From contig OZ243973.1 in NCBI GenBank assembly GCA_965214725.1, forward strand, positions 801,938 through 865,937: a stretch of 64,000 nt of DNA. Reading direction: 5' to 3'. Origin of the DNA: Dehalococcoidia bacterium. GTDB taxonomy: Bacteria; Chloroflexota; Dehalococcoidia; UBA6926. Every line of letters begins with the position of its first letter. The stretch's first letter is position 1. Below are positions 1 to 64,000 of the stretch, one piece after another. Both the position numbers and the translations under genes were made by a program. The notes below the pieces were generated by a model, which made no database searches, had not been told where the DNA came from, and saw only the letters and a program-made list of their open reading frames with translations.

Positions 1-311
1 ATCCGGAAGTGGTCGATGCGATGCGAGAGATCGGGCTGGACCTGGGAGACGCCACTCCGCAAGTCGTGACTGAAGAGATGCTGGAGGGGGCCGACCGTGT
101 CATCACCATGGGATGCAATGTTGATGACGCCTGCCCCGCCGCGATATTCGACGCGGAGGATTGGGGGCTGCCTGATCCCATGGGACGGCCGGCGCATGAG
201 GTTCGTGAAATCCGTGACACGATACGGGCGCGGGTGCTTGCACTGTTAGGGGAGTTGGGAATACCGGTATCCGAGGGGGTACGCGATGGATACAATCCCT
301 GGCAGGAATGA
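1..311 (+). CDS. C-terminal fragment of an ArsC/low-molecular-weight phosphatase family protein (arsenate reductase-like); 5' end lies outside the window
   Basis: Translation ...ITMGCNVDDACP...EDWGLPDP... resembles the C-terminal half of LMW-PTP/ArsC fold proteins. The ORF is open to position 1. Confidence 0.45.
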   Translation, partial: PEVVDAMREIGLDLGDATPQVVTEEMLEGADRVITMGCNVDDACPAAIFDAEDWGLPDPMGRPAHEVREIRDTIRARVLALLGELGIPVSEGVRDGYNPWQE

Positions 312-319
312 CGAGGCAT

Positions 320-336
320 CTTAACCCTCACTTAAT
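320..336 (+). promoter_or_regulatory. Candidate Pho-box-like direct repeat (CTTAAC n5 CTTAAT, 11-bp periodicity) upstream of pstC
   Basis: Two hexamer direct repeats with 11-bp centre-to-centre spacing lie about 60 nt upstream of the pstC start. No pstS lies between arsC-like and pstC. Confidence 0.25.
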
Positions 337-398
337 CTACGTGGGGCATTCTTAGGCCGGGGGTAGGGGAAATGACTGGGGTGGAGGACTAAAGATTC

Positions 399-1358
399 TT
401 GGCTGAAGCGTCATCGACATACAACGCGCCGCGCGCATCACGTGAGGACCTGCACAAGCGGCTGCTGTCCGGCTCTCGCTCAGGGCGCGGAACAGAGGCA
501 GTCATCCACGCGCTTCTCTTGGCGGCGACGGTTATCTCGATCGCCACGACGTTGGGCATCGTCTTCGTGCTGGTGAATGAGAGTTTCCGGTTCTTTCAGG
601 ACGTCTCCGTCATTGATTTCCTGACGGGCACAGTCTGGACTCCCCGCTTTCAGCCATCACTCTTCGGCGTGCTCCCGCTCGTGGCCGGCACTGTTCTGGT
701 TGCCGCCATCGCCATCATGGTTGCAGGGCCCGTCGGCCTCTTCACTGCCATCTTCCTGAGCGAGTACGCGCCGGACGGATTCCGCCGCGTCGTCAAGCCA
801 ATGTTGGAGATCCTCGCAGGAATCCCGACCGTGGTGTACGGCTACTTTGCGCTCACATTCGTGACGCCGCTGCTGCAGGAGTATCTGTTCCCGGACATGA
901 TCATCTTCAATGCGCTAAGCGCCGGCCTTGTCATGGGCGTCATGATCATCCCCATCGTGTCGTCACTGACAGAGGACGCAATGCTGGCCGTGCCGCGCTC
1001 TCTGCGTGAGGCCGCCTATGCGTTGGGGGCAACGCGGTTTGAGGTGGCGACGCGTGTCGTCACGCCCGCGGCGCTCTCCGGCATCGTCGCCGCCCTCATC
1101 CTTGGGCTGTCGCGCGCCATCGGCGAGACGATGCTGGTCACCATTGCGGCCGGAGCAACGCCGCGCCTCACCGTTGACCCGCGTGAGAGCATCCAGACGA
1201 TGACGGCGTACATCGTCCAGGTGGGGTTTGGTGAAACGCCGCAGGGCACGACGATTTACTACACCATCTTCGCTGTAGCGCTGCTCCTCTTCGTGATGAC
1301 ACTCGTGATGAACATCCTGGGGCAGTGGGTTGTCCGACGCTGGAGGCAGGCCTACTAA
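399..1358 (+). CDS. pstC: Phosphate ABC transporter permease PstC
   Basis: Multi-TM protein with the EAAxALGATRxE permease signature ([12 protein letters not shown]). First gene of the pst cluster. Confidence 0.85.
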
Positions 1359-1370
1359 GGCGCGGCATCC

Positions 1371-2282
1371 ATGGGAACACAACAACACAGCGCCCCCGTT
1401 AACAGCGTCAGCGCAGAGCAGTTCGATCGGAGTCTGCGAGGACGCCGCCTTATCGGCAAGGCGGCCGTGATCCTCTTCTTTCTCTCGACATTCGTCGGGC
1501 TGGCAACGCTGGCCGCGCTCCTCATTGATGTGCTCATTGACGGGCTGCCGTGGATCGATTGGGACTTCCTATCGACATATCCATCTCGCCGCCCGGAGGA
1601 TGCCGGCCTTCGCTCAGCCCTCTTTGGAACGCTCTGGATCGGGGGACTGACAGCCCTGTTCACGTTCCCCATCGGCACGGCAACGGCGATCTATCTGGAG
1701 GAATACGCGCCGCGCAACAGGCTCACGCAGCTGATTGAGGTGAACATCTCCAACTTGGCAGGTGTGCCTTCGATCGTCTATGGACTGCTCGGGTTGGCCG
1801 TCTTCGTCTTCCTGCTGGGCATGGGACGCGTAATCCTGGCCGGCGCGCTCACGCTCACCCTGCTTGTGCTGCCCCTGCTCATTGTGGCGGGGCGAGAGGC
1901 GATACGCGCAGTGCCGGACAGTTATCGGCAGGGATCATTGGCATTGGGGGCGACGCGATGGCAGACGGTGCGGCATGTGGTGCTGCCATCCGCGATGCCC
2001 GGCATCCTGACGGGCACCATCCTCGCAATGTCCCGGGCAATCGGCGAGGCGGCGCCGCTCCTCGCAATCTCCGGTCTCGTCTTTGTCACGTTCACGCCCG
2101 GCCATCCCCTCGAGCGGTTCACCGTTCTGCCGATTCAGATCTTCAATTGGGTCTCACGCCCGCAGCTGGATTGGCAGCACGTCACCGCGGCGGCGATCAT
2201 CATCCTGCTGCTGGTCTTGCTGTCAATGAATGCGACGGCGATCTTCCTACGGGACAGGTTCCAGCGGCGGTCAGAAGAATAG
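1371..2282 (+). CDS. pstA: Phosphate ABC transporter permease PstA
   Basis: Second permease; EAAxxLGA-like motif ([12 protein letters not shown]). Directly follows pstC. Confidence 0.85.
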
Positions 2283-2320
2283 CAGGACACATTTATGCGG
2301 ACACGGGAGAAAAGAGTCAC

Positions 2321-3109
2321 ATGACAACTGCGCCAGCGGTCTCTGCGCCGCCTGCCCTATCCGCCCGCGGGCTTAGCCTCTATTACGGAGGCTTCCGCGC
2401 GCTCAAGGACGTTGATCTGGAGATTCCCCAACACAAGATCACGTCCTTTATCGGGCCGTCCGGCTGCGGCAAGAGCTCACTCCTACGCTGCATGAATCGG
2501 ATGAATGACCTGATCCGGACAGCGCGCGTGGAGGGGCAGGTCTTCTTCAACGGGGATGACATCTACGCGGAGGAGGCGGACCCCACGCACATTCGGTTCC
2601 GCGTCGGCATGGTCTTTCAGAAGCCCAACCCGTTCCCGAAATCGATCTATGATAACGTCGCCTTTGGCCCCAGGCTCGCCGGCTACAAGGGTGATATGGA
2701 CGCGCTCGTTGAACGCTGCTTGAGGCAGGCCGCCCTGTGGGACGAGGTGAAAGACCGCCTGAAGGAATCCGCGTATCGGCTCTCCGGCGGGCAGCAGCAG
2801 CGGCTCTGCATCGCGCGGACGCTGGCGCCGGACCCGGAGGTCATCCTGATGGATGAGCCTTGCTCAGCGCTCGATCCCATCGCGACGCTCGCCATCGAGG
2901 AGTTGATGCGGGAGCTGGCGCCGAATTACACCATCGTGCTGGTCACCCACAACATGCAGCAGGCCGCCCGCGTCTCAGACCATACGGCGTTCCTCACCGT
3001 CGATGAGCACCGCACCGGCTATCTCGTTGAGTTCGGTGAAACGGGGACGATCTTCTCGATGCCGCGAGAGAAATCGACAGAAGATTACATTACAGGCCGC
3101 TTTGGCTAA
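2321..3109 (+). CDS. pstB: Phosphate ABC transporter ATP-binding protein PstB
   Basis: Walker [26 protein letters not shown] signature and the PstB-specific N-terminus ([14 protein letters not shown]). The six-frame ORF 1958..3109 has a spurious N-extension overlapping pstA; the ATG at 2321 matches PstB homolog length. Confidence 0.85.
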
Positions 3110-3124
3110 GGGGACAGGCGTACA

Positions 3125-4054
3125 ATGACACATCAGCTTAGGGAAGACACCGATGGCGGGGTGGCAATCGGCCCGCCTATCATGACCATGGTGGCGAACA
3201 GACAGGAACGAGACACTCGCATGGACATGCCCGGTGGGATGCCGCTGCCTGACCATCTCTCTGACCGCCTACCGGTGGCGGATCGCCCCATCTCCCTGAG
3301 CACGAAGAATATGTCGCTCTACTACGGCGAGTTCAGGGCGCTCAAGGACATCTCCGTTGAGATTCCGGAACGAACGGTCACGGCGATTATCGGCGCATCC
3401 GGCTGCGGCAAGAGTTCCTTCCTGCGCAGCTTCAACCGGATGAATGACCTGATCCCCGGCGCGCGCCTGGAGGGAACGGTGGAGCTGGGCGGCGTCCCCA
3501 TCTATGATCGGCGCGTTGATGTGACTGAGCTGCGCCGCGTCGTCGGCATGGTGTTCCAACGCCCCAACCCGCTCCCGATGTCCATCTATGAAAACATCGC
3601 CTACGGCCCCCGGAGGCGTGGCGTGGGGAATCGCGCAGAGCTGGACGGCATTGTCGAGAGATGCCTCACGCAGGCGGGGCTGTGGGATGAGGTGAAGGAC
3701 AAGCTCAAGCAGGAGGGCAATGAACTATCCGGCGGGCAGCAACAGCGGCTCTGCATCGCGCGGACGCTGGCCGTGGAGCCGGACGTCATCCTGATGGATG
3801 AGCCATGCTCCGCGCTCGACCCCGCCTCAACGCTGCACATCGAGGAACTCATGCAAGAGCTGGGGCGTGAGTACACGATCCTCGTCGTCACTCACAACAT
3901 GCAGCAGGCCGCACGCGTGTCTGAGATGACCGCATTTATGCATATGATTGAGGATCGCGCGGGCGCCCTGATAGAGTTTGGCCCAACAACAGGGATCTTC
4001 ACCAACCCGAAAGAAAAGACGACTGAGGACTACATCACGGGCCGTTTCAGTTAA
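3125..4054 (+). CDS. pstB: Second PstB-type phosphate ABC transporter ATPase paralog (alternative start at 3221)
   Basis: Walker [26 protein letters not shown] and [14 protein letters not shown]; a tandem paralog of the preceding pstB. Confidence 0.8.
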
Positions 4055-4100
4055 GAGGGCAGAGCGGCGGGCACGCTGATAGGCGAAGAGAGGAACTACA

Positions 4101-4781
4101 ATGGCAATGGAACGGCACCCCACCAGGCAGGACTTTGACCGGCTCCTGCAGGAGCTGCAGGATGATGTTCTTGCAATGGGCTCCATGGTGGACAAGTCCA
4201 TCGAAAGGTCGACAGAGGCGCTCGTCACCCGGGATGCCGCCCTCGCGCGGCAGGTAATCGCCGAGGATGAACAGATCGACGCGACGCGATTTGAGATTGA
4301 AGAGAAGGCCATCCGCCTCATCGCCACACAGCAGCCCATGGCGAGCGATCTGCGCGTATTAGTCACCGTCCTCTATGTCATTGTCGATCTTGAGCGGATG
4401 GCAGACCATGCGGAGGGGAACGGGCGCATCGCAGAGATGATCGGCGCGGACGGCACGATTCGGCCGCTTGAAACCCTACCCCGCATGGCGGATAAGTGCC
4501 GTGACATGCTTCGCCGGTCACTCTCCGCTCTGGTCAGTCATGACGCGGAGGCGGCGCGTCAGATCTGTGAGGAGGATGATGAGGTGGACGAGATGCAGAA
4601 CTCGTCCTACCACATGCTGCTGCAGGTCATGCTTGAGAACCCGTCCCGCGTCCAGGAGGCGACGTACCTGCTGTGGGCGACGCACAACCTGGAACGCATC
4701 GCAGACCGGACAACCAACATCGCAGAACGAGTCATCTACCTAGTAACCGGCCACATGGAAGAACTAGCCAGCAAGCTGTGA
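4101..4781 (+). CDS. phoU: Phosphate signalling complex protein PhoU
   Basis: Two PhoU repeats with the typical DLERxxDHA motif (VDLERMADHAEG); sits downstream of pstB. Confidence 0.85.
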   Translation: MAMERHPTRQDFDRLLQELQDDVLAMGSMVDKSIERSTEALVTRDAALARQVIAEDEQIDATRFEIEEKAIRLIATQQPMASDLRVLVTVLYVIVDLERMADHAEGNGRIAEMIGADGTIRPLETLPRMADKCRDMLRRSLSALVSHDAEAARQICEEDDEVDEMQNSSYHMLLQVMLENPSRVQEATYLLWATHNLERIADRTTNIAERVIYLVTGHMEELASKL

Positions 4782-4834
4782 GCGTGGGTGGGGCGGGGGC
4801 GCGAGTTGGGGGGCGGCTGTATACTAGGCGTGTC

Positions 4835-5167
4835 ATGAGTGCCCGGGAACTGAACCCTCAACAAGCGACGGAAACGTGGCCTGTTGCCATAGACAGCTTG
4901 CAACCGGATAGTTTGTTGCGCATTGTGGAGCCCATCGCGGTGACGTGGACCGTGGAAGATGACACAACAATCGCCAACGCCCCGGAAATTAACGAGTATG
5001 GCTACGGGGATTCGGTTACTGAAGCAATCGAGGATCTCCAGGCAACCATCGCCGAACTCTACCTTCACTTGGACGAGAACCACGATAACTTAGGCCCGGA
5101 CCTGCAAAACGTCTACAAAACTCTCACGAGAAAGCTCAAGAAGATCAATGCCAATCACGGCGCGTGA
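4835..5167 (+). CDS. HicB-like antitoxin (UPF0150/HicB fold)
   Basis: ...NEYGYGDSVTEAIEDLQATIAELYLHL... matches the HicB/UPF0150 core pattern (GYxAxxPELPGCxSxGDTxEEAxxNxxEAIELYLE). Overlaps the next small ORF by 21 nt. The six-frame ORF 4673..5167 N-extension overlapping phoU is rejected; the ATG at 4835 is used. Confidence 0.5.
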   Translation: MSARELNPQQATETWPVAIDSLQPDSLLRIVEPIAVTWTVEDDTTIANAPEINEYGYGDSVTEAIEDLQATIAELYLHLDENHDNLGPDLQNVYKTLTRKLKKINANHGA

Positions 5168-5311
5168 GTTTGACAGAATCGTCCGCAAGTTCGGTTTCGA
5201 ATTCCGTGAGAGCGGCGAGGGTACGGCCGAGGTGCACTCATTCCCCTCATACCCGCGCGTTCTCCTCATACCCGCGAAAGCGGGTATCCATCGGGGCTCC
5301 CAACCTTAGAG
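5147..5311 (+). pseudogene. HicA/YcfA-like toxin remnant; C-terminal half replaced by REP1 element sequence
   Basis: The N-terminus MPITAREFDRIVRKFGFEF resembles the YcfA/HicA family (…RKFGFELVRQKGSH…). The conserved GSH motif is missing, and the last ~25 codons are the translation of a REP1 repeat (…IPAKAGIHRG…). Confidence 0.4.
5264..5294. repeat. REP1-family palindromic element (core ATWCCCGCG-AAAG-CGGGWAT flanked by GATGG/CCATC and GAGGGGA/TCCCCTCA)
   Basis: cctcatacccgcgaaagcgggtatccatcgg; related copies at 8573, 19704, 20426, 20563, 26329, 36611, 37187 and 60679. Confidence 0.8.
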
Positions 5312-5343
5312 ACCACGGATGAGGCAGTGCGGCGAGCAGTGGA

Positions 5344-7158
5344 CTAAATCTTGTCCGCGTAGGGCCAGATTTCGATTATCTTCTCGGCCATCCACTTGCT
5401 GCGGCGCTCGATGGCGTCCTCGTCCCAGACATTTCCGGCCATCTCCAAGAGCTCGGTGTTGAGGCGCAACGTGGTGTGCTTCTTGAGTGTGTCAATCTTG
5501 CTTTCCCAAGCACCATTGGACAAGGAGACATTCAGTTTCTGCGTGACCAACGTAATGTTGCCAATCTCCTTGATTGCATTCGCCCTCTTGCCCAACCTCT
5601 CTTCATTCTGCATTTGCTCTGGCGGCAGCTGCCAGTTTCGTTGCCACGATTGGGGCATGATGTGTTCACGGGACAGATTGCCTGCAACAAGTTTCTCGGT
5701 CATTCCCGTCCGGATATGCTGCTCGATGGCCTCCAGTACCATCACTTGCCTTCCCACAGTGCCCTTCATAGGCTGTCCCACCAGGCTATCCCGGATATGA
5801 GAATCCAGCGGCCAAGTTCGATTTTCCGAAGTTTGACCTCGCAAGAACTCTACGATCGCATCTGGCACTGACCGATGCGTTTCGTGAATCAGCTTGCCAG
5901 TTAGTTCAAAGAAGAGTCTGTTCAATCCTTGGGATTGTTGGCCGCAGAGCATCCTTCTAACCAAGTAACTCTCAAGTGCCTTCGTTGATCGCACTATGTC
6001 ATCCTCAGCAACGTCTTCTGTGTAGAGCCGCAATAGGAGTGGAATGACAACGCCCAATTCCATCGTCTTGAGCCTCTGCAAAAACTGCTCTATTCCCGGC
6101 TGTCGCGCCTCCTCCATATCCAAATAAAATTGTCCAGCTCTGCGGAGTTCGGCAGCGATATTGTCTATATCATTTGGCCGCGACTCAACCACGGTTCGGA
6201 AACCCTTGTAAACTCGCTCCGCCGTCACTTCGACACCATCACCTTGTTTCATTGATTCTATTTCTAGGGCAGTCCAATAGTTCAGAAATCGATCCAAATG
6301 AATCCGGCTCAATCTACCTTCCTGGGTACCCCTTCGCCACCAATCTTGATCCTCTTCAAAGTACCCCCAAAGGTTACGAGCCTTTTGCTCGTCATCAACG
6401 ACATCGGCCCGGAACATAATTTCATTCTTGATGAGGTCAGATTCCAGTAGCCGTTCGGCTCGTGCATTCAGCACCGAGAATACAAAATGGGGTTTCTCGC
6501 TGGCATCCAGGTCAACTGTTGCCAATTTCATGTACTCGGACAGGGTCTTCTTCAAAGCCTCAGTCCGTTCCTCCCTCTCGCGCGGAGCCTCATTCATCCA
6601 AGACGTAGCCTTGCCCAAGAAATAGCTGAGGGCTTCATCGATGCCCCTTGCTGTAGGTGTCGCTGTTCCTTGCCGGATAACATTCTGAAATGAAGTCCTA
6701 TCACTCACATTTGATTGGCGCACTTTTGTCTGATTCTCGGTATCGTCAGTCCAAGATCTCTCGTCATTCAGCGTCAGCCTTTGGAGATCGTTCGCTCTAT
6801 CATTGTCACCAAGATTGCGGAAACACTGCTGCACGGCTCGAATCAAGACTTGCAGAGTCGTGAGCCTTTGCTGTCCGTCAACGACGATCTGTCGATCCAC
6901 CTTAGGGCCGGAACCCGAACTATACTGAGACTGCAAAATGATTGCCCCCATGAAGTGGGCGGGGACGTTTGAATCGGAGGATCTCATGAGTTCGAGAGCC
7001 TTGTCTTTCACATCTTCCCAAAGCGGGTACCATTGGTCATCCTCAGTCCACGCATACGGTCGCTGAAACACCGGAATCCGATACGAGACGTTATAGCCAA
7101 AGAGCTCGTCAAGCGTCCGCACATTTGCGTCCATAATCGTTATTCCCCTTTCTCTCAA
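5344..7158 (-). CDS. GmrSD-like DUF262 (ParB/Srx-like NTPase, DGQQRLTTL) fused to DUF1524 (HNH-like) — putative type IV modification-dependent restriction endonuclease
   Basis: N-terminal ...IPVFQRPYAWTEDDQW... and DGQQRLTTL motif (DUF262). C-terminal ...HIMPQSWQRNW...NLTLVTQKLNVSLSNGAWESKIDTLKK (DUF1524 His-Me finger-like). Visibly lower GC than its neighbours. Confidence 0.7.
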   Translation of the reverse strand: MRERGITIMDANVRTLDELFGYNVSYRIPVFQRPYAWTEDDQWYPLWEDVKDKALELMRSSDSNVPAHFMGAIILQSQYSSGSGPKVDRQIVVDGQQRLTTLQVLIRAVQQCFRNLGDNDRANDLQRLTLNDERSWTDDTENQTKVRQSNVSDRTSFQNVIRQGTATPTARGIDEALSYFLGKATSWMNEAPREREERTEALKKTLSEYMKLATVDLDASEKPHFVFSVLNARAERLLESDLIKNEIMFRADVVDDEQKARNLWGYFEEDQDWWRRGTQEGRLSRIHLDRFLNYWTALEIESMKQGDGVEVTAERVYKGFRTVVESRPNDIDNIAAELRRAGQFYLDMEEARQPGIEQFLQRLKTMELGVVIPLLLRLYTEDVAEDDIVRSTKALESYLVRRMLCGQQSQGLNRLFFELTGKLIHETHRSVPDAIVEFLRGQTSENRTWPLDSHIRDSLVGQPMKGTVGRQVMVLEAIEQHIRTGMTEKLVAGNLSREHIMPQSWQRNWQLPPEQMQNEERLGKRANAIKEIGNITLVTQKLNVSLSNGAWESKIDTLKKHTTLRLNTELLEMAGNVWDEDAIERRSKWMAEKIIEIWPYADKI

Positions 7159-7166
7159 CCCAACCC

Positions 7167-8519
7167 CTACGCAACCCCTGGGTGGTAGTCCATGCCGATG
7201 TGGCCCTTGTCTACTAGGTCTTGGTATTCCTCGTTTGAGTAGCCCATCACGCGCTTGTAGACGTATTCATTGTCTTGCCCGAGCAGCACGGCGTGCCGAC
7301 GGATCTCATACGGCGTGTTCTGCAGCCGGAATCCGACCGTCGGGTTCTTGTGCGTGCCCGCCTCCGGGTGCGTCACCTCCTGGAAGAACCCACGCTCCGC
7401 CACATGCGGGTCCACATGAACATCGTTCTCATCCATGACCATGCCGGCCGGGATGCCCGCCTCCTGCAGCCGGTTCATCGTCTCGCGCGCGTCCTGCTCG
7501 GCTGTCCACCGCGCGATGGCCTCGTCAAGCGCGCGCCGATTCTGATGCCGGCTGTGTGAGTCAGCAAAGCGGGGATCGTCGGCAAGGTTCGGCTCACCCA
7601 TGATCTGGCACAGCGTGCGGAACTCGGCGTCTGAGCGGCAGGCGATGGTCAGCCAGCGCTCATCGCCTGCACAGCGGTACACGTTATGAGGCGCCAAGAA
7701 CGGATGGCTGTTGCTGAGCTGCGTATAGACACGCCCGTTCATGGAGTAATCGAGTACGAAATCGCCAAGGAAAGGAACAAAGTTCTCGGCGGTGGGCGCC
7801 TCGATGAGGATTCCCTTGCCGGTCTTGTTGCGGTGTCGCAGGCCCATGACGAAAGCGAGCGCGCCACCGATGCCGCCCGCCGCATCGCTCGGCACACCGG
7901 TGGGGCCGCGGGACGGGTCTTCATCCGGGTAGGCGCGCAGGAGGGGATGCCCGGCGAGCGCCTCCATGTGGTTGCCCCAGGTGCGGTAGTTCTTATAGGG
8001 GCCCTCGATGCCGAACGCGGGCATCCGCACCATGATGAGGCGCGGATTGATGGCGGACAGGCGCTCCCATGTGATGCCGAAACGCTCCATGGAGATGGCG
8101 ACGTTGTTCTCCAGGAAGCCGTCTGCCTGCGCGACGAGTCTCTCCAGCGCCTCTTGCCCCTCCGGGCTGCCGAGGTCCATGGTGACGGAGAGCTTGTTGC
8201 GCCCATGCGTGTTGAAGATGGCCTGCCGGTTCCACGGCCGCTCGCCCGGATCATCATCAACGTAGCCCATGCCGGTGTTGCGCAGGCGCACCATCTCAAT
8301 GGGCGGGCGCGCCATCTGCCCGCGCGTACTGGTGGCGAAGTGTTTGATGGACTCGATGCGGATCACCTCCGCGCCCCAGTCCGCCAGGTGCATGGTGCCA
8401 TACGGGCCGGCCCACACAACGGTGATGTCCAGGATGCGCAGACCCTCAAGCGGCAGCTTGTCTGTGCCGGGAACGGGTGATCCGGTCATGTCTCGGCGGC
8501 CGTTCGATTGTGTGGTCAT
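7167..8519 (-). CDS. Family III CoA-transferase (CaiB/BaiF family)
   Basis: LEGLRILDITVVWAGPYGTMHLADWGAEVIRIES N-terminal signature of family III CoA transferases. Confidence 0.8.
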   Translation of the reverse strand: MTTQSNGRRDMTGSPVPGTDKLPLEGLRILDITVVWAGPYGTMHLADWGAEVIRIESIKHFATSTRGQMARPPIEMVRLRNTGMGYVDDDPGERPWNRQAIFNTHGRNKLSVTMDLGSPEGQEALERLVAQADGFLENNVAISMERFGITWERLSAINPRLIMVRMPAFGIEGPYKNYRTWGNHMEALAGHPLLRAYPDEDPSRGPTGVPSDAAGGIGGALAFVMGLRHRNKTGKGILIEAPTAENFVPFLGDFVLDYSMNGRVYTQLSNSHPFLAPHNVYRCAGDERWLTIACRSDAEFRTLCQIMGEPNLADDPRFADSHSRHQNRRALDEAIARWTAEQDARETMNRLQEAGIPAGMVMDENDVHVDPHVAERGFFQEVTHPEAGTHKNPTVGFRLQNTPYEIRRHAVLLGQDNEYVYKRVMGYSNEEYQDLVDKGHIGMDYHPGVA

Positions 8520-8572
8520 GATGTCAGGCTCCCTTGCGTTTCGTGTTGTCGCTTCTGTCTGTGTGTGTCAGT

Positions 8573-8640
8573 CCCGATGGTTTCCCGCTTTCGCGGGAAT
8601 GAGGGGAGTGGGCCGCGGGAATGAGGGTGTGGCCGCGGTG
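8573..8640. repeat. REP1-family element (one full copy plus a degenerate half copy)
   Basis: cccgatggtttcccgctttcgcgggaatgaggggag followed by gggccgcgggaatgagggtg. Confidence 0.75.
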
Positions 8641-8651
8641 AGGAGGCGCCA

Positions 8652-9869
8652 TCAGATCACCCCTTCGGAGCGCAGGAGTGACACCTCCTTGCCCTCGATG
8701 CCGATCTCATTCAGGATCTCAACCGTGTGCTCCCCCAGCAGTGGGGCACGGCGACGGGCGGGCCGTTCCCCGTCATCAAAATGGATGCGGGAATTGAACC
8801 CGGGGTAGAGTTGCGGGCCGGTGGCCGGGTGGTCGATGGTCTGCCAGAATCCGCGCTCAGCAAAGTCCTCGTCCTTGATAAGGTTCTCGATGGTGTTCAT
8901 CGGGCCGCCGAGCACGCCGAATTCCATGCAGGCACGCTGCACCTCCTTCATGGTGCGCTCCAGCATCCACGGGACCAGGATCGCCTCCCACTCCTCCGCC
9001 GCCTCAGGCCGAGACCGCGCCGCCACGCTGTCCCACCCGGGCTGTGAGAGAATCTCCTCCTGCCCCACCATACGCGCCATATTCGGAAACATGGCGGGGC
9101 CGGCCGTCGTCATGAACATCCCGTCAATGCACGGGTAGACACCGCTGCCCAGCCCGAGGCTCGCGCCCGGTGAGACGCGCATCGGCACCCTGCCGTTGTA
9201 CTGGTAGCCGAGCAGGCGCTGCATGCGACCATCGATGGACTGCAGCGTCACCTCAAAGTAGCTGACATCAATGTTCTCACCCTGCCCGCGCAGTTCAGCG
9301 TTGGTCAGGCCGAGGGCGGTGGCGAGCGCGGCGGCATAGCCAACATGGAAACTCGCCATGCGCCCCGCCGTCTTGATCGGCTCAAGCTCCGGATCGCCCG
9401 ATCCCCACATGTTGCCGCCCATCGCATACATGGTGAGGTCGAGCCCGACCCAATCCCGGTAGGGGCCGGTCTTGCCGAAGTTGCTGATGGAGGTCATCAC
9501 GAGGCGGGGGTTGATGCGGCTGAGCTCGTCATAGCCGAGGCCGGCATCCGGCATCACATCCGGCGGAAAGTTCTCGATGAGGATATCCGCATCCTTGACG
9601 AGGTCTTTGATGATCTGCTTGCCCTTTTCCGTCTTGAAATCCAACGTCATGGAGCGCTTATTGGTGTTGAGAAAGAGGAAGAGACCGCTCTTCTCAAGCC
9701 CCGGCTCATCATGGTAGAAGGGGCCGATGCGGCGGGCAGGATCGCCACCGCCTGGCTGCTCAATCTTGATAACATCGGCCCCATAATCGCCCAGGATGCG
9801 CGTGGCATACGGGCCGGCAGTGTAATGCGTCAGGTCAATGACGCGGACACCCTCCAACGGCATGAACAT
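8652..9869 (-). CDS. Family III CoA-transferase (CaiB/BaiF family), second adjacent paralog
   Basis: LEGVRVIDLTHYTAGPYATRILGDYGADVIKIEQPGGGDPAR signature. Confidence 0.8.
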   Translation of the reverse strand: MFMPLEGVRVIDLTHYTAGPYATRILGDYGADVIKIEQPGGGDPARRIGPFYHDEPGLEKSGLFLFLNTNKRSMTLDFKTEKGKQIIKDLVKDADILIENFPPDVMPDAGLGYDELSRINPRLVMTSISNFGKTGPYRDWVGLDLTMYAMGGNMWGSGDPELEPIKTAGRMASFHVGYAAALATALGLTNAELRGQGENIDVSYFEVTLQSIDGRMQRLLGYQYNGRVPMRVSPGASLGLGSGVYPCIDGMFMTTAGPAMFPNMARMVGQEEILSQPGWDSVAARSRPEAAEEWEAILVPWMLERTMKEVQRACMEFGVLGGPMNTIENLIKDEDFAERGFWQTIDHPATGPQLYPGFNSRIHFDDGERPARRRAPLLGEHTVEILNEIGIEGKEVSLLRSEGVI

Positions 9870-9890
9870 GATGTGTTCGCCCTCCTCCCC

Positions 9891-9925
9891 TCTCGTTGAC
9901 TCTCACCGCTCTCGTTGACTCTCAC
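9891..9925. promoter_or_regulatory. Two direct repeats TCTCGTTGACTCTCAC (19-bp period) in the divergent intergenic region
   Basis: Repeat copies at 9891-9906 and 9910-9925; each contains a TTGACT (-35-like) hexamer. The site lies between the CoA-transferase start (9869, minus) and the islet gene at 10075 (plus). Confidence 0.3.
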
Positions 9926-10074
9926 GGCAACATCAATCGATCCGCGAGTGCGCTAGGTAAGCGGCCTCCACCGCCGCCCATCACTCAGCCCCGCCACGCG
10001 AATAGATGACATATTGTTGCACCGAGAACAGGTGGGGTAAAGTGGTGATCCAATTAGCCAAAGGGGAGGAACGT

Positions 10075-10416
10075 GTGACAACTCGAGACAGGGAATCGAT
10101 ACAGGATAAGGTTCGATTCTGGGAAGAGCAAGACAAGATCAATCAGGAGCTGATTCCGCGGGTCATTCGCCAGAATGAGCTGCTATCTGCTCACGTAGCA
10201 GATCACGACAATCTACCTGCGTTAGCCGCAAATGCCGCGAGCGAGGCGTTGCGGACCGCAAGAGAAGGAGACAACCACCGCTACGAACAAGCCCTAGCTG
10301 CTGCCAAGCAGGACCTTATTCGAGAGTCGGTCGCTCTTCGACGGATACTCATCGGCATATCGTCGGTTGCGGTGGCGGCATGCATTATCGCGATACTTGT
10401 TGCCCTGTTCGTCTGA
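10075..10416 (+). CDS. Small hypothetical protein: N-terminal coiled coil, C-terminal transmembrane helix
   Basis: GTG start 7 nt downstream of the GGGGAGGA Shine-Dalgarno. C-terminal ILIGISSVAVAACIIAILVALFV is a single TM segment. Lower-GC islet. Confidence 0.4.
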   Translation: MTTRDRESIQDKVRFWEEQDKINQELIPRVIRQNELLSAHVADHDNLPALAANAASEALRTAREGDNHRYEQALAAAKQDLIRESVALRRILIGISSVAVAACIIAILVALFV

Positions 10417-10435
10417 GGCTAGTGAGTGGAGAACA

Positions 10436-11578
10436 ATGATGGAATCGACCAGCCTTTTTCCAGCGCTCCGTGAACTGCCAGCTGGCAGTCCGCTCAGTGG
10501 TATGTCATACAACGATACGATGCGCGACATCCTCGAGATGGATCGAGCTATGCTCGGTGCAGAGTTTGCGACCGCCATCTCCTTTGGACTTTGGCCACTT
10601 CTTGTTGGCACGCCGCTTACAGACGGGACCAATGTCCCTGACATTTTGTTCAACGCCTACTCCCAGAGATGGCCTGAGATGTCCCAAGAAATGTCTTTGT
10701 ATGACAAATGGCAAGAACTCTTGGAGACTGGCGAGGGAATCGAACACAACGGATGGTTCTTTAGTGGTCTGAAGGGTCAACTGGCTGAATTCGAAACCGT
10801 AGGAGTCTTCGAGTCTCACGGTTTCACTGAGGTACAGTTGGTTCTTACCGCCAACAATCCAGGCTGGGATGTCAGCGCTATCAACCCGGATGGAGAAGCA
10901 GTGCTGATACAGGTGAAGACCGGCACGTCCCTTACCGGATCCGAAATAGAAGACCTCATGCAGGAGGACCCGGAGTTTCTCTTTGCCCTGGGAGGAGAAC
11001 TCCACGATAAGGCCGTGGCGTATGGCATAGATACAGATGGCCGAGTCTTCGAGCTAGGACAAGACATCGAACTAGTTGAGGGCATTGACGACGGTCTAGA
11101 CATACTCAGCGCCAACATGGGAATCGACATTCCTGATGGTGTCGTCGATGTCGTTCCGTACGCTACCGTAATAGTAGGCGGCGCGAGGCTGATCTATAGC
11201 TTCATTAGGACTGAGCGAGATTTCAGCGAAGCGGATCGCTCTACTCGGAATCAGATTCAGGTCGTGCAGACTCTTACTCTAATGTCCAGAGTTGGAATCA
11301 GCACTGTCTTGGCTACTGCAGGAGGTACAGCGGGTAGCATAGCCGGAAGTGTCATACCGGGAGTAGGCAATATAGTCGCCGGTGTCACGGGAACGATTGC
11401 AGGGGCAGGAGCCGGCATGGCGCTAAATCACAAATTGCGTCCACGGATGTTGGACATTGCTCTAAGCATCACAGACTTGACCCGTGACGACTTGTTCTAC
11501 TACAAGAACAAGAAGAAGATTGATGATTTGGGCACCTCATTCCAGTCCAGAGCAACCGATCTGGCCCCCGTCGCTTAG
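10436..11578 (+). CDS. Hypothetical protein with a central Mrr-cat-like (PD-(D/E)xK restriction endonuclease fold) domain and a C-terminal glycine-zipper membrane segment
   Basis: GQLAEFETVGVFESHGFTEVQLVLTANNPGWDVSAINPDGEAVLIQVKTG matches the Mrr_cat pattern (GxxFExxV…GxxV…D.GiD…vliQcK). The C-terminal TAGGTAGSIAGSVIPGVGNIVAGVTGTIAGAGAGMAL is a glycine-zipper-type hydrophobic segment. ATG at 10436 follows the GAGTGGAG RBS. Confidence 0.5.
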   Translation: MMESTSLFPALRELPAGSPLSGMSYNDTMRDILEMDRAMLGAEFATAISFGLWPLLVGTPLTDGTNVPDILFNAYSQRWPEMSQEMSLYDKWQELLETGEGIEHNGWFFSGLKGQLAEFETVGVFESHGFTEVQLVLTANNPGWDVSAINPDGEAVLIQVKTGTSLTGSEIEDLMQEDPEFLFALGGELHDKAVAYGIDTDGRVFELGQDIELVEGIDDGLDILSANMGIDIPDGVVDVVPYATVIVGGARLIYSFIRTERDFSEADRSTRNQIQVVQTLTLMSRVGISTVLATAGGTAGSIAGSVIPGVGNIVAGVTGTIAGAGAGMALNHKLRPRMLDIALSITDLTRDDLFYYKNKKKIDDLGTSFQSRATDLAPVA

Positions 11579-11673
11579 TAGCCGCTGTTCCGCATCGCCC
11601 TACCCGCCCTCGCACCTTGTGGGGCGATGCGGATGCGTTGCCCGACCCAGTCGCTTAGTAGCCGCTGTTCCGC
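11570..11673. repeat. 24-bp direct repeat (gtcgcttagtagccgctgttccgc) at 11570-11593 and 11650-11673 flanking a 9-bp-stem hairpin; copy 1 includes the stop codon of the upstream gene
   Basis: Exact 24-bp duplication with an 80-bp period. The intervening gcatcgccc…gggcgatgc forms a stem. Confidence 0.7.
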
Positions 11674-11687
11674 GCCAAGACACCGCT

Positions 11688-11820
11688 GTCATTCTGAACG
11701 GAGCGCGATAGCGCGGAGTCGAAGAATCTCGCAAGCAGGTGGGCGCGTCGAGCGTACTGCGCCATGCACGTCACGCGTAGGGCGCGCCGCGGGATTCTTC
11801 GCTCCGCTCAGAATGACAGG
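11688..11820. repeat. Inverted pair of REP2-family elements (long form at 11688-11728, short form at 11791-11820) forming a ~130-bp MITE-like palindromic unit
   Basis: gtcattctgaacggagcgcgatagcgcggagtcgaagaatc … gggattcttcgctccgctcagaatgacagg. Confidence 0.7.
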
Positions 11821-11886
11821 GGGGCATCAGAGTGACAGTGGGGGCATCAGAATGCAGTGGGGTACCAGAGCCACAGGGGGATAGAG

Positions 11887-11897
11887 CCCCCCCCCCC
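11887..11897. repeat. Poly-C homopolymer (C11) about 50 nt upstream of the tlpA-like start
   Basis: gagccccccccccccgcccg. Confidence 0.6.
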
Positions 11898-11947
11898 GCC
11901 CGTACACATTCCTGCTTGGCGCGGTATACTCTATTCACGCGCGGGGT

Positions 11948-12623
11948 TTGGTGGCTTATGGTTGATGATGATGGTCGGGATGACCGACCACAGCACACTA
12001 CGGATGACGTGAACGGTGACGAGGCGGCTGATGCCGTCACGCCTCGTGGCGTGTCTGCGGTTGATGCGGCGGAGCAGCGGCGGCCCGGATTTGTTGTCGT
12101 CGGCGTTGCCGTCCTGGTCATGGCCGCGTTCATCGGCCTCCTCGCCTACAGCCTTGTGACGCGCGAGTCGATGCCGATGGACACGACGACGCGAACCAGC
12201 ATCGCGGCGCCATCCTTCACGCTCTCTCAGATTAATGGCGCGGGTGATGTGAGCCTGTCCGATTTCGAGGGCTCGCCCATCGTCGTCAATTTCTGGGCAT
12301 CCTGGTGCGCGCCGTGCCGCGTTGAAATGCCGCACCTTGTCGACGCGCATGAACGCTACGCCGCAGAGGGAGTCCGGTTCATTGGTGTCGCCATTCAGGA
12401 CACCAATCAGGACGCGCTCGCCTTTATTGAGGAGTTTGCTGTGCCGATTGATGATGGCTACATCATGGTCAGTGATCCGGATGGGCAAGCGACCATCGAT
12501 TACGGGGTGGGCGGCCTGCCGATCACGTTCTTCATTCAGGCCAATGGCATTGTCCATACACGATGGGCGGGCGTGGTGAATGACACGGTGCTCGATGAGA
12601 GAATCATGGAGATACTCGGATAG
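11948..12623 (+). CDS. TlpA/ResA-like membrane-anchored thiol:disulfide oxidoreductase (thioredoxin fold, WCxPC)
   Basis: N-terminal TM helix, then VVNFWASWCAPCRVEMPHL and the typical TlpA C-terminus. The six-frame ORF starts at 11832; the ATG at 11948 is used. Confidence 0.75.
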
Positions 12624-12638
12624 GCGCGGGGGCTGACG

Positions 12639-13619
12639 ATGGATCGCTTTCTCGCACTCTACGCCCTCGCCCTGTATCGGCCTCGCCTGATCGCCGGGGG
12701 ATTTCTGGTGTCACTTGGCGTCGCCATGCTTGTGTTTGCGGCAGGATACGTCGCGCTCTCCGCAAGCGCAGAGACGGGCCTCGAGGAGTTGAACGTGACG
12801 CAGGATGAGAGCGGGCTGACGCGCGCTGACCTCTCACGTGGGCTGGCGGCCTCCACGACTGATACGCCGGCGCCCGCGCCTGCGGAGCCAGCCACCGCTG
12901 CTGAAAGAAACGCGCCGGCGGACAACACCACCGGGGTGAGTGTGGCACGGGCGACACGCCCCCCCTCCTGGGTAACCGATTCATGGGCGAGGGCGATACC
13001 GGAGAGCGTGGACGAGGCGGATGCCAGTCCCTATGACGAATTCGGCATCCTGCGCGACGTCAGCCACTACACATCTGATGCGGATGGCAGGGCGCTGCTG
13101 CGGCCGCTGTCGCACAATTTCACGGCGATCACCTACGCGGACCTTGTCAAGACGCACGGAAAGCAGCCGCGCCCGGACCGCATCTATATTCCCTCGATCA
13201 ATCTGTCATCCCCGGTGGTCCCGCTCGATATTATGTGGGACGGCGAGGCGAGTGAGTGGGAGACGGCGGATGATGCGGTGGGTTTCCACCGCGGGTCCGC
13301 AACGCCGGGCGAGATCGGCAACACGGTGATGTCCGGCCATGTGAACTCACCCATCGCCCGGGAGGGGTCCATCTTCGCTCGGCTGGATGAGATTGCGCCG
13401 CAACTCCGGCGCGGTGAGATCGTCGACATCTACGTGATCGTGGGTGACACCGTCTATCTGTACCGCGCAACCGATACGCGCGTCGTGCTGCCGGAGGAAC
13501 TGGACGTGTTTGATTACTCAGACGAGCCGACGTTGTCCCTGGTCACATGCGCGCCGGCAACAACGTATTCCCACCGTTTCATCGTCAACGCCACGCTGGT
13601 AGGCATATCCCGCCCATAA
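12639..13619 (+). CDS. Sortase family transpeptidase (class E-like), N-terminal membrane anchor
   Basis: Conserved His in GNTVMSGH, the TLxTC-type active site (LSLVTC) and the sortase beta-barrel region. Confidence 0.75.
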   Translation: MDRFLALYALALYRPRLIAGGFLVSLGVAMLVFAAGYVALSASAETGLEELNVTQDESGLTRADLSRGLAASTTDTPAPAPAEPATAAERNAPADNTTGVSVARATRPPSWVTDSWARAIPESVDEADASPYDEFGILRDVSHYTSDADGRALLRPLSHNFTAITYADLVKTHGKQPRPDRIYIPSINLSSPVVPLDIMWDGEASEWETADDAVGFHRGSATPGEIGNTVMSGHVNSPIAREGSIFARLDEIAPQLRRGEIVDIYVIVGDTVYLYRATDTRVVLPEELDVFDYSDEPTLSLVTCAPATTYSHRFIVNATLVGISRP

Positions 13620-13717
13620 GCGCGCCACGGCCTGACGTCCAGTAGGGCGTTGACGAACACGTGACGTTCATCTACGCTCCCCTCATACACCCCCTGTCCC
13701 TTCGGTGGCAGGGCGCA

Positions 13718-13747
13718 GGGCTGCCGAAAGGCAGCCTTAGCTTTTGC
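13718..13747 (+). terminator. Putative intrinsic terminator (GNRA-tetraloop hairpin followed by a T-rich tract) after the sortase gene
   Basis: gggctgcc-gaaa-ggcagcc followed by ttagcttttgc. Confidence 0.4.
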
Positions 13748-13931
13748 TAGGACGATTTCCTATATCCAATTATCCAATGACTCGGATCTGCAGCTGCGCT
13801 CTGACTGGCGCACGCTCAGCGCGTTTGTGTGCCGATTCGTATAAACTAACGGGGACATTCCGGTGCGAGCGCCGCGCACAGTTCGCCTGTGTGTGAACGC
13901 GTGACTGCCGGGGACCGCGTCAGCATAATCT

Positions 13932-14675
13932 GTGGGAGTAGGTGGGGGTGTCTTTGTGACAACATCAGCGTCCGCTCTGTTCGGTGAGACGGTTGCGCGA
14001 GCGCGCGCCGAGGGGCGGCTTATTCTAACCGAAGAGGAATCCAAAGCGATCCTGCGTGAGCAGGGCATCCACGTGACGATGCCGACGCTTGCCGCCTCCG
14101 CGGAAGAGGCAGGGGCCGCGGCCGCACAGATCGGTTTTCCGGTGGTCATGAAGGTGTCATCGCGGGAGATTACACACAAGAGTGACGTTGGCGGCGTGCG
14201 GCTGGGCATCCAGGACGCGGACGCCGCCCGTGCGGCATTTGATGAGATTATGGCGAGCGCGCAGGCGGCAGAGCCGGGCGCGACGATTGACGGCGTGACG
14301 GTGCAGCAGCAGGCGCCGGGCGGTGGCGTTGAGGTCATCGTCGGCATGACCCGTGACCATCAATTCGGCCCGGTGATCATGTTCGGGCTTGGCGGTATCG
14401 CCGTTGAGGTTCTGCAGGACGTCGCTTTCCGCATCGCCCCCCTCACACAGCGGGATGCGGGCGCCATCATCCGAGAGATCAAGGGATACCCCCTGCTGAC
14501 GGGGCACCGCGCCACGCGGCCTGTTGATCTGCCTGCGCTGGAGGGGCTGATCAGCGCCGTCTCATCATTTGTCACTGAAACAGCAGACATCGCCGAAATG
14601 GACTTGAACCCGGTGATTGCCTACGCCGATGGCACGATCGCCGTCGATGCCCGTATCGTTCTCACCGCCTCATAG
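13932..14675 (+). CDS. Acetyl-CoA synthetase (ADP-forming)/acyl-CoA synthetase (NDP-forming) beta subunit, ATP-grasp domain
   Basis: ILTEEESKAILREQGIHV…IGFPVVMKVSS…ITHKSDVGGVRLGI is the ATP-grasp ligase module of NDP-forming acyl-CoA synthetases. The start may be a GTG near 13957. Confidence 0.7.
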   Translation: MGVGGGVFVTTSASALFGETVARARAEGRLILTEEESKAILREQGIHVTMPTLAASAEEAGAAAAQIGFPVVMKVSSREITHKSDVGGVRLGIQDADAARAAFDEIMASAQAAEPGATIDGVTVQQQAPGGGVEVIVGMTRDHQFGPVIMFGLGGIAVEVLQDVAFRIAPLTQRDAGAIIREIKGYPLLTGHRATRPVDLPALEGLISAVSSFVTETADIAEMDLNPVIAYADGTIAVDARIVLTAS

Positions 14676-14709
14676 AGCCACACGGAGACAGAAAAGGAGC
14701 GCCGTTGTT

Positions 14710-16149
14710 ATGGACGCAGCACGCAAGGCCAACCTGGACAGAGCGTTCAACCCACAGCTGATTGCCGTTGTTGGGGACAAGAAGATCACAGATTATATGT
14801 GGCTTAAGAGCGTCCGTGACGCCAAGGCCAAGGTTGTGTCCGTCCAAATCGATGAGAATGAGATCCCGGGCATTCTTGAGATGGGCTTCGAGAACTATCC
14901 GAGCCTCGCAGATGTGCCGGGGCAGGTCGACTATGTCATCGTTGCGGTGCCCCGGCCGATTGCGCCGCGCATCGTGTCCGATGCCATCAGTGTGGGCGCC
15001 GGCGCCGCCGCCCTCTTCACCTCCGGCTTTGCGGAAACGGGTGAGGAGCAGGGCGTGCAGCTCCAGGAGGCGCTCCAGCAGATGACGCACGATGCGAATT
15101 TCAACCTCGTCGGCCCCAACTGCATGTGCCTCTATCACTCCAAGGCGGGCATTCGCAACACCGCAGATCAGTGGATCGGTGATGCGGGAGACATCGGTTT
15201 CATGTCCAATTCCGGCACGCACGCGAGCGGCTTTGTTGTGCGTGCGCGAGCCAATGGCCTCTACCCACTCAAGTCCATCAGCATGGGCAACAGCATCTCC
15301 ATTGACCAGGGTGATTGGCTCGAGTATCTCGGCGATGATCCTGATGTGAAATCGATCGGCATGTACATTGAGGGAACGCGGGACGGGCGCAAGTTCTTCG
15401 ATGCGCTGCGCGATGTTGCCGCGCGAAAGCCGGTCATCATCTGGAAGGGTGGTCAGACCAGTGAAGGGGCACGCGCTGCGGCATCACACACCGGCCACCT
15501 CGCCTCCGATATGGCTCTCTGGGATGCCATGATCCGGCAGACCGGCGCTATCCGTGTTGATACACAGGACGAACTCATGGATGCCTTCAAGGCTCTGAAT
15601 TTCATGAAGCCGTTCACCGGAAACCGCATGGGTATTGTCGCGCAGACCGGCGGGCAGTCAGTCCTGGTGTCTGACGCCTTTGGCAGAGAGGGGCTCACCA
15701 TCCCTGACCTGACAGATGAGAGTTATGATTTCCTGCGCCCCTTCGTGACGCTCGTCGGAGGCAGTTACAAGAATCCGTTGGACGTTTCCGGCTCCCTGAC
15801 CAGCATCGAACGGGGACGCGACATGCTGGACACGCTGGCCAGTGATCCAAACACGGACATCGTCGTCATTGAGGCGAGCATCGGATTCCTTTCCCGGCGG
15901 CTGGAGCGACAGGGACAGGGCATGGATGACCTCATCGACATGTTCAAGGATTTTCAGGAGTCCATCGACAAGCCGTTTGGCGTGATCGCGACATGGAACC
16001 AGGATGAGGCGGCGCTGGCAGAGTTCCGGGGCAAGCTGGCAGACCGCGGGCTCGCCGTTTTCCCGTCATTCCAGGATGCTGCGCGCGCCATCCGCCGCCT
16101 GCGTGACTACTACATCGCCCAGCAAGAGATAGCCGCCGCAACGGGATAG
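14710..16149 (+). CDS. Acetyl-CoA synthetase (ADP-forming) alpha subunit (CoA-binding and CoA-ligase domains)
   Basis: LIAVVGDKK…YPSLADVPGQVDYVIVAVP… is a succinyl-CoA-synthetase-like CoA-binding domain, followed by a ligase-CoA domain. Spurious N-extension trimmed to the ATG at 14710. Confidence 0.7.
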   Translation: MDAARKANLDRAFNPQLIAVVGDKKITDYMWLKSVRDAKAKVVSVQIDENEIPGILEMGFENYPSLADVPGQVDYVIVAVPRPIAPRIVSDAISVGAGAAALFTSGFAETGEEQGVQLQEALQQMTHDANFNLVGPNCMCLYHSKAGIRNTADQWIGDAGDIGFMSNSGTHASGFVVRARANGLYPLKSISMGNSISIDQGDWLEYLGDDPDVKSIGMYIEGTRDGRKFFDALRDVAARKPVIIWKGGQTSEGARAAASHTGHLASDMALWDAMIRQTGAIRVDTQDELMDAFKALNFMKPFTGNRMGIVAQTGGQSVLVSDAFGREGLTIPDLTDESYDFLRPFVTLVGGSYKNPLDVSGSLTSIERGRDMLDTLASDPNTDIVVIEASIGFLSRRLERQGQGMDDLIDMFKDFQESIDKPFGVIATWNQDEAALAEFRGKLADRGLAVFPSFQDAARAIRRLRDYYIAQQEIAAATG

Positions 16150-16269
16150 ACAGCGGAGAGACGGCGAGCATGCACTACTCGCCGTCAATAGAGACCCGAG
16201 ACCGATGTCGCGCCAGGATTGTGTACTATTCTATTAGGCATAGCCCGGACATTCGGAGGCGACACGGTT

Positions 16270-16959
16270 ATGATCTCAGCTGAGACTGAAGCGCCGCGAT
16301 GGATGGAACGTCTCAACCTTCCGGCATACCGGCCCGGTTTGGCGGCCAAGTGTGCTCAGATACCTACGCAGAGTGTGGCGTATTGGCGGCGCGGGGCGGC
16401 GGGCCGGCCAAGGCCGGTTCTTGCGAGCACCCGAACGGACACATTGCTCTCTTATCTGGAATTGATAGAGCTCGCATTTGTCGCCTCGATGCGTCAAATG
16501 GGAATCCCCTTTGCCAAGATTCGGCGCACCCGGGAATATGCCCAGAAGGAACTGGGGTCCGAGCACCCGTTCTCTGAATATGCCTGGAAGACCAACGGCA
16601 TGCATCTCTTGCTTGGTCTCCATGAGGTGGATCCGTCGCTGGATGTCGACCGCCTGATAATCGGAGATTCATACGGACAGTTGACCTGGCATGGACTGGT
16701 GGACGACCGCTTCACTGAGTTCGATTACGAGAATGACTTCGTTGTGAGGTGGCACCCTCGGGGTAAGACGAACAGCGTGATTATTGACCCTCGAATCAGA
16801 TTCGGCGCCCCGAATGCAGGGGGGGTTATCACAATATTTGTTAAGGGGCGATATGAGGCTGGAGAATCTCTGAGCGATATTGAAGATGACCTTGGGCTCA
16901 CTACGGAGCAGGTTAAGGACGCTCTAATCTTTGAGGGCGTAGAATCCCTTACGGCCTAA
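16270..16959 (+). CDS. DUF433-containing protein with an ~170-aa N-terminal HTH-containing extension (antitoxin-like partner of the downstream PIN-like gene)
   Basis: C-terminal …VIIDPRIRFGAPNAGGVITIFVKGRYEAGESLSDIEDDLGLTTEQVKDAL matches DUF433 (DPRIxxGKPxIxGTRIPV…). N-terminal LNLPAYRPGLAAKCAQIPTQSVAYWRR looks like a helix-turn-helix. Confidence 0.55.
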   Translation: MISAETEAPRWMERLNLPAYRPGLAAKCAQIPTQSVAYWRRGAAGRPRPVLASTRTDTLLSYLELIELAFVASMRQMGIPFAKIRRTREYAQKELGSEHPFSEYAWKTNGMHLLLGLHEVDPSLDVDRLIIGDSYGQLTWHGLVDDRFTEFDYENDFVVRWHPRGKTNSVIIDPRIRFGAPNAGGVITIFVKGRYEAGESLSDIEDDLGLTTEQVKDALIFEGVESLTA

Positions 16960-17367
16960 ATGTCGTATCGTTCCGACCGGCCTACGCTCTTCTTCGACCG
17001 TGATGTAGGAAAACGACTGCCGGAGGCGCTTTCCCGGCTACGGTTGCCCGTAGATATCGAGATGCACCGGAATTATTTCGCCCAAGGGTCCAGCGACAAT
17101 GAATGGCTTCCGGTAGTTGGCGCTCGGGGGTGGGTCGTCATTGGGCACGATCGCAGACACCACACCGAGGAAGGGGAACTGGCGTCCATTATCGACCACA
17201 ACGTTCGTGACTTCTACTTGTGGGGTGGCTCAGCGCCTACATGGGAAAAGGCCAGATGTTTCTTGAGGGCATTTGAGGCAATTCAGGAGGCAATCCTGGA
17301 AATTGACCCTCCTTTCATTTTCGACGTGCTCGAGGATGGCCGGTTGCGGCGCGTACCCATTTCCTGA
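16960..17367 (+). CDS. DUF5615-family PIN-like (Mut7-C-like) putative ribonuclease/toxin
   Basis: LFFDRDVGKRL…DNEWLPVVGARGWVVIGHDRR pattern of DUF5615. Its start codon abuts the stop of the DUF433 gene. Confidence 0.5.
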   Translation: MSYRSDRPTLFFDRDVGKRLPEALSRLRLPVDIEMHRNYFAQGSSDNEWLPVVGARGWVVIGHDRRHHTEEGELASIIDHNVRDFYLWGGSAPTWEKARCFLRAFEAIQEAILEIDPPFIFDVLEDGRLRRVPIS

Positions 17368-17382
17368 TTGGCGGAGGAGCAT

Positions 17383-18573
17383 ATGCCTGGTATCTCCCTT
17401 TCTGCTGATGAGACTCGGCGGTTCCGCCTTCTCTCCCAAGGGTTGGCTGTCCCGACGGATGCGCTGCCGCCGCACGCTCCAGCCATGGCGGACACAACGG
17501 ATCCCGGCGCCGATGCCGTGCTGAACATTGTGCGGCGCGCCGGCGGCATCCAGGCGCAGGATATGAACGCCGCCCCCCTGCAAGTCCGTGCCCGCAGCGC
17601 CGCGCTGACACGCTCAGACGTCATCCGGGCCATCTCAGAGGACCGCGCCATCGTTCGTACGTGGCTCATGCGCGGCACACTGCACATCATCCCGGTGGAT
17701 GACCATCGATGGATGACATCGCTGTTCGGGGCGGCCTCCTTCTCCGCCGGGCATGGGCGCCGCCTCCAACTCGGGCTGGACGAACGCACGCTGGACACCG
17801 CCCTAACCCACGCGGTGGACATCCTCAACGCGGAGGGTCCGTTGACGCGCCGGGACCTTGCGGAACGGCTTGCCCCGCTCGGCATTGGCGTCGCTGATCA
17901 GGGTTTCCACCACATTGTCCGCTCAGGCGGCTTCCTGGGCATTCTCTGCCATGGTCCGCTTGTGGATGGCCGCACCGAGACATTCGCGGCGACCGATTCC
18001 TGGCTTGGAGGCATTGAGCGCCCTGCCCTTGAGCGCGATGAGGCGCTTGCCCGACTTGCACGCATCTACATCAACGCGTTCGGCCCCTCCACCACGCGGG
18101 ATTTCGCAGCGTGGGCCGGGCTGCCTCTCCGCGACGCTCGCGCCGGCTGGCACGCCATTGAGGACAATCTGCTGGAGGTGGTGGCCGACGGCGAGGCCGC
18201 ATGGATCCACGAGGACGATGCGCCCCGCCTCACTGCCGTGCAACAGCCTGCCCCCCACCCTGCCCTCCGCCTGCTCGGCTACTTTGACACCTATCTGCTT
18301 GGTTATCGAGGTCGCGGGCTTGCCGTTGCTCAGGAGCATTTTAGGCGCGTGAACGCCGGCGGCGGCATGATCCGGCCCGTCGTTCTCATTGACGGGCGCG
18401 CCGTGGCCACATGGTCGCTCAAGCGCGATACGCGCGCGGGCACGGCGGACGTGTCCATCGAGCCGTTCCCTGGGCTGGAGGATGCGCTGACTCCCGCGTG
18501 GGCGCAGGAGGCCGTACAGCGTGAGATTGACGATATCGGGCGGTTTCTGGGGTTGGAGAGTAGCGCCGCCTAG
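17383..18573 (+). CDS. Winged-helix DNA-binding domain protein of the YcaQ/AlkZ family (HTH_42; putative interstrand-crosslink DNA glycosylase)
   Basis: N-terminal …ADETRRFRLLSQGL… and an overall ~400-aa architecture typical of HTH_42/AlkZ-like proteins. The ATG at 17383 follows a GGAGGAG RBS; the TTG at 17368 is an alternative start. Confidence 0.45.
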   Translation: MPGISLSADETRRFRLLSQGLAVPTDALPPHAPAMADTTDPGADAVLNIVRRAGGIQAQDMNAAPLQVRARSAALTRSDVIRAISEDRAIVRTWLMRGTLHIIPVDDHRWMTSLFGAASFSAGHGRRLQLGLDERTLDTALTHAVDILNAEGPLTRRDLAERLAPLGIGVADQGFHHIVRSGGFLGILCHGPLVDGRTETFAATDSWLGGIERPALERDEALARLARIYINAFGPSTTRDFAAWAGLPLRDARAGWHAIEDNLLEVVADGEAAWIHEDDAPRLTAVQQPAPHPALRLLGYFDTYLLGYRGRGLAVAQEHFRRVNAGGGMIRPVVLIDGRAVATWSLKRDTRAGTADVSIEPFPGLEDALTPAWAQEAVQREIDDIGRFLGLESSAA

Positions 18574-19640
18574 CGCAGCAAGTCAGGGCTCTCCGCCACC
18601 CGCGCCGCCGCGCTGAGCGGTGAGAGCTCCCCCGCCTCCACCCGCCGCGTCATCTCCGCCAGCGCGCCATCCCCCTCCGCGCGCGCCAGCCGCTCCAACA
18701 GGCGGTCCCGCAGCGCCGTGTGAAACTCCACCCGCCGCTGCGCCGCGCGCCGCTCCTCAAGCCGCCCCGTCTCGCGCAGCGTCTCATGCCGATGCCCCAC
18801 CGCGTCCACCAGCTCATCCACACCGATCCCGCGGATGCCCTCCGTCTGCAGCACCGGTATCGTCCACCAGTCCATATCGCGGCTGCCGAGATGCGCCGTC
18901 ATCTCCAGGTCCGCCGCCATTCGCTTCGCGCCGGGGCGGTCTGACTTGTTGACGACGAAGATATCGGCGATCTCCAGCAACCCCGCCTTCATCGTCTGGA
19001 TCGCGTCACCCGCCTCCGGCACGACGACGACGACGACGCTGTCCACGGCGTGGAGAACATCGAGTTCCGTCTGCCCCACGCCCGCCGTCTCCACGATGAT
19101 GACATCCAGCCCGGCCGCGTCCAGCACACGCAGGGCGGACGGCACGATGGCGGACAGCCCGCCGGACGCGCCGCGCGTGGCCATGCTGCGGATAAACACG
19201 CCCGGGTCAAGGAAGTGGTCACGCATGCGGACGCGATCCCCAAGGATGGCGCCGCCCGTGAACGGGCTTGAGGGGTCAACGACGAGGACGCCAACCGTCC
19301 GGCCTCGAGCGCGCAGGCGGGCCGTCATTCCCTCCACGAGGGTGCTCTTCCCCGCGCCCGGCGGGCCCGTAATCCCCACGCGGTGAGCGCCGCCCGTGCT
19401 TGACGGCATTGTAGATTCCGCGGCTCCGCTATGCTCCGCTCGGAATGACAGAGGAGGGTGCGCGCTGTCCATCTCGCCCATGCCGACGCGCTCGGCGGGC
19501 GTGCTATCCCGCGCCGATAGATGGTTTGTGATGTGCTGCATCATCTCCTCGGCGCGCGCGTCACCCTTCTCAAGCAACGAGAGGATGCGCGGCGCGGCGG
19601 CAAGATCGCCGGTCAGCAGGCGACGTACAAGATCATCCAT
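18570..19640 (-). CDS. meaB: Methylmalonyl-CoA mutase-associated GTPase MeaB (ArgK family) with an unusually long linker containing a REP2-derived in-frame insert
   Basis: P-loop GITGPPGAGKSTLVEG and the VVDPSSPFTGGAILGDRVRM switch region typical of MeaB/ArgK. The N-terminal helix is followed by ~25 extra residues that coincide with a REP2 copy at 19412-19455. Confidence 0.8.
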   Translation of the reverse strand: MDDLVRRLLTGDLAAAPRILSLLEKGDARAEEMMQHITNHLSARDSTPAERVGMGEMDSAHPPLSFRAEHSGAAESTMPSSTGGAHRVGITGPPGAGKSTLVEGMTARLRARGRTVGVLVVDPSSPFTGGAILGDRVRMRDHFLDPGVFIRSMATRGASGGLSAIVPSALRVLDAAGLDVIIVETAGVGQTELDVLHAVDSVVVVVVPEAGDAIQTMKAGLLEIADIFVVNKSDRPGAKRMAADLEMTAHLGSRDMDWWTIPVLQTEGIRGIGVDELVDAVGHRHETLRETGRLEERRAAQRRVEFHTALRDRLLERLARAEGDGALAEMTRRVEAGELSPLSAAARVAESPDLLR

Positions 19641-19703
19641 GCCTTAAGGGTAGCGCATGGCGCGAGGGGAGTGGGGCGCCCCTCACCCCGGCCCTGGCGG
19701 GCC

Positions 19704-19740
19704 TCCCCTCATTCCCGCGCACGCGGGAATCCATCGGGGG
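19704..19740. repeat. REP1-family element
   Basis: cctcattcccgcgcacgcgggaatccatcggggg. Confidence 0.8.
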
Positions 19741-19757
19741 GCTGGTCCGGGGGGGTA

Positions 19758-20048
19758 TCAGTTGGGAAGGGTGAGTATGGCAACAAACATGGCGATGAAT
19801 CCCGCGAACATGCTGGCCCACATGAGGCCCAACATCACATTGATACGGGCGCCCAACCTTTCAATCTGTTGGCGGAGGGCCTCATCGCCCGTTTGCATGT
19901 CTTTGCGGAGGGCTTCAAAACCCTCGCGCGTTTCTTGGCGGAAGAGTATGTTGTGCCCCTGAATGTCATCGAGGCGCTTGTTCATCTGCTCGAAGGCGCC
20001 TTCGATCCGGGTCATGCGGTCGTTGTCTGTTGGTGTGCTTGTTGTCAT
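19758..20048 (-). CDS. Small XhlA-like protein (N-terminal coiled coil, C-terminal TM anchor), paralog 1
   Basis: MTTSTPTDNDRMTRIEGAFEQMNKRLDDIQG… ends in the hydrophobic LGLMWASMFAGFIAMFVAILTLPN. It is 55-85% similar to 20111..20374 and 25852..26178. Confidence 0.5.
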   Translation of the reverse strand: MTTSTPTDNDRMTRIEGAFEQMNKRLDDIQGHNILFRQETREGFEALRKDMQTGDEALRQQIERLGARINVMLGLMWASMFAGFIAMFVAILTLPN

Positions 20049-20082
20049 TGCCGTCGTTCCTCTCTACGACAGTGTACCAGGC

Positions 20083-20107
20083 GGGGGGCGGGGGGGGGGG
20101 GGGGGGG
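20083..20107. repeat. Homopolymeric G tract (G6-C-G18) between paralog 2 stop and paralog 1 start (35-60 nt upstream of the paralog 1 start codon)
   Basis: gcggggggcgggggggggggggggggggcgg. Confidence 0.7.
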
Positions 20108-20110
20108 CGG

Positions 20111-20374
20111 TCAGTTGGGGATGGTGAGGATGGCGATGAATCCGCCGACCATCGTCGCCCAGAGGAGGCCGAAGCCGATGAACATCATGTTCCGAAGGCC
20201 ATCAATCCGGCGGTCCATCGCATCAAGACGGCGGTCCATCCCATCAAAGCGGCGTTCCATGCTTTCGAACCGGAGGACTATCTGTTCCAAGGCGCCCTCG
20301 ATGTGGCTGATTCGTTCAGAATCCGGTGGGGGGGATGTGTCTGTTGTCATGACGGTCCCTCTCCTTCTGGGCAC
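20111..20374 (-). CDS. Small XhlA-like protein (coiled coil plus C-terminal TM), paralog 2
   Basis: MTTDTSPPPDSERISHIEGALEQIVLRFESMERRFDGMDRRLDAMDRRIDGL… ends in FIGFGLLWATMVGGFIAILTIPN. Confidence 0.5.
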   Translation of the reverse strand: MPRRRGTVMTTDTSPPPDSERISHIEGALEQIVLRFESMERRFDGMDRRLDAMDRRIDGLRNMMFIGFGLLWATMVGGFIAILTIPN

Positions 20375-20425
20375 AGTATAGCAGGGGCGTGTTGGGGGGG
20401 GCCTCCGCGCGGACGCAGGGCGCCT

Positions 20426-20466
20426 CCCCTCCCCTCATTCCCGCGCACGCGGGAATCCATCGGGGA
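20426..20466. repeat. REP1-family element
   Basis: cccctcattcccgcgcacgcgggaatccatcggggag. Confidence 0.8.
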
Positions 20467-20562
20467 GGGCTCCCGCCTGTCTCACCATTGGGGTGGCGTG
20501 GCATAGGGGGCCGGGAAGGGCGTGTTGGGGGGGCGATGCGTAGTGGAATGATGAATGGCGGC

Positions 20563-20600
20563 GGATGGATTCCCGTTTTCACGGGAATGAGGGGAGGGGG
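20563..20600. repeat. REP1-family element (variant cccgttttcacggg)
   Basis: ggatggattcccgttttcacgggaatgaggggag. Confidence 0.7.
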
Positions 20601-20619
20601 TGGGAATGACGGGATTGGA

Positions 20620-20640
20620 GGGGGGGGGGGGGGGGGGGGG
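20620..20640. repeat. Homopolymeric G tract (G21)
   Basis: ggag followed by 21 G, then atgagggg. Confidence 0.7.
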
Positions 20641-20741
20641 ATGAGGGGAGAAGAGTGTGGGGATGCGTTGGGGGCGGGAATGACGGGGATGGGAGTGGGG
20701 GTACGGGGGCAACATGTTGGGGGGGGGCTTAATGAGGAAGG

Positions 20742-20805
20742 GGGGCTGCCCTTGCGGGCAGCCCCCCTCTCTTTTCTCTCTCGGCTCTTCGTTCCCGTTT
20801 TAGGC
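20742..20805 (+). terminator. Strong GC hairpin (gggggctgccc-ttgc-gggcagccccc) followed by a T/C-rich tract; intrinsic-terminator-like, adjacent to the stop of the giant gene
   Basis: Perfect 11-bp stem with a tetraloop, followed by tctcttttctctctcggctcttcgttcccgtttt. Confidence 0.45.
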
Positions 20806-20834
20806 GGGAGCGCGTTGCCTTTGTGCGGCTTGGC

Positions 20835-23800
20835 TTATCCGCCGATCACTCCGTCACGCGTCGCGAACAGCAGGTAGCCCTTGCCCTTCTCAACAACCGC
20901 GCGATGCTCATCCATGGTGAACCCGTCCGTGGCCGTGCCGTTCGAGAAGTAGGTCTCGTACTGCGGCGGCGTCGCGGCTGAGTTCCACATCCGGATCATG
21001 CCCCAGCCGCTGTTCCCCAGCGCGCTCAGGTAGGCGTCCACCGGAACCATCGTCTCGTTGCCCGCGGGCGTGTAGCCGATGCTGTTCCAGCCGGCCGTCA
21101 CCGTGTACTGGGAGGGCGTGCGCTGGGGGCTGAACCGCTCTGTGAGCACCTTCACCGGATCGAACGTCGTGCTGCGGACAAAGTAGCCGCGCCCGTCAAC
21201 GATCTGTGTCAGTGTGCCCATCCATTCGCCGCTGTCGGCGTCCTTCCGTGCGAACTCCCAGATCTTCGTCTCGTTGTTCAGGCTCCAGACGTCCGTCACC
21301 ATCGATCCCTCAAGCACACCATCAATGCTCTTGTCCTGCGGGGTGCCCGGGATGGAGATGAGCGACCAGCCAGGGTTCACGGCAACCGATGCAGGCGCAG
21401 GCGCCGTGATCTTGAACACGTACCCGAACTTGCCCTCGTTGCCAGCCTCGTCCACGAAGTCGACGTTCAGGCGGTAGTTGCCGATGGCCAGGTCTGACAG
21501 GGCGACCACGTACCGAACGTGATTCGAGCTCTGCGCAGACCCGTCCTCAACTTCCCACGTCTCCGTCACTTCAACCATCGCGGCAGCCTTGAGCATGTCG
21601 TCGCTGTCAAGCGAGCCGGCTGACAGGCCCTCAAGGCCCAAGCCTGTGACGGTAACCATCTTCTTGGTGTCAGTTGACTTGTATTCGTCCCCGGTGCCTG
21701 TACCGTACTCGTTAGCCTCAGCAGCGAACTCGAAGTTGAGGAACACAACGTCATTGACCTCAATCGGCTGAGCAACCATGGGATCCGCGTCCTTGTCATA
21801 CACCCGTGCGGGGGGCATGCCGCCGTTCGCCTTGGTATCAAGCTCCCATGTGGACTTCATGCTCATACCATCATTGTCATTCGTATCCGTACCAGTGACG
21901 TGAACGGTGTACTTACCGCTAGCACTAGTTCCGCCAAGGTTCTCGGCCTTCCTGTTCGTGCTCACTGTCCACGTGTTGTCATCCGATGCGGCCCGCACAG
22001 ACAGTGGCTCGTCATAGGAGCCAAGCATCAAGCGTGCCTTCGGCGTCTGCTCGAGTTCCTCAGAGGCGACGATGGTGATTTCCAACTCATCATTGCTGAG
22101 CGGGTTGGCCACAGTCACCGTGAATACAGGAGCGAGCTCATCCACCGGCTTCGCCGTGTGATCGTTCCTGCTCTCGTTGCCAGCCAAGTCGCGCAGATCG
22201 CCATTGTCTATGTCGATTGTAGGTCGCGCATCGGTCGCCAGGTCGTTCTCAAGGGTCAAGAACAGAAGGTGCCTAGCGTCCTCACCATCGGCCATGTCGT
22301 CAGCGAGCCCGAGATCATCTCGAACGGCCACGCCGCCGACGGAACCAATCTTGCTACCGTTCGTGTTATCCAACCAAGTCACGCTGGTGACGCTGTTGCC
22401 GCTAACGCTGACATTCTGTGCATTCACGTCAGCCCCAGCGATGGCATCATCAAACACCAGCACGATGCCCTTCGTATTCTCGGTGACCAGTTCATAGGGA
22501 TCGCCATCGGAGCCGGCCTTGACGCTGACGCCCGTGAGAGCCTTCATCAGTTCCGGATCGATGTCATCCACCACGAACGTGTATGACTTCTTCGCCACGT
22601 TCCGCGCAAGGTCATACGCGGTGATATCGACTTTGACAGTCACGGTCTCCGGCTCGTCGTCGCCAGTGCCCTCTGCTGTCTGTACAGCACTGGTGACATC
22701 GAATTCAATCTCGTAACGCTCGCCATCAGTGATTTCGTCGTCGACATCTAGCTCAGCGGTGTCCCCGCCGTCCAAGTCGAGGACTGGCTCATCTTCGCCC
22801 TGACCGTACATTGCCATCCGCATGACGTGGTAGTGGCCATCACGGATCTCCTCTTCATGGGCATCCTCGGGGATGCCAGAGTCAGCATCCGTCACGTTGA
22901 AGAAGAAGGAGAAGTCATCATCCGCAACGTATGAACCGCTGGCGAGAGAGTTTCCGCCAATCGCCGGCGCAACAATGTCAACCTCTGTGCGTGCAGTGCG
23001 AGTGCCGGTGGGCTCCGCATCGCCATACCGAATCGTCACCGTGTCGCCATGCTCCACGCCGATAACGGCAGCCAGCAAAGCGTCCACCCTAGCACCCATC
23101 AGCCCAAGATTTCCTGTGTGACCGTTGATCGCATCAACAAGCGATACCGCCTGCATGCAATTCTTGTCTCTGTCGGCCATGTCGTCATCACCACAGAAGG
23201 AGTTGAAGACACCATCAATCTCGTCATCGCCCTGATCGGCCGTTCCAGTTGCCTGAACGGTTGCGAGCAAGGACGCAATGGTTCCGCTCGCCGCTTCTGT
23301 CGTGTAGTTCACCATGAACATGTCAGCCGTATCGGCCGTAGCCTCGTTGCCATCTTCAGCGACACTGCTCCCGTTAAGCGGGACCGCAACAGTAACAGTC
23401 CCATCGCTATTGACGGTCACCACATGATCGTTGGCCATGGTGGTCCGGACAGAACCATCGGTATCCACACCGGGCTTAAACATCACTTCCAAACTTCCGG
23501 ATACCAACGTATTCGCCGCTGAAACACCTGTAAGGTTGAACACCGCCGACGGCGCGGCAGCGATTGTGTTGGGATCATCCGGAGTCTCAGCGGTGTTAAC
23601 TGCTGGGGACACGACAGTAATCGTCTGCGCCTGAGCCTGTGGGGTCGGGACAAGGCCCGCGTAATCCGCAATCGCGTCCTTAAATTCCTTGCGGATGACT
23701 CCAAAGCGGCCAACAAACACACCAGAGTCTCGGGAGTCCGCAGCCGCAGGATCGAAACTTGTGATGTCGGTCCCGCCAAAGTTAGCAGCGCCGACACCGT

Positions 23801-24688
23801 TATCCAGTGCAGCATATGTGGCCAGGTTCTTCTCACTCACTGAGATCCTGATGGAACTCCGATCGGACGTGCTCGAGACCTCGACACGGCTCTTGTCCTG
23901 AAGGGTCTCAACTCTGTAATCGCTCGGATAAGTCAATGCATTTTCCCCAGCGGAGTCAAACCCGATTCGCAATGCTGGAACATACTCAACGTTATTCTCA
24001 GCAGCCGGCCTGTCCACAGTGGGTATTGAATCCCCTTCTTGAAGGTTAGGGATTAAGCCTCTATCTAGGTAGAGTCCGTCATTCGCTGTATTGATCCCAG
24101 CGAAGGCACCGCTCTGAAGGGCCCGCGTACCAACAAACTTGGCGGGAGCGGCCATTACCGGAGGGGTAGCACTGGGGTTAGCACGAACAGCCGGAAGGTA
24201 CCATCCAAGCTCAAGCTCGATATCTTCCCCATTCACAACACCGTCACGTGTATCATCACCGACGACCAAACTACCGAGAACCATTATCTCATCTGCTATG
24301 TCGTCAGCTGTGTCACGATCCGTGTCTAGACCCCGCGAAGCGAAGTCACCTACCAAATCACCGTTCGGCAGGTTAACGGCCACAGCAAAGCCAGCCGCTC
24401 CAGAGGAGGACGCCAAGCTGGGGTCGATCCTAAAAAGGGATCCACCAGGATTCGCATCTGGAAGGTTGGTGACGCGTCTTCGAGAGAGGTAACGGAGCCT
24501 GTCGTATCCGACACGTACTCGGTGCCCATGAGCTTTTCAAACGTTGAGCCAGTCTTCCCAGAGGGATTGGCGAGCTCATCGGGGGTAACGATTTTGACGT
24601 TACCGGCGGCTGCGCCGGCCCCGATGGCCGGGATCATGGCGAACGCGAGGATCGCGACCGTCAAGATAATGAGTGCTTTGCGCTTCAC
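20835..24688 (-). CDS. Very large (~1280 aa) acidic secreted/cell-surface protein with a Sec signal peptide; apparent frameshift near 24470-24500
   Basis: Signal peptide VKRKALIILTVAILAFAMIPAIGAGAAAG (GTG at 24688 after a GGAAGGGGG RBS) is in the frame of ORF 24350..24841. That frame switches to the 1193-aa ORF 20835..24416 around 24470-24500. The body is D/T/G/V-rich with repeated beta-rich segments (Ig-like/adhesin- or S-layer-like composition). No LPXTG sorting signal. Confidence 0.6.
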
Positions 24689-25179
24689 AGGAAGCCCCCT
24701 TCCGTAACTGTGATGTGGGCCACGGTTGCGGCCCGTCTTTCCAAGTGTAGTGGAATGTGCGGAATTCGTCACGCCGTCCGGTGTGGGGCTGCGTGACTGC
24801 CAAGGTTCTCGTGAACGCATCCTGCTCTCCTCCCGATCCATCGGTGGACGGTCCCGCGCTGGTCTCCGTCTCTCTCGGTCTCTCTCTATCCCACTCTTCT
24901 CGCTCTGTCAGCCGCCTGCCCGTCTGGCCATTCGTCAATCCATCTGCCAGCCGGCGTGATGCGTCTGAGCGAGTAACGATGCAACACAAAGCGGACAGCC
25001 CGCGTCCGGGCTTAATCCACTAAGCGCGACTATAGGCGAGATGGAGGGGGGTTGTCAATAGTGCGGGGTCAGCAGATGAGGGCAATTTGGGGGCTGTTTC
25101 AGATAGGATTTCCAAAAACAGGTTCAGAACCAGTTCAAGAAAGAGGGGCGCGGCGGGGGGCTTTGTCCGTCAACATTCT

Positions 25180-25223
25180 GGATTCTTCGGCTCCGCGCTA
25201 TCGCGCTGCGCTCAGAATGACAT
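25180..25223. repeat. REP2-family element, long form
   Basis: ggattcttcggctccgcgctatcgcgctgcgctcagaatgac. Confidence 0.75.
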
Positions 25224-25240
25224 GGGGGAGGGGGCCCCAC

Positions 25241-25413
25241 TGTCATGCCGGGCCTCTCACTGTCATACCGGGCCTCCCACTGTCATTCCGAGCCTCCCAC
25301 TGTCATTCCGGGCCCCCCACTGTCATTCCGAGCGCCCTTCATGTCATTCTGAGCGCGCCATGTCATTCTGAGCGCCCTTCATGTCATTCTGAGCGCAGCG
25401 AAGAATCCCGCAG
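25241..25413. repeat. Tandem array of ~8 units of ~20 bp derived from the REP2 half-site (cactgtcattccgRgcYYcc … atgtcattctgagcgc), ending in a full REP2
   Basis: Contiguous units with no spacers (minisatellite-like; not CRISPR). Confidence 0.8.
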
Positions 25414-25430
25414 GCCGCCTATCAGCCCCA

Positions 25431-25727
25431 TTACCAGTCACGCGCCAAATCAATCCACCGAGGGTTCGTGGATTCTATGAGGGCGATCTTCTTGCTACGC
25501 AGCCACCCCTTGATCTGCTTTTCGCGCTCCAACGCCACCTTGACGTCTGAGGTCTCCTCAAAGTAGACCAGCCAATTGATCTTGTACCTGCTGGCGAAGC
25601 CGGGCGTGAGGCCCTGTTTGTGCTCATGGATGCGCCGCTGGAGGTCCCTGGTCATGCCGACGTACAGCTTGTGCCTCGGGTTCGACAGGATGTAGACGAA
25701 GTAACGATGCTCTTGTCTGTTGTTCAT
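25431..25727 (-). CDS. GIY-YIG nuclease family protein (~98 aa, stand-alone GIY-YIG domain)
   Basis: …YFVYILSNPRHKLYVGMTRDLQRRIHEH… is the GIY-YIG motif. The six-frame ORF's N-extension is a translation of poly-G/REP and is rejected; the ATG at 25727 is used. Confidence 0.75.
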   Translation of the reverse strand: MNNRQEHRYFVYILSNPRHKLYVGMTRDLQRRIHEHKQGLTPGFASRYKINWLVYFEETSDVKVALEREKQIKGWLRSKKIALIESTNPRWIDLARDW

Positions 25728-25736
25728 GCTTGTTGG

Positions 25737-25765
25737 ATTCTTCGCTGCGCTCAGAATGACATATG
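25737..25765. repeat. REP2-family element, short form
   Basis: ggattcttcgctgcgctcagaatgacat. Confidence 0.8.
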
Positions 25766-25830
25766 GGGCCAGAATGGCGTATGGCGGGGCGTGGCGGGAA
25801 TGGGGGGACGGGAGGGGCGTGGCGGGAATT

Positions 25831-25849
25831 GGGGGGGGGGGGGGGGGGG
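25831..25849. repeat. Homopolymeric G tract (G19) immediately 3' of paralog 3
   Basis: gggaatt, then 19 G, then tatcag. Confidence 0.7.
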
Positions 25850-25851
25850 TA

Positions 25852-26178
25852 TCAGTCTGCGAGGGTGAGGATGAAGACGTACAGAGCGATGAATCCGGCA
25901 ACCGTCGTGACCCACATGATGCCCCCAATCATCAAGTAGAGGCGGTCAGCGACTCTATAGATCTTCTCGTCGAGCCGGACAACATCCTCGCGCATGTCTT
26001 TGCGGAGGGCATCAAGACCTTCGCGCGTATCCTTGCGGAGGGAGTCAAAACCTGCGTGCGTCTCTTGGCGGAAGAGTGTGTTTTGCCCTTGGATGTCATC
26101 GAGGCGCTTATTCATCTGCTCGAAGGCGCCTTCGATCCGGGTCATGCGATCGTTGTCTGTTGGTGTGCCTGTCGTCAT
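25852..26178 (-). CDS. Small XhlA-like protein (coiled coil plus C-terminal TM), paralog 3
   Basis: MTTGTPTDNDRMTRIEGAFEQMNKRLDDIQGQNTLFRQETHAGFDSLRKD… ends in YLMIGGIMWVTTVAGFIALYVFILTLAD. Confidence 0.5.
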   Translation of the reverse strand: MTTGTPTDNDRMTRIEGAFEQMNKRLDDIQGQNTLFRQETHAGFDSLRKDTREGLDALRKDMREDVVRLDEKIYRVADRLYLMIGGIMWVTTVAGFIALYVFILTLAD

Positions 26179-26179
26179 C

Positions 26180-26300
26180 GTCGTCGTTCCTCTGCGGACA
26201 ATGCGGCACGCGCGAGCGGGGAGGGAGGTGGGGGTATCAGGTCCGCGAGGGTGTGCCTGTCGTCATCGTCGTCGTTCCTGTGTAGGACAGTGTAGCACGC
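26180..26300. repeat. Partial duplication carrying a second copy of the paralog start (MTTGTP…) fused directly to a paralog 3' end (…tcaggtccgcgagggtg) — a deletion/recombination remnant of a fourth paralog
   Basis: gtgcctgtcgtcatcgtcgtcgttcct occurs at 26165-26200 and again at 26255-26290; the 3'-end motif occurs at 26225-26250. Confidence 0.55.
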
Positions 26301-26328
26301 GCGAGTTGGGGGGCGGGGCGGCGTGCCG

Positions 26329-26410
26329 GATGGATTCCCGCTTTCGCGGGAATGAGGGGAGGGGGGCGGGCGTGGCGGGAATGAGGGGAGGGAGGGCGGG
26401 AATGGGGGGG
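26329..26410. repeat. REP1-family element followed by two degenerate half copies
   Basis: ggatggattcccgctttcgcgggaatgaggggagg … ggcgggaatgaggggag … gggcgggaatggggg. Confidence 0.75.
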
Positions 26411-26431
26411 GGCGTCAGGCGGGTGGGCAAA

Positions 26432-26467
26432 TGGGTGCCCGCCCACGTCTCCCCTGAGGGAGACGTG
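26432..26467. terminator. 16-bp-stem hairpin (cccgcccacgtctccc-ctga-gggagacgtgggcgg) just 3' of the rho stop
   Basis: Perfect inverted repeat. Confidence 0.45.
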
Positions 26468-26486
26468 GGCGGACGGTGGCGGCCGC

Positions 26487-28295
26487 TTAGATCTCTCTTG
26501 AGAGGGTGGCCATGAACTCGGCGTTCGTCTTGGTCTTGCTGATGCGGTCCAGAATCCGCTCCGTGGCGTCTGAGGCGTCCAGGTTGGAGTTGGACAGCAT
26601 CGCCATCATGCGGCGCAGGGTGACGATGCCGCGGTACGTCTGGTCATCATACAGCCGCTCGTCCCGCCGCGTGCTGGACTTGAGCACGTCAATGGCCGGG
26701 TAGATGCGCCGCTCTGCCAGTTTGCGGTCCAGGTGCACCTCCATGTTGCCGGTGCCCTTGAATTCCTCGTAGATGACATCATCAAGCCGGGAGCCGGTGT
26801 CGACGAGGCACGTGGCGACGATGGTGAGGGTGCCGGATTCTTCCGTGTTGCGCGCGGCGCCGAAGAAGTGCTTGGGGGGGTACAGCGCGACGGGGTCCAT
26901 GCCGCCGGAGAGCGTGCGCCCGGAGGATGGGGCGGCAATGTTGTAGGCGCGCGCAAGTCGGGTGATGGAATCGAGCAGGATGACAACGTCCCGCCCGGCC
27001 TCAACCAGACGCTTGGCGCGCGCAAGAACCAGCTCGGCAACGCGTGTGTGCTCTTCAACGGGCTCGTCAAAGGTGGAGGCCATAACCTCGGCGCCCTTGA
27101 CGGTGCGCTCCCAGTCCGTCACCTCTTCCGGCCGCTCGCCGATGAGGGCCGCCATGATGTGGGTGCTGGGGTATTTGGCGGTGATCGCATCAGCGATCTG
27201 GTGGAGCAGGATGGTCTTGCCGGCCTTGGGTGGGGAGACAATCAGGGCGCGCTGCCCAAAGCCGATGGGGGCGATGAGGTTCAGCAGTCGCGCCGCAACA
27301 GCCTTCTGGCTGGTCTCCAGGTCATAGAGCCGGTCCGGGAAGAGGGCGGTCAGCTGGTCAAAGATGGGCCGACGCCGCGCGATCTCCGGCTCCTGGCCGG
27401 TGACGGCGTCAACACGGAGGAGGCCGTAGTATTTCTCACCGCTCTTGGGGGAACGGACGTGGCCGGTTACCCAGTCACCGGTGCGCAGGCCGAATCGCCT
27501 GACTTGAGATTGCGCGACGTAGACATCATTGATGTTGTGGCGGAGTGTGCGGTGCCGGATAAAGCCGTAGCCGTCATTGGTGATCTCTAGGATGCCGCTC
27601 GCGCTGATGGTGCCGCCACGCTCACCCAAGGTCTGGATGGCGCGATGCACCATCTCGTCCCGCCGGACAATGGCGCTGGCAGACATGCCGAGGAATTCGG
27701 CAAGGCGGGCGGCCTCGTCACGGTCGAGGGACTCAAGCTGCGGGATGGTGACACTGCGCAGTCCCTCCGGGAGGGAGGCGGCACGGGCGGCGCGCTCAGC
27801 CTCGCTCATCTCGTTGGACTCGTCAGGCTCAGGGCGCTGGCGTGGCGGCCGGTCACGGTCCGGCCGGCGGCGCGATGGGGCGCCGTTGGCAGAGCGGGGA
27901 CGCTGCGGGCGCCGGACGGGGGCCGGCTCATCATCAACAACAAAGTCATCAGCCGACGGCGCGTCCGGTGACATGGTGGCGGGGGGGAGTCCCTCCGTGA
28001 TGGAGGGCGTGCCATTGGTCGTGGACGGGGAGGCGGCGGTGACGCCGTTGGCCGGGGGCGCGTCGACTGTATCAGGGCGAGTGGCAACGGCAGCGCCGTT
28101 CTTCTCGGTGACGGCCTCATCAGTCACGGCATCACTTGGTGCGGCGGTGGCTGTGGCGCGGCGCGTGCGTGGCGGGCGGGCAATGCCGCGCCGTGTCACG
28201 GGGCGCTGCGGCTCGTCCGGGGTCGGGGTATCTGTCGTGTCCACGAAGGTCTCCTTTAGTGGGTGCTGCGGGCCGCTTTGCTGTGCCCGCCACAT
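26487..28295 (-). CDS. rho: Transcription termination factor Rho with a long Arg/Pro/Asp-rich N-terminal insertion domain
   Basis: The C-terminal ~420 aa contain the Rho cold-shock-like RNA-binding region, Q/R loops and the RecA-like ATPase. An N-terminal ~200-aa low-complexity extension precedes it. The ATG at 28295 lies immediately after the pyrG stop; the further-upstream part of ORF 26487..28589 overlaps pyrG and is rejected. Confidence 0.8.
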   Translation of the reverse strand: MWRAQQSGPQHPLKETFVDTTDTPTPDEPQRPVTRRGIARPPRTRRATATAAPSDAVTDEAVTEKNGAAVATRPDTVDAPPANGVTAASPSTTNGTPSITEGLPPATMSPDAPSADDFVVDDEPAPVRRPQRPRSANGAPSRRRPDRDRPPRQRPEPDESNEMSEAERAARAASLPEGLRSVTIPQLESLDRDEAARLAEFLGMSASAIVRRDEMVHRAIQTLGERGGTISASGILEITNDGYGFIRHRTLRHNINDVYVAQSQVRRFGLRTGDWVTGHVRSPKSGEKYYGLLRVDAVTGQEPEIARRRPIFDQLTALFPDRLYDLETSQKAVAARLLNLIAPIGFGQRALIVSPPKAGKTILLHQIADAITAKYPSTHIMAALIGERPEEVTDWERTVKGAEVMASTFDEPVEEHTRVAELVLARAKRLVEAGRDVVILLDSITRLARAYNIAAPSSGRTLSGGMDPVALYPPKHFFGAARNTEESGTLTIVATCLVDTGSRLDDVIYEEFKGTGNMEVHLDRKLAERRIYPAIDVLKSSTRRDERLYDDQTYRGIVTLRRMMAMLSNSNLDASDATERILDRISKTKTNAEFMATLSREI

Positions 28296-28299
28296 GTCA

Positions 28300-30063
28300 T
28301 CAGCGCGTGGCGGTCGTCTCTCTGGGTGGTGTTGCGTGTGGATGCTGCTCAGCGTTGTTGTTGGGGGAACGATGGGATGATGCATCAACGCGCTGGGCCG
28401 GGTGGGCCATGCCGTCTTGCGCGACGATGAGGGGTGGCTGCTCGCCGGCGCGGAGGATGCCGGCGGCAACGGAGACGAATTCCCGGAAAAGGGGATGGGC
28501 GCGCGTGGGCCGGGATTTGAATTCCGGGTGGAACTGCGTCCCAAGCATGAACGGATGATCACGCGCCTCTGAGATCTCAACAAGGTCAAGCTCCCGGTAG
28601 GCGCCGCTCACAATGAGGCCCGCCTCCTTAAAGGAGGCACGATAGGCGTTGTTGAATTCAAAGCGGTGCCGGTGCCGCTCAATGACGGTCTCCGGATCAC
28701 CATACGCATGGGCGGCAACGGTGCCGGGCGTGAGGTGGCAGAGGTAGGAGCCGAGGCGCATGGTGCCACCCTTGGCGCGGACACGCTCCTGCTCCTCCAT
28801 GATGTGGATGACAGGATGAGGCGTCCCGACATCAAACTCGGTGGAGTTGGCGCCGCTCAGACCGGCGACGCTGCGCGCAAATTCAATGACCATGATCTGC
28901 ATACCAAGGCAGAGGCCCAGATAAGGGATACGCTGCTCACGAGCGTAAGACGCGGCGCGGATCATTCCCTCGATCCCGCGAGACCCGAAGCCGCCCGGGA
29001 CAACGATGCCGTGCGCACGGGCGAGCCGTTCCTCCCAGCCGTCCACCTCCAACTCCTCCGCAGATATCCAATCAATGTCAATGTCCACGCCGATCTCAAG
29101 ACCGGAGTGGGTGAGCGCCTCCCGAACGGAGAGGTATGCATCACGCAGTTCAACATACTTGCCGACAATCGCGACGGTGAGCGGCGGCTTGGGTTCCTCA
29201 AAGCGCTGGACAAGGTCCCGCCAGTCATCGAGACGCGGCTCCATCTCCGCATACCCATCAAGCTTCATCCTGTTTAAGAGGTAGTCGCCAAGTCCGCGCT
29301 CCTCAAGCAGCAGCGGGACGCGATAGATGGTATCCACCGTCGAAAGCGGGATGACAGCCTGCGGCTCAACATCACAGAACAGGGCGATCTTCTCGATGGT
29401 TTCCTGCGTGGTCTCCACCTCGCTGCGGGCAATGATGACATCCGGCAGGATGCCGGCGCTGCGCCCAAGCTCACGGACGGAGTGCTGTGTCGGCTTTGTC
29501 TTGAGTTCGCCGGTGGCGTGGAGATACGGCAGATACGTCACATGGACAAAGATGGCCTCAGTCCGACCGAGTTCGTTGCGGACCTGGCGAATCGCCTCAA
29601 GGAACGGCTGCCCCTCAATATCACCAACGGTTCCGCCCACCTCGATGATGATGACCTCCGCGCCGGACTCGTCCGCAACCTGCCTCATGCGGTTCTTGAT
29701 GGAATTCGTGACATGGGGGACAACCTGGATTGTGCCGCCGAGGAAATCACCGCGCCGCTCACGGGAGAGCACGGATGAGTACACCTGGCCGGCCGTGACG
29801 CTGGACGCGCGTGTCATCTCGGCATCGACAAATCTCTCATAGTGGCCGAGGTCAAGGTCCGTCTCCGCACCATCACCCGTCACAAACACCTCCCCATGCT
29901 GGTACGGAGACATGGTGCCTGGATCGACGTTGAGATAGGGGTCAAGCTTCTGAACTGCGACCTTGATGCCGCGGCTCGTGAAAAGTCGGCCAATGGCAGC
30001 GGCCGTGATTCCTTTACCGATGGAACTAACGACGCCGCCTGTCACAAAGACGTACTTTGCCAT
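28300..30063 (-). CDS. pyrG: CTP synthase PyrG with a ~45-aa C-terminal extension
   Basis: MAKYVFVTGGVVSSIGKG synthetase N-terminus; glutamine amidotransferase domain with GLCLGMQ. Confidence 0.9.
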   Translation of the reverse strand: MAKYVFVTGGVVSSIGKGITAAAIGRLFTSRGIKVAVQKLDPYLNVDPGTMSPYQHGEVFVTGDGAETDLDLGHYERFVDAEMTRASSVTAGQVYSSVLSRERRGDFLGGTIQVVPHVTNSIKNRMRQVADESGAEVIIIEVGGTVGDIEGQPFLEAIRQVRNELGRTEAIFVHVTYLPYLHATGELKTKPTQHSVRELGRSAGILPDVIIARSEVETTQETIEKIALFCDVEPQAVIPLSTVDTIYRVPLLLEERGLGDYLLNRMKLDGYAEMEPRLDDWRDLVQRFEEPKPPLTVAIVGKYVELRDAYLSVREALTHSGLEIGVDIDIDWISAEELEVDGWEERLARAHGIVVPGGFGSRGIEGMIRAASYAREQRIPYLGLCLGMQIMVIEFARSVAGLSGANSTEFDVGTPHPVIHIMEEQERVRAKGGTMRLGSYLCHLTPGTVAAHAYGDPETVIERHRHRFEFNNAYRASFKEAGLIVSGAYRELDLVEISEARDHPFMLGTQFHPEFKSRPTRAHPLFREFVSVAAGILRAGEQPPLIVAQDGMAHPAQRVDASSHRSPNNNAEQHPHATPPRETTATR

Positions 30064-30338
30064 GCATCCCCAATGGCCTGCCCCACATGAATACGGTCAG
30101 GGGGGCAGTTACCGTTAGCCTTGTTCCCCATCAATGACTCGTCGTATTCATCCACAGCAACCCAAAAAGCGCTGCGCCGACTCTTCTCTCAGGGGAATTC
30201 TCCGCAAAAAGGACCGGCGCAACACGGCGCCAATCCCGATAACGGCTTTACTATGCCGCGTCCGCAAGTCACTGTCAAGTACGAACCCGCGCATACACAT
30301 CAATCTGCCCCGCTGACGGCCCGCGGCTGATAGCGCGC

Positions 30339-31448
30339 TCACTCGAAATCAGTGAGCCCGGCAATGATGTCCGGCGTCAGGCGGCGGACAACGTCCGCAA
30401 CAAGAATGACCGCATTCGCGAAATCGTCACGATGGATGACGCTGTTGTGGCTGTGCAGATAGCGCGTGGGAACAGCGATGTTGATGGATGGCGCGCCCGA
30501 TCCCGCTTTCTGCATCTCCGCGCCGTCCTCTCCATAGCCGCTCAACAAATTGAACTGGAGGGGCATCTCACGGTCGGCGGCCCCGTCCACAAACACATCA
30601 CGCAGGCGCAGGCTGGGCAGCATGGAGCTGTCATGCAGGAAAACCGTCGGCCCTTTCCCGAGCGCCTCCTGTGCCTCGTCCCGTGTGGTGCCCGGATAAT
30701 CACCCGCCACGCCCGATTCCACGTTGATGCCAACATCCGGCATGACGTGGAAGCTGCTGGTGTGCGCGCCACGCAGTCCGACTTCCTCTTGAACGGTGCC
30801 CACAAAGTAGATCGTCGCGGGCAGCGGATCCGTGGAGTCACGGAGTGCGCGGGCAACCTCAACGAGCGCGGCGAGCCCGGCTCGATCATCCCACGCCTTG
30901 CCGACATACAATTCCCCGCCCGCCATCTCCATAAAGGGGCTGTCCGGGGACACCGGATCGCCTGGGCGAATCCCGAGGCGCCCCTCCGCGTCCTCCCTAC
31001 TTGCTGCGCCAACGTCGATGAAGATCCCCTCCTTCTTGAAGATCTGTCCGCGAGCCTCCGGCTGCATCACATGCACCGTCTTGATTCCGGTCAGTCCCTT
31101 GATAGGGCCGTTGCGCGTCATCACAACCCACCGCTGGTTGATGAGCGCTTGATCCAGCCAGCCGCCGAGGGTCTGGATGGTCAGAAACCCCTCTGCCGTG
31201 ATCTGCCGCACCATGAGGCCCACCTCATCCATGTGGGCGGAGAGCATCACGCGGGGAACACCGTCATCCTCATGGCCAATCCGCGCAATGAGCGAGCCGA
31301 TGCCATCTGTCTCGATGGAGTCTGTCAGGGGAGTCAATTCCCGACGCAGGATGGCGCGGACAGCGCCCTCATGCCCTGTGGGCCCAAAGGCCTCAGACAG
31401 CTCTCGCAGCAGCCCACGCTGCCGCATGTAGGTCTCATTCGTCGTCAT
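30339..31448 (-). CDS. M42 family metallopeptidase (FrvX/YpdE-like glutamyl aminopeptidase)
   Basis: …AFGPTGHEGAVRAILRREL…MLSAHMDEVGLMVRQI… matches the M42 family. Confidence 0.75.
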   Translation of the reverse strand: MTTNETYMRQRGLLRELSEAFGPTGHEGAVRAILRRELTPLTDSIETDGIGSLIARIGHEDDGVPRVMLSAHMDEVGLMVRQITAEGFLTIQTLGGWLDQALINQRWVVMTRNGPIKGLTGIKTVHVMQPEARGQIFKKEGIFIDVGAASREDAEGRLGIRPGDPVSPDSPFMEMAGGELYVGKAWDDRAGLAALVEVARALRDSTDPLPATIYFVGTVQEEVGLRGAHTSSFHVMPDVGINVESGVAGDYPGTTRDEAQEALGKGPTVFLHDSSMLPSLRLRDVFVDGAADREMPLQFNLLSGYGEDGAEMQKAGSGAPSINIAVPTRYLHSHNSVIHRDDFANAVILVADVVRRLTPDIIAGLTDFE

Positions 31449-31770
31449 CAGCGTACAACCTCAACTCCCGATATTCGCCTGGTCGCATGGCATCGACAGC
31501 CGTGCCAATCTCAGCGACACGCAGTCTCAGCACGCGCCAATTCGGCGGATGCACAACCAATAGTGCGATGCCATAGCGTGGCAAATTCTGTTCATAGACG
31601 ATCCCCGCATCAGTGGAAATCAGTAAATCAAAGCCCTCTCGTTCTGCTGCTCGCAACAGGTCTCCATTGGCGATTCGTTCCCAGCCACGTTGCCGTGCAT
31701 ACACAACTGTATGGTGCGTCAGAAAACGGCGGAGGCTGTCGGGCACGCCATTGTCAAAGAGAATCCGCAT
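31435..31770 (-). CDS. DUF5615-family PIN-like protein (second copy in the window)
   Basis: MRILFDNGVPDSLRRFL…GDLLRAAEREGFDLLISTDAGIVYEQN matches the DUF5615 consensus (MKFLLDENLPRRLAELL…vlvTkDkDF). Confidence 0.6.
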   Translation of the reverse strand: MRILFDNGVPDSLRRFLTHHTVVYARQRGWERIANGDLLRAAEREGFDLLISTDAGIVYEQNLPRYGIALLVVHPPNWRVLRLRVAEIGTAVDAMRPGEYRELRLYADDDE

Positions 31771-32420
31771 TACCGGCCGGCGATGGCACCCGGGGAAGAA
31801 TCTCTGCGGCTTGATAGGTCAGTCTCCAAGAACGCCAAGATGGGCGCGACATCGTGCTCCTCAAGGCCGGACCCTTCGTAGAACCATTCAAGGAACTCGG
31901 ATAGTGGAAAATTGTCACGGAGCATGCTCAGGAGGTGCCCGACCGGCATTCTCGTATCGTAAATCACCAGTTGCCCGCTGACTTTGCCATGAAAACGATT
32001 CGTCTGGAGGCATGCGCTCCAATCAGTAATCCGATCCGTCGTCGGCTCCTGTCCCCACTGCTTTGTCCGATCGAAATAGGGGCCCTGCAACCATTCCGGC
32101 TTGAGTGTCTCGGTGTCTTGGATCGTGGTTGCCAGGTCATGCAACTCTCGATCGTAGATGTCGCGCGAGGGGCGGTACGCTTCCGCTGCGAGGAAGTCGA
32201 GGACCGTCCTGACATCCTGCTCACTGACCGTGTGCCCGCACCAATCGAGAAAGTCCTCAACTGTCCCATTCCGCCGCAGAACCGTGAACAGACCGGCTAC
32301 AGGAACATCCGTATCCCTAAAGACAAGCAGAGAGCCCCCTTCAGACGGGCCATCCGTGACGCAGGGGCATTCGCCCCAGAAGGTCAGCATATTCGTTGGG
32401 TCTGCCGCAACCGCCACCAT
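31770..32420 (-). CDS. Tandem-DUF433 protein (two DUF433 repeats), partner of the downstream DUF5615 gene
   Basis: Two repeats: …VFRDTDVPVAGLFTVLRRNGTVEDFLDWCGHTVSEQDVRTVLDFLAAE… and …VIYDTRMPVGHLLSMLRDNFPLSEFLEWFYEGSGLEEHDVAPILAFL…. The stop overlaps the start of the DUF5615 gene. Confidence 0.55.
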   Translation of the reverse strand: MVAVAADPTNMLTFWGECPCVTDGPSEGGSLLVFRDTDVPVAGLFTVLRRNGTVEDFLDWCGHTVSEQDVRTVLDFLAAEAYRPSRDIYDRELHDLATTIQDTETLKPEWLQGPYFDRTKQWGQEPTTDRITDWSACLQTNRFHGKVSGQLVIYDTRMPVGHLLSMLRDNFPLSEFLEWFYEGSGLEEHDVAPILAFLETDLSSRRDSSPGAIAGR

Positions 32421-32500
32421 CGCTCACCGCCCCTTTCACGCCTCCCTCTTTATTCGTCATTATAGGTAGAACCCGTTCACGCAAGGAGAGACCAACCCGC

Positions 32501-34276
32501 ATGTCACACCAGCACAATCAGTCAGGCAGCAACGGCGCCGCCCTTGAAGGCCGCTATGCCGGTGACAATGACACGCTCATCCGCATGCGTCATTCCGCCG
32601 CCCACATCATGGCAGAGGCTGTCCTCTCCATGTTCCCTGACGCCAAACTCGGCATCGGCCCCCCCATTGAGGATGGCTTCTATTACGACTTCCTCCTGCC
32701 CCGCTCACTCTCCACGGACGATCTCCCGGAGATTGAACGACGCATGCGGGAGAGTGTCACTGACGCGGAGCCGTTCATCGCCGCCGACGTCCCCCGCGCA
32801 GAGGCATTGCAGCGCTTCGCTGATCAACCCCTGAAGGTCGAAATCATCGAGAGCCTCCCGGATGAGACTGTCTCCACCTACACGCACCGCGGCTTTACGG
32901 ATCTCTGCCAGGGCCCGCACGTGGAGTCCACAGACAAGACGGGCGCGTTCACCCTGACCCGTGTGGCGGGCGCCTATTGGCGCGGCGATGAGACGAAGCC
33001 GCAGCTCCAGCGCATCTACGGCGCACTCTTTGAAACGCAAGACGAGCTCGACGCCCACCTGGAACGCTTGGCGGAGGCGGAGCGGCGCGACCACCGCCGC
33101 CTCGGCCGCGAGCTCGATCTTTTCTTCTTCGATCCCATCGCACCGGCCAGCCCCTTTTTCCTGCCAAAGGGCGCCACCGTCTACAACCTGATGGTCAATT
33201 TTATCCGGGAGCTCTATGAGCAGTACGGCTACCAAGAAATCATCACCCCCCAGATCTTTGCGACCGATCTCTGGAAACAGTCCGGCCACTATGACAACTA
33301 CCTGGAGAACATGTACCTCACGCAGTCCGATGAGGTCCAGTACGGTGTCAAGCCGATGAACTGCCCCGGCCACTGCGTCGTCTACAAATCCCAGCTGCAC
33401 TCCTACCGCGCCCTGCCCTTGCGGCTCGCCGATTTTGGCAGGCTCCACCGCAATGAGCGGTCCGGCGTCACACACGGCCTCACCCGTGTCCGCAGCTTTG
33501 CGCAGGATGACGCCCATATCTTCTGCCGGCTCGATCAGGTGCAAGTCGAGTTCTCGTCCCTGATCCGGATGATGCGGGATGTCTACCACGCATTCGGCCT
33601 GAATGAGCCGCGCTATACCCTCTCACTCCGGCCGGACAAGCGCGTCGGCAGTGACGAGACGTGGGATCAGGCCGAAAGCGCGCTGCGAGAGGCGCTCACC
33701 ATCGCCGGCGCAGACTTCGCGGAGATCCCCAACGAGGGCGCGTTCTACGGCCCCAAGATCGATCTCTTCTCGCAGGACGCCCTCCGGCGTGAGTGGCAGC
33801 TCAGCACGTTCCAACTCGATTTCAACCTGCCGGAACGGTTCGACCTCGAATACGTCACAGAGGATAACCGCCGTGAGCGCCCCGTGATGATCCATCGCGC
33901 CATCCTCGGCTCATTGGAGCGGTTCTTTGGCGTTCTCCTGGAGCACAACGCCGGCGCCTTTCCTCTCTGGCTCGCGCCCGTGCAAGCGACAATCATCCCA
34001 ATCGCAGACCGGCACATCCCCTACGCCGAGCAGGTGGAGCAGCAGCTGCGCGCCGCCGGCCTGCGGTGTGACATAGACGGCCGCAATGAGCGCATGAACG
34101 CCAAGATCCGTGAGGCACAGACGCGGCACGTGCCCTACATGCTGGTGGTGGGAGACCGCGAGGAGGAATCAGGCGCCGTCGCCGTCCGCCGCCGCGAAAA
34201 CAGCGAGAACCTGGGCGCGCTGCCCATCAACGAGTTCATCACCCAAGCACAAGAAGAGGTGACAGCACGGCGGTAG
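32501..34276 (+). CDS. thrS: Threonine--tRNA ligase (ThrS), apparently lacking the N-terminal TGS domain
   Basis: The editing-domain motif RHSAAHIMAEAV sits near the N-terminus; class II core motifs and the C-terminal anticodon-binding domain are present. The ATG at 32501 follows an AAGGAGAG RBS. Confidence 0.85.
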   Translation: MSHQHNQSGSNGAALEGRYAGDNDTLIRMRHSAAHIMAEAVLSMFPDAKLGIGPPIEDGFYYDFLLPRSLSTDDLPEIERRMRESVTDAEPFIAADVPRAEALQRFADQPLKVEIIESLPDETVSTYTHRGFTDLCQGPHVESTDKTGAFTLTRVAGAYWRGDETKPQLQRIYGALFETQDELDAHLERLAEAERRDHRRLGRELDLFFFDPIAPASPFFLPKGATVYNLMVNFIRELYEQYGYQEIITPQIFATDLWKQSGHYDNYLENMYLTQSDEVQYGVKPMNCPGHCVVYKSQLHSYRALPLRLADFGRLHRNERSGVTHGLTRVRSFAQDDAHIFCRLDQVQVEFSSLIRMMRDVYHAFGLNEPRYTLSLRPDKRVGSDETWDQAESALREALTIAGADFAEIPNEGAFYGPKIDLFSQDALRREWQLSTFQLDFNLPERFDLEYVTEDNRRERPVMIHRAILGSLERFFGVLLEHNAGAFPLWLAPVQATIIPIADRHIPYAEQVEQQLRAAGLRCDIDGRNERMNAKIREAQTRHVPYMLVVGDREEESGAVAVRRRENSENLGALPINEFITQAQEEVTARR

Positions 34277-34324
34277 CGGGGGCGGATGGGGGATGGGGGA
34301 TGGGAAAGTACGTCTGAACCGGGC

Positions 34325-34708
34325 TCAACTGCCATGACTGCCGTGATAGTGCAGTCGAGCCTCAACAAGTTGGCCATGAACAGGGTCCGCCGCCATCCCC
34401 AATCCCTCCAACGCATGTGCCCCAAGCAGTGGCTTGGCGCCGCTTGGACCGAACAGCACAATGGTCGTCGCCTCAAACCCGTTCACCTTAACGACGGCCT
34501 CGCCCATGTCCATGCTGATGACCCGACCGTCCGCTAATTCAAAGGGGCGCGACTGTGCAGGCGTGACACCGATGCTGGCGAGGAAATCGGATGGCAGCAC
34601 GCTATACGCGGCGCCGGTGTCCACCGTCGCCTCAACATCGCGCCCAGCATTGCCATCACGGCTCGCGAACTGAACCGTCGCATCAAACACACCCACAGAA
34701 TCTTGCAT
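34325..34708 (-). CDS. Retropepsin-like (clan AA) aspartyl protease, paralog 1
   Basis: VEATVDTGAAYSVLP catalytic DTG(A) motif plus the downstream GxxxLLGxxxL pattern. Confidence 0.65.
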   Translation of the reverse strand: MQDSVGVFDATVQFASRDGNAGRDVEATVDTGAAYSVLPSDFLASIGVTPAQSRPFELADGRVISMDMGEAVVKVNGFEATTIVLFGPSGAKPLLGAHALEGLGMAADPVHGQLVEARLHYHGSHGS

Positions 34709-34870
34709 TTTACTTCCCCATACAGACAAGTCGAATGGAATTCCGATTCTTCCCGTACCTCTTAATTCTAGCCCCCTTACAAATCTCAGACAGAACGGTG
34801 ACAATGGGTGCAGAGTTGGCCACCAGTTGGTAGCCAACTGGAAGCAATCAACGTAGGGGAGGGACGTTAC

Positions 34871-36586
34871 ATGGTCATGGAAGCTCGTAACAGGCGCCTG
34901 CCTGACTGGCTGATTCGTGTAAAGAGTGGCCAGTTAGCCCTTCCAAGATTTCAGCGATTCGAGAGCTGGGGCCACGGAGATATTGAAACTCTTCTAGACA
35001 CCGTACTCCGCAAGAGACCAATTGGGGCTGCGTTGGTACTTGCCATCGGCGACAAGGAGCCATTCGTAAGCCGCGCAATGGCAGGCGTACCGCAACCAAC
35101 TGAACGGACTACTGAGCACCTCTTGGACGGGCAACAGAGACTAACTGCGTTGTGGAAGGCACTAAACGACGGATACACGGACCGGACTTATTTTGCGGTG
35201 CTTCAGCCTGATGTTGACGATCCATCATTCGTCAAGAGCTACAGTCGATGGCACAGAAATGGACAACGGTACCCTCTTTGGGTTGACCGGCCAGCTGAAC
35301 AGTGGAATCGCGGTCTGGTGCCTTTGCGCCTTCTCAACCCGGACGCAGATTCCAGTGAAATAGGTGCTTGGTGTGATTCAGCTACAGATTCTCTAGAAGA
35401 CAGTCGTGACTTAGAGCGCAAACTGCAAGTACATCGAACCGCCTTGCAAGAGGCAAACCTCCCCTTCCTAGAATTACCGGTTGACACGCCTCCTGATGAA
35501 GCAATCGACGTCTTTATCAAGATGAATACTACTTCGGTCCGCCTCACTGCATTCGATATTGTAGTCGCTCAGATGGAAGCAGCCACAGGTCAATCGCTGC
35601 ACGAGCTTGAAGGATCGTTGCGTTCGGCAGTACGCGAGGCTGAATGGTATGTCGATATTTCGGACTTGATCCTCCGAGTAGCTGCCCTCAGGGAAAACCG
35701 ACCACCAACAGAGTCCTCCTTCATGCGCCTGGACATGCAACGGCTCTCGGACGAGTGGGAGGCCATTCAACAAGGGGTAGATGGTGCAATCAGATTTCTA
35801 AGGGAAGAGCACATCTATGATCGCGAGCGGTTGCCCACGGTCGCAGTGGTACCAGTTCTTGCGGCAATCTGGAGTCAAATGCCTCAGTCTCTTGATGCAC
35901 ATGGTGAAGCGCGTACGCTGCTCCGAACATATTTGTGGCGTGCATTCTTCACTGACAGGTATGATCGAGCGGCTGGCACGGCCGCCTTACAAGACTATCG
36001 TGGACTAAAGTCCCGGCTGGTTGACGCGGATGGTGATGCTCTAGCCCCAATATTCGAGGAGCATCGGTTCCCCGTAGCCGAAATCGAGCAAATAGAAAGG
36101 GCGCCTTGGCCTAGGCTCCGGAACACTTTGGCGCGCGCAATACTCGCAGTGTCGCTGCGGGCAGGTGGCAGGGATTTTGCCGACGATAGTCCAGTAAGTT
36201 CAGAATCTCTTTCCAGAAGGGAGTATCATCATCTTTTTCCCGAGGCTCTCTTGAGGAATGATGGCTTGCTTGAGGATTCAGAAATTCACTTGGCATTAAA
36301 CTGCGCTTTGGTCACTTGGAATACCAACCGTAATATCGCCGCCAAGGAACCTGTTGCCTACCTGCGGGAGCGTGTTGAACGGGCGCCACTAGGCGAGGAT
36401 CAGATTCGTAGCAGACTTGATTCCCACATCATCCCGTTCAGTTTCCTAAATGTTGGTGGTTATGCCAATATGGTCGATAAAGACGCTCGTGCAACGAAAA
36501 TCGGGACAGACTACAGCGATTTTGTACGAGCCCGCGCCGCGGCAATTCACGAGGTAGTAACTAGGCTGTGCAATGGCGAGGAGTAA
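34871..36586 (+). CDS. Second GmrSD-like DUF262/DUF1524 fusion protein (putative type IV restriction endonuclease)
   Basis: DGQQRLTALWKAL (DUF262). C-terminal …EYHHLFPEALL…HLALNCALVTWNTNRNIAAKEP (DUF1524 H-N-H-like). Low-GC gene. ATG at 34871 follows an AGGGGAGGGA RBS. Confidence 0.7.
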   Translation: MVMEARNRRLPDWLIRVKSGQLALPRFQRFESWGHGDIETLLDTVLRKRPIGAALVLAIGDKEPFVSRAMAGVPQPTERTTEHLLDGQQRLTALWKALNDGYTDRTYFAVLQPDVDDPSFVKSYSRWHRNGQRYPLWVDRPAEQWNRGLVPLRLLNPDADSSEIGAWCDSATDSLEDSRDLERKLQVHRTALQEANLPFLELPVDTPPDEAIDVFIKMNTTSVRLTAFDIVVAQMEAATGQSLHELEGSLRSAVREAEWYVDISDLILRVAALRENRPPTESSFMRLDMQRLSDEWEAIQQGVDGAIRFLREEHIYDRERLPTVAVVPVLAAIWSQMPQSLDAHGEARTLLRTYLWRAFFTDRYDRAAGTAALQDYRGLKSRLVDADGDALAPIFEEHRFPVAEIEQIERAPWPRLRNTLARAILAVSLRAGGRDFADDSPVSSESLSRREYHHLFPEALLRNDGLLEDSEIHLALNCALVTWNTNRNIAAKEPVAYLRERVERAPLGEDQIRSRLDSHIIPFSFLNVGGYANMVDKDARATKIGTDYSDFVRARAAAIHEVVTRLCNGEE

Positions 36587-36610
36587 GCGGGCCTGCCACG
36601 GTCCTCACCC

Positions 36611-36641
36611 GATGGATTCCCGCTTGCGCGGGAATGAGGGG
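36611..36641. repeat. REP1-family element
   Basis: gatggattcccgcttgcgcgggaatgaggggac. Confidence 0.8.
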
Positions 36642-36683
36642 ACGGGACACCGGAGCGGGGCGGGTTAGCGAGGAAGCAGGCCT

Positions 36684-36709
36684 GTCATTCTGAGCGCAGC
36701 GAAGAATCC
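36684..36709. repeat. REP2-family element, short form
   Basis: gtcattctgagcgcagcgaagaatcc. Confidence 0.8.
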
Positions 36710-36754
36710 AAGAGGGTGTTCTGGGGGCAGGGTGCTTCTGCAAGCGCCCCCGCC

Positions 36755-37108
36755 CTACAACGTCAATTCTGCTTGGATGAGCTCGCCTTTTAGGGGGTCC
36801 ACTTGCAGCGCCAACGCCTCCAGCGTGTAGGCGCCCAACAGCGGCCTCGACTCCTCTGGCCCGAAGATAACGTACGTTGACACGTTCACACCGTTATACG
36901 CGATCATCGCCTCCCCGATGGGCATGTCCAGTTTTCGGCCATCGGCGACGTTGAACGTTCGTGTCTGTGTTGGAGTGATGCCGAGTTCATCCAGCACGAC
37001 TGAGGGCAGGAGCGAGAAGAAGGCTCCGGTATCCACCAGGGCCTCAACATCGCGTGAGTGGGTTCCCTCTCGATTTGAAACCGTTATTCCTACCCGAAAC
37101 GCCCCCAT
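36755..37108 (-). CDS. Retropepsin-like (clan AA) aspartyl protease, paralog 2
   Basis: VEALVDTGAFFSLLP DTG motif; ~45% identical to the 34325..34708 product. Confidence 0.65.
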   Translation of the reverse strand: MGAFRVGITVSNREGTHSRDVEALVDTGAFFSLLPSVVLDELGITPTQTRTFNVADGRKLDMPIGEAMIAYNGVNVSTYVIFGPEESRPLLGAYTLEALALQVDPLKGELIQAELTL

Positions 37109-37186
37109 AGCACAATCGCTCCTTCCATTTCTGTAAGTCAGCCCGGTTGGCCAGTGTAATCGCGGATTAGTATACAGTCCTTCCCA

Positions 37187-37219
37187 GATGGATACCCGCT
37201 TTCGCGGGTATGAGGGGAG
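37187..37219. repeat. REP1-family element (tacccgc variant)
   Basis: gatggatacccgctttcgcgggtatgaggggagg. Confidence 0.8.
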
Positions 37220-37496
37220 GCGGGCATGAGGGAAGATGAGCGAGCGGGCACACCTACCGATTGTCACGGACAGGGTCAAAGCCTCTGAGCGGTTCAGCAC
37301 GCCTAGTCGCAATGCGCAGATAGTGGATTTTGGCCGTCCCCGCAATACCGGAGAGAGACGAGAATGAGGGCAGGCGGCGGCTCCTGTCCTTGACCGCGTC
37401 GGGCGGGACGCCTATCGTACTCGCAGATTGGGTGGCGTGGAGAATCAGAATCATAATGCCGCGCGGCGCGCCCTATCACCGGGGGAGAGGATCACC

Positions 37497-39893
37497 ATGA
37501 CCAATGGCACGCATGACACCGCGTTAGGACACCTGAGAGTCGTCGAATACGGCGAGATGCCGGCTGCGTATGCGGCTGGCTACCTGGCCGGACTCGGCGC
37601 GGACGTAATCAAAGTGGAGCCGCCGGGGGGTGATCCGAACCGTGCGCATGGGCCCTTTGCGGGCGGCATCGTGCACGCCGAGCGCGGCATCCCGTTCCTT
37701 AATGCCAACCTGAACCGGCGCAGCATCGTCCTGGATATCGATGATGCGGACGGGATGGCAACGCTGCAGCAGCTGGTGGAGCGGGCCGATATCTTTGTGG
37801 AATGCACGCCGCCCGGCCACCTCTCCGCACACGGCCTCACGGAGGAACGGCTCCAGGAAGTGAATCCCGGCCTCGTCACCGTTGCCATCACCCCGTTTGG
37901 ACAATCAGGGCCATACAGCCACTTCGCGGCGAATGAGGCCGTCGTCTCTGCCATGTCCGGCGTGATGATGAGCCAGGGGGATGATACGCGGGCGCCCGTT
38001 GTTCTGCCGTGCCAGATCGGCTCGCAGCTGGCGGCCGCCCACGGGGCCTATCTCGCCATCGCTGCCGTGCGGCACCGCCGCATAACGGGGCGGGGACAGC
38101 GCATCGATCTGTCATTGCAGGAGGCGCTCACATATACGGGCGTCAGCGCCATTGCGCGCTACAGCCAACGGAGTGAGATTGTCACGCGGCAGGGAAACAG
38201 CGGCGGTCCGGCGAACATCTATCAGACCAAGGACGGCAAGTACGTCCAGATCGCCATCTTTATGACGGGCCATTGGCGCATTCTGGCCCGCTCCTGGATG
38301 GAGGATGCCGTCCTCTCCGGCGATGACTGGGATTCCTCCCAATTCCGCACCGATAACGAGGACCTCGCGCAGGTCTTGATTCAATCATTCGTTGAACAGT
38401 TCGACCGCGATGAGTTCGTGGAGGAGGCGCAGAAGCGCGGCATCGCCGTCTGCCCCGTCAATACCTTTGAAGACTTTGTGACGGATGAGCATATGCGGCA
38501 GCGCGGCTGGTTCCAACGGGTGACGCACCCGGTGGTGGGTGAGTATGAAACACCGGGCCAGCCGTTCATCATGTCAGAGACACCATGGATACAGCCTCGC
38601 CCCGCCCCACTCCTTGACCAGCATCGCGATGAGGTTCTGAGCGAGATAGCGGCCATTCCGCCGCGTCGTGACGACGCCCCCGCCCCAACCAATGGACGCG
38701 CGCCTGATGCGCCGCTCCTTGAGGGCATCCGCGTCGCGGACATCACACGGGCATTTGCGGGGCCCATCGGCACCATGTTCCTCGGGTTCTATGGCGCTGA
38801 AGTCATCAAGGTTGAGTCAGAGAGCCTTGAGGCGAATCGTGAGCCGTCACGCCCACTCTTCCCGGACATGAACCGCGCAAAGCTGAGCTGCACCATTGAC
38901 CTGCGATCAGACGACGGCAAAGACCTGTTCCGTGATCTTGCCCGCACGAGTGACGTCGTTGTCGATAATTTCAGCGCAACCGTCATGAAACGGCTCGGTC
39001 TCGGCTATGAGGATCTGTCAGCCATCAATCCGGGCATCATCCAGATTGGGATGCCTGGCATGGGGACCACCGGCCCGCTCAATAACTGGGTCACATACGG
39101 CAACAACCTGCAAGCCATCACGGGGCTGTCCCTCCTGTGGGGGCACCCGGACTCCCCAATGCAGAGCCACGCAAAGGGAGTGATTCCGGATTACGTGGGG
39201 GCCGCATTCGTCGCGCTCTCCACACTCGCCGCGCTGGAATACCGGGACAGGACGGGACGCGGACAGCATATCGAGATCGCGCAGGTGGACGGACAAGGGC
39301 AGATGATGGGGACGGCCATCCTCGATTACACCATCAACGGAACCGTCTGGGGCAGCGTGGGGTACGATGAGCCGATAGCCGCTCACTATGCGCCATTCGG
39401 CGCGTATGCCTGCCGCTACCCGGACACCTGGATTGTCATCGCGTGTGAGACGGACGATCAGTGGCGCGCCCTCTCAACGGCCATGGGCGCCCCTCATTGG
39501 GCGGATGACCCTCGCTTTGCCGATGTGGCGGGCCGGCGCGCCAATCGGGACGAGATCGATCATGAGATTGCCGAGTGGACGCAGGCCTTCACGACACATC
39601 AGCTGCTTCACATGCTGCAGCGTGCCGGCGTGCCGGCGGGCGTCGCCATGAACGGAGAAGACCTCTACAACGATCCGCACCTGCGTGAACGTGGGCATGT
39701 GGTGCGAGCCACCCACTCGCCATGGGGACTGCTGTCTCACCAGGGGCTGCCGGGCATCCCGTCACTCTCCACGGCAAGCGCTGCGCGCCCCGCGCCATGG
39801 ATCGGCGCCGATAATGAGTATGTCTTCAAATCAGTGCTGGGCATGGATGATGCGCGCATCGCGGACGGCGTCGCGCGTGGCGTGCTAAGGTGA
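37497..39893 (+). CDS. Tandem-domain (fused) family III CoA-transferase, ~800 aa, with two complete CaiB/BaiF modules
   Basis: Module 1: LRVVEYGEMPAAYAAGYLAGLGADVIKVEPPGGDPNR. Module 2: LEGIRVADITRAFAGPIGTMFLGFYGAEVIKVESE. Each has its own conserved Asp-containing core. The ATG at 37497 follows a GGGGGAGAGG RBS. Confidence 0.75.
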   Translation: MTNGTHDTALGHLRVVEYGEMPAAYAAGYLAGLGADVIKVEPPGGDPNRAHGPFAGGIVHAERGIPFLNANLNRRSIVLDIDDADGMATLQQLVERADIFVECTPPGHLSAHGLTEERLQEVNPGLVTVAITPFGQSGPYSHFAANEAVVSAMSGVMMSQGDDTRAPVVLPCQIGSQLAAAHGAYLAIAAVRHRRITGRGQRIDLSLQEALTYTGVSAIARYSQRSEIVTRQGNSGGPANIYQTKDGKYVQIAIFMTGHWRILARSWMEDAVLSGDDWDSSQFRTDNEDLAQVLIQSFVEQFDRDEFVEEAQKRGIAVCPVNTFEDFVTDEHMRQRGWFQRVTHPVVGEYETPGQPFIMSETPWIQPRPAPLLDQHRDEVLSEIAAIPPRRDDAPAPTNGRAPDAPLLEGIRVADITRAFAGPIGTMFLGFYGAEVIKVESESLEANREPSRPLFPDMNRAKLSCTIDLRSDDGKDLFRDLARTSDVVVDNFSATVMKRLGLGYEDLSAINPGIIQIGMPGMGTTGPLNNWVTYGNNLQAITGLSLLWGHPDSPMQSHAKGVIPDYVGAAFVALSTLAALEYRDRTGRGQHIEIAQVDGQGQMMGTAILDYTINGTVWGSVGYDEPIAAHYAPFGAYACRYPDTWIVIACETDDQWRALSTAMGAPHWADDPRFADVAGRRANRDEIDHEIAEWTQAFTTHQLLHMLQRAGVPAGVAMNGEDLYNDPHLRERGHVVRATHSPWGLLSHQGLPGIPSLSTASAARPAPWIGADNEYVFKSVLGMDDARIADGVARGVLR

Positions 39894-40002
39894 TGGGGAG
39901 AGCAGACACAGCGTTGACGGCCATTCTTGACGGCCTGAACGGGCGGATTGTATAGTCCGTGCTTGAGAAACGCGGCTGAGACGGAACGGCGAGGGAGCAG
40001 AC

Positions 40003-40602
40003 ATACCGAGAGATTATCGCGTCAACCAGCGCATCACCGTGCCGGAGGTGCTTGTCGTCACCGACACAGGAGAGCGCGTTGGAGTGATGCAAACAACAGA
40101 GGCCATTCGTATGGCATTTGACCGGGGGCTTGATTTGGTGGAAGTAGCCCCCGGCGCTCAGCCGCCTGTGTGCCGCATCCTTGATTACGGACGGTATCGT
40201 TACGAACAGTCCAAAAAGGAGCGCGAACTCCGCAAGGGGCAGCACACACAGGAGCTTGGCGAGGTTCGGCTGAGGCCAAAGATCGGCCAACACGATATCG
40301 ATTTCAAGACGCGCACCGTTCGCAAGTTGATCGACGCCGGCGATAAGGTCAAGGTCTCCGTCATCTTTCGGGGCCGGGAGGCCACCCACCCTGAGCTGGC
40401 GATCAATCTGTTGAAGAAGGTGACGGAGCAGGTGGAGGACATCGCAGGGATTGACACGGCGCCGCAGTTGGAGGGACGAGGCATGAGCATGATCCTCGCG
40501 CCCCTCAAGCGCAAGAATGCGGCGGCGCCCAAGCAGACCCCTGAAGATCCGGACCCGATAGAAACCGAAGAGGTAGCCGCAACAGCCGGAACAATCGATT
40601 AA
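40003..40602 (+). CDS. infC: Translation initiation factor IF-3, probably initiating at a non-AUG codon (AUA at 40003 after a GAGGGAG Shine-Dalgarno; alternatives TTG 39964 or GTG 40039)
   Basis: …RVNQRITVPEVLVVTDTGERVGVMQTTEAIRMAFDRGLDLVEVAP… matches the IF-3 N-domain. The conserved residues extend upstream of the first in-frame GTG, which implies an unusual start as in E. coli infC (AUU). Confidence 0.65.
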   Translation: MPRDYRVNQRITVPEVLVVTDTGERVGVMQTTEAIRMAFDRGLDLVEVAPGAQPPVCRILDYGRYRYEQSKKERELRKGQHTQELGEVRLRPKIGQHDIDFKTRTVRKLIDAGDKVKVSVIFRGREATHPELAINLLKKVTEQVEDIAGIDTAPQLEGRGMSMILAPLKRKNAAAPKQTPEDPDPIETEEVAATAGTID

Positions 40603-40673
40603 ACTGAGTAGGCTTCGGCGCGTAACGCCGGGGCTGAACCGGGCACGCTGCGCGGGGATGGATAAAGAACGTT

Positions 40674-40880
40674 ATGGCAAAATACAAGCTCAAGACGCAC
40701 AAGGGAACGCAGAAGCGTATCGGCATGACCGGCTCCGGCAAGCTGACGAAGCGCAAGGGGCATCAGAGCCACCTGCGCCGCCGCAAGCCGAAGGATGTCA
40801 AACGCCTCTACAGCGATGAGATGCCGCTGAGCCCGGCGGACAGGCGGCGCGTGCAGCGCCTGCTCCCGTACGGCCCATAA
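40674..40880 (+). CDS. rpmI: 50S ribosomal protein L35
   Basis: MAKYKLKTHKGTQKRIGMTGSGKLTKRKGHQSHL… is a basic, short L35 pattern; position between infC and rplT. Confidence 0.8.
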   Translation: MAKYKLKTHKGTQKRIGMTGSGKLTKRKGHQSHLRRRKPKDVKRLYSDEMPLSPADRRRVQRLLPYGP

Positions 40881-40925
40881 GGCCCTCGCACTTTCCGCGG
40901 AACAGACGCAGAGAGGAATATCCAC

Positions 40926-41300
40926 ATGACCCGAATCAAGGGCGGGCCGCGAACACGCCGCCGACACAAGGAAGTTATCCACCTCATGAAGGGGCAGTGG
41001 GGCTCCCGACACAAGCTCTTTCGTCGGGCGCAGGAGTCCCTCCTCCATTCTTGGCAGTACGCCTATGAGCACAGGCGAGAGCGCAAGGGCGACTTTCGGC
41101 GCCTGTGGATCACGCGCATCAACGCCGCCGCGCGCCAGAATGGCATCACATACGGGAACCTGATCCACGGCCTCAAACTCGCCAACGTGGCAGTTGACCG
41201 CAAGATGCTCGCTGACCTTGCCGTTCGTGACGGGGCCGCCTTTGCGCGCATCGCAGACGCCGCCAAAGAAGCCCTCGCAGCGGAGCAGGCAGCGGCATAG
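40926..41300 (+). CDS. rplT: 50S ribosomal protein L20
   Basis: MTRIKGGPRTRRRHKEVIHLMKGQWGSRHKLFRRAQE… canonical L20. Confidence 0.9.
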   Translation: MTRIKGGPRTRRRHKEVIHLMKGQWGSRHKLFRRAQESLLHSWQYAYEHRRERKGDFRRLWITRINAAARQNGITYGNLIHGLKLANVAVDRKMLADLAVRDGAAFARIADAAKEALAAEQAAA

Positions 41301-41379
41301 GGATTTCTCGCATGCGTCCTGCCTGACCGCCGCACCTGCCGGCGCCGGTGACAATCGCAACGGCAAAGGATAGCCCGTC

Positions 41380-41955
41380 ATGGCCACAACAACCGCAAGC
41401 GCATCGACCAAGCCTCAGGTCGTCACAGCAGATGACCTGTTGCAGCGTGGCTCCACTGGCCCGCGCGGGGAGCTTATTCGAGGAGTGTTTTGCGAGATGC
41501 CGCCACCGGGACATGAGCATGGAGAAATCATCATGCGCCTTGGCGCTATGCTTCTTGGCGCCGTGACTCAATCCGGACTGGGCAGAGTTTCGGGCGCCGA
41601 CTCCGGCGTCTGGGTTGAGCGGAATCCCGACACGGTGCGGGCGCCGGACGTCTCCTTCTTTTCGGTTGAACGGATGCCGCTTGATGCCGCCATCCCCGGC
41701 TATGCAGAGATTGTGCCGGACCTGGCCGTTGAAGTTGTCTCACCGAATGATCGAGTAACCGAGGTTAATGACAAGGCCCGCATGTGGATCGATGCCGGCG
41801 TCAAACTCGTCTGGGTGGTCTGGCCGCAGTGGCACACCGTTGAGGTTCATCAACCCGACGCAGCAACCATTGAGCTCAGCGGAGATGCCACGCTTGACGG
41901 TCAGGATGTGCTGCCCGGCTTCTCCACGCCCATCAGCGCCATCTTCGCAGCCTGA
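41380..41955 (+). CDS. Uma2 family (DUF820) putative restriction-endonuclease-like protein, tandem copy 1
   Basis: …PDLAVEVVSPNDRVTEVNDKARMWIDAGVKLVWVV… is a typical Uma2/PD-(D/E)xK signature. Confidence 0.75.
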   Translation: MATTTASASTKPQVVTADDLLQRGSTGPRGELIRGVFCEMPPPGHEHGEIIMRLGAMLLGAVTQSGLGRVSGADSGVWVERNPDTVRAPDVSFFSVERMPLDAAIPGYAEIVPDLAVEVVSPNDRVTEVNDKARMWIDAGVKLVWVVWPQWHTVEVHQPDAATIELSGDATLDGQDVLPGFSTPISAIFAA

Positions 41956-41967
41956 GGATAGCCCGTC

Positions 41968-42543
41968 ATGGCCACAACAACCGCAAGCGCATCGACCAAG
42001 CCTCAGGTCGTCACAGCAGATGACCTGCTGCAGCGTGGCTCTACTGGCCCGCGCGGGGAACTTATTCGAGGAGTGTTTTGCGAAATGCCACCAGCGGGAC
42101 TTGAACATGGGCGTGTCGTCGCAAATCTCACAGTGTTGGTCTTGACGGCCGTGAGACAGAATGCACTGGGTACTGTGGCGTCAAATGACCCCGGCGTCTG
42201 GGTGGAGAAAGACCCCGATACCGTGCGGGCGCCGGACGTCGCCTTCTTTTCCACAGAACGTATGGACCCGACCGCAGCTGTCCATGGCTATGCAGAGATT
42301 GTGCCGGACCTGGCCGTTGAAGTTGTCTCACCGAATGATCGCGTAACCGAGGTTAATGACAAGGCCCGTATGTGGATCGATGCCGGCGTCAAACTCGTCT
42401 GGGTGGTGTGGCCGCAGTGGCACACCGTTGAGGTTCATCAACCCGACGCAGCAATCATTGAGCTCAGCGGAGATGCCACGCTTGACGGTCAGGATGTGCT
42501 GCCCGGCTTCTCCACCCCCATCAGCGCCATCTTCGCAGCCTGA
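41968..42543 (+). CDS. Uma2 family (DUF820) protein, tandem copy 2 (identical N- and C-termini to copy 1, divergent central ~70 aa)
   Basis: 588-bp tandem duplication unit including ~10 nt of the 5' leader (gatagcccgtcATG). Terminal thirds are identical; the middle is diverged. Confidence 0.75.
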   Translation: MATTTASASTKPQVVTADDLLQRGSTGPRGELIRGVFCEMPPAGLEHGRVVANLTVLVLTAVRQNALGTVASNDPGVWVEKDPDTVRAPDVAFFSTERMDPTAAVHGYAEIVPDLAVEVVSPNDRVTEVNDKARMWIDAGVKLVWVVWPQWHTVEVHQPDAAIIELSGDATLDGQDVLPGFSTPISAIFAA

Positions 42544-42578
42544 GGCCCCGGCCTCCCCCGCCACTCATGGCGGCTCTC

Positions 42579-43517
42579 CTACCCCTTGAAGACGTGCGTG
42601 TTATGCCACTCAAGGGCGTCCCGATCCGGCCTGTCAATCTCTGATTCAGGGATGAGAATCTCCTGACCGTCGTAGGCATAATATTCTCGCCCATTCTGGA
42701 ATTCCCATCTGATGCTCCCGCTGACTTTGAAGTGATAGTCCGGCGTAACGGTGACGTATCCCTCATCAAAGAGCTTGTGGATGTCCCGACGGAGCAACAA
42801 ACCATTGCTCGGCTCGTGTTCTCCATCCTTGCGGTACGGGCGGATGTGTGCCGCCTCTAAGGCGGGCAGCGTACGTTCCCGAGTAACAGCACACCGACGG
42901 TCATAAAGGTCCGCAACAATCGTTCGGAAACCACCCTGCCCCAGCCTTGGCTTAACGACCTGCGGGGCTCCGTACCTCTCTCGTCCTTCTGCAACAAGAG
43001 TTGCTGCCTCTCGAACTGCCTCGCGAGCTACGCGCTCCTGGAAAGCCCCCCTGAGTGCGCGTTCTATCTCTTGATCCTTTACACTGTCGTACCCCTTGCC
43101 GGTGACAATGTTCGGATGCCAGTCAGGAGGCGGGTCCATCCAGTCAGCCTCATCGAAAAAGAATGGCTGCAAGAGGACTCGGCATACGATCTCCGTGCGT
43201 GGGCCCTTCCACCCGTGTTTCGTGAGTCCCTCAAGAAATTCCTCTGGAGTTTCTGCCCCGTTATTTTCCTCGAAGGATTCCCAAGCAAAAAAGGGCGGGA
43301 GGATGGTTGAATACCGAAAATATGCTCCACCGACAATCTTGTTCCTAGGCGCATGCAACTTGAACAGGAACAGAGCACCCTGTTCAAGAGAACCAAGATT
43401 GTCCTTGCCAGACGGTGACCAAAAATTGACTTCACTTGGCTGGGGTTGGCGCTCTCTCAGCGTCCGAAACCAGTCATAGTCCGTGACCGCGACGACGAGG
43501 TTGATGGGCATGGTCAC
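42579..43517 (-). CDS. HNH endonuclease (HNH_2-type, AHIxPY…NGLLLRxDIHxLFD) with an N-terminal uncharacterised (possibly PUA/EVE-like) domain
   Basis: …CAVTRERTLPALEAAHIRPYRKDGEHEPSNGLLLRRDIHKLFDEGYVTV… is the HNH_2 signature. The N-terminal ~150 aa are unassigned. Confidence 0.6.
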   Translation of the reverse strand: MTMPINLVVAVTDYDWFRTLRERQPQPSEVNFWSPSGKDNLGSLEQGALFLFKLHAPRNKIVGGAYFRYSTILPPFFAWESFEENNGAETPEEFLEGLTKHGWKGPRTEIVCRVLLQPFFFDEADWMDPPPDWHPNIVTGKGYDSVKDQEIERALRGAFQERVAREAVREAATLVAEGRERYGAPQVVKPRLGQGGFRTIVADLYDRRCAVTRERTLPALEAAHIRPYRKDGEHEPSNGLLLRRDIHKLFDEGYVTVTPDYHFKVSGSIRWEFQNGREYYAYDGQEILIPESEIDRPDRDALEWHNTHVFKG

Positions 43518-43611
43518 TCCAGGGTGTCTAGCCGTCTAAACAGTATGGTAGCAGATAATCCCCGCTCATTCCCCTCATCCCCGCCGCGCCTCTCCCACGT
43601 ACAATGGATAT

Positions 43612-44304
43612 GTGGACACACCAACTCTGAGACGCCCCGCCACGGTGATCTGCGCCGCCTTGGTGGTGGCTGCCCTCCTCCTCATCGGTTGTGGCAGCGA
43701 GGATTCACCGGCCGTGACGCCATCCCCCACCACGCCGCCAGCATCAACCGCCACCCCCGTTCCAACTCCAACGTCACCGCCGACACCTGTCGCCCCAGCA
43801 GAGACATCCACCCCCGAGTCGGACGGGCCGCAGGCGCCCGATTTCTCGCTGCCGACAGGCGATGGCGCAACGCACACGCTGGACGGGCTGTTGGCGGGGC
43901 GCGAGGCGCTCGTGTTGGTCTTCTATCGCAGCTACCTTTGAGGCATCTGCCAACAGCAGCTCGTCGAGCTGCAGACCCTGTACCATGAGTTTGAGGGCCG
44001 AAACGTCGGACTCGCCGCCATCAGCACAGACACCCGGACGAATGCGGAGCAGATGCGGGATTTCGCCGCAGCCGAGTTCCCGATCCTCGCGGATACGAGC
44101 GAGGATGTCGCCAAAGAGTACGGTGTGTTCAACCTGTTGGAAGACGGCGTGGCCGCGCCCGCAACGTTCATCATTCAGCCGGACGGCGCCATTGTCTGGT
44201 GGTACATCGGTGTCAACATAGGCGACCGCGTCCCTACCCGGGCGATTTTGGAGGTGCTCGACGCGTTTCTGGAGGGTGGGCCGGTCAGGACAGCGGCCGT
44301 GTAG
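43612..44304 (+). CDS. Candidate selenoprotein: lipoprotein-anchored peroxiredoxin/redoxin-family thiol peroxidase with in-frame UGA (43939-43941) at the first position of the CxxC active site (U-G-I-C)
   Basis: N-terminal lipoprotein signal (LLLIGCGS), a Pro/Thr linker, then …ALVLVFYRSYL-TGA-GICQQQLVELQ…. This aligns to the redoxin motif FYRGxW-C-PxC-xxQL with the TGA at the catalytic Cys. The reading frame stays open after the TGA to 44304 and encodes the rest of a redoxin domain (…FPILADTSEDVAKEYGV…). An 8-bp-stem hairpin with a GUC apical loop starts 12 nt downstream of the UGA (43954-43974), consistent with a bacterial SECIS. Confidence 0.55.
43954..43974 (+). promoter_or_regulatory. bSECIS-like hairpin (cagcagcuc-GUC-gagcugcag) 12 nt downstream of the in-frame UGA
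   Basis: Seen directly in the sequence; the apical loop contains GU, as in characterised bacterial SECIS elements. Confidence 0.45.
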
Positions 44305-44490
44305 GCGGGCGCACACTCATCACACTAGCAAGCAGCAAAAGCCTAATCCTGCCCTTGCTCACGCACCACGGCCTTGCGGGCGCACACTTCACACGCGCAA
44401 GCAGCAAAAGCCTAATCCTGCCCTTGCTCACGCACCGCGGCCTTGCGGGCGCACACTCATCACACTAGCAAACAGCAAAAGCTTAAAATC
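44305..44490. repeat. ~70-bp tandem direct repeat, 2.6 copies, between convergent genes
   Basis: Unit ggcgcacac…gcaagcagcaaaagcctaatcctgcccttgctcacgcaccRcggccttgcg is repeated at 44307, 44378 and 44447 (partial). Confidence 0.8.
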
Positions 44491-44965
44491 CATTCCAGGC
44501 TGGGAGGGTGGCGGCCTGTCTGAACCAGTCCGCGAGCTGCTCCGCATCAAAGTCGCCCTCATACAAGTCGATCCAGCGGGCATCCGGGTCCTTGCCGCCG
44601 CCGGGCGGCACGGGCTCAAGCGAGGCGCCATTCAAGAACGTCACCTTGATGTACCTGGCAAAGACGTGATAACTAGTGAACCACCCATGCTCCTCCGTGC
44701 CATAGAACGGAGAGTTCCACCGCACCGCCTTGCGGACATGCGGGACGCTCGACACGATGAGGTTGTCGAGGCGTCTGCCAACATCACTCTTCCATTCCGG
44801 CATGGCCGCAATATAGGCCTGCACGGGAGCGTCTCCGTCACCCTTCGCGATCTGCGGATTGCCGCCGGAAAGGTAGACAACCCCGTTGGCGGCGGGTTTC
44901 AGGCCGGGCTGCTTGGCTGGGTTCCGCGCCCTGCCCTTCGGCGCCGCTGACGTCTCTTCTGCCAC
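44483..44965 (-). CDS. DUF1801 domain protein (YdhG-like)
   Basis: …VQAYIAAMPEWKSDVGRRLDNLI…NSPFYG…YHVFARYIKVTF matches the DUF1801 pattern. Confidence 0.55.
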   Translation of the reverse strand: MAEETSAAPKGRARNPAKQPGLKPAANGVVYLSGGNPQIAKGDGDAPVQAYIAAMPEWKSDVGRRLDNLIVSSVPHVRKAVRWNSPFYGTEEHGWFTSYHVFARYIKVTFLNGASLEPVPPGGGKDPDARWIDLYEGDFDAEQLADWFRQAATLPAWNGF

Positions 44966-45033
44966 GTCGTCGTTCCCTTCCCGTGCTCTATGGTGGCGCG
45001 GACTGCCTGGCGATGGACGATACGGCGCGGCGG

Positions 45034-46218
45034 TCAGTACTCTGAGGAGCGTTCCGCGTGGGCGTGGTCCGGCAAGCGGTAGGATATGCCCTCATCGTTA
45101 TACGCAGAGGCGTCCAGCAGGGCTGCGAAATTACCGGAGCCACCACTGAGGAACCGTGCACGCAGCCGTTGGATCTTCTGATCCAGGCGGAAGAAGAAGA
45201 GGGGGAACGGCAGGCCACGTTTAGGGAATCTCAGCGCGTCCGCCATCTCGTTGCCAATGAGGCCGCGTGAGACGGGGTAAATGACGCGGCTGACTAGCTT
45301 GTCCCGCTCGTCCTTATCTTCGATGCCAGCAACAAGCGGCGCGGAATTGATGAGCGCATTCGTCATGACAATCGCATCTGTCTCGGGAACGGGCTCACAC
45401 ATGCCGCCAATCCGATAGAGGCGCAAGGCATCCTCCTCATTCGTGTAGAGGATGCTGTCCGGTATGCCCATCAGGTGCCCGGCGTACCGCCACACGTCAT
45501 GGAAGCTCGCGCGTTCCTCGGCAGTGTACCGCGCCCCCAAAGACTCGGAGTGTTTGACGGTCCGAGCAGAAAAGCACGCGATTGAATACCCTACATGGGC
45601 GGCGCTGATCGGGACCCCATACACATCCTCGCCACCCCACTCATCCGTTTGCGACAGCAGCCGCCGGACCTGTGCGTGGACAAGACGGATGCGCACGGAC
45701 AGTTTCCACCCATCCCCTTGCCGCATGAGGCCGCCCGGCCAGAAGATCTCCAACATCTGCCGGTTATTCTGCTTCAGCCGCCAGACGCCGTTGTCGAATA
45801 TCCGTCCTGTCTGGACGAATGATTTGCTGATCATGGTGTGGAAGCCATCAATCAACACTCCGGTGACGAACGCCGCGAGAACCATGGCGGAGTTACGCTG
45901 AAAGGCGCGGATCCCGGGCCCAAACGCCTCATAATCCACCCAGTCCGGCACGGGTGGCGGGTCATCCATAAAGAAATCACGCAGCAACGGCGGAGCGCCC
46001 TGCAGGCCCTCTCGGTCCTCATCCATGCCGGCCCGAATGAAGGCCTGCGCCTTTTCACGCGGGAGCGTCGACAGCTCCTCGACGATGGCATCCATGACTG
46101 GGTCGCCAATCATGGTATGCGCAATGTACCTGTCGGCGATTTCGGCGTCGACAAGCCGGGCTTCCCGATAGCCCTCCTCATAGACAGAAGGCACATTCAT
46201 CCCGCTCACCCCACCCAC
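45034..46218 (-). CDS. Hypothetical protein, possibly of the MpaB/DUF2236 oxygenase family
   Basis: Helical ~390-aa protein. The weak resemblance to DUF2236 is from memory only. Confidence 0.35.
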   Translation of the reverse strand: MGGVSGMNVPSVYEEGYREARLVDAEIADRYIAHTMIGDPVMDAIVEELSTLPREKAQAFIRAGMDEDREGLQGAPPLLRDFFMDDPPPVPDWVDYEAFGPGIRAFQRNSAMVLAAFVTGVLIDGFHTMISKSFVQTGRIFDNGVWRLKQNNRQMLEIFWPGGLMRQGDGWKLSVRIRLVHAQVRRLLSQTDEWGGEDVYGVPISAAHVGYSIACFSARTVKHSESLGARYTAEERASFHDVWRYAGHLMGIPDSILYTNEEDALRLYRIGGMCEPVPETDAIVMTNALINSAPLVAGIEDKDERDKLVSRVIYPVSRGLIGNEMADALRFPKRGLPFPLFFFRLDQKIQRLRARFLSGGSGNFAALLDASAYNDEGISYRLPDHAHAERSSEY

Positions 46219-46391
46219 CGTTTTGTCTTGGGTGGATTGCTGCTAAGAGTAATGACTGTGTTGGCAAGCGTATCGCCCAAGAGAAGCTCTAATCCACCCT
46301 AGAGGGTATGAACAATCCCACCTATTCGTCAAGATTCAGTTTCGGCAGGCTGATTTCATGCAGCCTCCCATCATCAACAGCCACTGCGCCG

Positions 46392-47003
46392 TCACTCAAG
46401 CCACGTGACACGTTCAGTGTGAGGCGTGCGCTCGGTTGCGGTCTGTTCCGCGGCGACGCCGATGAAGACGACGCCCACCATCATCCAGTTGTCATCCGCG
46501 CCCAGCAGCCCGGCAAGTCCCGGGAGCTTGGTCAGCCGTCCTGTGCTCCACCCAAGGCTCAGGCCCTCAGCGACGGCCGCCAGCGCCATGTTGTGAATGG
46601 CGAGGCAGGAGCTCGCATAGTTCTCCTGCGTAATCTCCTCAACAAGCCCCCGAACACTATAGACGTAGACCATGGAGGGGGCGTCCATCACCCGCCGGCG
46701 GAGATCATCAGCTGAACGCGTCTTCTGCTGATTGCTCGGGTTCGCCACACCGTCATATGCGGCCTGCCACGCAACGTCGGCGATTCTCTGTCGCACGGCG
46801 CCGTCCTTGTGCACCGCAAAGAAGCGCGTCGGCTCATTCAGGCGGTGATTGGGCGCCCAGACAGCCGCAGAAAAGAGCCTCTCCAACGTGTCACGCGGCA
46901 CAGGGTCAGACGTAAACTCTTTCACGTGCCGTCGGCGAAAGATTGCCTCATAGACACTGACGGACGTGTCAGGTACGTCAACATGATCGCTATTCAGCTT
47001 CAT
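46392..47003 (-). CDS. Nitroreductase family protein
   Basis: …YEAIFRRRHVKEFTSDPVPRDTLERLFSAAVWAPNHRLNEPTRFFAV… is the nitroreductase fold signature. ATG at 47003 (MKLNSDH). Confidence 0.75.
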   Translation of the reverse strand: MKLNSDHVDVPDTSVSVYEAIFRRRHVKEFTSDPVPRDTLERLFSAAVWAPNHRLNEPTRFFAVHKDGAVRQRIADVAWQAAYDGVANPSNQQKTRSADDLRRRVMDAPSMVYVYSVRGLVEEITQENYASSCLAIHNMALAAVAEGLSLGWSTGRLTKLPGLAGLLGADDNWMMVGVVFIGVAAEQTATERTPHTERVTWLE

Positions 47004-47027
47004 CACACACTCCACGGACTTGCTGCT

Positions 47028-47100
47028 GAGCGGGCGTATGGGCCGCCCGGGGGTCGAACCCGGAACCTTGGGATTAAAAGTCCCCTGCTCTGCCGATTGA
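47028..47100 (-). tRNA. tRNA-Lys (anticodon UUU); CCA not encoded
   Basis: Manual cloverleaf: acceptor GGGCCGU/GCGGCCC, D-arm GCUC-AAUCGGCA-GAGC, anticodon arm with loop CUUUUAA, variable loop AGGUU, T-arm CCGGG-UUCGACC-CCCGG. One mismatch (G27-A43) in the anticodon stem. Confidence 0.7.
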
Positions 47101-47150
47101 GCTAACGGCCCGTGCGCATCTCTATGATACGGTTTGCGCGGGCGGGCGTC

Positions 47151-47846
47151 TCAGGCGGCGGAATACGCCTCAGTTTGATGGGGTGACAGCCCAATGTCCT
47201 GCGCGGGCCAGTACGTCAGCAGAGCCTTGCCGACAATTGCGTCACGGCCAATCATCCCCCAGGTGCGGGAATCCTGGCTTGATCGGCGGTTGTCACCCAT
47301 CACAAAGTACTCGTCCGCGGCAAGCGTGACATCCTCTCCGTATATCCGTTGGCCCTCGGACAGCCACGCCTCATCTATCTCCACGCCATTAATCCGGATA
47401 GGGCCTCCGGTACTGTCAAACGTGATCGTATCGCCCGGCACGCCAATCACGCGTTTGATGAGGTTGAGATTGTCGCTATTCGGTGAGGTGAGCACAACCA
47501 CCTCACCTCGTTGAGGGGGGTGAAACAGGTAGACATCATCACCCTCCGGCAGATCAAAGAACGGCAGGAAGTCGTCGACGGTGTCCCTGTTCAGCCTCAG
47601 ATAGACGGCCTTATTGACGATGATGAGCTCGCCATTGTGGACGGACGGCTCCATACTGCCGCCTGTGACAACATAATTCTGCGCAAGGGCCTGCACGACG
47701 ATGAACAGGAGCAACGCAAGCCCAATCGTCTCCGCAACATCAATAATGAGACGGCGGATGGGGTGTTCCTCCGGCAAAGCGAGGACCCCCTCCGGGAGGT
47801 AATCCTCTTGCGGGTCATCAGTGGGGCTGACCGGAACGTATCTCAT
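47151..47846 (-). CDS. lepB: Signal peptidase I (LepB, S26 family)
   Basis: Catalytic Ser in GGSMEPS; GDNRRSSQDSR box D/E. Confidence 0.8.
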   Translation of the reverse strand: MRYVPVSPTDDPQEDYLPEGVLALPEEHPIRRLIIDVAETIGLALLLFIVVQALAQNYVVTGGSMEPSVHNGELIIVNKAVYLRLNRDTVDDFLPFFDLPEGDDVYLFHPPQRGEVVVLTSPNSDNLNLIKRVIGVPGDTITFDSTGGPIRINGVEIDEAWLSEGQRIYGEDVTLAADEYFVMGDNRRSSQDSRTWGMIGRDAIVGKALLTYWPAQDIGLSPHQTEAYSAA

Positions 47847-47959
47847 TGGCGTTCGTTCAGTATACGTTTGACCGTCACGCGGGGCATTCCGCTATCTTCT
47901 GCGCCCGCCGCGCGTTTCCTGCATCATAGGAGAGTAGTCTATCCGGCAGCCGTGACGGC

Positions 47960-48796
47960 GTGTCGGGCGGAGGGAACGCTGTGTCCATTATCAAGGCGAT
48001 CAGAAACATGTCACTCCCTGCGGCGCTGATTCTGGCGCTCCTCGCGCTGTCCGTCGCAGCATCTGCCGCCTGTAATGGGGACGACGATGATGACGACTCC
48101 GATCTGTCGTCACGGGAGGGCTATGAAAGCGCGACTGTGATCGACGGGACGGATCAAGGCATATGGGTGACCGGGTCCGGGCGAGCATCCACCCCGCCGG
48201 ACATCGCCACCCTCCGCATCGGCGTTGAGGCGAGCGACGAGACGGTGAGCGACGCCATGTCCGATGCCGCGGACGCAATGCAGGCCATCATTGACAGCCT
48301 GACATCTGCAGGCATTGCCGAGGATGACATCCGGACACTGACGTTCAACGTTTCCCAGCAGTATGAATGGAATGACACGCTCCGGCGCAGCGAGATGGTG
48401 GGCTTCTCCGTGACGAATACCGTTCAGGCAACCGTTCGCCAGCTTGACATGATCGCAGGCGTGCTGGACGGCGCCGTGCGCGCCGGCGGGGATAATGCGC
48501 GCGTTGACGGCCTGTCATTCAGGCTTGAGGACGCCGCGGCGGCTGAGAGCGAGGCGCGCACGTTGGCGATGCAGGCGGCGCGCGAGCAGGCGCAGCAGCT
48601 CGCATCGCTGGCCGGCGTTGAACTCGGGGAGCCGTTCTTCATCGGTGAGTCCGGCGCCGCCCCATTCGTGGGGGATGATATGGATATGTCCTCCCCAGCC
48701 AGGGCGTTCGCCGCTGATGAGGCGGCATCCACGCCCATATTGCCGGGCGAATCAGATGTCGTCATCTACGTCCGCGTCGGCTACGAGATCTCCTGA
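47960..48796 (+). CDS. SIMPL/DUF541 domain (YggE-like) lipoprotein
   Basis: Lipobox …LSVAASAAC; a poly-Asp linker; the DUF541 pattern (…RTLTFNVSQQYEW…). Confidence 0.6.
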   Translation: MSGGGNAVSIIKAIRNMSLPAALILALLALSVAASAACNGDDDDDDSDLSSREGYESATVIDGTDQGIWVTGSGRASTPPDIATLRIGVEASDETVSDAMSDAADAMQAIIDSLTSAGIAEDDIRTLTFNVSQQYEWNDTLRRSEMVGFSVTNTVQATVRQLDMIAGVLDGAVRAGGDNARVDGLSFRLEDAAAAESEARTLAMQAAREQAQQLASLAGVELGEPFFIGESGAAPFVGDDMDMSSPARAFAADEAASTPILPGESDVVIYVRVGYEIS

Positions 48797-48867
48797 GACT
48801 CGACACCCTCCCGCGCGGCGGTGCGCTATAGTATCAGCACTGCAACCGGAGTGGGGGATGGCAGCGT

Positions 48868-49440
48868 ATGGTCTTGAATGATACCGACATCCGCGCCGAA
48901 ATCGGGAACGGCCGCATCACCATTGAACCGCTTGATATGGGTGATGTTCAGCCGGCGAGTGTTGACGTGCATCTGAGCGACAAGATCCTCGTGTTCCGCA
49001 ACTCGCGCCGGCCCTATATCGATGTACGTGAGGATGTCAGCGATCTCACAGAGATGGTAGCGATCCGCGAGGGCTCGCCATTCATCCTGCACCCCGGTGA
49101 ATTCGTGCTCGGCAGCACCATTGAGGACATCGGCCTCCCGGATGACCTCGTCGCGCGGCTGGAGGGGAAGAGCTCTCTGGGGCGCATCGGGCTCCTCATC
49201 CACTCAACGGCCGGCTACGTGGACCCGGGATGGCGCGGCCGCCTCACCCTTGAACTCAGCAACGTCAATAACCTCCCCATCACCCTGTACAGCGGCATGC
49301 CCATCGGCCAAATCTCCTTTACGCGCCTCTCCGGGCCGGCAGAGCGGCCATACGGCTCACAACTGCTCGGCAGCAAGTACCAGGGGCAGTCTGAGCCGAC
49401 GCCGAGCCGGGCGTACCGCGACTTTCAGGCTCAACCGTGA
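48868..49440 (+). CDS. dcd: dCTP deaminase
   Basis: MVLNDTDIRAEIGNGRITIEPLD… with the dUTPase-like fold and a GxxxxGxxR-type motif. Confidence 0.85.
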   Translation: MVLNDTDIRAEIGNGRITIEPLDMGDVQPASVDVHLSDKILVFRNSRRPYIDVREDVSDLTEMVAIREGSPFILHPGEFVLGSTIEDIGLPDDLVARLEGKSSLGRIGLLIHSTAGYVDPGWRGRLTLELSNVNNLPITLYSGMPIGQISFTRLSGPAERPYGSQLLGSKYQGQSEPTPSRAYRDFQAQP

Positions 49441-50603
49441 CGCATGCCTCACCCTCGCCCATGGCACGGGCGCTGGAATTGGGACGGCAAGCGCTCGGAT
49501 ACTCCAGCCCCAACCCTGCAGTCGGCGCTGTCATCGTGCGTGACGGTGAGATCATCGGGGAGGGGCACACACAGCAGCCCGGCGGCCCCCACGCGGAGGT
49601 TGTCGCGCTCCAACAGGCAGGAGATCGGGCACGCGGCGCGACGATGTACACCACACTGGAGCCCTGCTCGCACCACGGCCGAACGCCTCCCTGCGCGGAG
49701 GCGATGGTCACCGCCGGCCTTGGAGCCGTCGAGATTGCCGTCCTGGACCCCCACCCCCCGGTGAACGGGTCCGGCCGTCGCTTGCTGGAGCAGCACGGCA
49801 TCGCCACACGCGTTGGCGACTGCGCGGACGAGGCGACACAGCACTTTCAGGGCTACTTTAAGCGCGAGGAAACAGGCCTGCCGCTGCTCATCGCCAAATA
49901 CGCCATGAGCATGGACGGCAGGATTGCGAGCTCGACGGGCGATTCACGCTGGATTACGGGAGCGGCAGCCCGCGCGCGCGTTCACGAGCTGCGCGCACAC
50001 GTGGATGCCATCATCACGGCGGCGGGAACGGTGATCGCGGACGATCCGCAGCTGACGGCGCGGGACACGGACGGCAACGCCCTGCCTCGCCAGCCGCTGC
50101 GCGTCATCGCGGACAGCACCGGCCGCACACCACCCACAGCCCGATTGTTCAGTGAGCCGGGCAAGACACTGATCGCAACCGCCTCGTCAGAGGCGTGTTC
50201 TCTATTCGATAATCAGGGCGAGAACGTGACGGCCATCGCCCTTCCATCCGAGAATGGCCGCGTCGATCTGGCAGCCCTGCTGCAGCACCTAGGGAGGCTT
50301 GGCGCGGTGCAGGTGATGACGGAGGCGGGTGAGGAGCTGCTGGGCGCATTCTTTGATGAGGGGCTCGTCGATCAGGTGGACATCTCCATCGCGCCGATTA
50401 TCATCGGCGGGAGCGAGGCGCCGGGGCCGGTGGGCGGCGCGGGCGCGCAGCTCGTGAGGAACGCCCACCGATTCATGCGCATGGAAACTGACTACATCCC
50501 GCACGCAGACAATGATGGCGCCCCGCACGCAGACTCCACCCACGCCACCAAGGACATCCACATCCGCGGCATCCTCCGCCACTACACGGGCGGCCACCGT
50601 TAG
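49437..50603 (+). CDS. ribD: Bifunctional riboflavin biosynthesis deaminase/reductase RibD
   Basis: CMP/dCMP-type deaminase motif HAEVVAL…PCSHHGRTPPC, plus a C-terminal RibD reductase domain. Confidence 0.85.
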   Translation: MTHASPSPMARALELGRQALGYSSPNPAVGAVIVRDGEIIGEGHTQQPGGPHAEVVALQQAGDRARGATMYTTLEPCSHHGRTPPCAEAMVTAGLGAVEIAVLDPHPPVNGSGRRLLEQHGIATRVGDCADEATQHFQGYFKREETGLPLLIAKYAMSMDGRIASSTGDSRWITGAAARARVHELRAHVDAIITAAGTVIADDPQLTARDTDGNALPRQPLRVIADSTGRTPPTARLFSEPGKTLIATASSEACSLFDNQGENVTAIALPSENGRVDLAALLQHLGRLGAVQVMTEAGEELLGAFFDEGLVDQVDISIAPIIIGGSEAPGPVGGAGAQLVRNAHRFMRMETDYIPHADNDGAPHADSTHATKDIHIRGILRHYTGGHR

Positions 50604-50711
50604 GCAGCGTGGCGGCACCCCTCCTGCCCTGCCCTCACGCTTTCGCCTATACTGTGTCCGTGCGTGGAGTGGATCCGTGGGATGTGGACGGATGGTGGGT
50701 GAGTAGGCGAG

Positions 50712-51335
50712 ATGTTTACTGGGATCGTTGAAGAGGTGGGGCGCATTGTCGCCATCGGCGAGGGCGGCCTGATTGCCGAGGCTGCCGTCACCCTCGAGGA
50801 CACACGCATCGGCGATAGCCTGTCCGTCAACGGAGCATGCCTGACCGTCACGGACATGACGGACAGCCGCGTCAGCTTTGATGTGATGCCGGAGACGCTG
50901 CGGCGCACGGCGATGAGCGCGCTCAAGCCCGGCAGCGCCATCAATCTGGAGCGCGCCGTCACGTTCAGCAGCCGTCTTGGCGGACACCTCGTACAGGGTC
51001 ATGTCGACGCCACAGGCACCGTCACGGCAATCACGCCGGAGGCGGACGCGCGGGTGGTTCGCGTCAGCGTCCCGCCGGAGGTCATGCGGTATCTTGTCGA
51101 CAAGGCATTCATTGCCGTGAACGGCATCAGTCTCACCGTGATGGACGTTGATGAGACATCATTCGCCGTGTCATTGGTGCGGCATACGTATGAGCACACG
51201 GATCTTGGCGAGGCGTACGTCGGGATGCCGGTGAACCTGGAAATCGATATCCTTGCCAAGTATACGGAGAGGCTGTTGCAGGGGGACCGCGAGGGCATCA
51301 GCGCGTTGCAGGGGGATGTGGAGGCAGGCACATGA
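50712..51335 (+). CDS. ribE: Riboflavin synthase alpha subunit
   Basis: MFTGIVEEVGRI… with two lumazine-binding repeats. Confidence 0.85.
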   Translation: MFTGIVEEVGRIVAIGEGGLIAEAAVTLEDTRIGDSLSVNGACLTVTDMTDSRVSFDVMPETLRRTAMSALKPGSAINLERAVTFSSRLGGHLVQGHVDATGTVTAITPEADARVVRVSVPPEVMRYLVDKAFIAVNGISLTVMDVDETSFAVSLVRHTYEHTDLGEAYVGMPVNLEIDILAKYTERLLQGDREGISALQGDVEAGT

Positions 51336-52555
51336 GCATCATCGATGTCGAGAGCGCCGCCGCGCGCATGCGGCGGGGCGAGTTTGTCATTATTGTTGAT
51401 GACGCAGAGCGCGAGAACGAAGGTGATCTCGCGCTTGCGGCGGACTTGATCACGCCTGAGAAGGTCAATTTCATGGCCATGCACGCCCGCGGCCTCGTCT
51501 GCGTGCCCCTCCTCGGTGAACGCCTCGATGAGCTTGGCATTCCCATGATGGCGCAGAAAAATACCTCTCCGCTCACCACAGCCTTCACGGAATCTGTCGA
51601 CGCCAAGACGGGCGTCACCACGGGCATCTCCGCGGCTGACCGCGCCGCGACAATCCGGGCCCTTGTCCACCCGGAGACGCGGTCCGGGGATCTCAATCGG
51701 CCTGGCCATATGTTTCCGCTCCGATACCGCGAGGGCGGCGTTCTAGTCCGCACAGGCCATACGGAGGCCGTTATCGATCTGGCGCGGGCGGCGGGGCTGT
51801 ACCCGGCCGGCGTCATCTGCGAAATCATGAACGAGGACGGCACCATGGCCCGCATGCCGGAACTCGTGAAACTATCCGAGACGTGGGACATCCCCATCGT
51901 GACGATTGCCCAAATCATTGAGTTCCGCCGACAGCGCGAGACCATGGTGGAACGCCGTGGCGTCGCCGATCTCCCCACCCGCCACGGCGTGTTCCGCGCC
52001 TACGGCTACACCAGCGCCATTGATGCCAAGGAGCACGTCGCCCTCGTCATGGGCGAGATCACGCCGGACACCCCCGTCCTAACGCGTGTCCATAGCGAGT
52101 GCGTGACGGGTGACGTCTTTAGTTCTATGCGCTGCGACTGTGGTGAACAGCTGGATCTGGCCCTGGAGCACATTGCTGCCGAGGGCGCCGGTGTCTTTCT
52201 CTACATGCGGCAGGAGGGGCGCGGCATCGGCCTCCACAACAAGCTGCGGGCCTATGCGCTTCAGGACTCCGGGCTCGATACCGTTGAGGCGAACGTGGAG
52301 ATTGGCTTCCCGCCGGATCTGCGCGACTACGGCATCGGCGCGCAGATACTCGTTGACCTGGGCGTGCGCAGGCTCAAACTGATGACGAACAACCCGCGCA
52401 AGGTCGTGGGGCTGGACGCCTTTGGCATCGAGCTGGTAGAACGGGTGCCGATTGAGGTTGAGCCGAACGATCATAATCGCCGCTACCTTGAGACAAAGCG
52501 GGACAAGATGGGGCACATCCTGCCCGGAATCACGGGCGATGCCACAGACTACTGA
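51332..52555 (+). CDS. ribBA: Bifunctional 3,4-dihydroxy-2-butanone-4-phosphate synthase / GTP cyclohydrolase II
   Basis: DHBP synthase N-domain (…RENEGDL…). GTP cyclohydrolase II C-domain with the zinc motif CxxGDVFSSMRCDCG. Confidence 0.9.
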   Translation: MSIIDVESAAARMRRGEFVIIVDDAERENEGDLALAADLITPEKVNFMAMHARGLVCVPLLGERLDELGIPMMAQKNTSPLTTAFTESVDAKTGVTTGISAADRAATIRALVHPETRSGDLNRPGHMFPLRYREGGVLVRTGHTEAVIDLARAAGLYPAGVICEIMNEDGTMARMPELVKLSETWDIPIVTIAQIIEFRRQRETMVERRGVADLPTRHGVFRAYGYTSAIDAKEHVALVMGEITPDTPVLTRVHSECVTGDVFSSMRCDCGEQLDLALEHIAAEGAGVFLYMRQEGRGIGLHNKLRAYALQDSGLDTVEANVEIGFPPDLRDYGIGAQILVDLGVRRLKLMTNNPRKVVGLDAFGIELVERVPIEVEPNDHNRRYLETKRDKMGHILPGITGDATDY

Positions 52556-53024
52556 GCCTCTCGCATGGAACCACACGGATGATCATGCGCGCATCGGAAT
52601 CATCGTCGCGCGCTTCAATGAGGTCATCACCAACCGCATGCGTGATGGCGCCCTCATGGCGCTGCGAGATAACCGCGTTCCCGATGAGTCGATAGACCTC
52701 GCGTATGTTCCCGGCTCATTCGAGGTCGGCTCGGCGGCGCAGGCAATGGCACAGACAGGCCGCTACGCCGCCATCATCTGCATTGGCGCAGTTATCCGTG
52801 GCGAGACCGCGCATTTCGATTTCGTCTCATCCGCAGTGACGCAGGCGGTCACACGCATCTCTCTGGATACCGGGGTGCCGTGCATGTTCGGCGTGCTGAC
52901 GACGGATACGATGGAGCAGGCGCTCGCCCGCTCAGGCGGTCCCGGCTCGAATCGGGGATATGACGCCGCAACCGGGGCTCTGGAAATGGCCGGGCTGCTG
53001 GCGCGGATCAGATCAACGGAGTGA
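52539..53024 (+). CDS. ribH: 6,7-dimethyl-8-ribityllumazine synthase
   Basis: …ARIGIIVARFNEVIT… lumazine synthase signature. The ATG at 52539 overlaps the ribBA 3' end by 17 nt; the six-frame ORF from 52452 is rejected. Confidence 0.8.
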   Translation: MPQTTEPLAWNHTDDHARIGIIVARFNEVITNRMRDGALMALRDNRVPDESIDLAYVPGSFEVGSAAQAMAQTGRYAAIICIGAVIRGETAHFDFVSSAVTQAVTRISLDTGVPCMFGVLTTDTMEQALARSGGPGSNRGYDAATGALEMAGLLARIRSTE

Positions 53025-53076
53025 ACCCGAACGGGAGCGGGGCGCGGCGCGCGCCCCGCTCCTTCAGTCAGTCAGT

Positions 53077-53379
53077 CTATGAACCCTTCTTGACTGCGCC
53101 GGCGAGTTCCGTTCCGGGGGAGAACCCGACGCGCTGATGCGCCGGAACCTTTGTGGGCTTGCCGGCATTCTCGCCGCGCAGTGGGCGCACCGTGCGCTCC
53201 TTGATCTTGCGAACCTCAAAGCTGCCAAACCCCGTAATGACGACACGATTGCCGCGCGTCAGAGATTCCTGGATCGCGCCGGTCACCGCATTCAGCGCCG
53301 CCTCTCCACTTGAGCGGGTCCCGCCCATGCGCTGTGCCACCAGCCCGGCCAGGTCACCCTTGTGCAAGGTCTCTGCCAT
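53077..53379 (-). CDS. HU family nucleoid-associated DNA-binding protein
   Basis: …GFGSFEVRKIKERTVRPLRGENAGKPTKVPA… conserved HU arm. Confidence 0.8.
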   Translation of the reverse strand: MAETLHKGDLAGLVAQRMGGTRSSGEAALNAVTGAIQESLTRGNRVVITGFGSFEVRKIKERTVRPLRGENAGKPTKVPAHQRVGFSPGTELAGAVKKGS

Positions 53380-53795
53380 CTCATCCACCTCCTGCATACG
53401 GTGGCAGACTCACGTCCCGCCACCCCCAATGGACTTTCGCAGAGAACCGTACCATAACACACACCACTTTTCAAGTGCGGCAACATGGCGCGGACGCTCT
53501 AGACAATGGAATACCACATCGCCACGCGCTACAGCATGCTCAGAGGCGAATCCACGCAGTCTATATGCCTGTACTCGGTGGGACATTCGGCATAAGAAAA
53601 CGTTATGTTCTTCAACCGGGCTGTGCAAAACGTCCTCAGCACAACATATGGGATTAGATGACCTTAAACACCATGCGCCCGACTCTGCCAGCCCGGAATC
53701 GCGCGTCTCACGCCAATAACCGCTGTCAAGCGCATAGCCCGAATGAGCGCCAGGCGCGGCAGGATACTGCGAGAAAACGACCCTCGGCGTCCGCC

Positions 53796-54137
53796 CTACT
53801 GGGAGGAGCCGCTGTCAGTCAGGCGCGTATAGAACGGCGTCCAAAAGAGGGGGTGTACGTATTCGAAGTCGACCTCCTCGGAGAGCTTGTCATCGCCATC
53901 GTTGTCACTGATATAGACAGGGCGATCATCCGGGTGAGCGGCGAGGGCGTCCAGGAGGTTCTTCTTACGGTCGACACTCAGGAACTCAGGGAAGCCGGCA
54001 TCCTTTGGCCGGAGGGGGGACGGGGACACAATGACGACTGTGTGACCCATTCCGTTCAATTCGTGCAGCACAGGCACGGGAATCGGCCCGTCACCGGTAT
54101 CGAGGGTTCCATCAACATCAAAGCAGAGCAGCGCCAT
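53796..54137 (-). CDS. Small HAD-superfamily-like protein (DxDGT motif)
   Basis: MALLCFDVDGTLD (motif I). ATG at 54137 after a GGGGAG RBS. Only ~113 aa, so a truncated or minimal HAD. Confidence 0.45.
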   Translation of the reverse strand: MALLCFDVDGTLDTGDGPIPVPVLHELNGMGHTVVIVSPSPLRPKDAGFPEFLSVDRKKNLLDALAAHPDDRPVYISDNDGDDKLSEEVDFEYVHPLFWTPFYTRLTDSGSSQ

Positions 54138-54212
54138 CGCGTTTTCTCCCCTCATTGCCACGCAGGCAGGTCATTTACCGTTCTCCGCTATCATTCTAGC
54201 GGAGGGCGCGGC

Positions 54213-54929
54213 ATGACAGACAGGTCAGGAGACGGGGCGGCGCGGGCAGGTTCACGATGGTTCCTGCTTATTGTTGCGGCGTTCATCGCATCGCTTCTCA
54301 CATCCAATATCATCGCCGTCCGCATCGTGACGCTTGGTGATGCTCCCCTCATCGGTGAGCTCATCGTCACATCAGCAATCGTTGTCTTTCCCCTCAGCTA
54401 CATCGTCGGCGACATCCTGACGGAGGTATACGGATACGCGGCGGCGCGGCGCGTCATCTGGGCCGGCTTTGGCGCCAATCTCATCATGGTCATCGCGATC
54501 TATCTTGGCGGCCTGCTGCCCGCGGCGAGCCAATGGGAGGACCAGGCCGCCTATGACACCATCCTCGGCTTTACCGGCCGGCTGCTCATCGCCTCCTTCA
54601 TCGCCTACATCATCGGTTCATTCGTCAACGCATTCATCCTGGCGCGGCTCAAGATAACCACGCAGGGGCGCATGCTCTGGCTGCGGACAATCGCGTCGAC
54701 CATTGGCGGGCAGGCGTTGGACTCCTTCTTCTTCACGTTCATCGCCTTTCTGGGCGTGCTGTCCACCGGCGATGTCTGGCGAATCTTCTTTATTGAATGG
54801 CTCACAAAGGTGATCTATGAGACGGCCGCCACCCCCTTCACCTACGCCGTCGTCACGTTCCTCAAGCGGCAGGAGGGGCTTGACGTGTACGATCACACCA
54901 CAGACATGAACCCGCTGGCGATTCGATAA
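54213..54929 (+). CDS. Queuosine precursor transporter YhhQ/DUF165 (VUT family)
   Basis: Multi-TM protein …PLSYIVGDILTEVYGY… typical of DUF165. The ATG at 54213 is used; the upstream part of ORF 53658.. is antisense to the HAD gene. Confidence 0.65.
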   Translation: MTDRSGDGAARAGSRWFLLIVAAFIASLLTSNIIAVRIVTLGDAPLIGELIVTSAIVVFPLSYIVGDILTEVYGYAAARRVIWAGFGANLIMVIAIYLGGLLPAASQWEDQAAYDTILGFTGRLLIASFIAYIIGSFVNAFILARLKITTQGRMLWLRTIASTIGGQALDSFFFTFIAFLGVLSTGDVWRIFFIEWLTKVIYETAATPFTYAVVTFLKRQEGLDVYDHTTDMNPLAIR

Positions 54930-55041
54930 ACAGCCGGCGTCGTGTACCAACGCAGCAACTGATTGCGCGGTGTACACTGAGACTGACTGAGATTGACTGA
55001 GATTGACGGGAAAAGGTGCACAGGACTCGTGGGGGACGTCG

Positions 55042-56229
55042 ATGGCCTCGGACTCTTTGAGCGTGACCGATAACAGGACCGGCAAGCAGTATGAACTGCC
55101 CATCGCTGAGGGGGCTGTCCGTGCCGCGGACCTGAGACAGATCAAGACCTCCGATGATGACTTCGGTCTCATGAGTTATGACCCGTCTCTGCTGAATACG
55201 GCCAGCGTGCGCAGCTCCGTGACGTACATTGACGGCGATGCCGGCATTCTGCGCTACCGCGGCTACCCGATTGAGCAGTTGGCGGAGCACTCCACCTACA
55301 TGGAGATTGTGTATCTGCTCCTCAACGGGGAGCTGCCCACCCCCGCCCAGCTCCTCTCATTTGAGTCGGACATCCGCTATCGCACCATGGTGTTGGAAGC
55401 CGTGCGGGAGCAGATGGAAACCTACCGCTATGACGCCCACCCCATGGGGATGCTGCTCGGCACAATGGGCACCATGAGCACCTACTACCCGGAATCACGG
55501 AACATCACAGACCCGGATTCACGGAGAGTGCAGACCGTCCGCGCCATCGGCAAGGTCGCCACCGTCGCCGCATGGTGTTACCGCCACACACTGAGCTACC
55601 CGTTCATCTATCCCGATAATGATTTGACCTACACCGGCAACTTCCTCAACATGCTCTTCCGCATGGTTGAGCCCAAGTATGTGCCAAACCCGGCCATTGA
55701 ACGCGCCATTGACGTGCTGTTTATCCTGCATGCCGACCATGAACAGAATGCGAGCGCGAACGCCATGCGCGCCATCGCCAGTTCACAGGCGGATCCCTTT
55801 TCCGCGCTTGCCGGCGCGATAGGCTCACTCTCCGGCCCGCTCCATGGCGGCGCGAACGAGGCAGTCATCCGCATGTTGCAGCAGATCGGCAGCATCATCA
55901 AGACAATGGCAGACCAGGTCTTTGAGGTGACGGGCGTCAACCCGCTGCTTGAAATCGCGCTCGAGTTGGAGCGCATCGCCCTGCAGGATGATTTCTTCGT
56001 CTCGCGGCAGCTCTACCCCAACGTTGATTTCTACTCAGGCCTCATCTATCAGGCCATGGGGTTCCCGGTGGAGATGTTCCCAGTCCTCTTCGCCGTCCCG
56101 CGCACGGCCGGATGGATGGCGCAGTGGAACGAGGGTATCGTAGACCGGGAGCAGCGCATCGTCCGCCCACGCCAGCTCTACATCGGCGCCGACAAGCGCG
56201 ACTACGTCCCCATCAACCAACGCAGCTAA
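55042..56229 (+). CDS. gltA: Citrate synthase
   Basis: …ILRYRGYPIEQLAE…, the HGGANE catalytic motif (SGPLHGGANEAV) and a C-terminal Asp. Confidence 0.85.
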   Translation: MASDSLSVTDNRTGKQYELPIAEGAVRAADLRQIKTSDDDFGLMSYDPSLLNTASVRSSVTYIDGDAGILRYRGYPIEQLAEHSTYMEIVYLLLNGELPTPAQLLSFESDIRYRTMVLEAVREQMETYRYDAHPMGMLLGTMGTMSTYYPESRNITDPDSRRVQTVRAIGKVATVAAWCYRHTLSYPFIYPDNDLTYTGNFLNMLFRMVEPKYVPNPAIERAIDVLFILHADHEQNASANAMRAIASSQADPFSALAGAIGSLSGPLHGGANEAVIRMLQQIGSIIKTMADQVFEVTGVNPLLEIALELERIALQDDFFVSRQLYPNVDFYSGLIYQAMGFPVEMFPVLFAVPRTAGWMAQWNEGIVDREQRIVRPRQLYIGADKRDYVPINQRS

Positions 56230-56301
56230 ACGGGGCCACAGCGACGGGCGGAAAAGCCGCCTCCGCCGGCCTCGTCTCAACCGCCCCTGCCTACTCCCCT
56301 G

Positions 56302-57042
56302 CTACCCGCTGTTCTGCCAGGGCAGGCCGCGTTTGCCTTGCATGATGTAGGACGCGGCCAGCGCGCCGATGCCGCCGCCCACGAGCGGGCCGATCCAGTA
56401 CACGTAGTGGTCTGTCCAGTATCCCGCTACCAGCGCAGGCGCGAACGCGCGCGCCGGATTCAGCGCGGCTCCCGTCAACGGCCCGCCCATCAGCGCGCCC
56501 AGCGTGATGGTCATGCCGATGGCGAGCGGCGCAATCATGCCCGGGCCGTTCTCATCCACTGCCACCTGAAAGATCACAAACACGAGTATGAACGTCAGCG
56601 CAGCCTCAATGAGGATGCCCATCGCCGGCGTGACGTCGCCATGCAGGGCTGTTGCGCCCAGATTGGTCGATTCCACAGCGTTGGCGAGGTCGGTCATGTC
56701 ACCGCCGCCGGTAAAGGCAATGTTCAGGACAAGCACGCCGATGATTCCACCAAGCAGCTGCGAGCCCCAATAGGCCAACGCCGTGAGCGGGGCAATCTTT
56801 CCGGCGACAAGGAATCCGAACGTGACGGCCGGATTGAAATGGCCACCGGAGATGTGGCCGACGGCGGACACGCCGATAAAGATGGCGAGGCCGTGCGCGA
56901 ATGCAATCACAATCAGGTTGTCGCCGCCCGGCGAGGTTGCCGTCGCCGTCATAATCGACCCTGCGCCGATCAAGAGCAGCACAAAAGCCCCGAATGCCTC
57001 CGCCACGGACATCTTGAGAATACCCGGTATCTGCACGGTCAC
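56302..57042 (-). CDS. MIP-family channel (aquaporin/glycerol facilitator)
   Basis: Two NPA motifs (SGGHFNPAVT; NPARAF) and six TM helices. Confidence 0.85.
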   Translation of the reverse strand: MTVQIPGILKMSVAEAFGAFVLLLIGAGSIMTATATSPGGDNLIVIAFAHGLAIFIGVSAVGHISGGHFNPAVTFGFLVAGKIAPLTALAYWGSQLLGGIIGVLVLNIAFTGGGDMTDLANAVESTNLGATALHGDVTPAMGILIEAALTFILVFVIFQVAVDENGPGMIAPLAIGMTITLGALMGGPLTGAALNPARAFAPALVAGYWTDHYVYWIGPLVGGGIGALAASYIMQGKRGLPWQNSG

Positions 57043-57061
57043 CTCCCGATACGTTGAACGT

Positions 57062-58102
57062 CTAGCTTGTTGTTAGCACAATCTTGCCAAAGAAATCGCG
57101 TGATTCCATGAGGCGGTGGGCCTCTGCCGTCTCTGACAACGGAAGGACGCGCCCAACGGCGCCCCGCAGTTTGCCCTGGTGAACAAGCCGCATGACCGTC
57201 TCAAAGTCGGACGTCCGGAACCCGCCAATGCCCATGATCTCCAGCCCGCGCAGGAACGTCTGCCCGAGGTGGAGGGAGACGCGGTGGCCGGCCGTCACGC
57301 CACACGTGACAAAGCGCCCTTGCCTCCCCATGACGCGGAAACTGCCGTCCCACAGCGGCGCGCCCACGTTGTCGATGACTGCATCCACGCCCTCATTTTC
57401 TGTGAGCGCCATGACGATCTCCGGCCATGTCTCGCCGTCCGCGTAGCTGACACACTCATCCGCGCCCAGTTCACGCGCGCGCTCCAATTTCCAGTCCGCG
57501 CCGGCCGTAGCAATGACACGGCACCCGAGCAGCTTCGCGATCTGCAGCGCGGCCGTCCCCACACCGCTGCCGATGGCGTGAATGAGAACCGTCTCGCCGG
57601 GCTGAACGCGCGCCTTTGTCGTCAACATACGCCACGCCGTCTTGAAAACGATGGGCATGGCAGCCGCCTCCTCGAATGACAGCGAATCCGGGATGATATG
57701 CACGGCGCGGGCGGGGACGGCAATCATCTCGGCGTAGGCGCCATGGACGCGGGAGCCGAGATCGAACCGATCCGCGCAGTCCTCGTCCCTGCCGAGCCGG
57801 CAATAGCGGCACATCTGGCACGGCATACGGGGATCAACCACCACCCGCGTGCCGGGCACCATACCGGCCTCCAACGCGGGCAGGCCGGCGTCGAGCACCT
57901 CCCCTGCCAGGTCAAGACCGAGGATGCGCGGCAGACCGACCATCACGCCGTTCTCGCCGGCGCGCGCATTCAGGTCAAAGCGGTTCACGGATGCGGCCCG
58001 GATGCGGATCAGGACGCGGTCATCGCTCATCTCCGGGTCCGGCATATCACCGTAGATCAGATTGTCCGGCCCGCCTCGTTCCTCGATATAGACGGCCTTC
58101 AT
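57062..58102 (-). CDS. Zinc-type/MDR-superfamily alcohol dehydrogenase-like oxidoreductase
   Basis: MKAVYIEERGGPDNL…; GroES-like N-domain plus the Rossmann GxGxxG motif (AIGSGVGTAA). Confidence 0.8.
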   Translation of the reverse strand: MKAVYIEERGGPDNLIYGDMPDPEMSDDRVLIRIRAASVNRFDLNARAGENGVMVGLPRILGLDLAGEVLDAGLPALEAGMVPGTRVVVDPRMPCQMCRYCRLGRDEDCADRFDLGSRVHGAYAEMIAVPARAVHIIPDSLSFEEAAAMPIVFKTAWRMLTTKARVQPGETVLIHAIGSGVGTAALQIAKLLGCRVIATAGADWKLERARELGADECVSYADGETWPEIVMALTENEGVDAVIDNVGAPLWDGSFRVMGRQGRFVTCGVTAGHRVSLHLGQTFLRGLEIMGIGGFRTSDFETVMRLVHQGKLRGAVGRVLPLSETAEAHRLMESRDFFGKIVLTTS

Positions 58103-58117
58103 GACCGTGCCGCCCTA

Positions 58118-58282
58118 TCCTTATCCATTCGGGGCGGACTCAGAGCCCGGCATCCCCTCCGGTTCCCGGATCTTGCTGTGCATGGCAATGTACAGCGTCG
58201 GCACGACGAGTACAACAACGAACCCCAAGAGCACAATCGGCCCGAGAATCAACAGGGCAACAACCGTTGGAATAGCCCACAT
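58118..58282 (-). CDS. Small (54 aa) hydrophobic membrane peptide, unannotated in the ORF track (<60 aa)
   Basis: MWAIPTVVALLILGPIVLLGFVVVLVVPTLYIAMHSKIREPEGMPGSESAPNG, with a strong GGAGGAAAGAGG RBS 6 nt upstream. Confidence 0.35.
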
Positions 58283-58294
58283 ACCTCTTTCCTC

Positions 58295-59386
58295 CTATCC
58301 CTCATCGCGAGCGAGCGTTGCGCTCGCCCCCGCAACCGTGTCGGCAGCATCCAGCCCACGCCCGGTGGCGAGCAGGGCGGCCATGCGGATGGCGGCGGCC
58401 ATGCTGACAGCCTCCGCCACGCCCGCCCCGGCGATATCATACGCCGTGCCGTGATCGACAGACGTCCGCACAAACGGCAAGCCCAGATTCACGCTGACGC
58501 TCCCATGGAAGTCATGCATCTTGACGGCAATGTGCCCCTGGTCATGGTAGAGCGCGAGAACGGCATCATAATCGCCAGCCGCGCCGCGTAGGAAAACGGA
58601 GTCGGCCGGCATCGGCCCCTCGGCCGCAATGCCCTCTGCGACAGCCTGCTCAACGGCGGGCGCGATCTCCTCGATCTCCTCACGCCCGAGGAGGCCGTTG
58701 TCGCCGCCATGGGGATTGAGGGCGGCGACGGCGATGCGCGGCGCAGTGACACCCCACTGCCGAAAGGTCTTGTCCGTCAAGCGGAGGCGTGACAGCACCC
58801 GCTCCTTGGTGACGTGGACGTGCGCCTCACTGAACGGGACATGCGTCGTCAGGTGCACGGCGCGGAGGCGGCGCGCCACAAGCATGGTGGCGATGTCCGT
58901 GATGCTGGCCATTCGCGCGAGCACCTCTTGATGGCCGATCTCCGTGTACCCGGCCAGATTCACCGCCTCCTTGTTGATCGGCGCGGTTGAGATGGCATGG
59001 ATGTGGCCCTCCAGAGCGAGGGTGGCGGCGGATTCTATGGCCGTGATGGACGCAACACCGCCGGCGATGGTCGCCTCGCCAAACGGAACCTCAGCGGCGC
59101 CGGCCGTCGGCACGCTCCACACCGGAACCCGCCCGCCGCCCCATGCGCCATCCGCAAGTTGGTCATGGGATTCAACGGCAACAAGGGAGAGACCGTTCGC
59201 GAATCGACGCGCAGATGCCTCAGCGACGGCATAATCGCCAACGATCAGCGGCCTGCAGACGGCCGGGGGCAGCGCGGCGGCGTCAGCAATGGCCTTGACG
59301 ACCACCTCAGGCCCGATGCCGGCGGGGTCGCCAAGCGTGATCCCAACAATGGGCGGCAAAGCGCCGCCGCTGTCATCATTCGTCAT
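58295..59386 (-). CDS. pdxA: 4-hydroxythreonine-4-phosphate dehydrogenase PdxA
   Basis: …ITLGDPAGIGPEVVVKA… and a conserved metal-binding His pattern. Confidence 0.85.
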   Translation of the reverse strand: MTNDDSGGALPPIVGITLGDPAGIGPEVVVKAIADAAALPPAVCRPLIVGDYAVAEASARRFANGLSLVAVESHDQLADGAWGGGRVPVWSVPTAGAAEVPFGEATIAGGVASITAIESAATLALEGHIHAISTAPINKEAVNLAGYTEIGHQEVLARMASITDIATMLVARRLRAVHLTTHVPFSEAHVHVTKERVLSRLRLTDKTFRQWGVTAPRIAVAALNPHGGDNGLLGREEIEEIAPAVEQAVAEGIAAEGPMPADSVFLRGAAGDYDAVLALYHDQGHIAVKMHDFHGSVSVNLGLPFVRTSVDHGTAYDIAGAGVAEAVSMAAAIRMAALLATGRGLDAADTVAGASATLARDEG

Positions 59387-59567
59387 AACCCCCCTATTGT
59401 ACGCCCTACACCGCGTCCGTATTCACGCCAACCCTCCCCCAAGGAGAGCGGGGGCACCCAATCCGGAAAGGGGGACCCAACCGTCCGTCATGCCGGCAGG
59501 GGACGAATGGCGAGGCGCAATACCATCCGTCACGCCGGAAGGGGCCAGCATCCACCTTGAGTGCGTC

Positions 59568-59699
59568 TGTCATTCCGAGCGCAGCCGAGGAATCTAAAGG
59601 GCCGCCCCATGGACAACGTGAATGGCGCAACCTACTCGCCGTGGCCACCTGCTTGCGGGATTCTTCGGCCCCGCGCTAGCGCGCTGCGCTCAGAATGAC
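59568..59699. repeat. Two REP2-family elements (short form 59568-59594; long form with palindromic core 59657-59699)
   Basis: gtcattccgagcgcagccgaggaatc … ggattcttcggccccgcgctagcgcgctgcgctcagaatgac. Confidence 0.75.
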
Positions 59700-59735
59700 A
59701 GGAAGGGGAGCGCGCGAAGGGCATGAGGAGGGGGC

Positions 59736-60620
59736 ATGAGTGTGGAGGAGGGGCGAGTGGTCAGCACAATCGGCGGCCGATACGGCTTAGCGCTCGCGGT
59801 GGCGGCGGCAGCTGCTGGACTTTCTGCCTCAGCTCTCGCAACGGTGGGGATGCTGTCTGCCTTCGAATGGGTCTATGAGAGCGAGACGTTTCCGGGGAGT
59901 GGATGGGCGATCGGGCTCGCCATAGCACGAGCGCTCCTTATCCCGGTTATGCTCGTTCTCGTCATCCGAATGACGCGAAGAGCCATACGAATCTCACGGC
60001 AGGATCATAAGGTGGTCCCGCGCACAGCAAACACGGCCATCCTGTATTACGGCGTGACGGCCGCCTACCTCTCTTTGGGCATGTTCATACCGATCTTTTG
60101 GGTTGTTGTTCCTGTACTCATTGAACCAATCCTCTATCCGTTGGCTGCAGTCTTCCTGCTTGTGACGACTGTCCGCGCAATCCGGTTTGATGGGAACCTG
60201 CCGGGTGACCCACTTCTATCACCGCAGAAGGCTGCGCTCGTTATTGCAGTCGGTTTAGCCATCGTCTTTGGGGCAAGCGTGGGCTATGCGTATTTTGCCT
60301 CCTCAGCAGACCTTGGTGAGTGCATCCTCGGACAATGCTCATTCAGTCGAACGCTCGGCGTTATCGGCCTTATGGCCTCCACTGCTGTTCCAGTGGCGAC
60401 GATGGCCGTATGGGGTCTCCATTCGACTTTGCAGACAGCGCAACGAGGAGTCATCGGCGTACTGGGGTTTGCGTGCCTTGCCCTCCTGTTCCCGATTGCC
60501 GTCCTGCCGACATTCGTCCTGCCGTATAACGCCTTCGTGCCGGCCTTCTTCTACGGCGCGGCGGCGTTCCTATTCCTACTCGCCGTCATAGCACGCAAAG
60601 ACGCTCCCGACGACAGCTAG
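59736..60620 (+). CDS. Hypothetical polytopic membrane protein (at least 7 predicted TM segments)
   Basis: Long hydrophobic stretches and no recognisable motif. Bounded by REP2 copies at 59568-59699 and REP1/REP2 copies at 60679-60825. Confidence 0.45.
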   Translation: MSVEEGRVVSTIGGRYGLALAVAAAAAGLSASALATVGMLSAFEWVYESETFPGSGWAIGLAIARALLIPVMLVLVIRMTRRAIRISRQDHKVVPRTANTAILYYGVTAAYLSLGMFIPIFWVVVPVLIEPILYPLAAVFLLVTTVRAIRFDGNLPGDPLLSPQKAALVIAVGLAIVFGASVGYAYFASSADLGECILGQCSFSRTLGVIGLMASTAVPVATMAVWGLHSTLQTAQRGVIGVLGFACLALLFPIAVLPTFVLPYNAFVPAFFYGAAAFLFLLAVIARKDAPDDS

Positions 60621-60678
60621 CGCCCGAGTCCCCCTCGCCCCTTTTCCCACGCAATTCCGACACGAACGGGGCCGCCCG

Positions 60679-60710
60679 GATGGATACCCGCTTTCGCGGG
60701 TATGAGGGGA
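60679..60710. repeat. REP1-family element
   Basis: ggatggatacccgctttcgcgggtatgagggga. Confidence 0.8.
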
Positions 60711-60747
60711 AGGGAGCGAGCGGGGGACGCGAGTATGAGGGGACTCT

Positions 60748-60825
60748 AGTATGTCATTCTCAGCCAAATGGTATGTCATTCTCAGCGAAATAGTATGTCA
60801 TTCTGAGCGCAGCGAAGAATCCCGC
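60748..60825. repeat. Three tandem ~23-bp units derived from the REP2 half-site (gtatgtcattctcagcNaaat) ending in a full REP2
   Basis: gtatgtcattctcagccaaatg gtatgtcattctcagcgaaata gtatgtcattctgagcgcagcgaagaatcc. Confidence 0.8.
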
Positions 60826-60839
60826 AACGCGCCCTGCCG

Positions 60840-62096
60840 TCAAATCTGGCGTAGGCGTGGCGTCGTTACTGTGATCAGCAACACGAAAACGATCAACATC
60901 AGGCCGTTGAAGATGATGGCGAACTGCGGCGTCGTGAAATCAGACAGCGCGCCAACCTCCAGATGCCCGGCCGGGCCGGCGCCCACGCCCATCACCCAGA
61001 TCCCCATCGCCCTGCCGCGTTGCTCCTCGCCCACGGCGAGCTGCAAAGCCGCCTGCTGCAGCGTGTCAAAGATCGCCGCCATCGTCCCCGCCAGACCCAA
61101 GAAAATCAGCGCAGTCACAATCCATGGCTGTGAGCCGAAGGCGGCGAGGCTCAGCCCGAATAGCGCGCTCGCAACCAGCAGCGTCTTGCCGCGCGGCAGC
61201 CGGTCACCGATAAACGCGAGGGTGACAACCCCCAGAACGGACCCGACGGCACGCGAGGCGACCATGATGCCGAACCCTTGCTCGCCAATCTCCAGCACAT
61301 CACGCGCGAAGATGGAAATCATGACGATGTGCGAGAAGGCGAATATCTCTGTGGCGACGGACAGGAGCAGCAGTGCGCGCACGGACGGATTCCGTCCAAC
61401 AAGGCTGAGCGCCACGCCGAATGACTGCCGGACAGATGGCTGTTCCGGCGCGCCGAGTCCCGGGCGGGAGGCGGTGCGTGTGAAAAAGAGGATGCCCAGC
61501 GCGAGCGCATAGCCGCCCGCCATGATCAGAAATGTCCCGCCGATTCCGAGCACGCCCAGCAGAACACCGCCCAGCAGGCCCCCAAATACCCCCATGAGAC
61601 GCTGAGCGAATTGCGTCAGGGCGAGGCCGTTCACCACAAAGCGGCTCCCCACAATGTCATGCACATACGCTTGCCGCGTCGGCATGAGAAAGGCGTTCAC
61701 CGTGCCGTACAGAAAGGCGCCGCTGATGGCGACAGGGATGGTGAGGAGGCCGTTCAGCTCCAGCACGCCCAGCACGGCGCTCAGCGCCAGGTTGCAGGCG
61801 ACGATGACACGCAGCAGGATGCGCCGCTCAAGCCGGTCCGCTATTGTGCCGGCAACAAGGCCGAAGAGCAGGAACGGGGCGAGGCGGGCGGCCTCCGCCG
61901 CTCCAACCAGAAATGCGGAGTCAGACATCTGGAGCACCAGCCAGCCCAACGTGAGCTGCTGCATCCAGAACCCCATGGCCATGGGCATGGTGGCCGCCCA
62001 CAGGACACGGAAATCCCGGAATTGGAGTGTGCGGAGCGGTCCGGCGAGCAGGAGGCCGGTCGTTGCGGACGGAGGGTTGTCGGTTGGGTCTGCCAC
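60840..62096 (-). CDS. MFS transporter
   Basis: 12-TM organisation; MFS motif A-like G(x)LxDRxGRR (GTIADRLERR). Confidence 0.8.
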   Translation of the reverse strand: MADPTDNPPSATTGLLLAGPLRTLQFRDFRVLWAATMPMAMGFWMQQLTLGWLVLQMSDSAFLVGAAEAARLAPFLLFGLVAGTIADRLERRILLRVIVACNLALSAVLGVLELNGLLTIPVAISGAFLYGTVNAFLMPTRQAYVHDIVGSRFVVNGLALTQFAQRLMGVFGGLLGGVLLGVLGIGGTFLIMAGGYALALGILFFTRTASRPGLGAPEQPSVRQSFGVALSLVGRNPSVRALLLLSVATEIFAFSHIVMISIFARDVLEIGEQGFGIMVASRAVGSVLGVVTLAFIGDRLPRGKTLLVASALFGLSLAAFGSQPWIVTALIFLGLAGTMAAIFDTLQQAALQLAVGEEQRGRAMGIWVMGVGAGPAGHLEVGALSDFTTPQFAIIFNGLMLIVFVLLITVTTPRLRQI

Positions 62097-62102
62097 GGCG
62101 CG

Positions 62103-63149
62103 CTAAGCGCCTGACGCGCTTTCTGAATTCACGCCGCCATCAAAGACGCTGCCCGCCTCAACCGACGCGCCGGCCGGCACAACGGCGCCCTGTGCGACAA
62201 TCACGCCCCGGAGCGTCGACGCCGCGCCGATGCGTGCACCGGCCAACACGACACTGTCCTCGACGTGAGCCGCGTCCTCAACCATGACACCGTCACCCAG
62301 CACAACCGGTCCCACAATGCGAGCGGCCTCACCAATGGATACACCGTTGGCAATGCTGACGGGTTCATCGATGCGGGCTGAGGCGTGCACCGTCGGAGCA
62401 GTTGCGGGCTGCGCGAGCGGGCGGTGGGACGGCGCCGCCCCGGTGAGGACATCGCGGTTGAGCCGGAGGTAGCTCTCCGGGGTGCCCATGTCCATGAAAT
62501 AGCCATCCCACGGGAATGTCCCGATCTCCACACCGGACATCAAGGCGGCCGGAAACAGATCTCGCTCGAACATCGAGAACCCATCACCGATGAAGTTGAA
62601 CATCTCCGGCTCCACCACATACGCGCCACTGTTCACCGTGTGGGCCGGGAAACGGGGGCCGGGCGGCTTCTCCACAAAGCGGCTGACATAGCCGATGCCG
62701 TCCACAGCAACAACACCATAGCGCGAGGGGTCATCAACCGTGTGAACGGCGAGCGTGGCATACTCGCGTCGCTCAACGTGCTGGTCAACCATGGCGGCAA
62801 GGTCAATCTCCGTCACGCAATCACCGTTGAGGACAAGGAACGTTTCCTTGAGTTCCGGCAAGAGGGCGCGCACGGCGCCGGACGTGCCGAGCGGCGCGTC
62901 CTCGACAACATAGTCGATTTCCAGCCCATACGCCCCGCCGTCACCGAAACGGTCAATCAACGGCTGCGCGCGGTAGCCGAGCGCCATAATCACCCGGGTC
63001 ACACCCGCCGCTCGCAGGTGGTCAAGCATGTACTCAAAGAACGGGCGGTTCGCGACCGGCAGAACGGGTTTCGGCATGGTGGCCGTGAGGGGGCGCAAGC
63101 GTGTGCCCTCCCCACCCGCAAGAACAACGGCGGTCAGGCCGCTCAACAT
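62103..63149 (-). CDS. Sugar-phosphate nucleotidyltransferase (GlmU/RmlA/mannose-1-P guanylyltransferase-like) with a C-terminal left-handed beta-helix
   Basis: N-terminal VVLAGGEGTRLRPLT signature; C-terminal hexapeptide repeats. Confidence 0.75.
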   Translation of the reverse strand: MLSGLTAVVLAGGEGTRLRPLTATMPKPVLPVANRPFFEYMLDHLRAAGVTRVIMALGYRAQPLIDRFGDGGAYGLEIDYVVEDAPLGTSGAVRALLPELKETFLVLNGDCVTEIDLAAMVDQHVERREYATLAVHTVDDPSRYGVVAVDGIGYVSRFVEKPPGPRFPAHTVNSGAYVVEPEMFNFIGDGFSMFERDLFPAALMSGVEIGTFPWDGYFMDMGTPESYLRLNRDVLTGAAPSHRPLAQPATAPTVHASARIDEPVSIANGVSIGEAARIVGPVVLGDGVMVEDAAHVEDSVVLAGARIGAASTLRGVIVAQGAVVPAGASVEAGSVFDGGVNSESASGA

Positions 63150-63188
63150 CGGCTGCTGGCGCTGCCCGGACGACGATGACTCGCCCGG

Positions 63189-64000
63189 CTAATCATCATC
63201 CGGAATGCCCGCCTCGCGGCGGAGAGCGTCAGCCTTGTCCGTTTGCTCCCACGGGAGGTCGACGTCCATGCGGCCGAAATGGCCGTATGCAGCAACCTGG
63301 CGATAGATGGGCTGGCGCAGGTTGAGGTCGCGGATAATCGCGCCGGGCCGCAGATCAAAGTTCTGCTGAATCAGGCTTTGTATGACAGTGTCATCTATGC
63401 GCCCTGTCCCATACGTCTCAACAGCAATGGATGCCGGGGTCGCCATCCCGATGACGTATGCGAGCTGGATCTCGCAGCGTTCCGCGATGCCCGCTGCCAC
63501 AATGTTCTTGGCGATATAGCGCGCCATGTAGGCGCCGGAGCGATCAACCTTCGTCGGGTCTTTGCCTGAGAACGCCCCTCCACCGTGCTTGTAGCCGCCG
63601 CCATACGTATCGACAAGGATCTTGCGTCCCGTCAGGCCCGCGTCCGCCATGGGGCCGCCCAGCACAAAGCGTCCGGACGCATTGATGTGGTACTTGGTGT
63701 CCCGGTCCAGGAGGTCATGCGGGACAACCTCGCGGATAACCAGTTCACGCAGGTCACGCTGCAGCGCCTCATTGCTCACCTCAGGGTCATGCTGCGCCGC
63801 CAGCGTGATGCTGTCCACGCGGACCGGCCGCCCATTCCGGTATTCAACGGTCACTTGTGATTTGCCGTCAGGCCTCAGATAGGGGAGCTGGCCGTTCCTG
63901 CGCACCTGCGCGAGTTTCGCGACTAGCAGGTGGGAGAGATAGATGGGCATCGGCATCAGGGATGGTGTCTCAGAGCAGGCAAAGCCGATCATTATTCCCT
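63189..64000 (-). CDS. metK: S-adenosylmethionine synthetase (MetK), C-terminal ~270 aa; the gene continues beyond the window end
   Basis: [32 protein letters not shown] signature. The ORF is open at position 64000. Confidence 0.85.

What the first reader, a model, noticed from the sequence alone, without database searches (positions are those of the whole stretch)
43612..44304. Candidate selenocysteine-containing lipoprotein peroxiredoxin (UxxC) with a bSECIS-like hairpin
A thioredoxin-fold gene is split by a single in-frame TGA (43939-43941). Aligned against the redoxin/AhpC-TSA active-site pattern (FYRGxW-C-PxC-xxQL), the TGA falls exactly on the peroxidatic/first Cys: …VFYRSYL-U-GIC-QQQL…. 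The frame continues without further stops for another 120 codons of convincing redoxin sequence. A UGA replacing the catalytic Cys of a CxxC oxidoreductase is the classic selenoprotein signature. An 8-bp-stem hairpin with a GUC apical loop begins 12 nt 3' of the UGA, matching the geometry of bacterial SECIS elements. The protein also carries a lipoprotein signal (LIGC lipobox) and a Pro/Thr-rich tether, i.e. an extracytoplasmic membrane-tethered seleno-peroxidase.
Basis: partly seen in the sequence, partly recalled or inferred. Interest (0 to 1): 0.8.

Follow-up and report, generated by a model that had tools for sequence, protein, structure and literature searches.

The report
Selenocysteine redox lipoprotein gene, wrongly split
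This is a real gene for a membrane-tethered, secreted redox protein whose internal "stop" codon almost certainly encodes selenocysteine; it belongs to a selenoprotein class already known from marine metagenomes, but gene finders routinely cut it into two fragments.

Summary
GTG 43612 to TAG 44304 (+) is one frame with a single in-frame TGA (43939-41) inside an AhpC/TSA domain, in the context FYRSYL-U-GIC-QQQL.

- **Conserved TGA:** the aligned codon is TGA in all 80 related genomes fetched (39-77% identity, mostly Dehalococcoidia/SAR202).
- **Translation continues:** the frame stays open downstream, and dN/dS there is about 0.1.
- **Cys homologues:** full-length relatives carry Cys at that column.
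- **Normal stop elsewhere:** TGA ends 8 of 18 verified genes in the window.
- **Hairpin:** the 6-7 bp stem at 43956-43972, with a G-first loop, starts 14 nt after UGA. It is conserved with repeated compensatory changes, at least 12 G-C/A-U switches and 7 G-C/C-G flips.
- **Sec machinery:** curated-grade selB lies 5-7 kb from the gene in more distant relatives.

Sec sits at the first Cys of a thioredoxin-type CxxC. That position is the Thr of the peroxiredoxin PxxxTxxC motif, not the peroxidatic Cys. The peroxiredoxin Pro and Arg are replaced, by Arg and a ResA-like Pro. It therefore fits the known, uncharacterised "Prx-like thiol:disulfide oxidoreductase (PF00578, UxxC)" selenoprotein class.

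Sec machinery in this genome itself could not be checked. Verdict: new member of a known kind.

The parts
43612..44304 (+). Complete coding sequence of the selenoprotein: 230 codons plus the stop, GTG start, TAG stop, one internal UGA. The start codon is the first in-frame start after a stop; no clear Shine-Dalgarno sequence precedes it, so the exact start is uncertain.
   Evidence: The frame downstream of the TGA is open for 107-127 codons in 78 of 81 family members.
43612..43692 (+). Lipoprotein signal peptide: a positively charged n-region (RR), a hydrophobic core, and the lipobox L-I-G-C. Cys27 (43690-43692) is the predicted lipidated first residue of the mature protein.
   Evidence: Read directly from the sequence. 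A lipobox-like motif after a hydrophobic run was found in 57 of 81 family members with a crude pattern, and in the public N-terminal fragments. No dedicated signal-peptide predictor was available.
43693..43833 (+). Pro/Thr/Ser/Ala-rich linker (residues 28-74), presumably a flexible tether between the lipid anchor and the catalytic domain.
   Evidence: relatives carry similar low-complexity linkers of variable length.
43834..44301 (+). Prx-like (AhpC/TSA, Redoxin) thioredoxin-fold domain, residues 75-230.
   Evidence: Pfam PF00578 at 1.3e-27 and PF08534 at 6.8e-20. The best solved relatives are A. pernix Bcp 2cx3 and M. tuberculosis AhpE.
43927..43929 (+). Arg106, in the place of the conserved Pro of the peroxiredoxin PxxxTxxC motif (FYR versus FFP/FYP).
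   Evidence: Alignments. FYRG/FYRS is conserved across the family.
43939..43941 (+). UGA codon 110, predicted selenocysteine. It is the first position of the U-G-I-C redox motif.
   Evidence: TGA at this column in 80 of 80 relatives. Cys at this column in full-length homologues P0213, P0215, P0219 and P0236. It aligns with the first Cys of WCAPC in the window's own TlpA-like paralogue.
43948..43950 (+). TGC Cys113, the resolving partner in UxxC. It aligns with the peroxidatic Cys of AhpE and Bcp.
   Evidence: Invariant TG(C/T) in 81 of 81 sequences (columns 16-18); alignments.
43956..43972 (+). SECIS-like hairpin within the coding sequence. The 5' arm is 43956-43962, the loop GUC 43963-43965, and the 3' arm 43966-43972. 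It starts 14 nt after UGA, and the loop G lies 24 nt from the U of UGA.
   Evidence: Across the family, 93.2% of cells are paired, against 14-41% in shifted registers. The covariation score is 0.236 against 0.100 in shuffles (0 of 500 reach it). RNAalifold finds the same helix. There are at least 12 independent G-C/A-U switches and at least 7 G-C/C-G flips. G is the first loop base in 70 of 71 distinct sequences.
44158..44160 (+). Pro183 in the invariant VAAPATF motif. It replaces the catalytic Arg of peroxiredoxins and aligns with the Pro of the LPITF (ResA/TlpA-type cis-Pro) motif.
   Evidence: Invariant in the family (P115 of the 162-aa query). AhpE has GIANRGTF where this protein has GVAAPATF. 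Aligned to GLPITFF of window 11832-12623.
44302..44304 (+). The true stop codon (TAG).
   Evidence: In 23 of 81 family members the true stop of the same gene is itself TGA.

Best explanation
The region is one intact gene for a selenocysteine-containing, Prx-like thiol:disulfide oxidoreductase that is exported and lipid-anchored.

**Decoding.** The ribosome reaches UGA 43939-41. The hairpin at 43956-43972, 14 nt downstream with a G in its apical loop, acts as a bacterial SECIS. It recruits SelB-GTP-Sec-tRNA(Sec), so Sec is inserted at residue 110 and translation runs on for 120 codons to UAG. The conserved UGA, the conserved and covarying hairpin, selection on the downstream frame, and selB in relatives are shown. 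SelB binding itself is inferred.

**Export.** The precursor is exported, lipidated at Cys27 and cleaved. This leaves the catalytic domain on a Pro/Thr-rich tether of about 47 residues on the outer face of the cytoplasmic membrane. This step is inferred from the sequence motif and its conservation.

**Chemistry.** Sec110 occupies the position of the exposed nucleophilic first Cys of a thioredoxin-type CxxC. It attacks an oxidised substrate, either a protein or small-molecule disulfide or possibly a peroxide. It then forms a selenenylsulfide with Cys113, which an extracytoplasmic reductant pathway reduces again. This step is inferred.

The canonical peroxiredoxin catalytic Pro, Thr and Arg are replaced, by Arg106, Sec110 and Pro183. 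I therefore rate disulfide reductase or isomerase chemistry of the TlpA/ResA type (about 0.55) above dedicated peroxidase chemistry (about 0.35).
For: - **Single domain across the stop:** Pfam AhpC-TSA matches at E 1.3e-27.
- **Split at the same place in public catalogues:** the closest public proteins are all split at this column. N-terminal fragments end at ...VFYRSY[LGFY], and C-terminal fragments of about 110 aa follow.
- **Conserved TGA:** the aligned codon is TGA in 80 of 80 genome loci from distinct species at 39-77% identity. The downstream frame is open in all of them.
- **Selection downstream:** dN/dS after the TGA is 0.09-0.18 against the 12 closest relatives, with synonymous sites near saturation.
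- **TGA is otherwise a stop:** it ends 8 of 18 Pfam-verified genes in the window, and it ends this same gene in 23 of 81 relatives.
- **Cys homologues:** full-length relatives carry Cys at the Sec column, for example P0213 FYRGFF-C-GIC-RGQLVEL at 45% identity.
- **Hairpin:** covariation statistics. The paired changes include synonymous ones, Gln CAG/CAA with Leu CUG/UUG.
- **SelB in relatives:** TIGR00475 scores 330 bits against a cut-off of 242. The gene lies 5-7 kb from the Prx-like gene in L014 and L039, and tblastn also finds it in L015 and L051.
- **SelB and the Prx-like gene share contigs:** SelB clusters and Prx-like fragments have matching contig lengths, inferred from lengths alone.
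- **Literature:** Dehalococcoidia MAGs with 46-49 selenoproteins (PMC13326102). [quoted passage not shown]
- **Active-site alignment:** against AhpE and Bcp, and against the window's own WCAPC TlpA-like paralogue.
Against: - No tRNA-Sec, selA, selB or selD was found in the 64-kb window. The rest of this genome is not available.
- selB could not be tied to the closest clade (L001-L011), only to relatives at 48-59% identity.
- The hairpin's folding energy in the single sequence is unremarkable, and Rfam has no matching model.
- Part of the stem is fixed by the conserved amino acids Q-L-x-E-L, so only the synonymous and flanking positions carry independent information.
- One Cys-form homologue (L081) keeps the hairpin intact.
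- Nothing here demonstrates selenium incorporation, export, lipidation or catalytic activity.
Confidence: 0.85

Rival explanations
1. It is a true seleno-peroxidase. Sec110 is oxidised by H2O2 or organic hydroperoxides to a selenenic acid, as in glutathione peroxidase, where Sec sits at the same first position of a UxxT motif. Cys113 resolves it, which gives an extracytoplasmic peroxide scavenger.
For: Overall sequence similarity is highest to real peroxiredoxins: Bcp 2cx3 at 4.6e-12 and AhpE at about 1e-9, against ResA at 8.6e-6. Pfam AhpC-TSA is the best family. From established knowledge, GPx-type enzymes place Sec or Cys at the first position of the CxxC-equivalent turn, and selenolates react fast with peroxides.
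Against: The residues that define peroxiredoxin catalysis are missing. Pro is replaced by Arg106, Thr by Sec110, and Arg by Pro183. No peroxiredoxin or GPx NCBIfam model reaches its cut-off. The conserved P-A-T-F motif aligns with the cis-Pro motif of CxxC oxidoreductases.
Confidence: 0.35
2. The TGA is a genuine stop, from a pseudogene, a sequencing error or a naturally split gene. Only a 109-residue lipopeptide is made, or the C-terminal half is translated separately.
For: Gene callers split the gene in every public catalogue. No Sec machinery is seen in the window.
Against: - TGA sits at the same column in 80 of 80 independent assemblies from different species.
- dN/dS downstream is about 0.1.
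- The split falls in the middle of a thioredoxin fold, at its active site.
- In the window, the first in-frame start after the TGA is ATG 44053. That would leave only 83 residues and no active site.
- The hairpin covaries.
Confidence: 0.03
3. UGA is read through without selenium. It would be read as Trp or Gly by a reassigned genetic code, or as Cys or Trp by near-cognate suppression, so the protein carries an ordinary residue at position 110.
For: Some public proteins of this family show W at the column (P0224, P0239).
Against: - The DNA behind P0224 is TGA, and the locus does not translate to the listed protein under table 11. I infer the W comes from a gene-calling table that reads UGA as Trp.
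- TGA ends 8 of 18 verified window genes, and it ends this same gene in 23 of 81 relatives.
- A conserved SelB-type hairpin and selB itself are present in the lineage.
- Homologues carry Cys, not Trp or Gly, at this column.
Confidence: 0.04

Closest known systems
'Prx-like thiol:disulfide oxidoreductase' selenoprotein family (PF00578, UxxC/UxxU; 'Prx-like 1' of the GOS study). Described by Kryukov & Gladyshev and by Zhang et al.; listed in PMC1088965, PMC2398784, PMC9312934 and PMC13188914.
   Same: [quoted passage not shown] It has Cys homologues and a SECIS hairpin just after the UGA. It is abundant in marine microbes, and its function has only been predicted.
   Different: I could not compare sequences with the archetype (WP_010940744.1), so identity at subfamily level is untested. 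This Dehalococcoidia clade has its own motif, FYR[GS]xF-U-GIC-xxQLxEL, and an invariant VAAPATF. It also carries a lipoprotein anchor and a Pro/Thr linker. No NCBIfam model reaches its cut-off.
1-Cys/atypical peroxiredoxins AhpE (Rv2238c; PDB 1xxu, 4x0x) and Bcp/PrxQ (PDB 2cx3)
   Same: These are the best sequence matches among solved structures. They share the fold, and the local motif is near-identical: AhpE LVFFPLAFTGICQGEL against LVFYRSYLUGICQQQL here.
   Different: Peroxiredoxin Pro is replaced by Arg, Thr by Sec, and the catalytic Arg by Pro. The peroxidatic Cys position is kept as Cys113, but it now follows a Sec. These peroxiredoxins are cytoplasmic and unanchored.
TlpA/ResA/CcmG-type extracytoplasmic thiol:disulfide oxidoreductases, including the window's own paralogue at 11832-12623
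   Same: A membrane-tethered thioredoxin-fold domain on the outer face of the membrane. The redox pair spacing is C/U-x-x-C, and a Pro-x-T-F motif occupies the cis-Pro position. These proteins also match Pfam AhpC-TSA and Redoxin.
   Different: This protein has no Trp before the first redox residue (F/L-U-G-I-C against W-C-x-x-C). The ResA model scores 42.6 bits against a cut-off of 170. Overall similarity is lower than to peroxiredoxins. It has Sec where those proteins have Cys.
Other curated thioredoxin-fold seleno(lipo)proteins in NCBIfam: Rcas_1661 family thioredoxin-like (seleno)lipoprotein NF041057, SelL-related redox protein NF040769, WAxxUGC ResA-like NF041054, PrxU NF040737
   Same: The concept is the same: a Sec/Cys thioredoxin-fold redox protein. 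For Rcas_1661 it is also a lipoprotein from Chloroflexota.
   Different: All score far below their cut-offs: 24 against 190, 48 against 120, 33 against 300 and 32 against 270 bits. This is a distinct family.
Bacterial SECIS element of E. coli fdhF (from established knowledge)
   Same: A short hairpin inside the coding sequence just 3' of the UGA, with a small apical loop bearing G. The loop lies about 21-24 nt from the UGA.
   Different: The sequence is unrelated, there is no conserved bulged U, and the apical loop is only 3-5 nt. Binding to SelB is untested.

Membership tests
Bacterial selenoprotein gene (UGA = Sec) | An in-frame UGA conserved at the same column in orthologues | tested here: met
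   TGA in 80 of 80 loci at 39-77% identity. Public fragments all break at that column.
Bacterial selenoprotein gene (UGA = Sec) | Homologues with Cys at the Sec column | tested here: met
   P0213, P0215, P0219, P0236, P0232 and others have C-x-x-C at the aligned positions. Codons TGT and TGC were confirmed in L081-L084.
Bacterial selenoprotein gene (UGA = Sec) | A SECIS-type stem-loop immediately 3' of the UGA with G in a small apical loop | tested here: met
   Hairpin at 43956-43972. Across the family 93% of cells are paired, with covariation in 4 of 7 pairs and at least 12 and 7 independent compensatory events. G is the first loop base in 70 of 71 distinct sequences. No curated covariance model exists to score it.
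Bacterial selenoprotein gene (UGA = Sec) | The coding sequence downstream of the UGA is under purifying selection | tested here: met
   dN/dS is 0.09-0.18 against the 12 closest relatives. The median is 0.09 among 55 pairs within the clade.
Bacterial selenoprotein gene (UGA = Sec) | selA, selB, selD and tRNA-Sec present in the same genome | not testable with these tools
   Only 64 kb is available. None was found in it. In relatives, selB (TIGR00475, 330 bits against a cut-off of 242) lies 5-7 kb from the gene.
Bacterial selenoprotein gene (UGA = Sec) | Selenium actually incorporated into the protein | not testable with these tools
   Needs 75Se labelling or mass spectrometry.
Canonical peroxiredoxin (Prx) | A PxxxTxxC active-site motif with Cys as the peroxidatic residue, plus a conserved catalytic Arg | tested here: not met
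   The motif here is RxxxUxxC, and the Arg is replaced by Pro183 in the invariant VAAPATF. No peroxiredoxin NCBIfam model reaches its cut-off.
Pfam AhpC-TSA / Redoxin superfamily | A score above the Pfam gathering threshold | tested here: met
   PF00578 scores 96.6 bits against 26. PF08534 scores 71.8 bits against 26.6.
'Prx-like thiol:disulfide oxidoreductase' selenoprotein class (PF00578, UxxC) | [quoted passage not shown] | tested here: met
   against the definitions in PMC1088965, PMC2398784 and PMC9312934. Direct sequence comparison with the archetype was not done.
TlpA/ResA/CcmG thiol:disulfide oxidoreductases | A W-C-x-x-C motif, a cis-Pro loop, an extracytoplasmic anchor, and a curated model score | tested here: inconclusive
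   U-x-x-C and P-x-T-F align with WCAPC and LPITF of the window's paralogue, and a lipobox is present. There is no Trp, however, and NF002854 ResA scores 42.6 bits against a cut-off of 170.
Bacterial lipoprotein | An N-terminal signal peptide ending in a lipobox [LVI][ASTVI][GAS]C | tested here: met
   L-I-G-C27 after RR and a hydrophobic core. The motif is conserved in 57 of 81 relatives by a crude pattern. No dedicated predictor was run, and lipidation is untested.

The most novel reading that the evidence does not exclude
This clade, restricted mainly to Dehalococcoidia/SAR202, may be a functionally distinct family of extracytoplasmic, lipid-anchored seleno-oxidoreductases. It would use selenenylsulfide chemistry outside the cell to keep metal-handling or respiratory proteins reduced, a TlpA/Sco-like role.

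The hint comes from about 15 more distant members, where a CopC-CopD-cytochrome c fusion gene follows immediately on the same strand. The family is also missed systematically by gene callers and by curated models, so the selenoproteome of these abundant ocean bacteria is under-counted.
Probability: 0.25. Interest if true: 0.55.

Novelty: new member of a known kind. Interest (0 to 1): 0.35.

Why it matters
This is a clean, comparatively validated case of UGA recoding in an uncultured, environmentally abundant lineage.

- **Annotation is wrong throughout.** Public protein catalogues hold this family only as two fragments, or with a spurious Trp at the Sec position. No NCBIfam model captures it. 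Correct annotation would add a selenoprotein to well over a hundred species-level genomes, since 127 relatives matched in the genome collection and all 80 examined carry TGA.
- **A usable SECIS set.** The family gives a well-covarying, minimal bacterial SECIS, a stem of 6-7 bp with a G-first loop 14 nt after UGA. That could help train SECIS models for Chloroflexota.
- **An uncommon location for Sec.** A lipid-anchored, extracytoplasmic Sec enzyme is an uncommon arrangement, although the separate Rcas_1661 (seleno)lipoprotein family is already curated.
- **A testable lead on function.** The copper-gene neighbourhood in some relatives offers a starting hypothesis for a selenoprotein class that has been 'predicted, function unknown' since 2004-2005.

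Tried and rejected
- **Rfam.** A gathering-threshold scan of the whole window and a permissive scan of 43900-44030 found nothing relevant. Rfam seems to hold no usable bacterial SECIS model.
- **Single-sequence folding.** The folding energy is not significant, so I relied on comparative evidence.
- **Structure prediction.** The aligner also refuses translations that contain a stop. No 3-D model or fold search was made.
- **Sec machinery in the window.** About 48 ORFs were scanned with Pfam, ARAGORN was run, and tblastn was run with E. coli SelA, SelB and SelD recalled from memory. None was found. The only selA hit, in L068, was weak (E 5e-5) and was not pursued.
- **Linking selB to the closest clade.** I tried matching contig lengths in a SelB homologue search. 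Only the best 120 of at least 8000 hits are listed, all from the L014 clade. The link was made for more distant relatives only.
- **tRNA-Sec in the 80 loci.** None was found.
- **A second selenoprotein gene in the window.** I treated TGA as sense and screened the results. All other candidates looked like off-frame noise. The best one, at 53135, was inspected and rejected.
- **BSepDB supplements.** None are held as text.
- **Promoter and terminator scan around the gene.** Nothing informative.
Full report
**1. The observation**

Reading the window directly confirms a frame from GTG 43612 to TAG 44302-44304. It is interrupted by one stop, TGA 43939-43941 (codon 110), in the context ...LVLVFYRSYL-*-GICQQQLVELQ.... 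A further 120 sense codons follow.

With Cys typed at the stop, the 230-residue product matches Pfam AhpC-TSA across the stop (residues 73-196, profile 3-123 of 124, E 1.3e-27) and Redoxin (6.8e-20). The two halves are therefore one thioredoxin-fold domain cut at its active site.

The N-terminus reads ...LRRPATVICAALVVAALLLIGC27GSE.... That is a positively charged stretch, a hydrophobic core and an L-I-G-C lipobox. A Pro/Thr-rich run of 47 residues follows.

The hairpin has 7 contiguous Watson-Crick pairs, GCAGCUC (43956-62), loop GUC, GAGCUGC (43966-72), and starts 14 nt after the UGA.

On its own the fold is energetically unremarkable (z = -0.13). The combination is rare, though. Only 4 of 2410 TGA triplets in the window are followed at 10-18 nt by such a hairpin, and three of them belong to one unrelated palindrome.

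**2. Comparative evidence that the UGA is decoded**

A protein search returned only fragments as close relatives. About 40 clusters are C-terminal halves of roughly 110 aa (45-76% identity). A second set are N-terminal halves of 90-130 aa that all end at ...VFYRSY[L/G/F/Y], each with a lipobox and a Pro/Thr linker.

A scan of one genome per species found 127 relatives, and the 80 best were fetched. Nearly all are Dehalococcoidia, SAR202 or other Chloroflexota MAGs, plus a few Latescibacterota, Gemmatimonadaceae and Anaerolineae.

A local tblastn shows that the codon aligned to the window's TGA is TGA in 80 of 80 loci, at 39-77% amino-acid identity. The family motif is FYR[G/S]xF-U-G-I-C-x-x-Q-L-x-E-L. 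The frame after the TGA stays open for 107-127 codons in 78 of 81 members; the other three are longer fusions.

Against the 12 closest relatives, synonymous sites downstream of the TGA are near saturation (pS about 0.6), yet dN/dS is 0.09-0.18. The downstream half is therefore translated and under selection.

TGA is not reassigned. It ends 8 of 18 Pfam-verified genes in the window. It is also the true terminator of this same gene in 23 of 81 relatives, including most of the closest clade.

An exhaustive HMMER search with the C-terminal 120 residues found full-length homologues at 39-46% identity with Cys at the Sec column. Examples are P0213 (FYRGFF-C-GIC-RGQLVEL), P0215, P0219 and P0236. TGT or TGC was confirmed in their DNA.

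Two catalogue proteins show Trp at that column. The DNA of one (L085) is TGA and does not translate to the listed protein under table 11. I infer the Trp comes from gene calling with a table that reads UGA as Trp.

**3. The hairpin is a conserved RNA structure**

An ungapped alignment of 81 sequences from TGA-6 to TGA+50 was scored for the 7-pair helix.

- 93.2% of cells are paired, against 14-41% when the 3' arm is slid by 1-3 nt.
- The covariation score is 0.236, against 0.100 ± 0.011 in shuffles (0 of 500 reach it).
- RNAalifold independently predicts the same helix.

| Pair (alignment columns) | Counts | Comment |
|---|---|---|
| Outermost (24-40) | G-C 31, C-G 30 | |
| Fourth (27-37) | G-C 48, A-U 22 | Coupled synonymous changes: Gln CAG/CAA with Leu CUG/UUG |
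| Fifth (28-36) | C-G, switched to A-U once (L045) | Accompanies an amino-acid change, QIVDL |

On a neighbour-joining tree built from flanking protein sequence, parsimony needs at least 12 independent G-C/A-U switches and at least 7 G-C/C-G flips. The signal is therefore not one inherited event.

The first loop base is G in 70 of 71 distinct sequences. This matches the small G-containing apical loop described for bacterial SECIS elements (PMC1088965). From my own knowledge of E. coli fdhF, the loop lies at a comparable distance from the UGA, about 21-24 nt.

Among four Cys-form homologues the register is intact in one (L081), intact only through three G-U pairs in one, and degraded in two (4 of 7 and 5 of 7 pairs). 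This suggests relaxed constraint, but the sample is too small to conclude.

**4. Sec-decoding machinery**

The window holds one tRNA, tRNA-Lys. Pfam scans of about 48 ORFs found no selA, selB or selD, and tblastn found none either. The window is a housekeeping stretch: ThrRS, IF-3, CTP synthase, Rho, riboflavin genes, citrate synthase and SAM synthetase.

In relatives, tblastn with a recalled E. coli SelB was used only as a lead. It hit four loci. The ORFs in L014 (2922-4784) and L039 (5754-7616) score 330-332 bits on the NCBIfam equivalog TIGR00475 selB, against a cut-off of 242. They lie 5-7 kb from the Prx-like gene.

A homologue search shows thousands of SelB proteins with SelB winged-helix domains. 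Several share contig lengths with Prx-like fragments or with locus L026, so I infer they sit on the same contigs. The BSepDB paper lists Dehalococcoidia MAGs with 46-49 selenoproteins (PMC13326102).

The lineage clearly uses Sec. The closest clade (L001-L011) and the window's own genome remain unverified.

**5. What kind of protein it is**

Against solved structures, the best sequence matches are real peroxiredoxins: A. pernix Bcp (2cx3, 4.6e-12) and M. tuberculosis AhpE (about 1e-9). ResA follows at 8.6e-6.

The alignments show a remodelled active site.

| Position | AhpE | This protein |
|---|---|---|
| Active-site motif | LVFFPLAFTGIC45QGEL | LVFYRSYLUGICQQQL |
| Catalytic Arg region | GIANRGTF | GVAAPATF |

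- Sec110 takes the place of the Thr of PxxxTxxC.
- Cys113 takes the place of the peroxidatic Cys.
- The peroxiredoxin Pro becomes Arg106.
- The catalytic Arg becomes Pro183, inside an invariant VAAPATF.

The window itself encodes a classical TlpA/ResA-like anchored redoxin at 11832-12623 (FWASWCAPC...GLPITFFIQ), next to a sortase. BLASTP aligns U110 and C113 with its two Cys residues, and Pro183 with the Pro of its LPITF motif.

The protein is thus a peroxiredoxin-scaffold protein carrying a thioredoxin-type UxxC and a cis-Pro-like motif. [quoted passage not shown]

- In the GOS study it is "Prx-like 1, pfam00578, UxxC", with 225 sequences (PMC2398784).

No NCBIfam model reaches its cut-off. 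The best is SelL-related at 48 bits against 120. The Chloroflexota "Rcas_1661 thioredoxin-like (seleno)lipoprotein" model scores 24 bits against 190. This clade is a distinct family that is not yet curated.

**6. Mechanism**

*Shown:*
- a conserved UGA
- a conserved, covarying hairpin 14 nt downstream
- a selected downstream frame
- Cys homologues
- selB in the lineage

*Inferred:*
- SelB-GTP-Sec-tRNA(Sec) binds the hairpin and inserts Sec110.
- The precursor is exported, lipidated at Cys27 and cleaved, which leaves the domain on a flexible tether outside the cytoplasmic membrane.
- Sec110 is the exposed nucleophile and forms a selenenylsulfide with Cys113 during turnover.
- An extracytoplasmic reducing pathway regenerates it.

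The peroxiredoxin catalytic residues are gone, and the motifs resemble TlpA/ResA. I therefore favour thiol:disulfide oxidoreductase chemistry (about 0.55) over dedicated peroxidase chemistry (about 0.35). The latter is not excluded, because GPx-type enzymes also place Sec at this first position.

There is a lead on substrates. In about 15 more distant family members the gene is followed about 390 nt later, on the same strand, by a CopC-CopD-cytochrome c fusion (Pfam and NCBIfam). Other subsets have conserved secreted or His-rich neighbours with no known domains. The window's own neighbours are unrelated: HNH_2, two Uma2, DUF1801, MpaB-like, nitroreductase, tRNA-Lys and signal peptidase.

**7. 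Rivals**

- **Pseudogene, sequencing error or split gene.** Effectively excluded by the 80 of 80 conservation, the dN/dS value and the position of the break.
- **Code reassignment or selenium-free read-through.** Made unlikely by the normal use of TGA as a stop, including in the same gene, and by the SelB-type hairpin, selB in the lineage and Cys homologues.

**8. Verdict**

This is a genuine, intact selenoprotein gene of a class known since 2004-2005, in a lineage already known to be rich in selenoproteins.

The new elements are modest:
- a specific lipoprotein clade that public gene calls split and that curated models miss
- a very well supported minimal SECIS
- a copper-gene association in some members

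Novelty: new member of a known kind. Interest: 0.35.

Noticed in passing
window 44305-44486: A 69-bp tandem repeat, 2.6 copies at 90% identity, starts right after the selenoprotein's stop codon. It fills the gap to the convergent DUF1801 gene. The unit occurs nowhere else in the window.
   Followed up: partly
window, e.g. 25234-25396, 11806-11880, 60747-60809, 19438, 36683, 59568, 59688: The dispersed 13-mer TGTCATTCYGAGC occurs 17 times, on both strands, against 0.17 expected by chance. Some copies form 20-22-bp tandem arrays in intergenic DNA. This looks like a genome-specific repeat family.
   Followed up: partly
window 11832-12623 (+) and 12639-13619 (+): A classical membrane-anchored TlpA/ResA-like redoxin (FWASWCAPC...GLPITFF), a Cys paralogue of the Sec protein, is followed immediately by a sortase gene.
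   Followed up: partly
L043 10480-12750; L014 10444-12693; L039 10359-12767 (about 15 loci): In more distant family members, a fusion protein of about 750-800 aa (CopC, CopD and cytochrome c) lies directly downstream of the Sec gene on the same strand. This hints at a link to copper or cytochromes.
   Followed up: partly
L022 10976-12508; L025 9237-9818; L069 8837-9868; L036 7842-8267: Conserved neighbours of the Sec gene appear in 16-20 loci each: a 510-aa membrane protein, and secreted or His-rich proteins of 141-343 aa. None has a Pfam hit or a significant NCBIfam hit.
   Followed up: partly
L081 452-898: A Cys-form homologue (TGT; FYRGFFCGICRGQLVEL) keeps the SECIS-register hairpin fully paired (7 of 7). 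This may be a recent Sec-to-Cys conversion with a fossil SECIS. Other Cys forms have a degraded hairpin.
   Followed up: partly
P0224 / L085 114-635; P0239: Public protein catalogues list family members with Trp at the Sec position. The DNA of P0224 is TGA, so I infer these come from gene calling with a table that reads UGA as Trp.
   Followed up: yes
P0210, P0220, P0232; L064, L069: Domain fusions occur in the wider family: a TlpA-like WCPPC domain followed by this domain, tandem duplications of the domain, and Sec forms with long C-terminal extensions (226-421 codons after the UGA).
   Followed up: no
window 41380-41955, 41968-42543 (+), 42579-43517 (-), 5344-7158 (-), 34808-36586 (+): Nuclease-type genes cluster in the window. 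Two tandem Uma2-family genes and an HNH_2 gene lie directly upstream of the target, and two GmrSD-type restriction endonuclease genes lie elsewhere.
   Followed up: no
window 20835-24416 (-): A 1193-aa ORF has no Pfam match at E <= 1e-4.
   Followed up: no
window 7167-8519 (-), 8652-9869 (-), 37428-39893 (+): Three CoA-transferase family III genes are present. One, of 821 aa, has two matched stretches. The 821-aa type is also a conserved upstream neighbour in the closest relatives.
   Followed up: no
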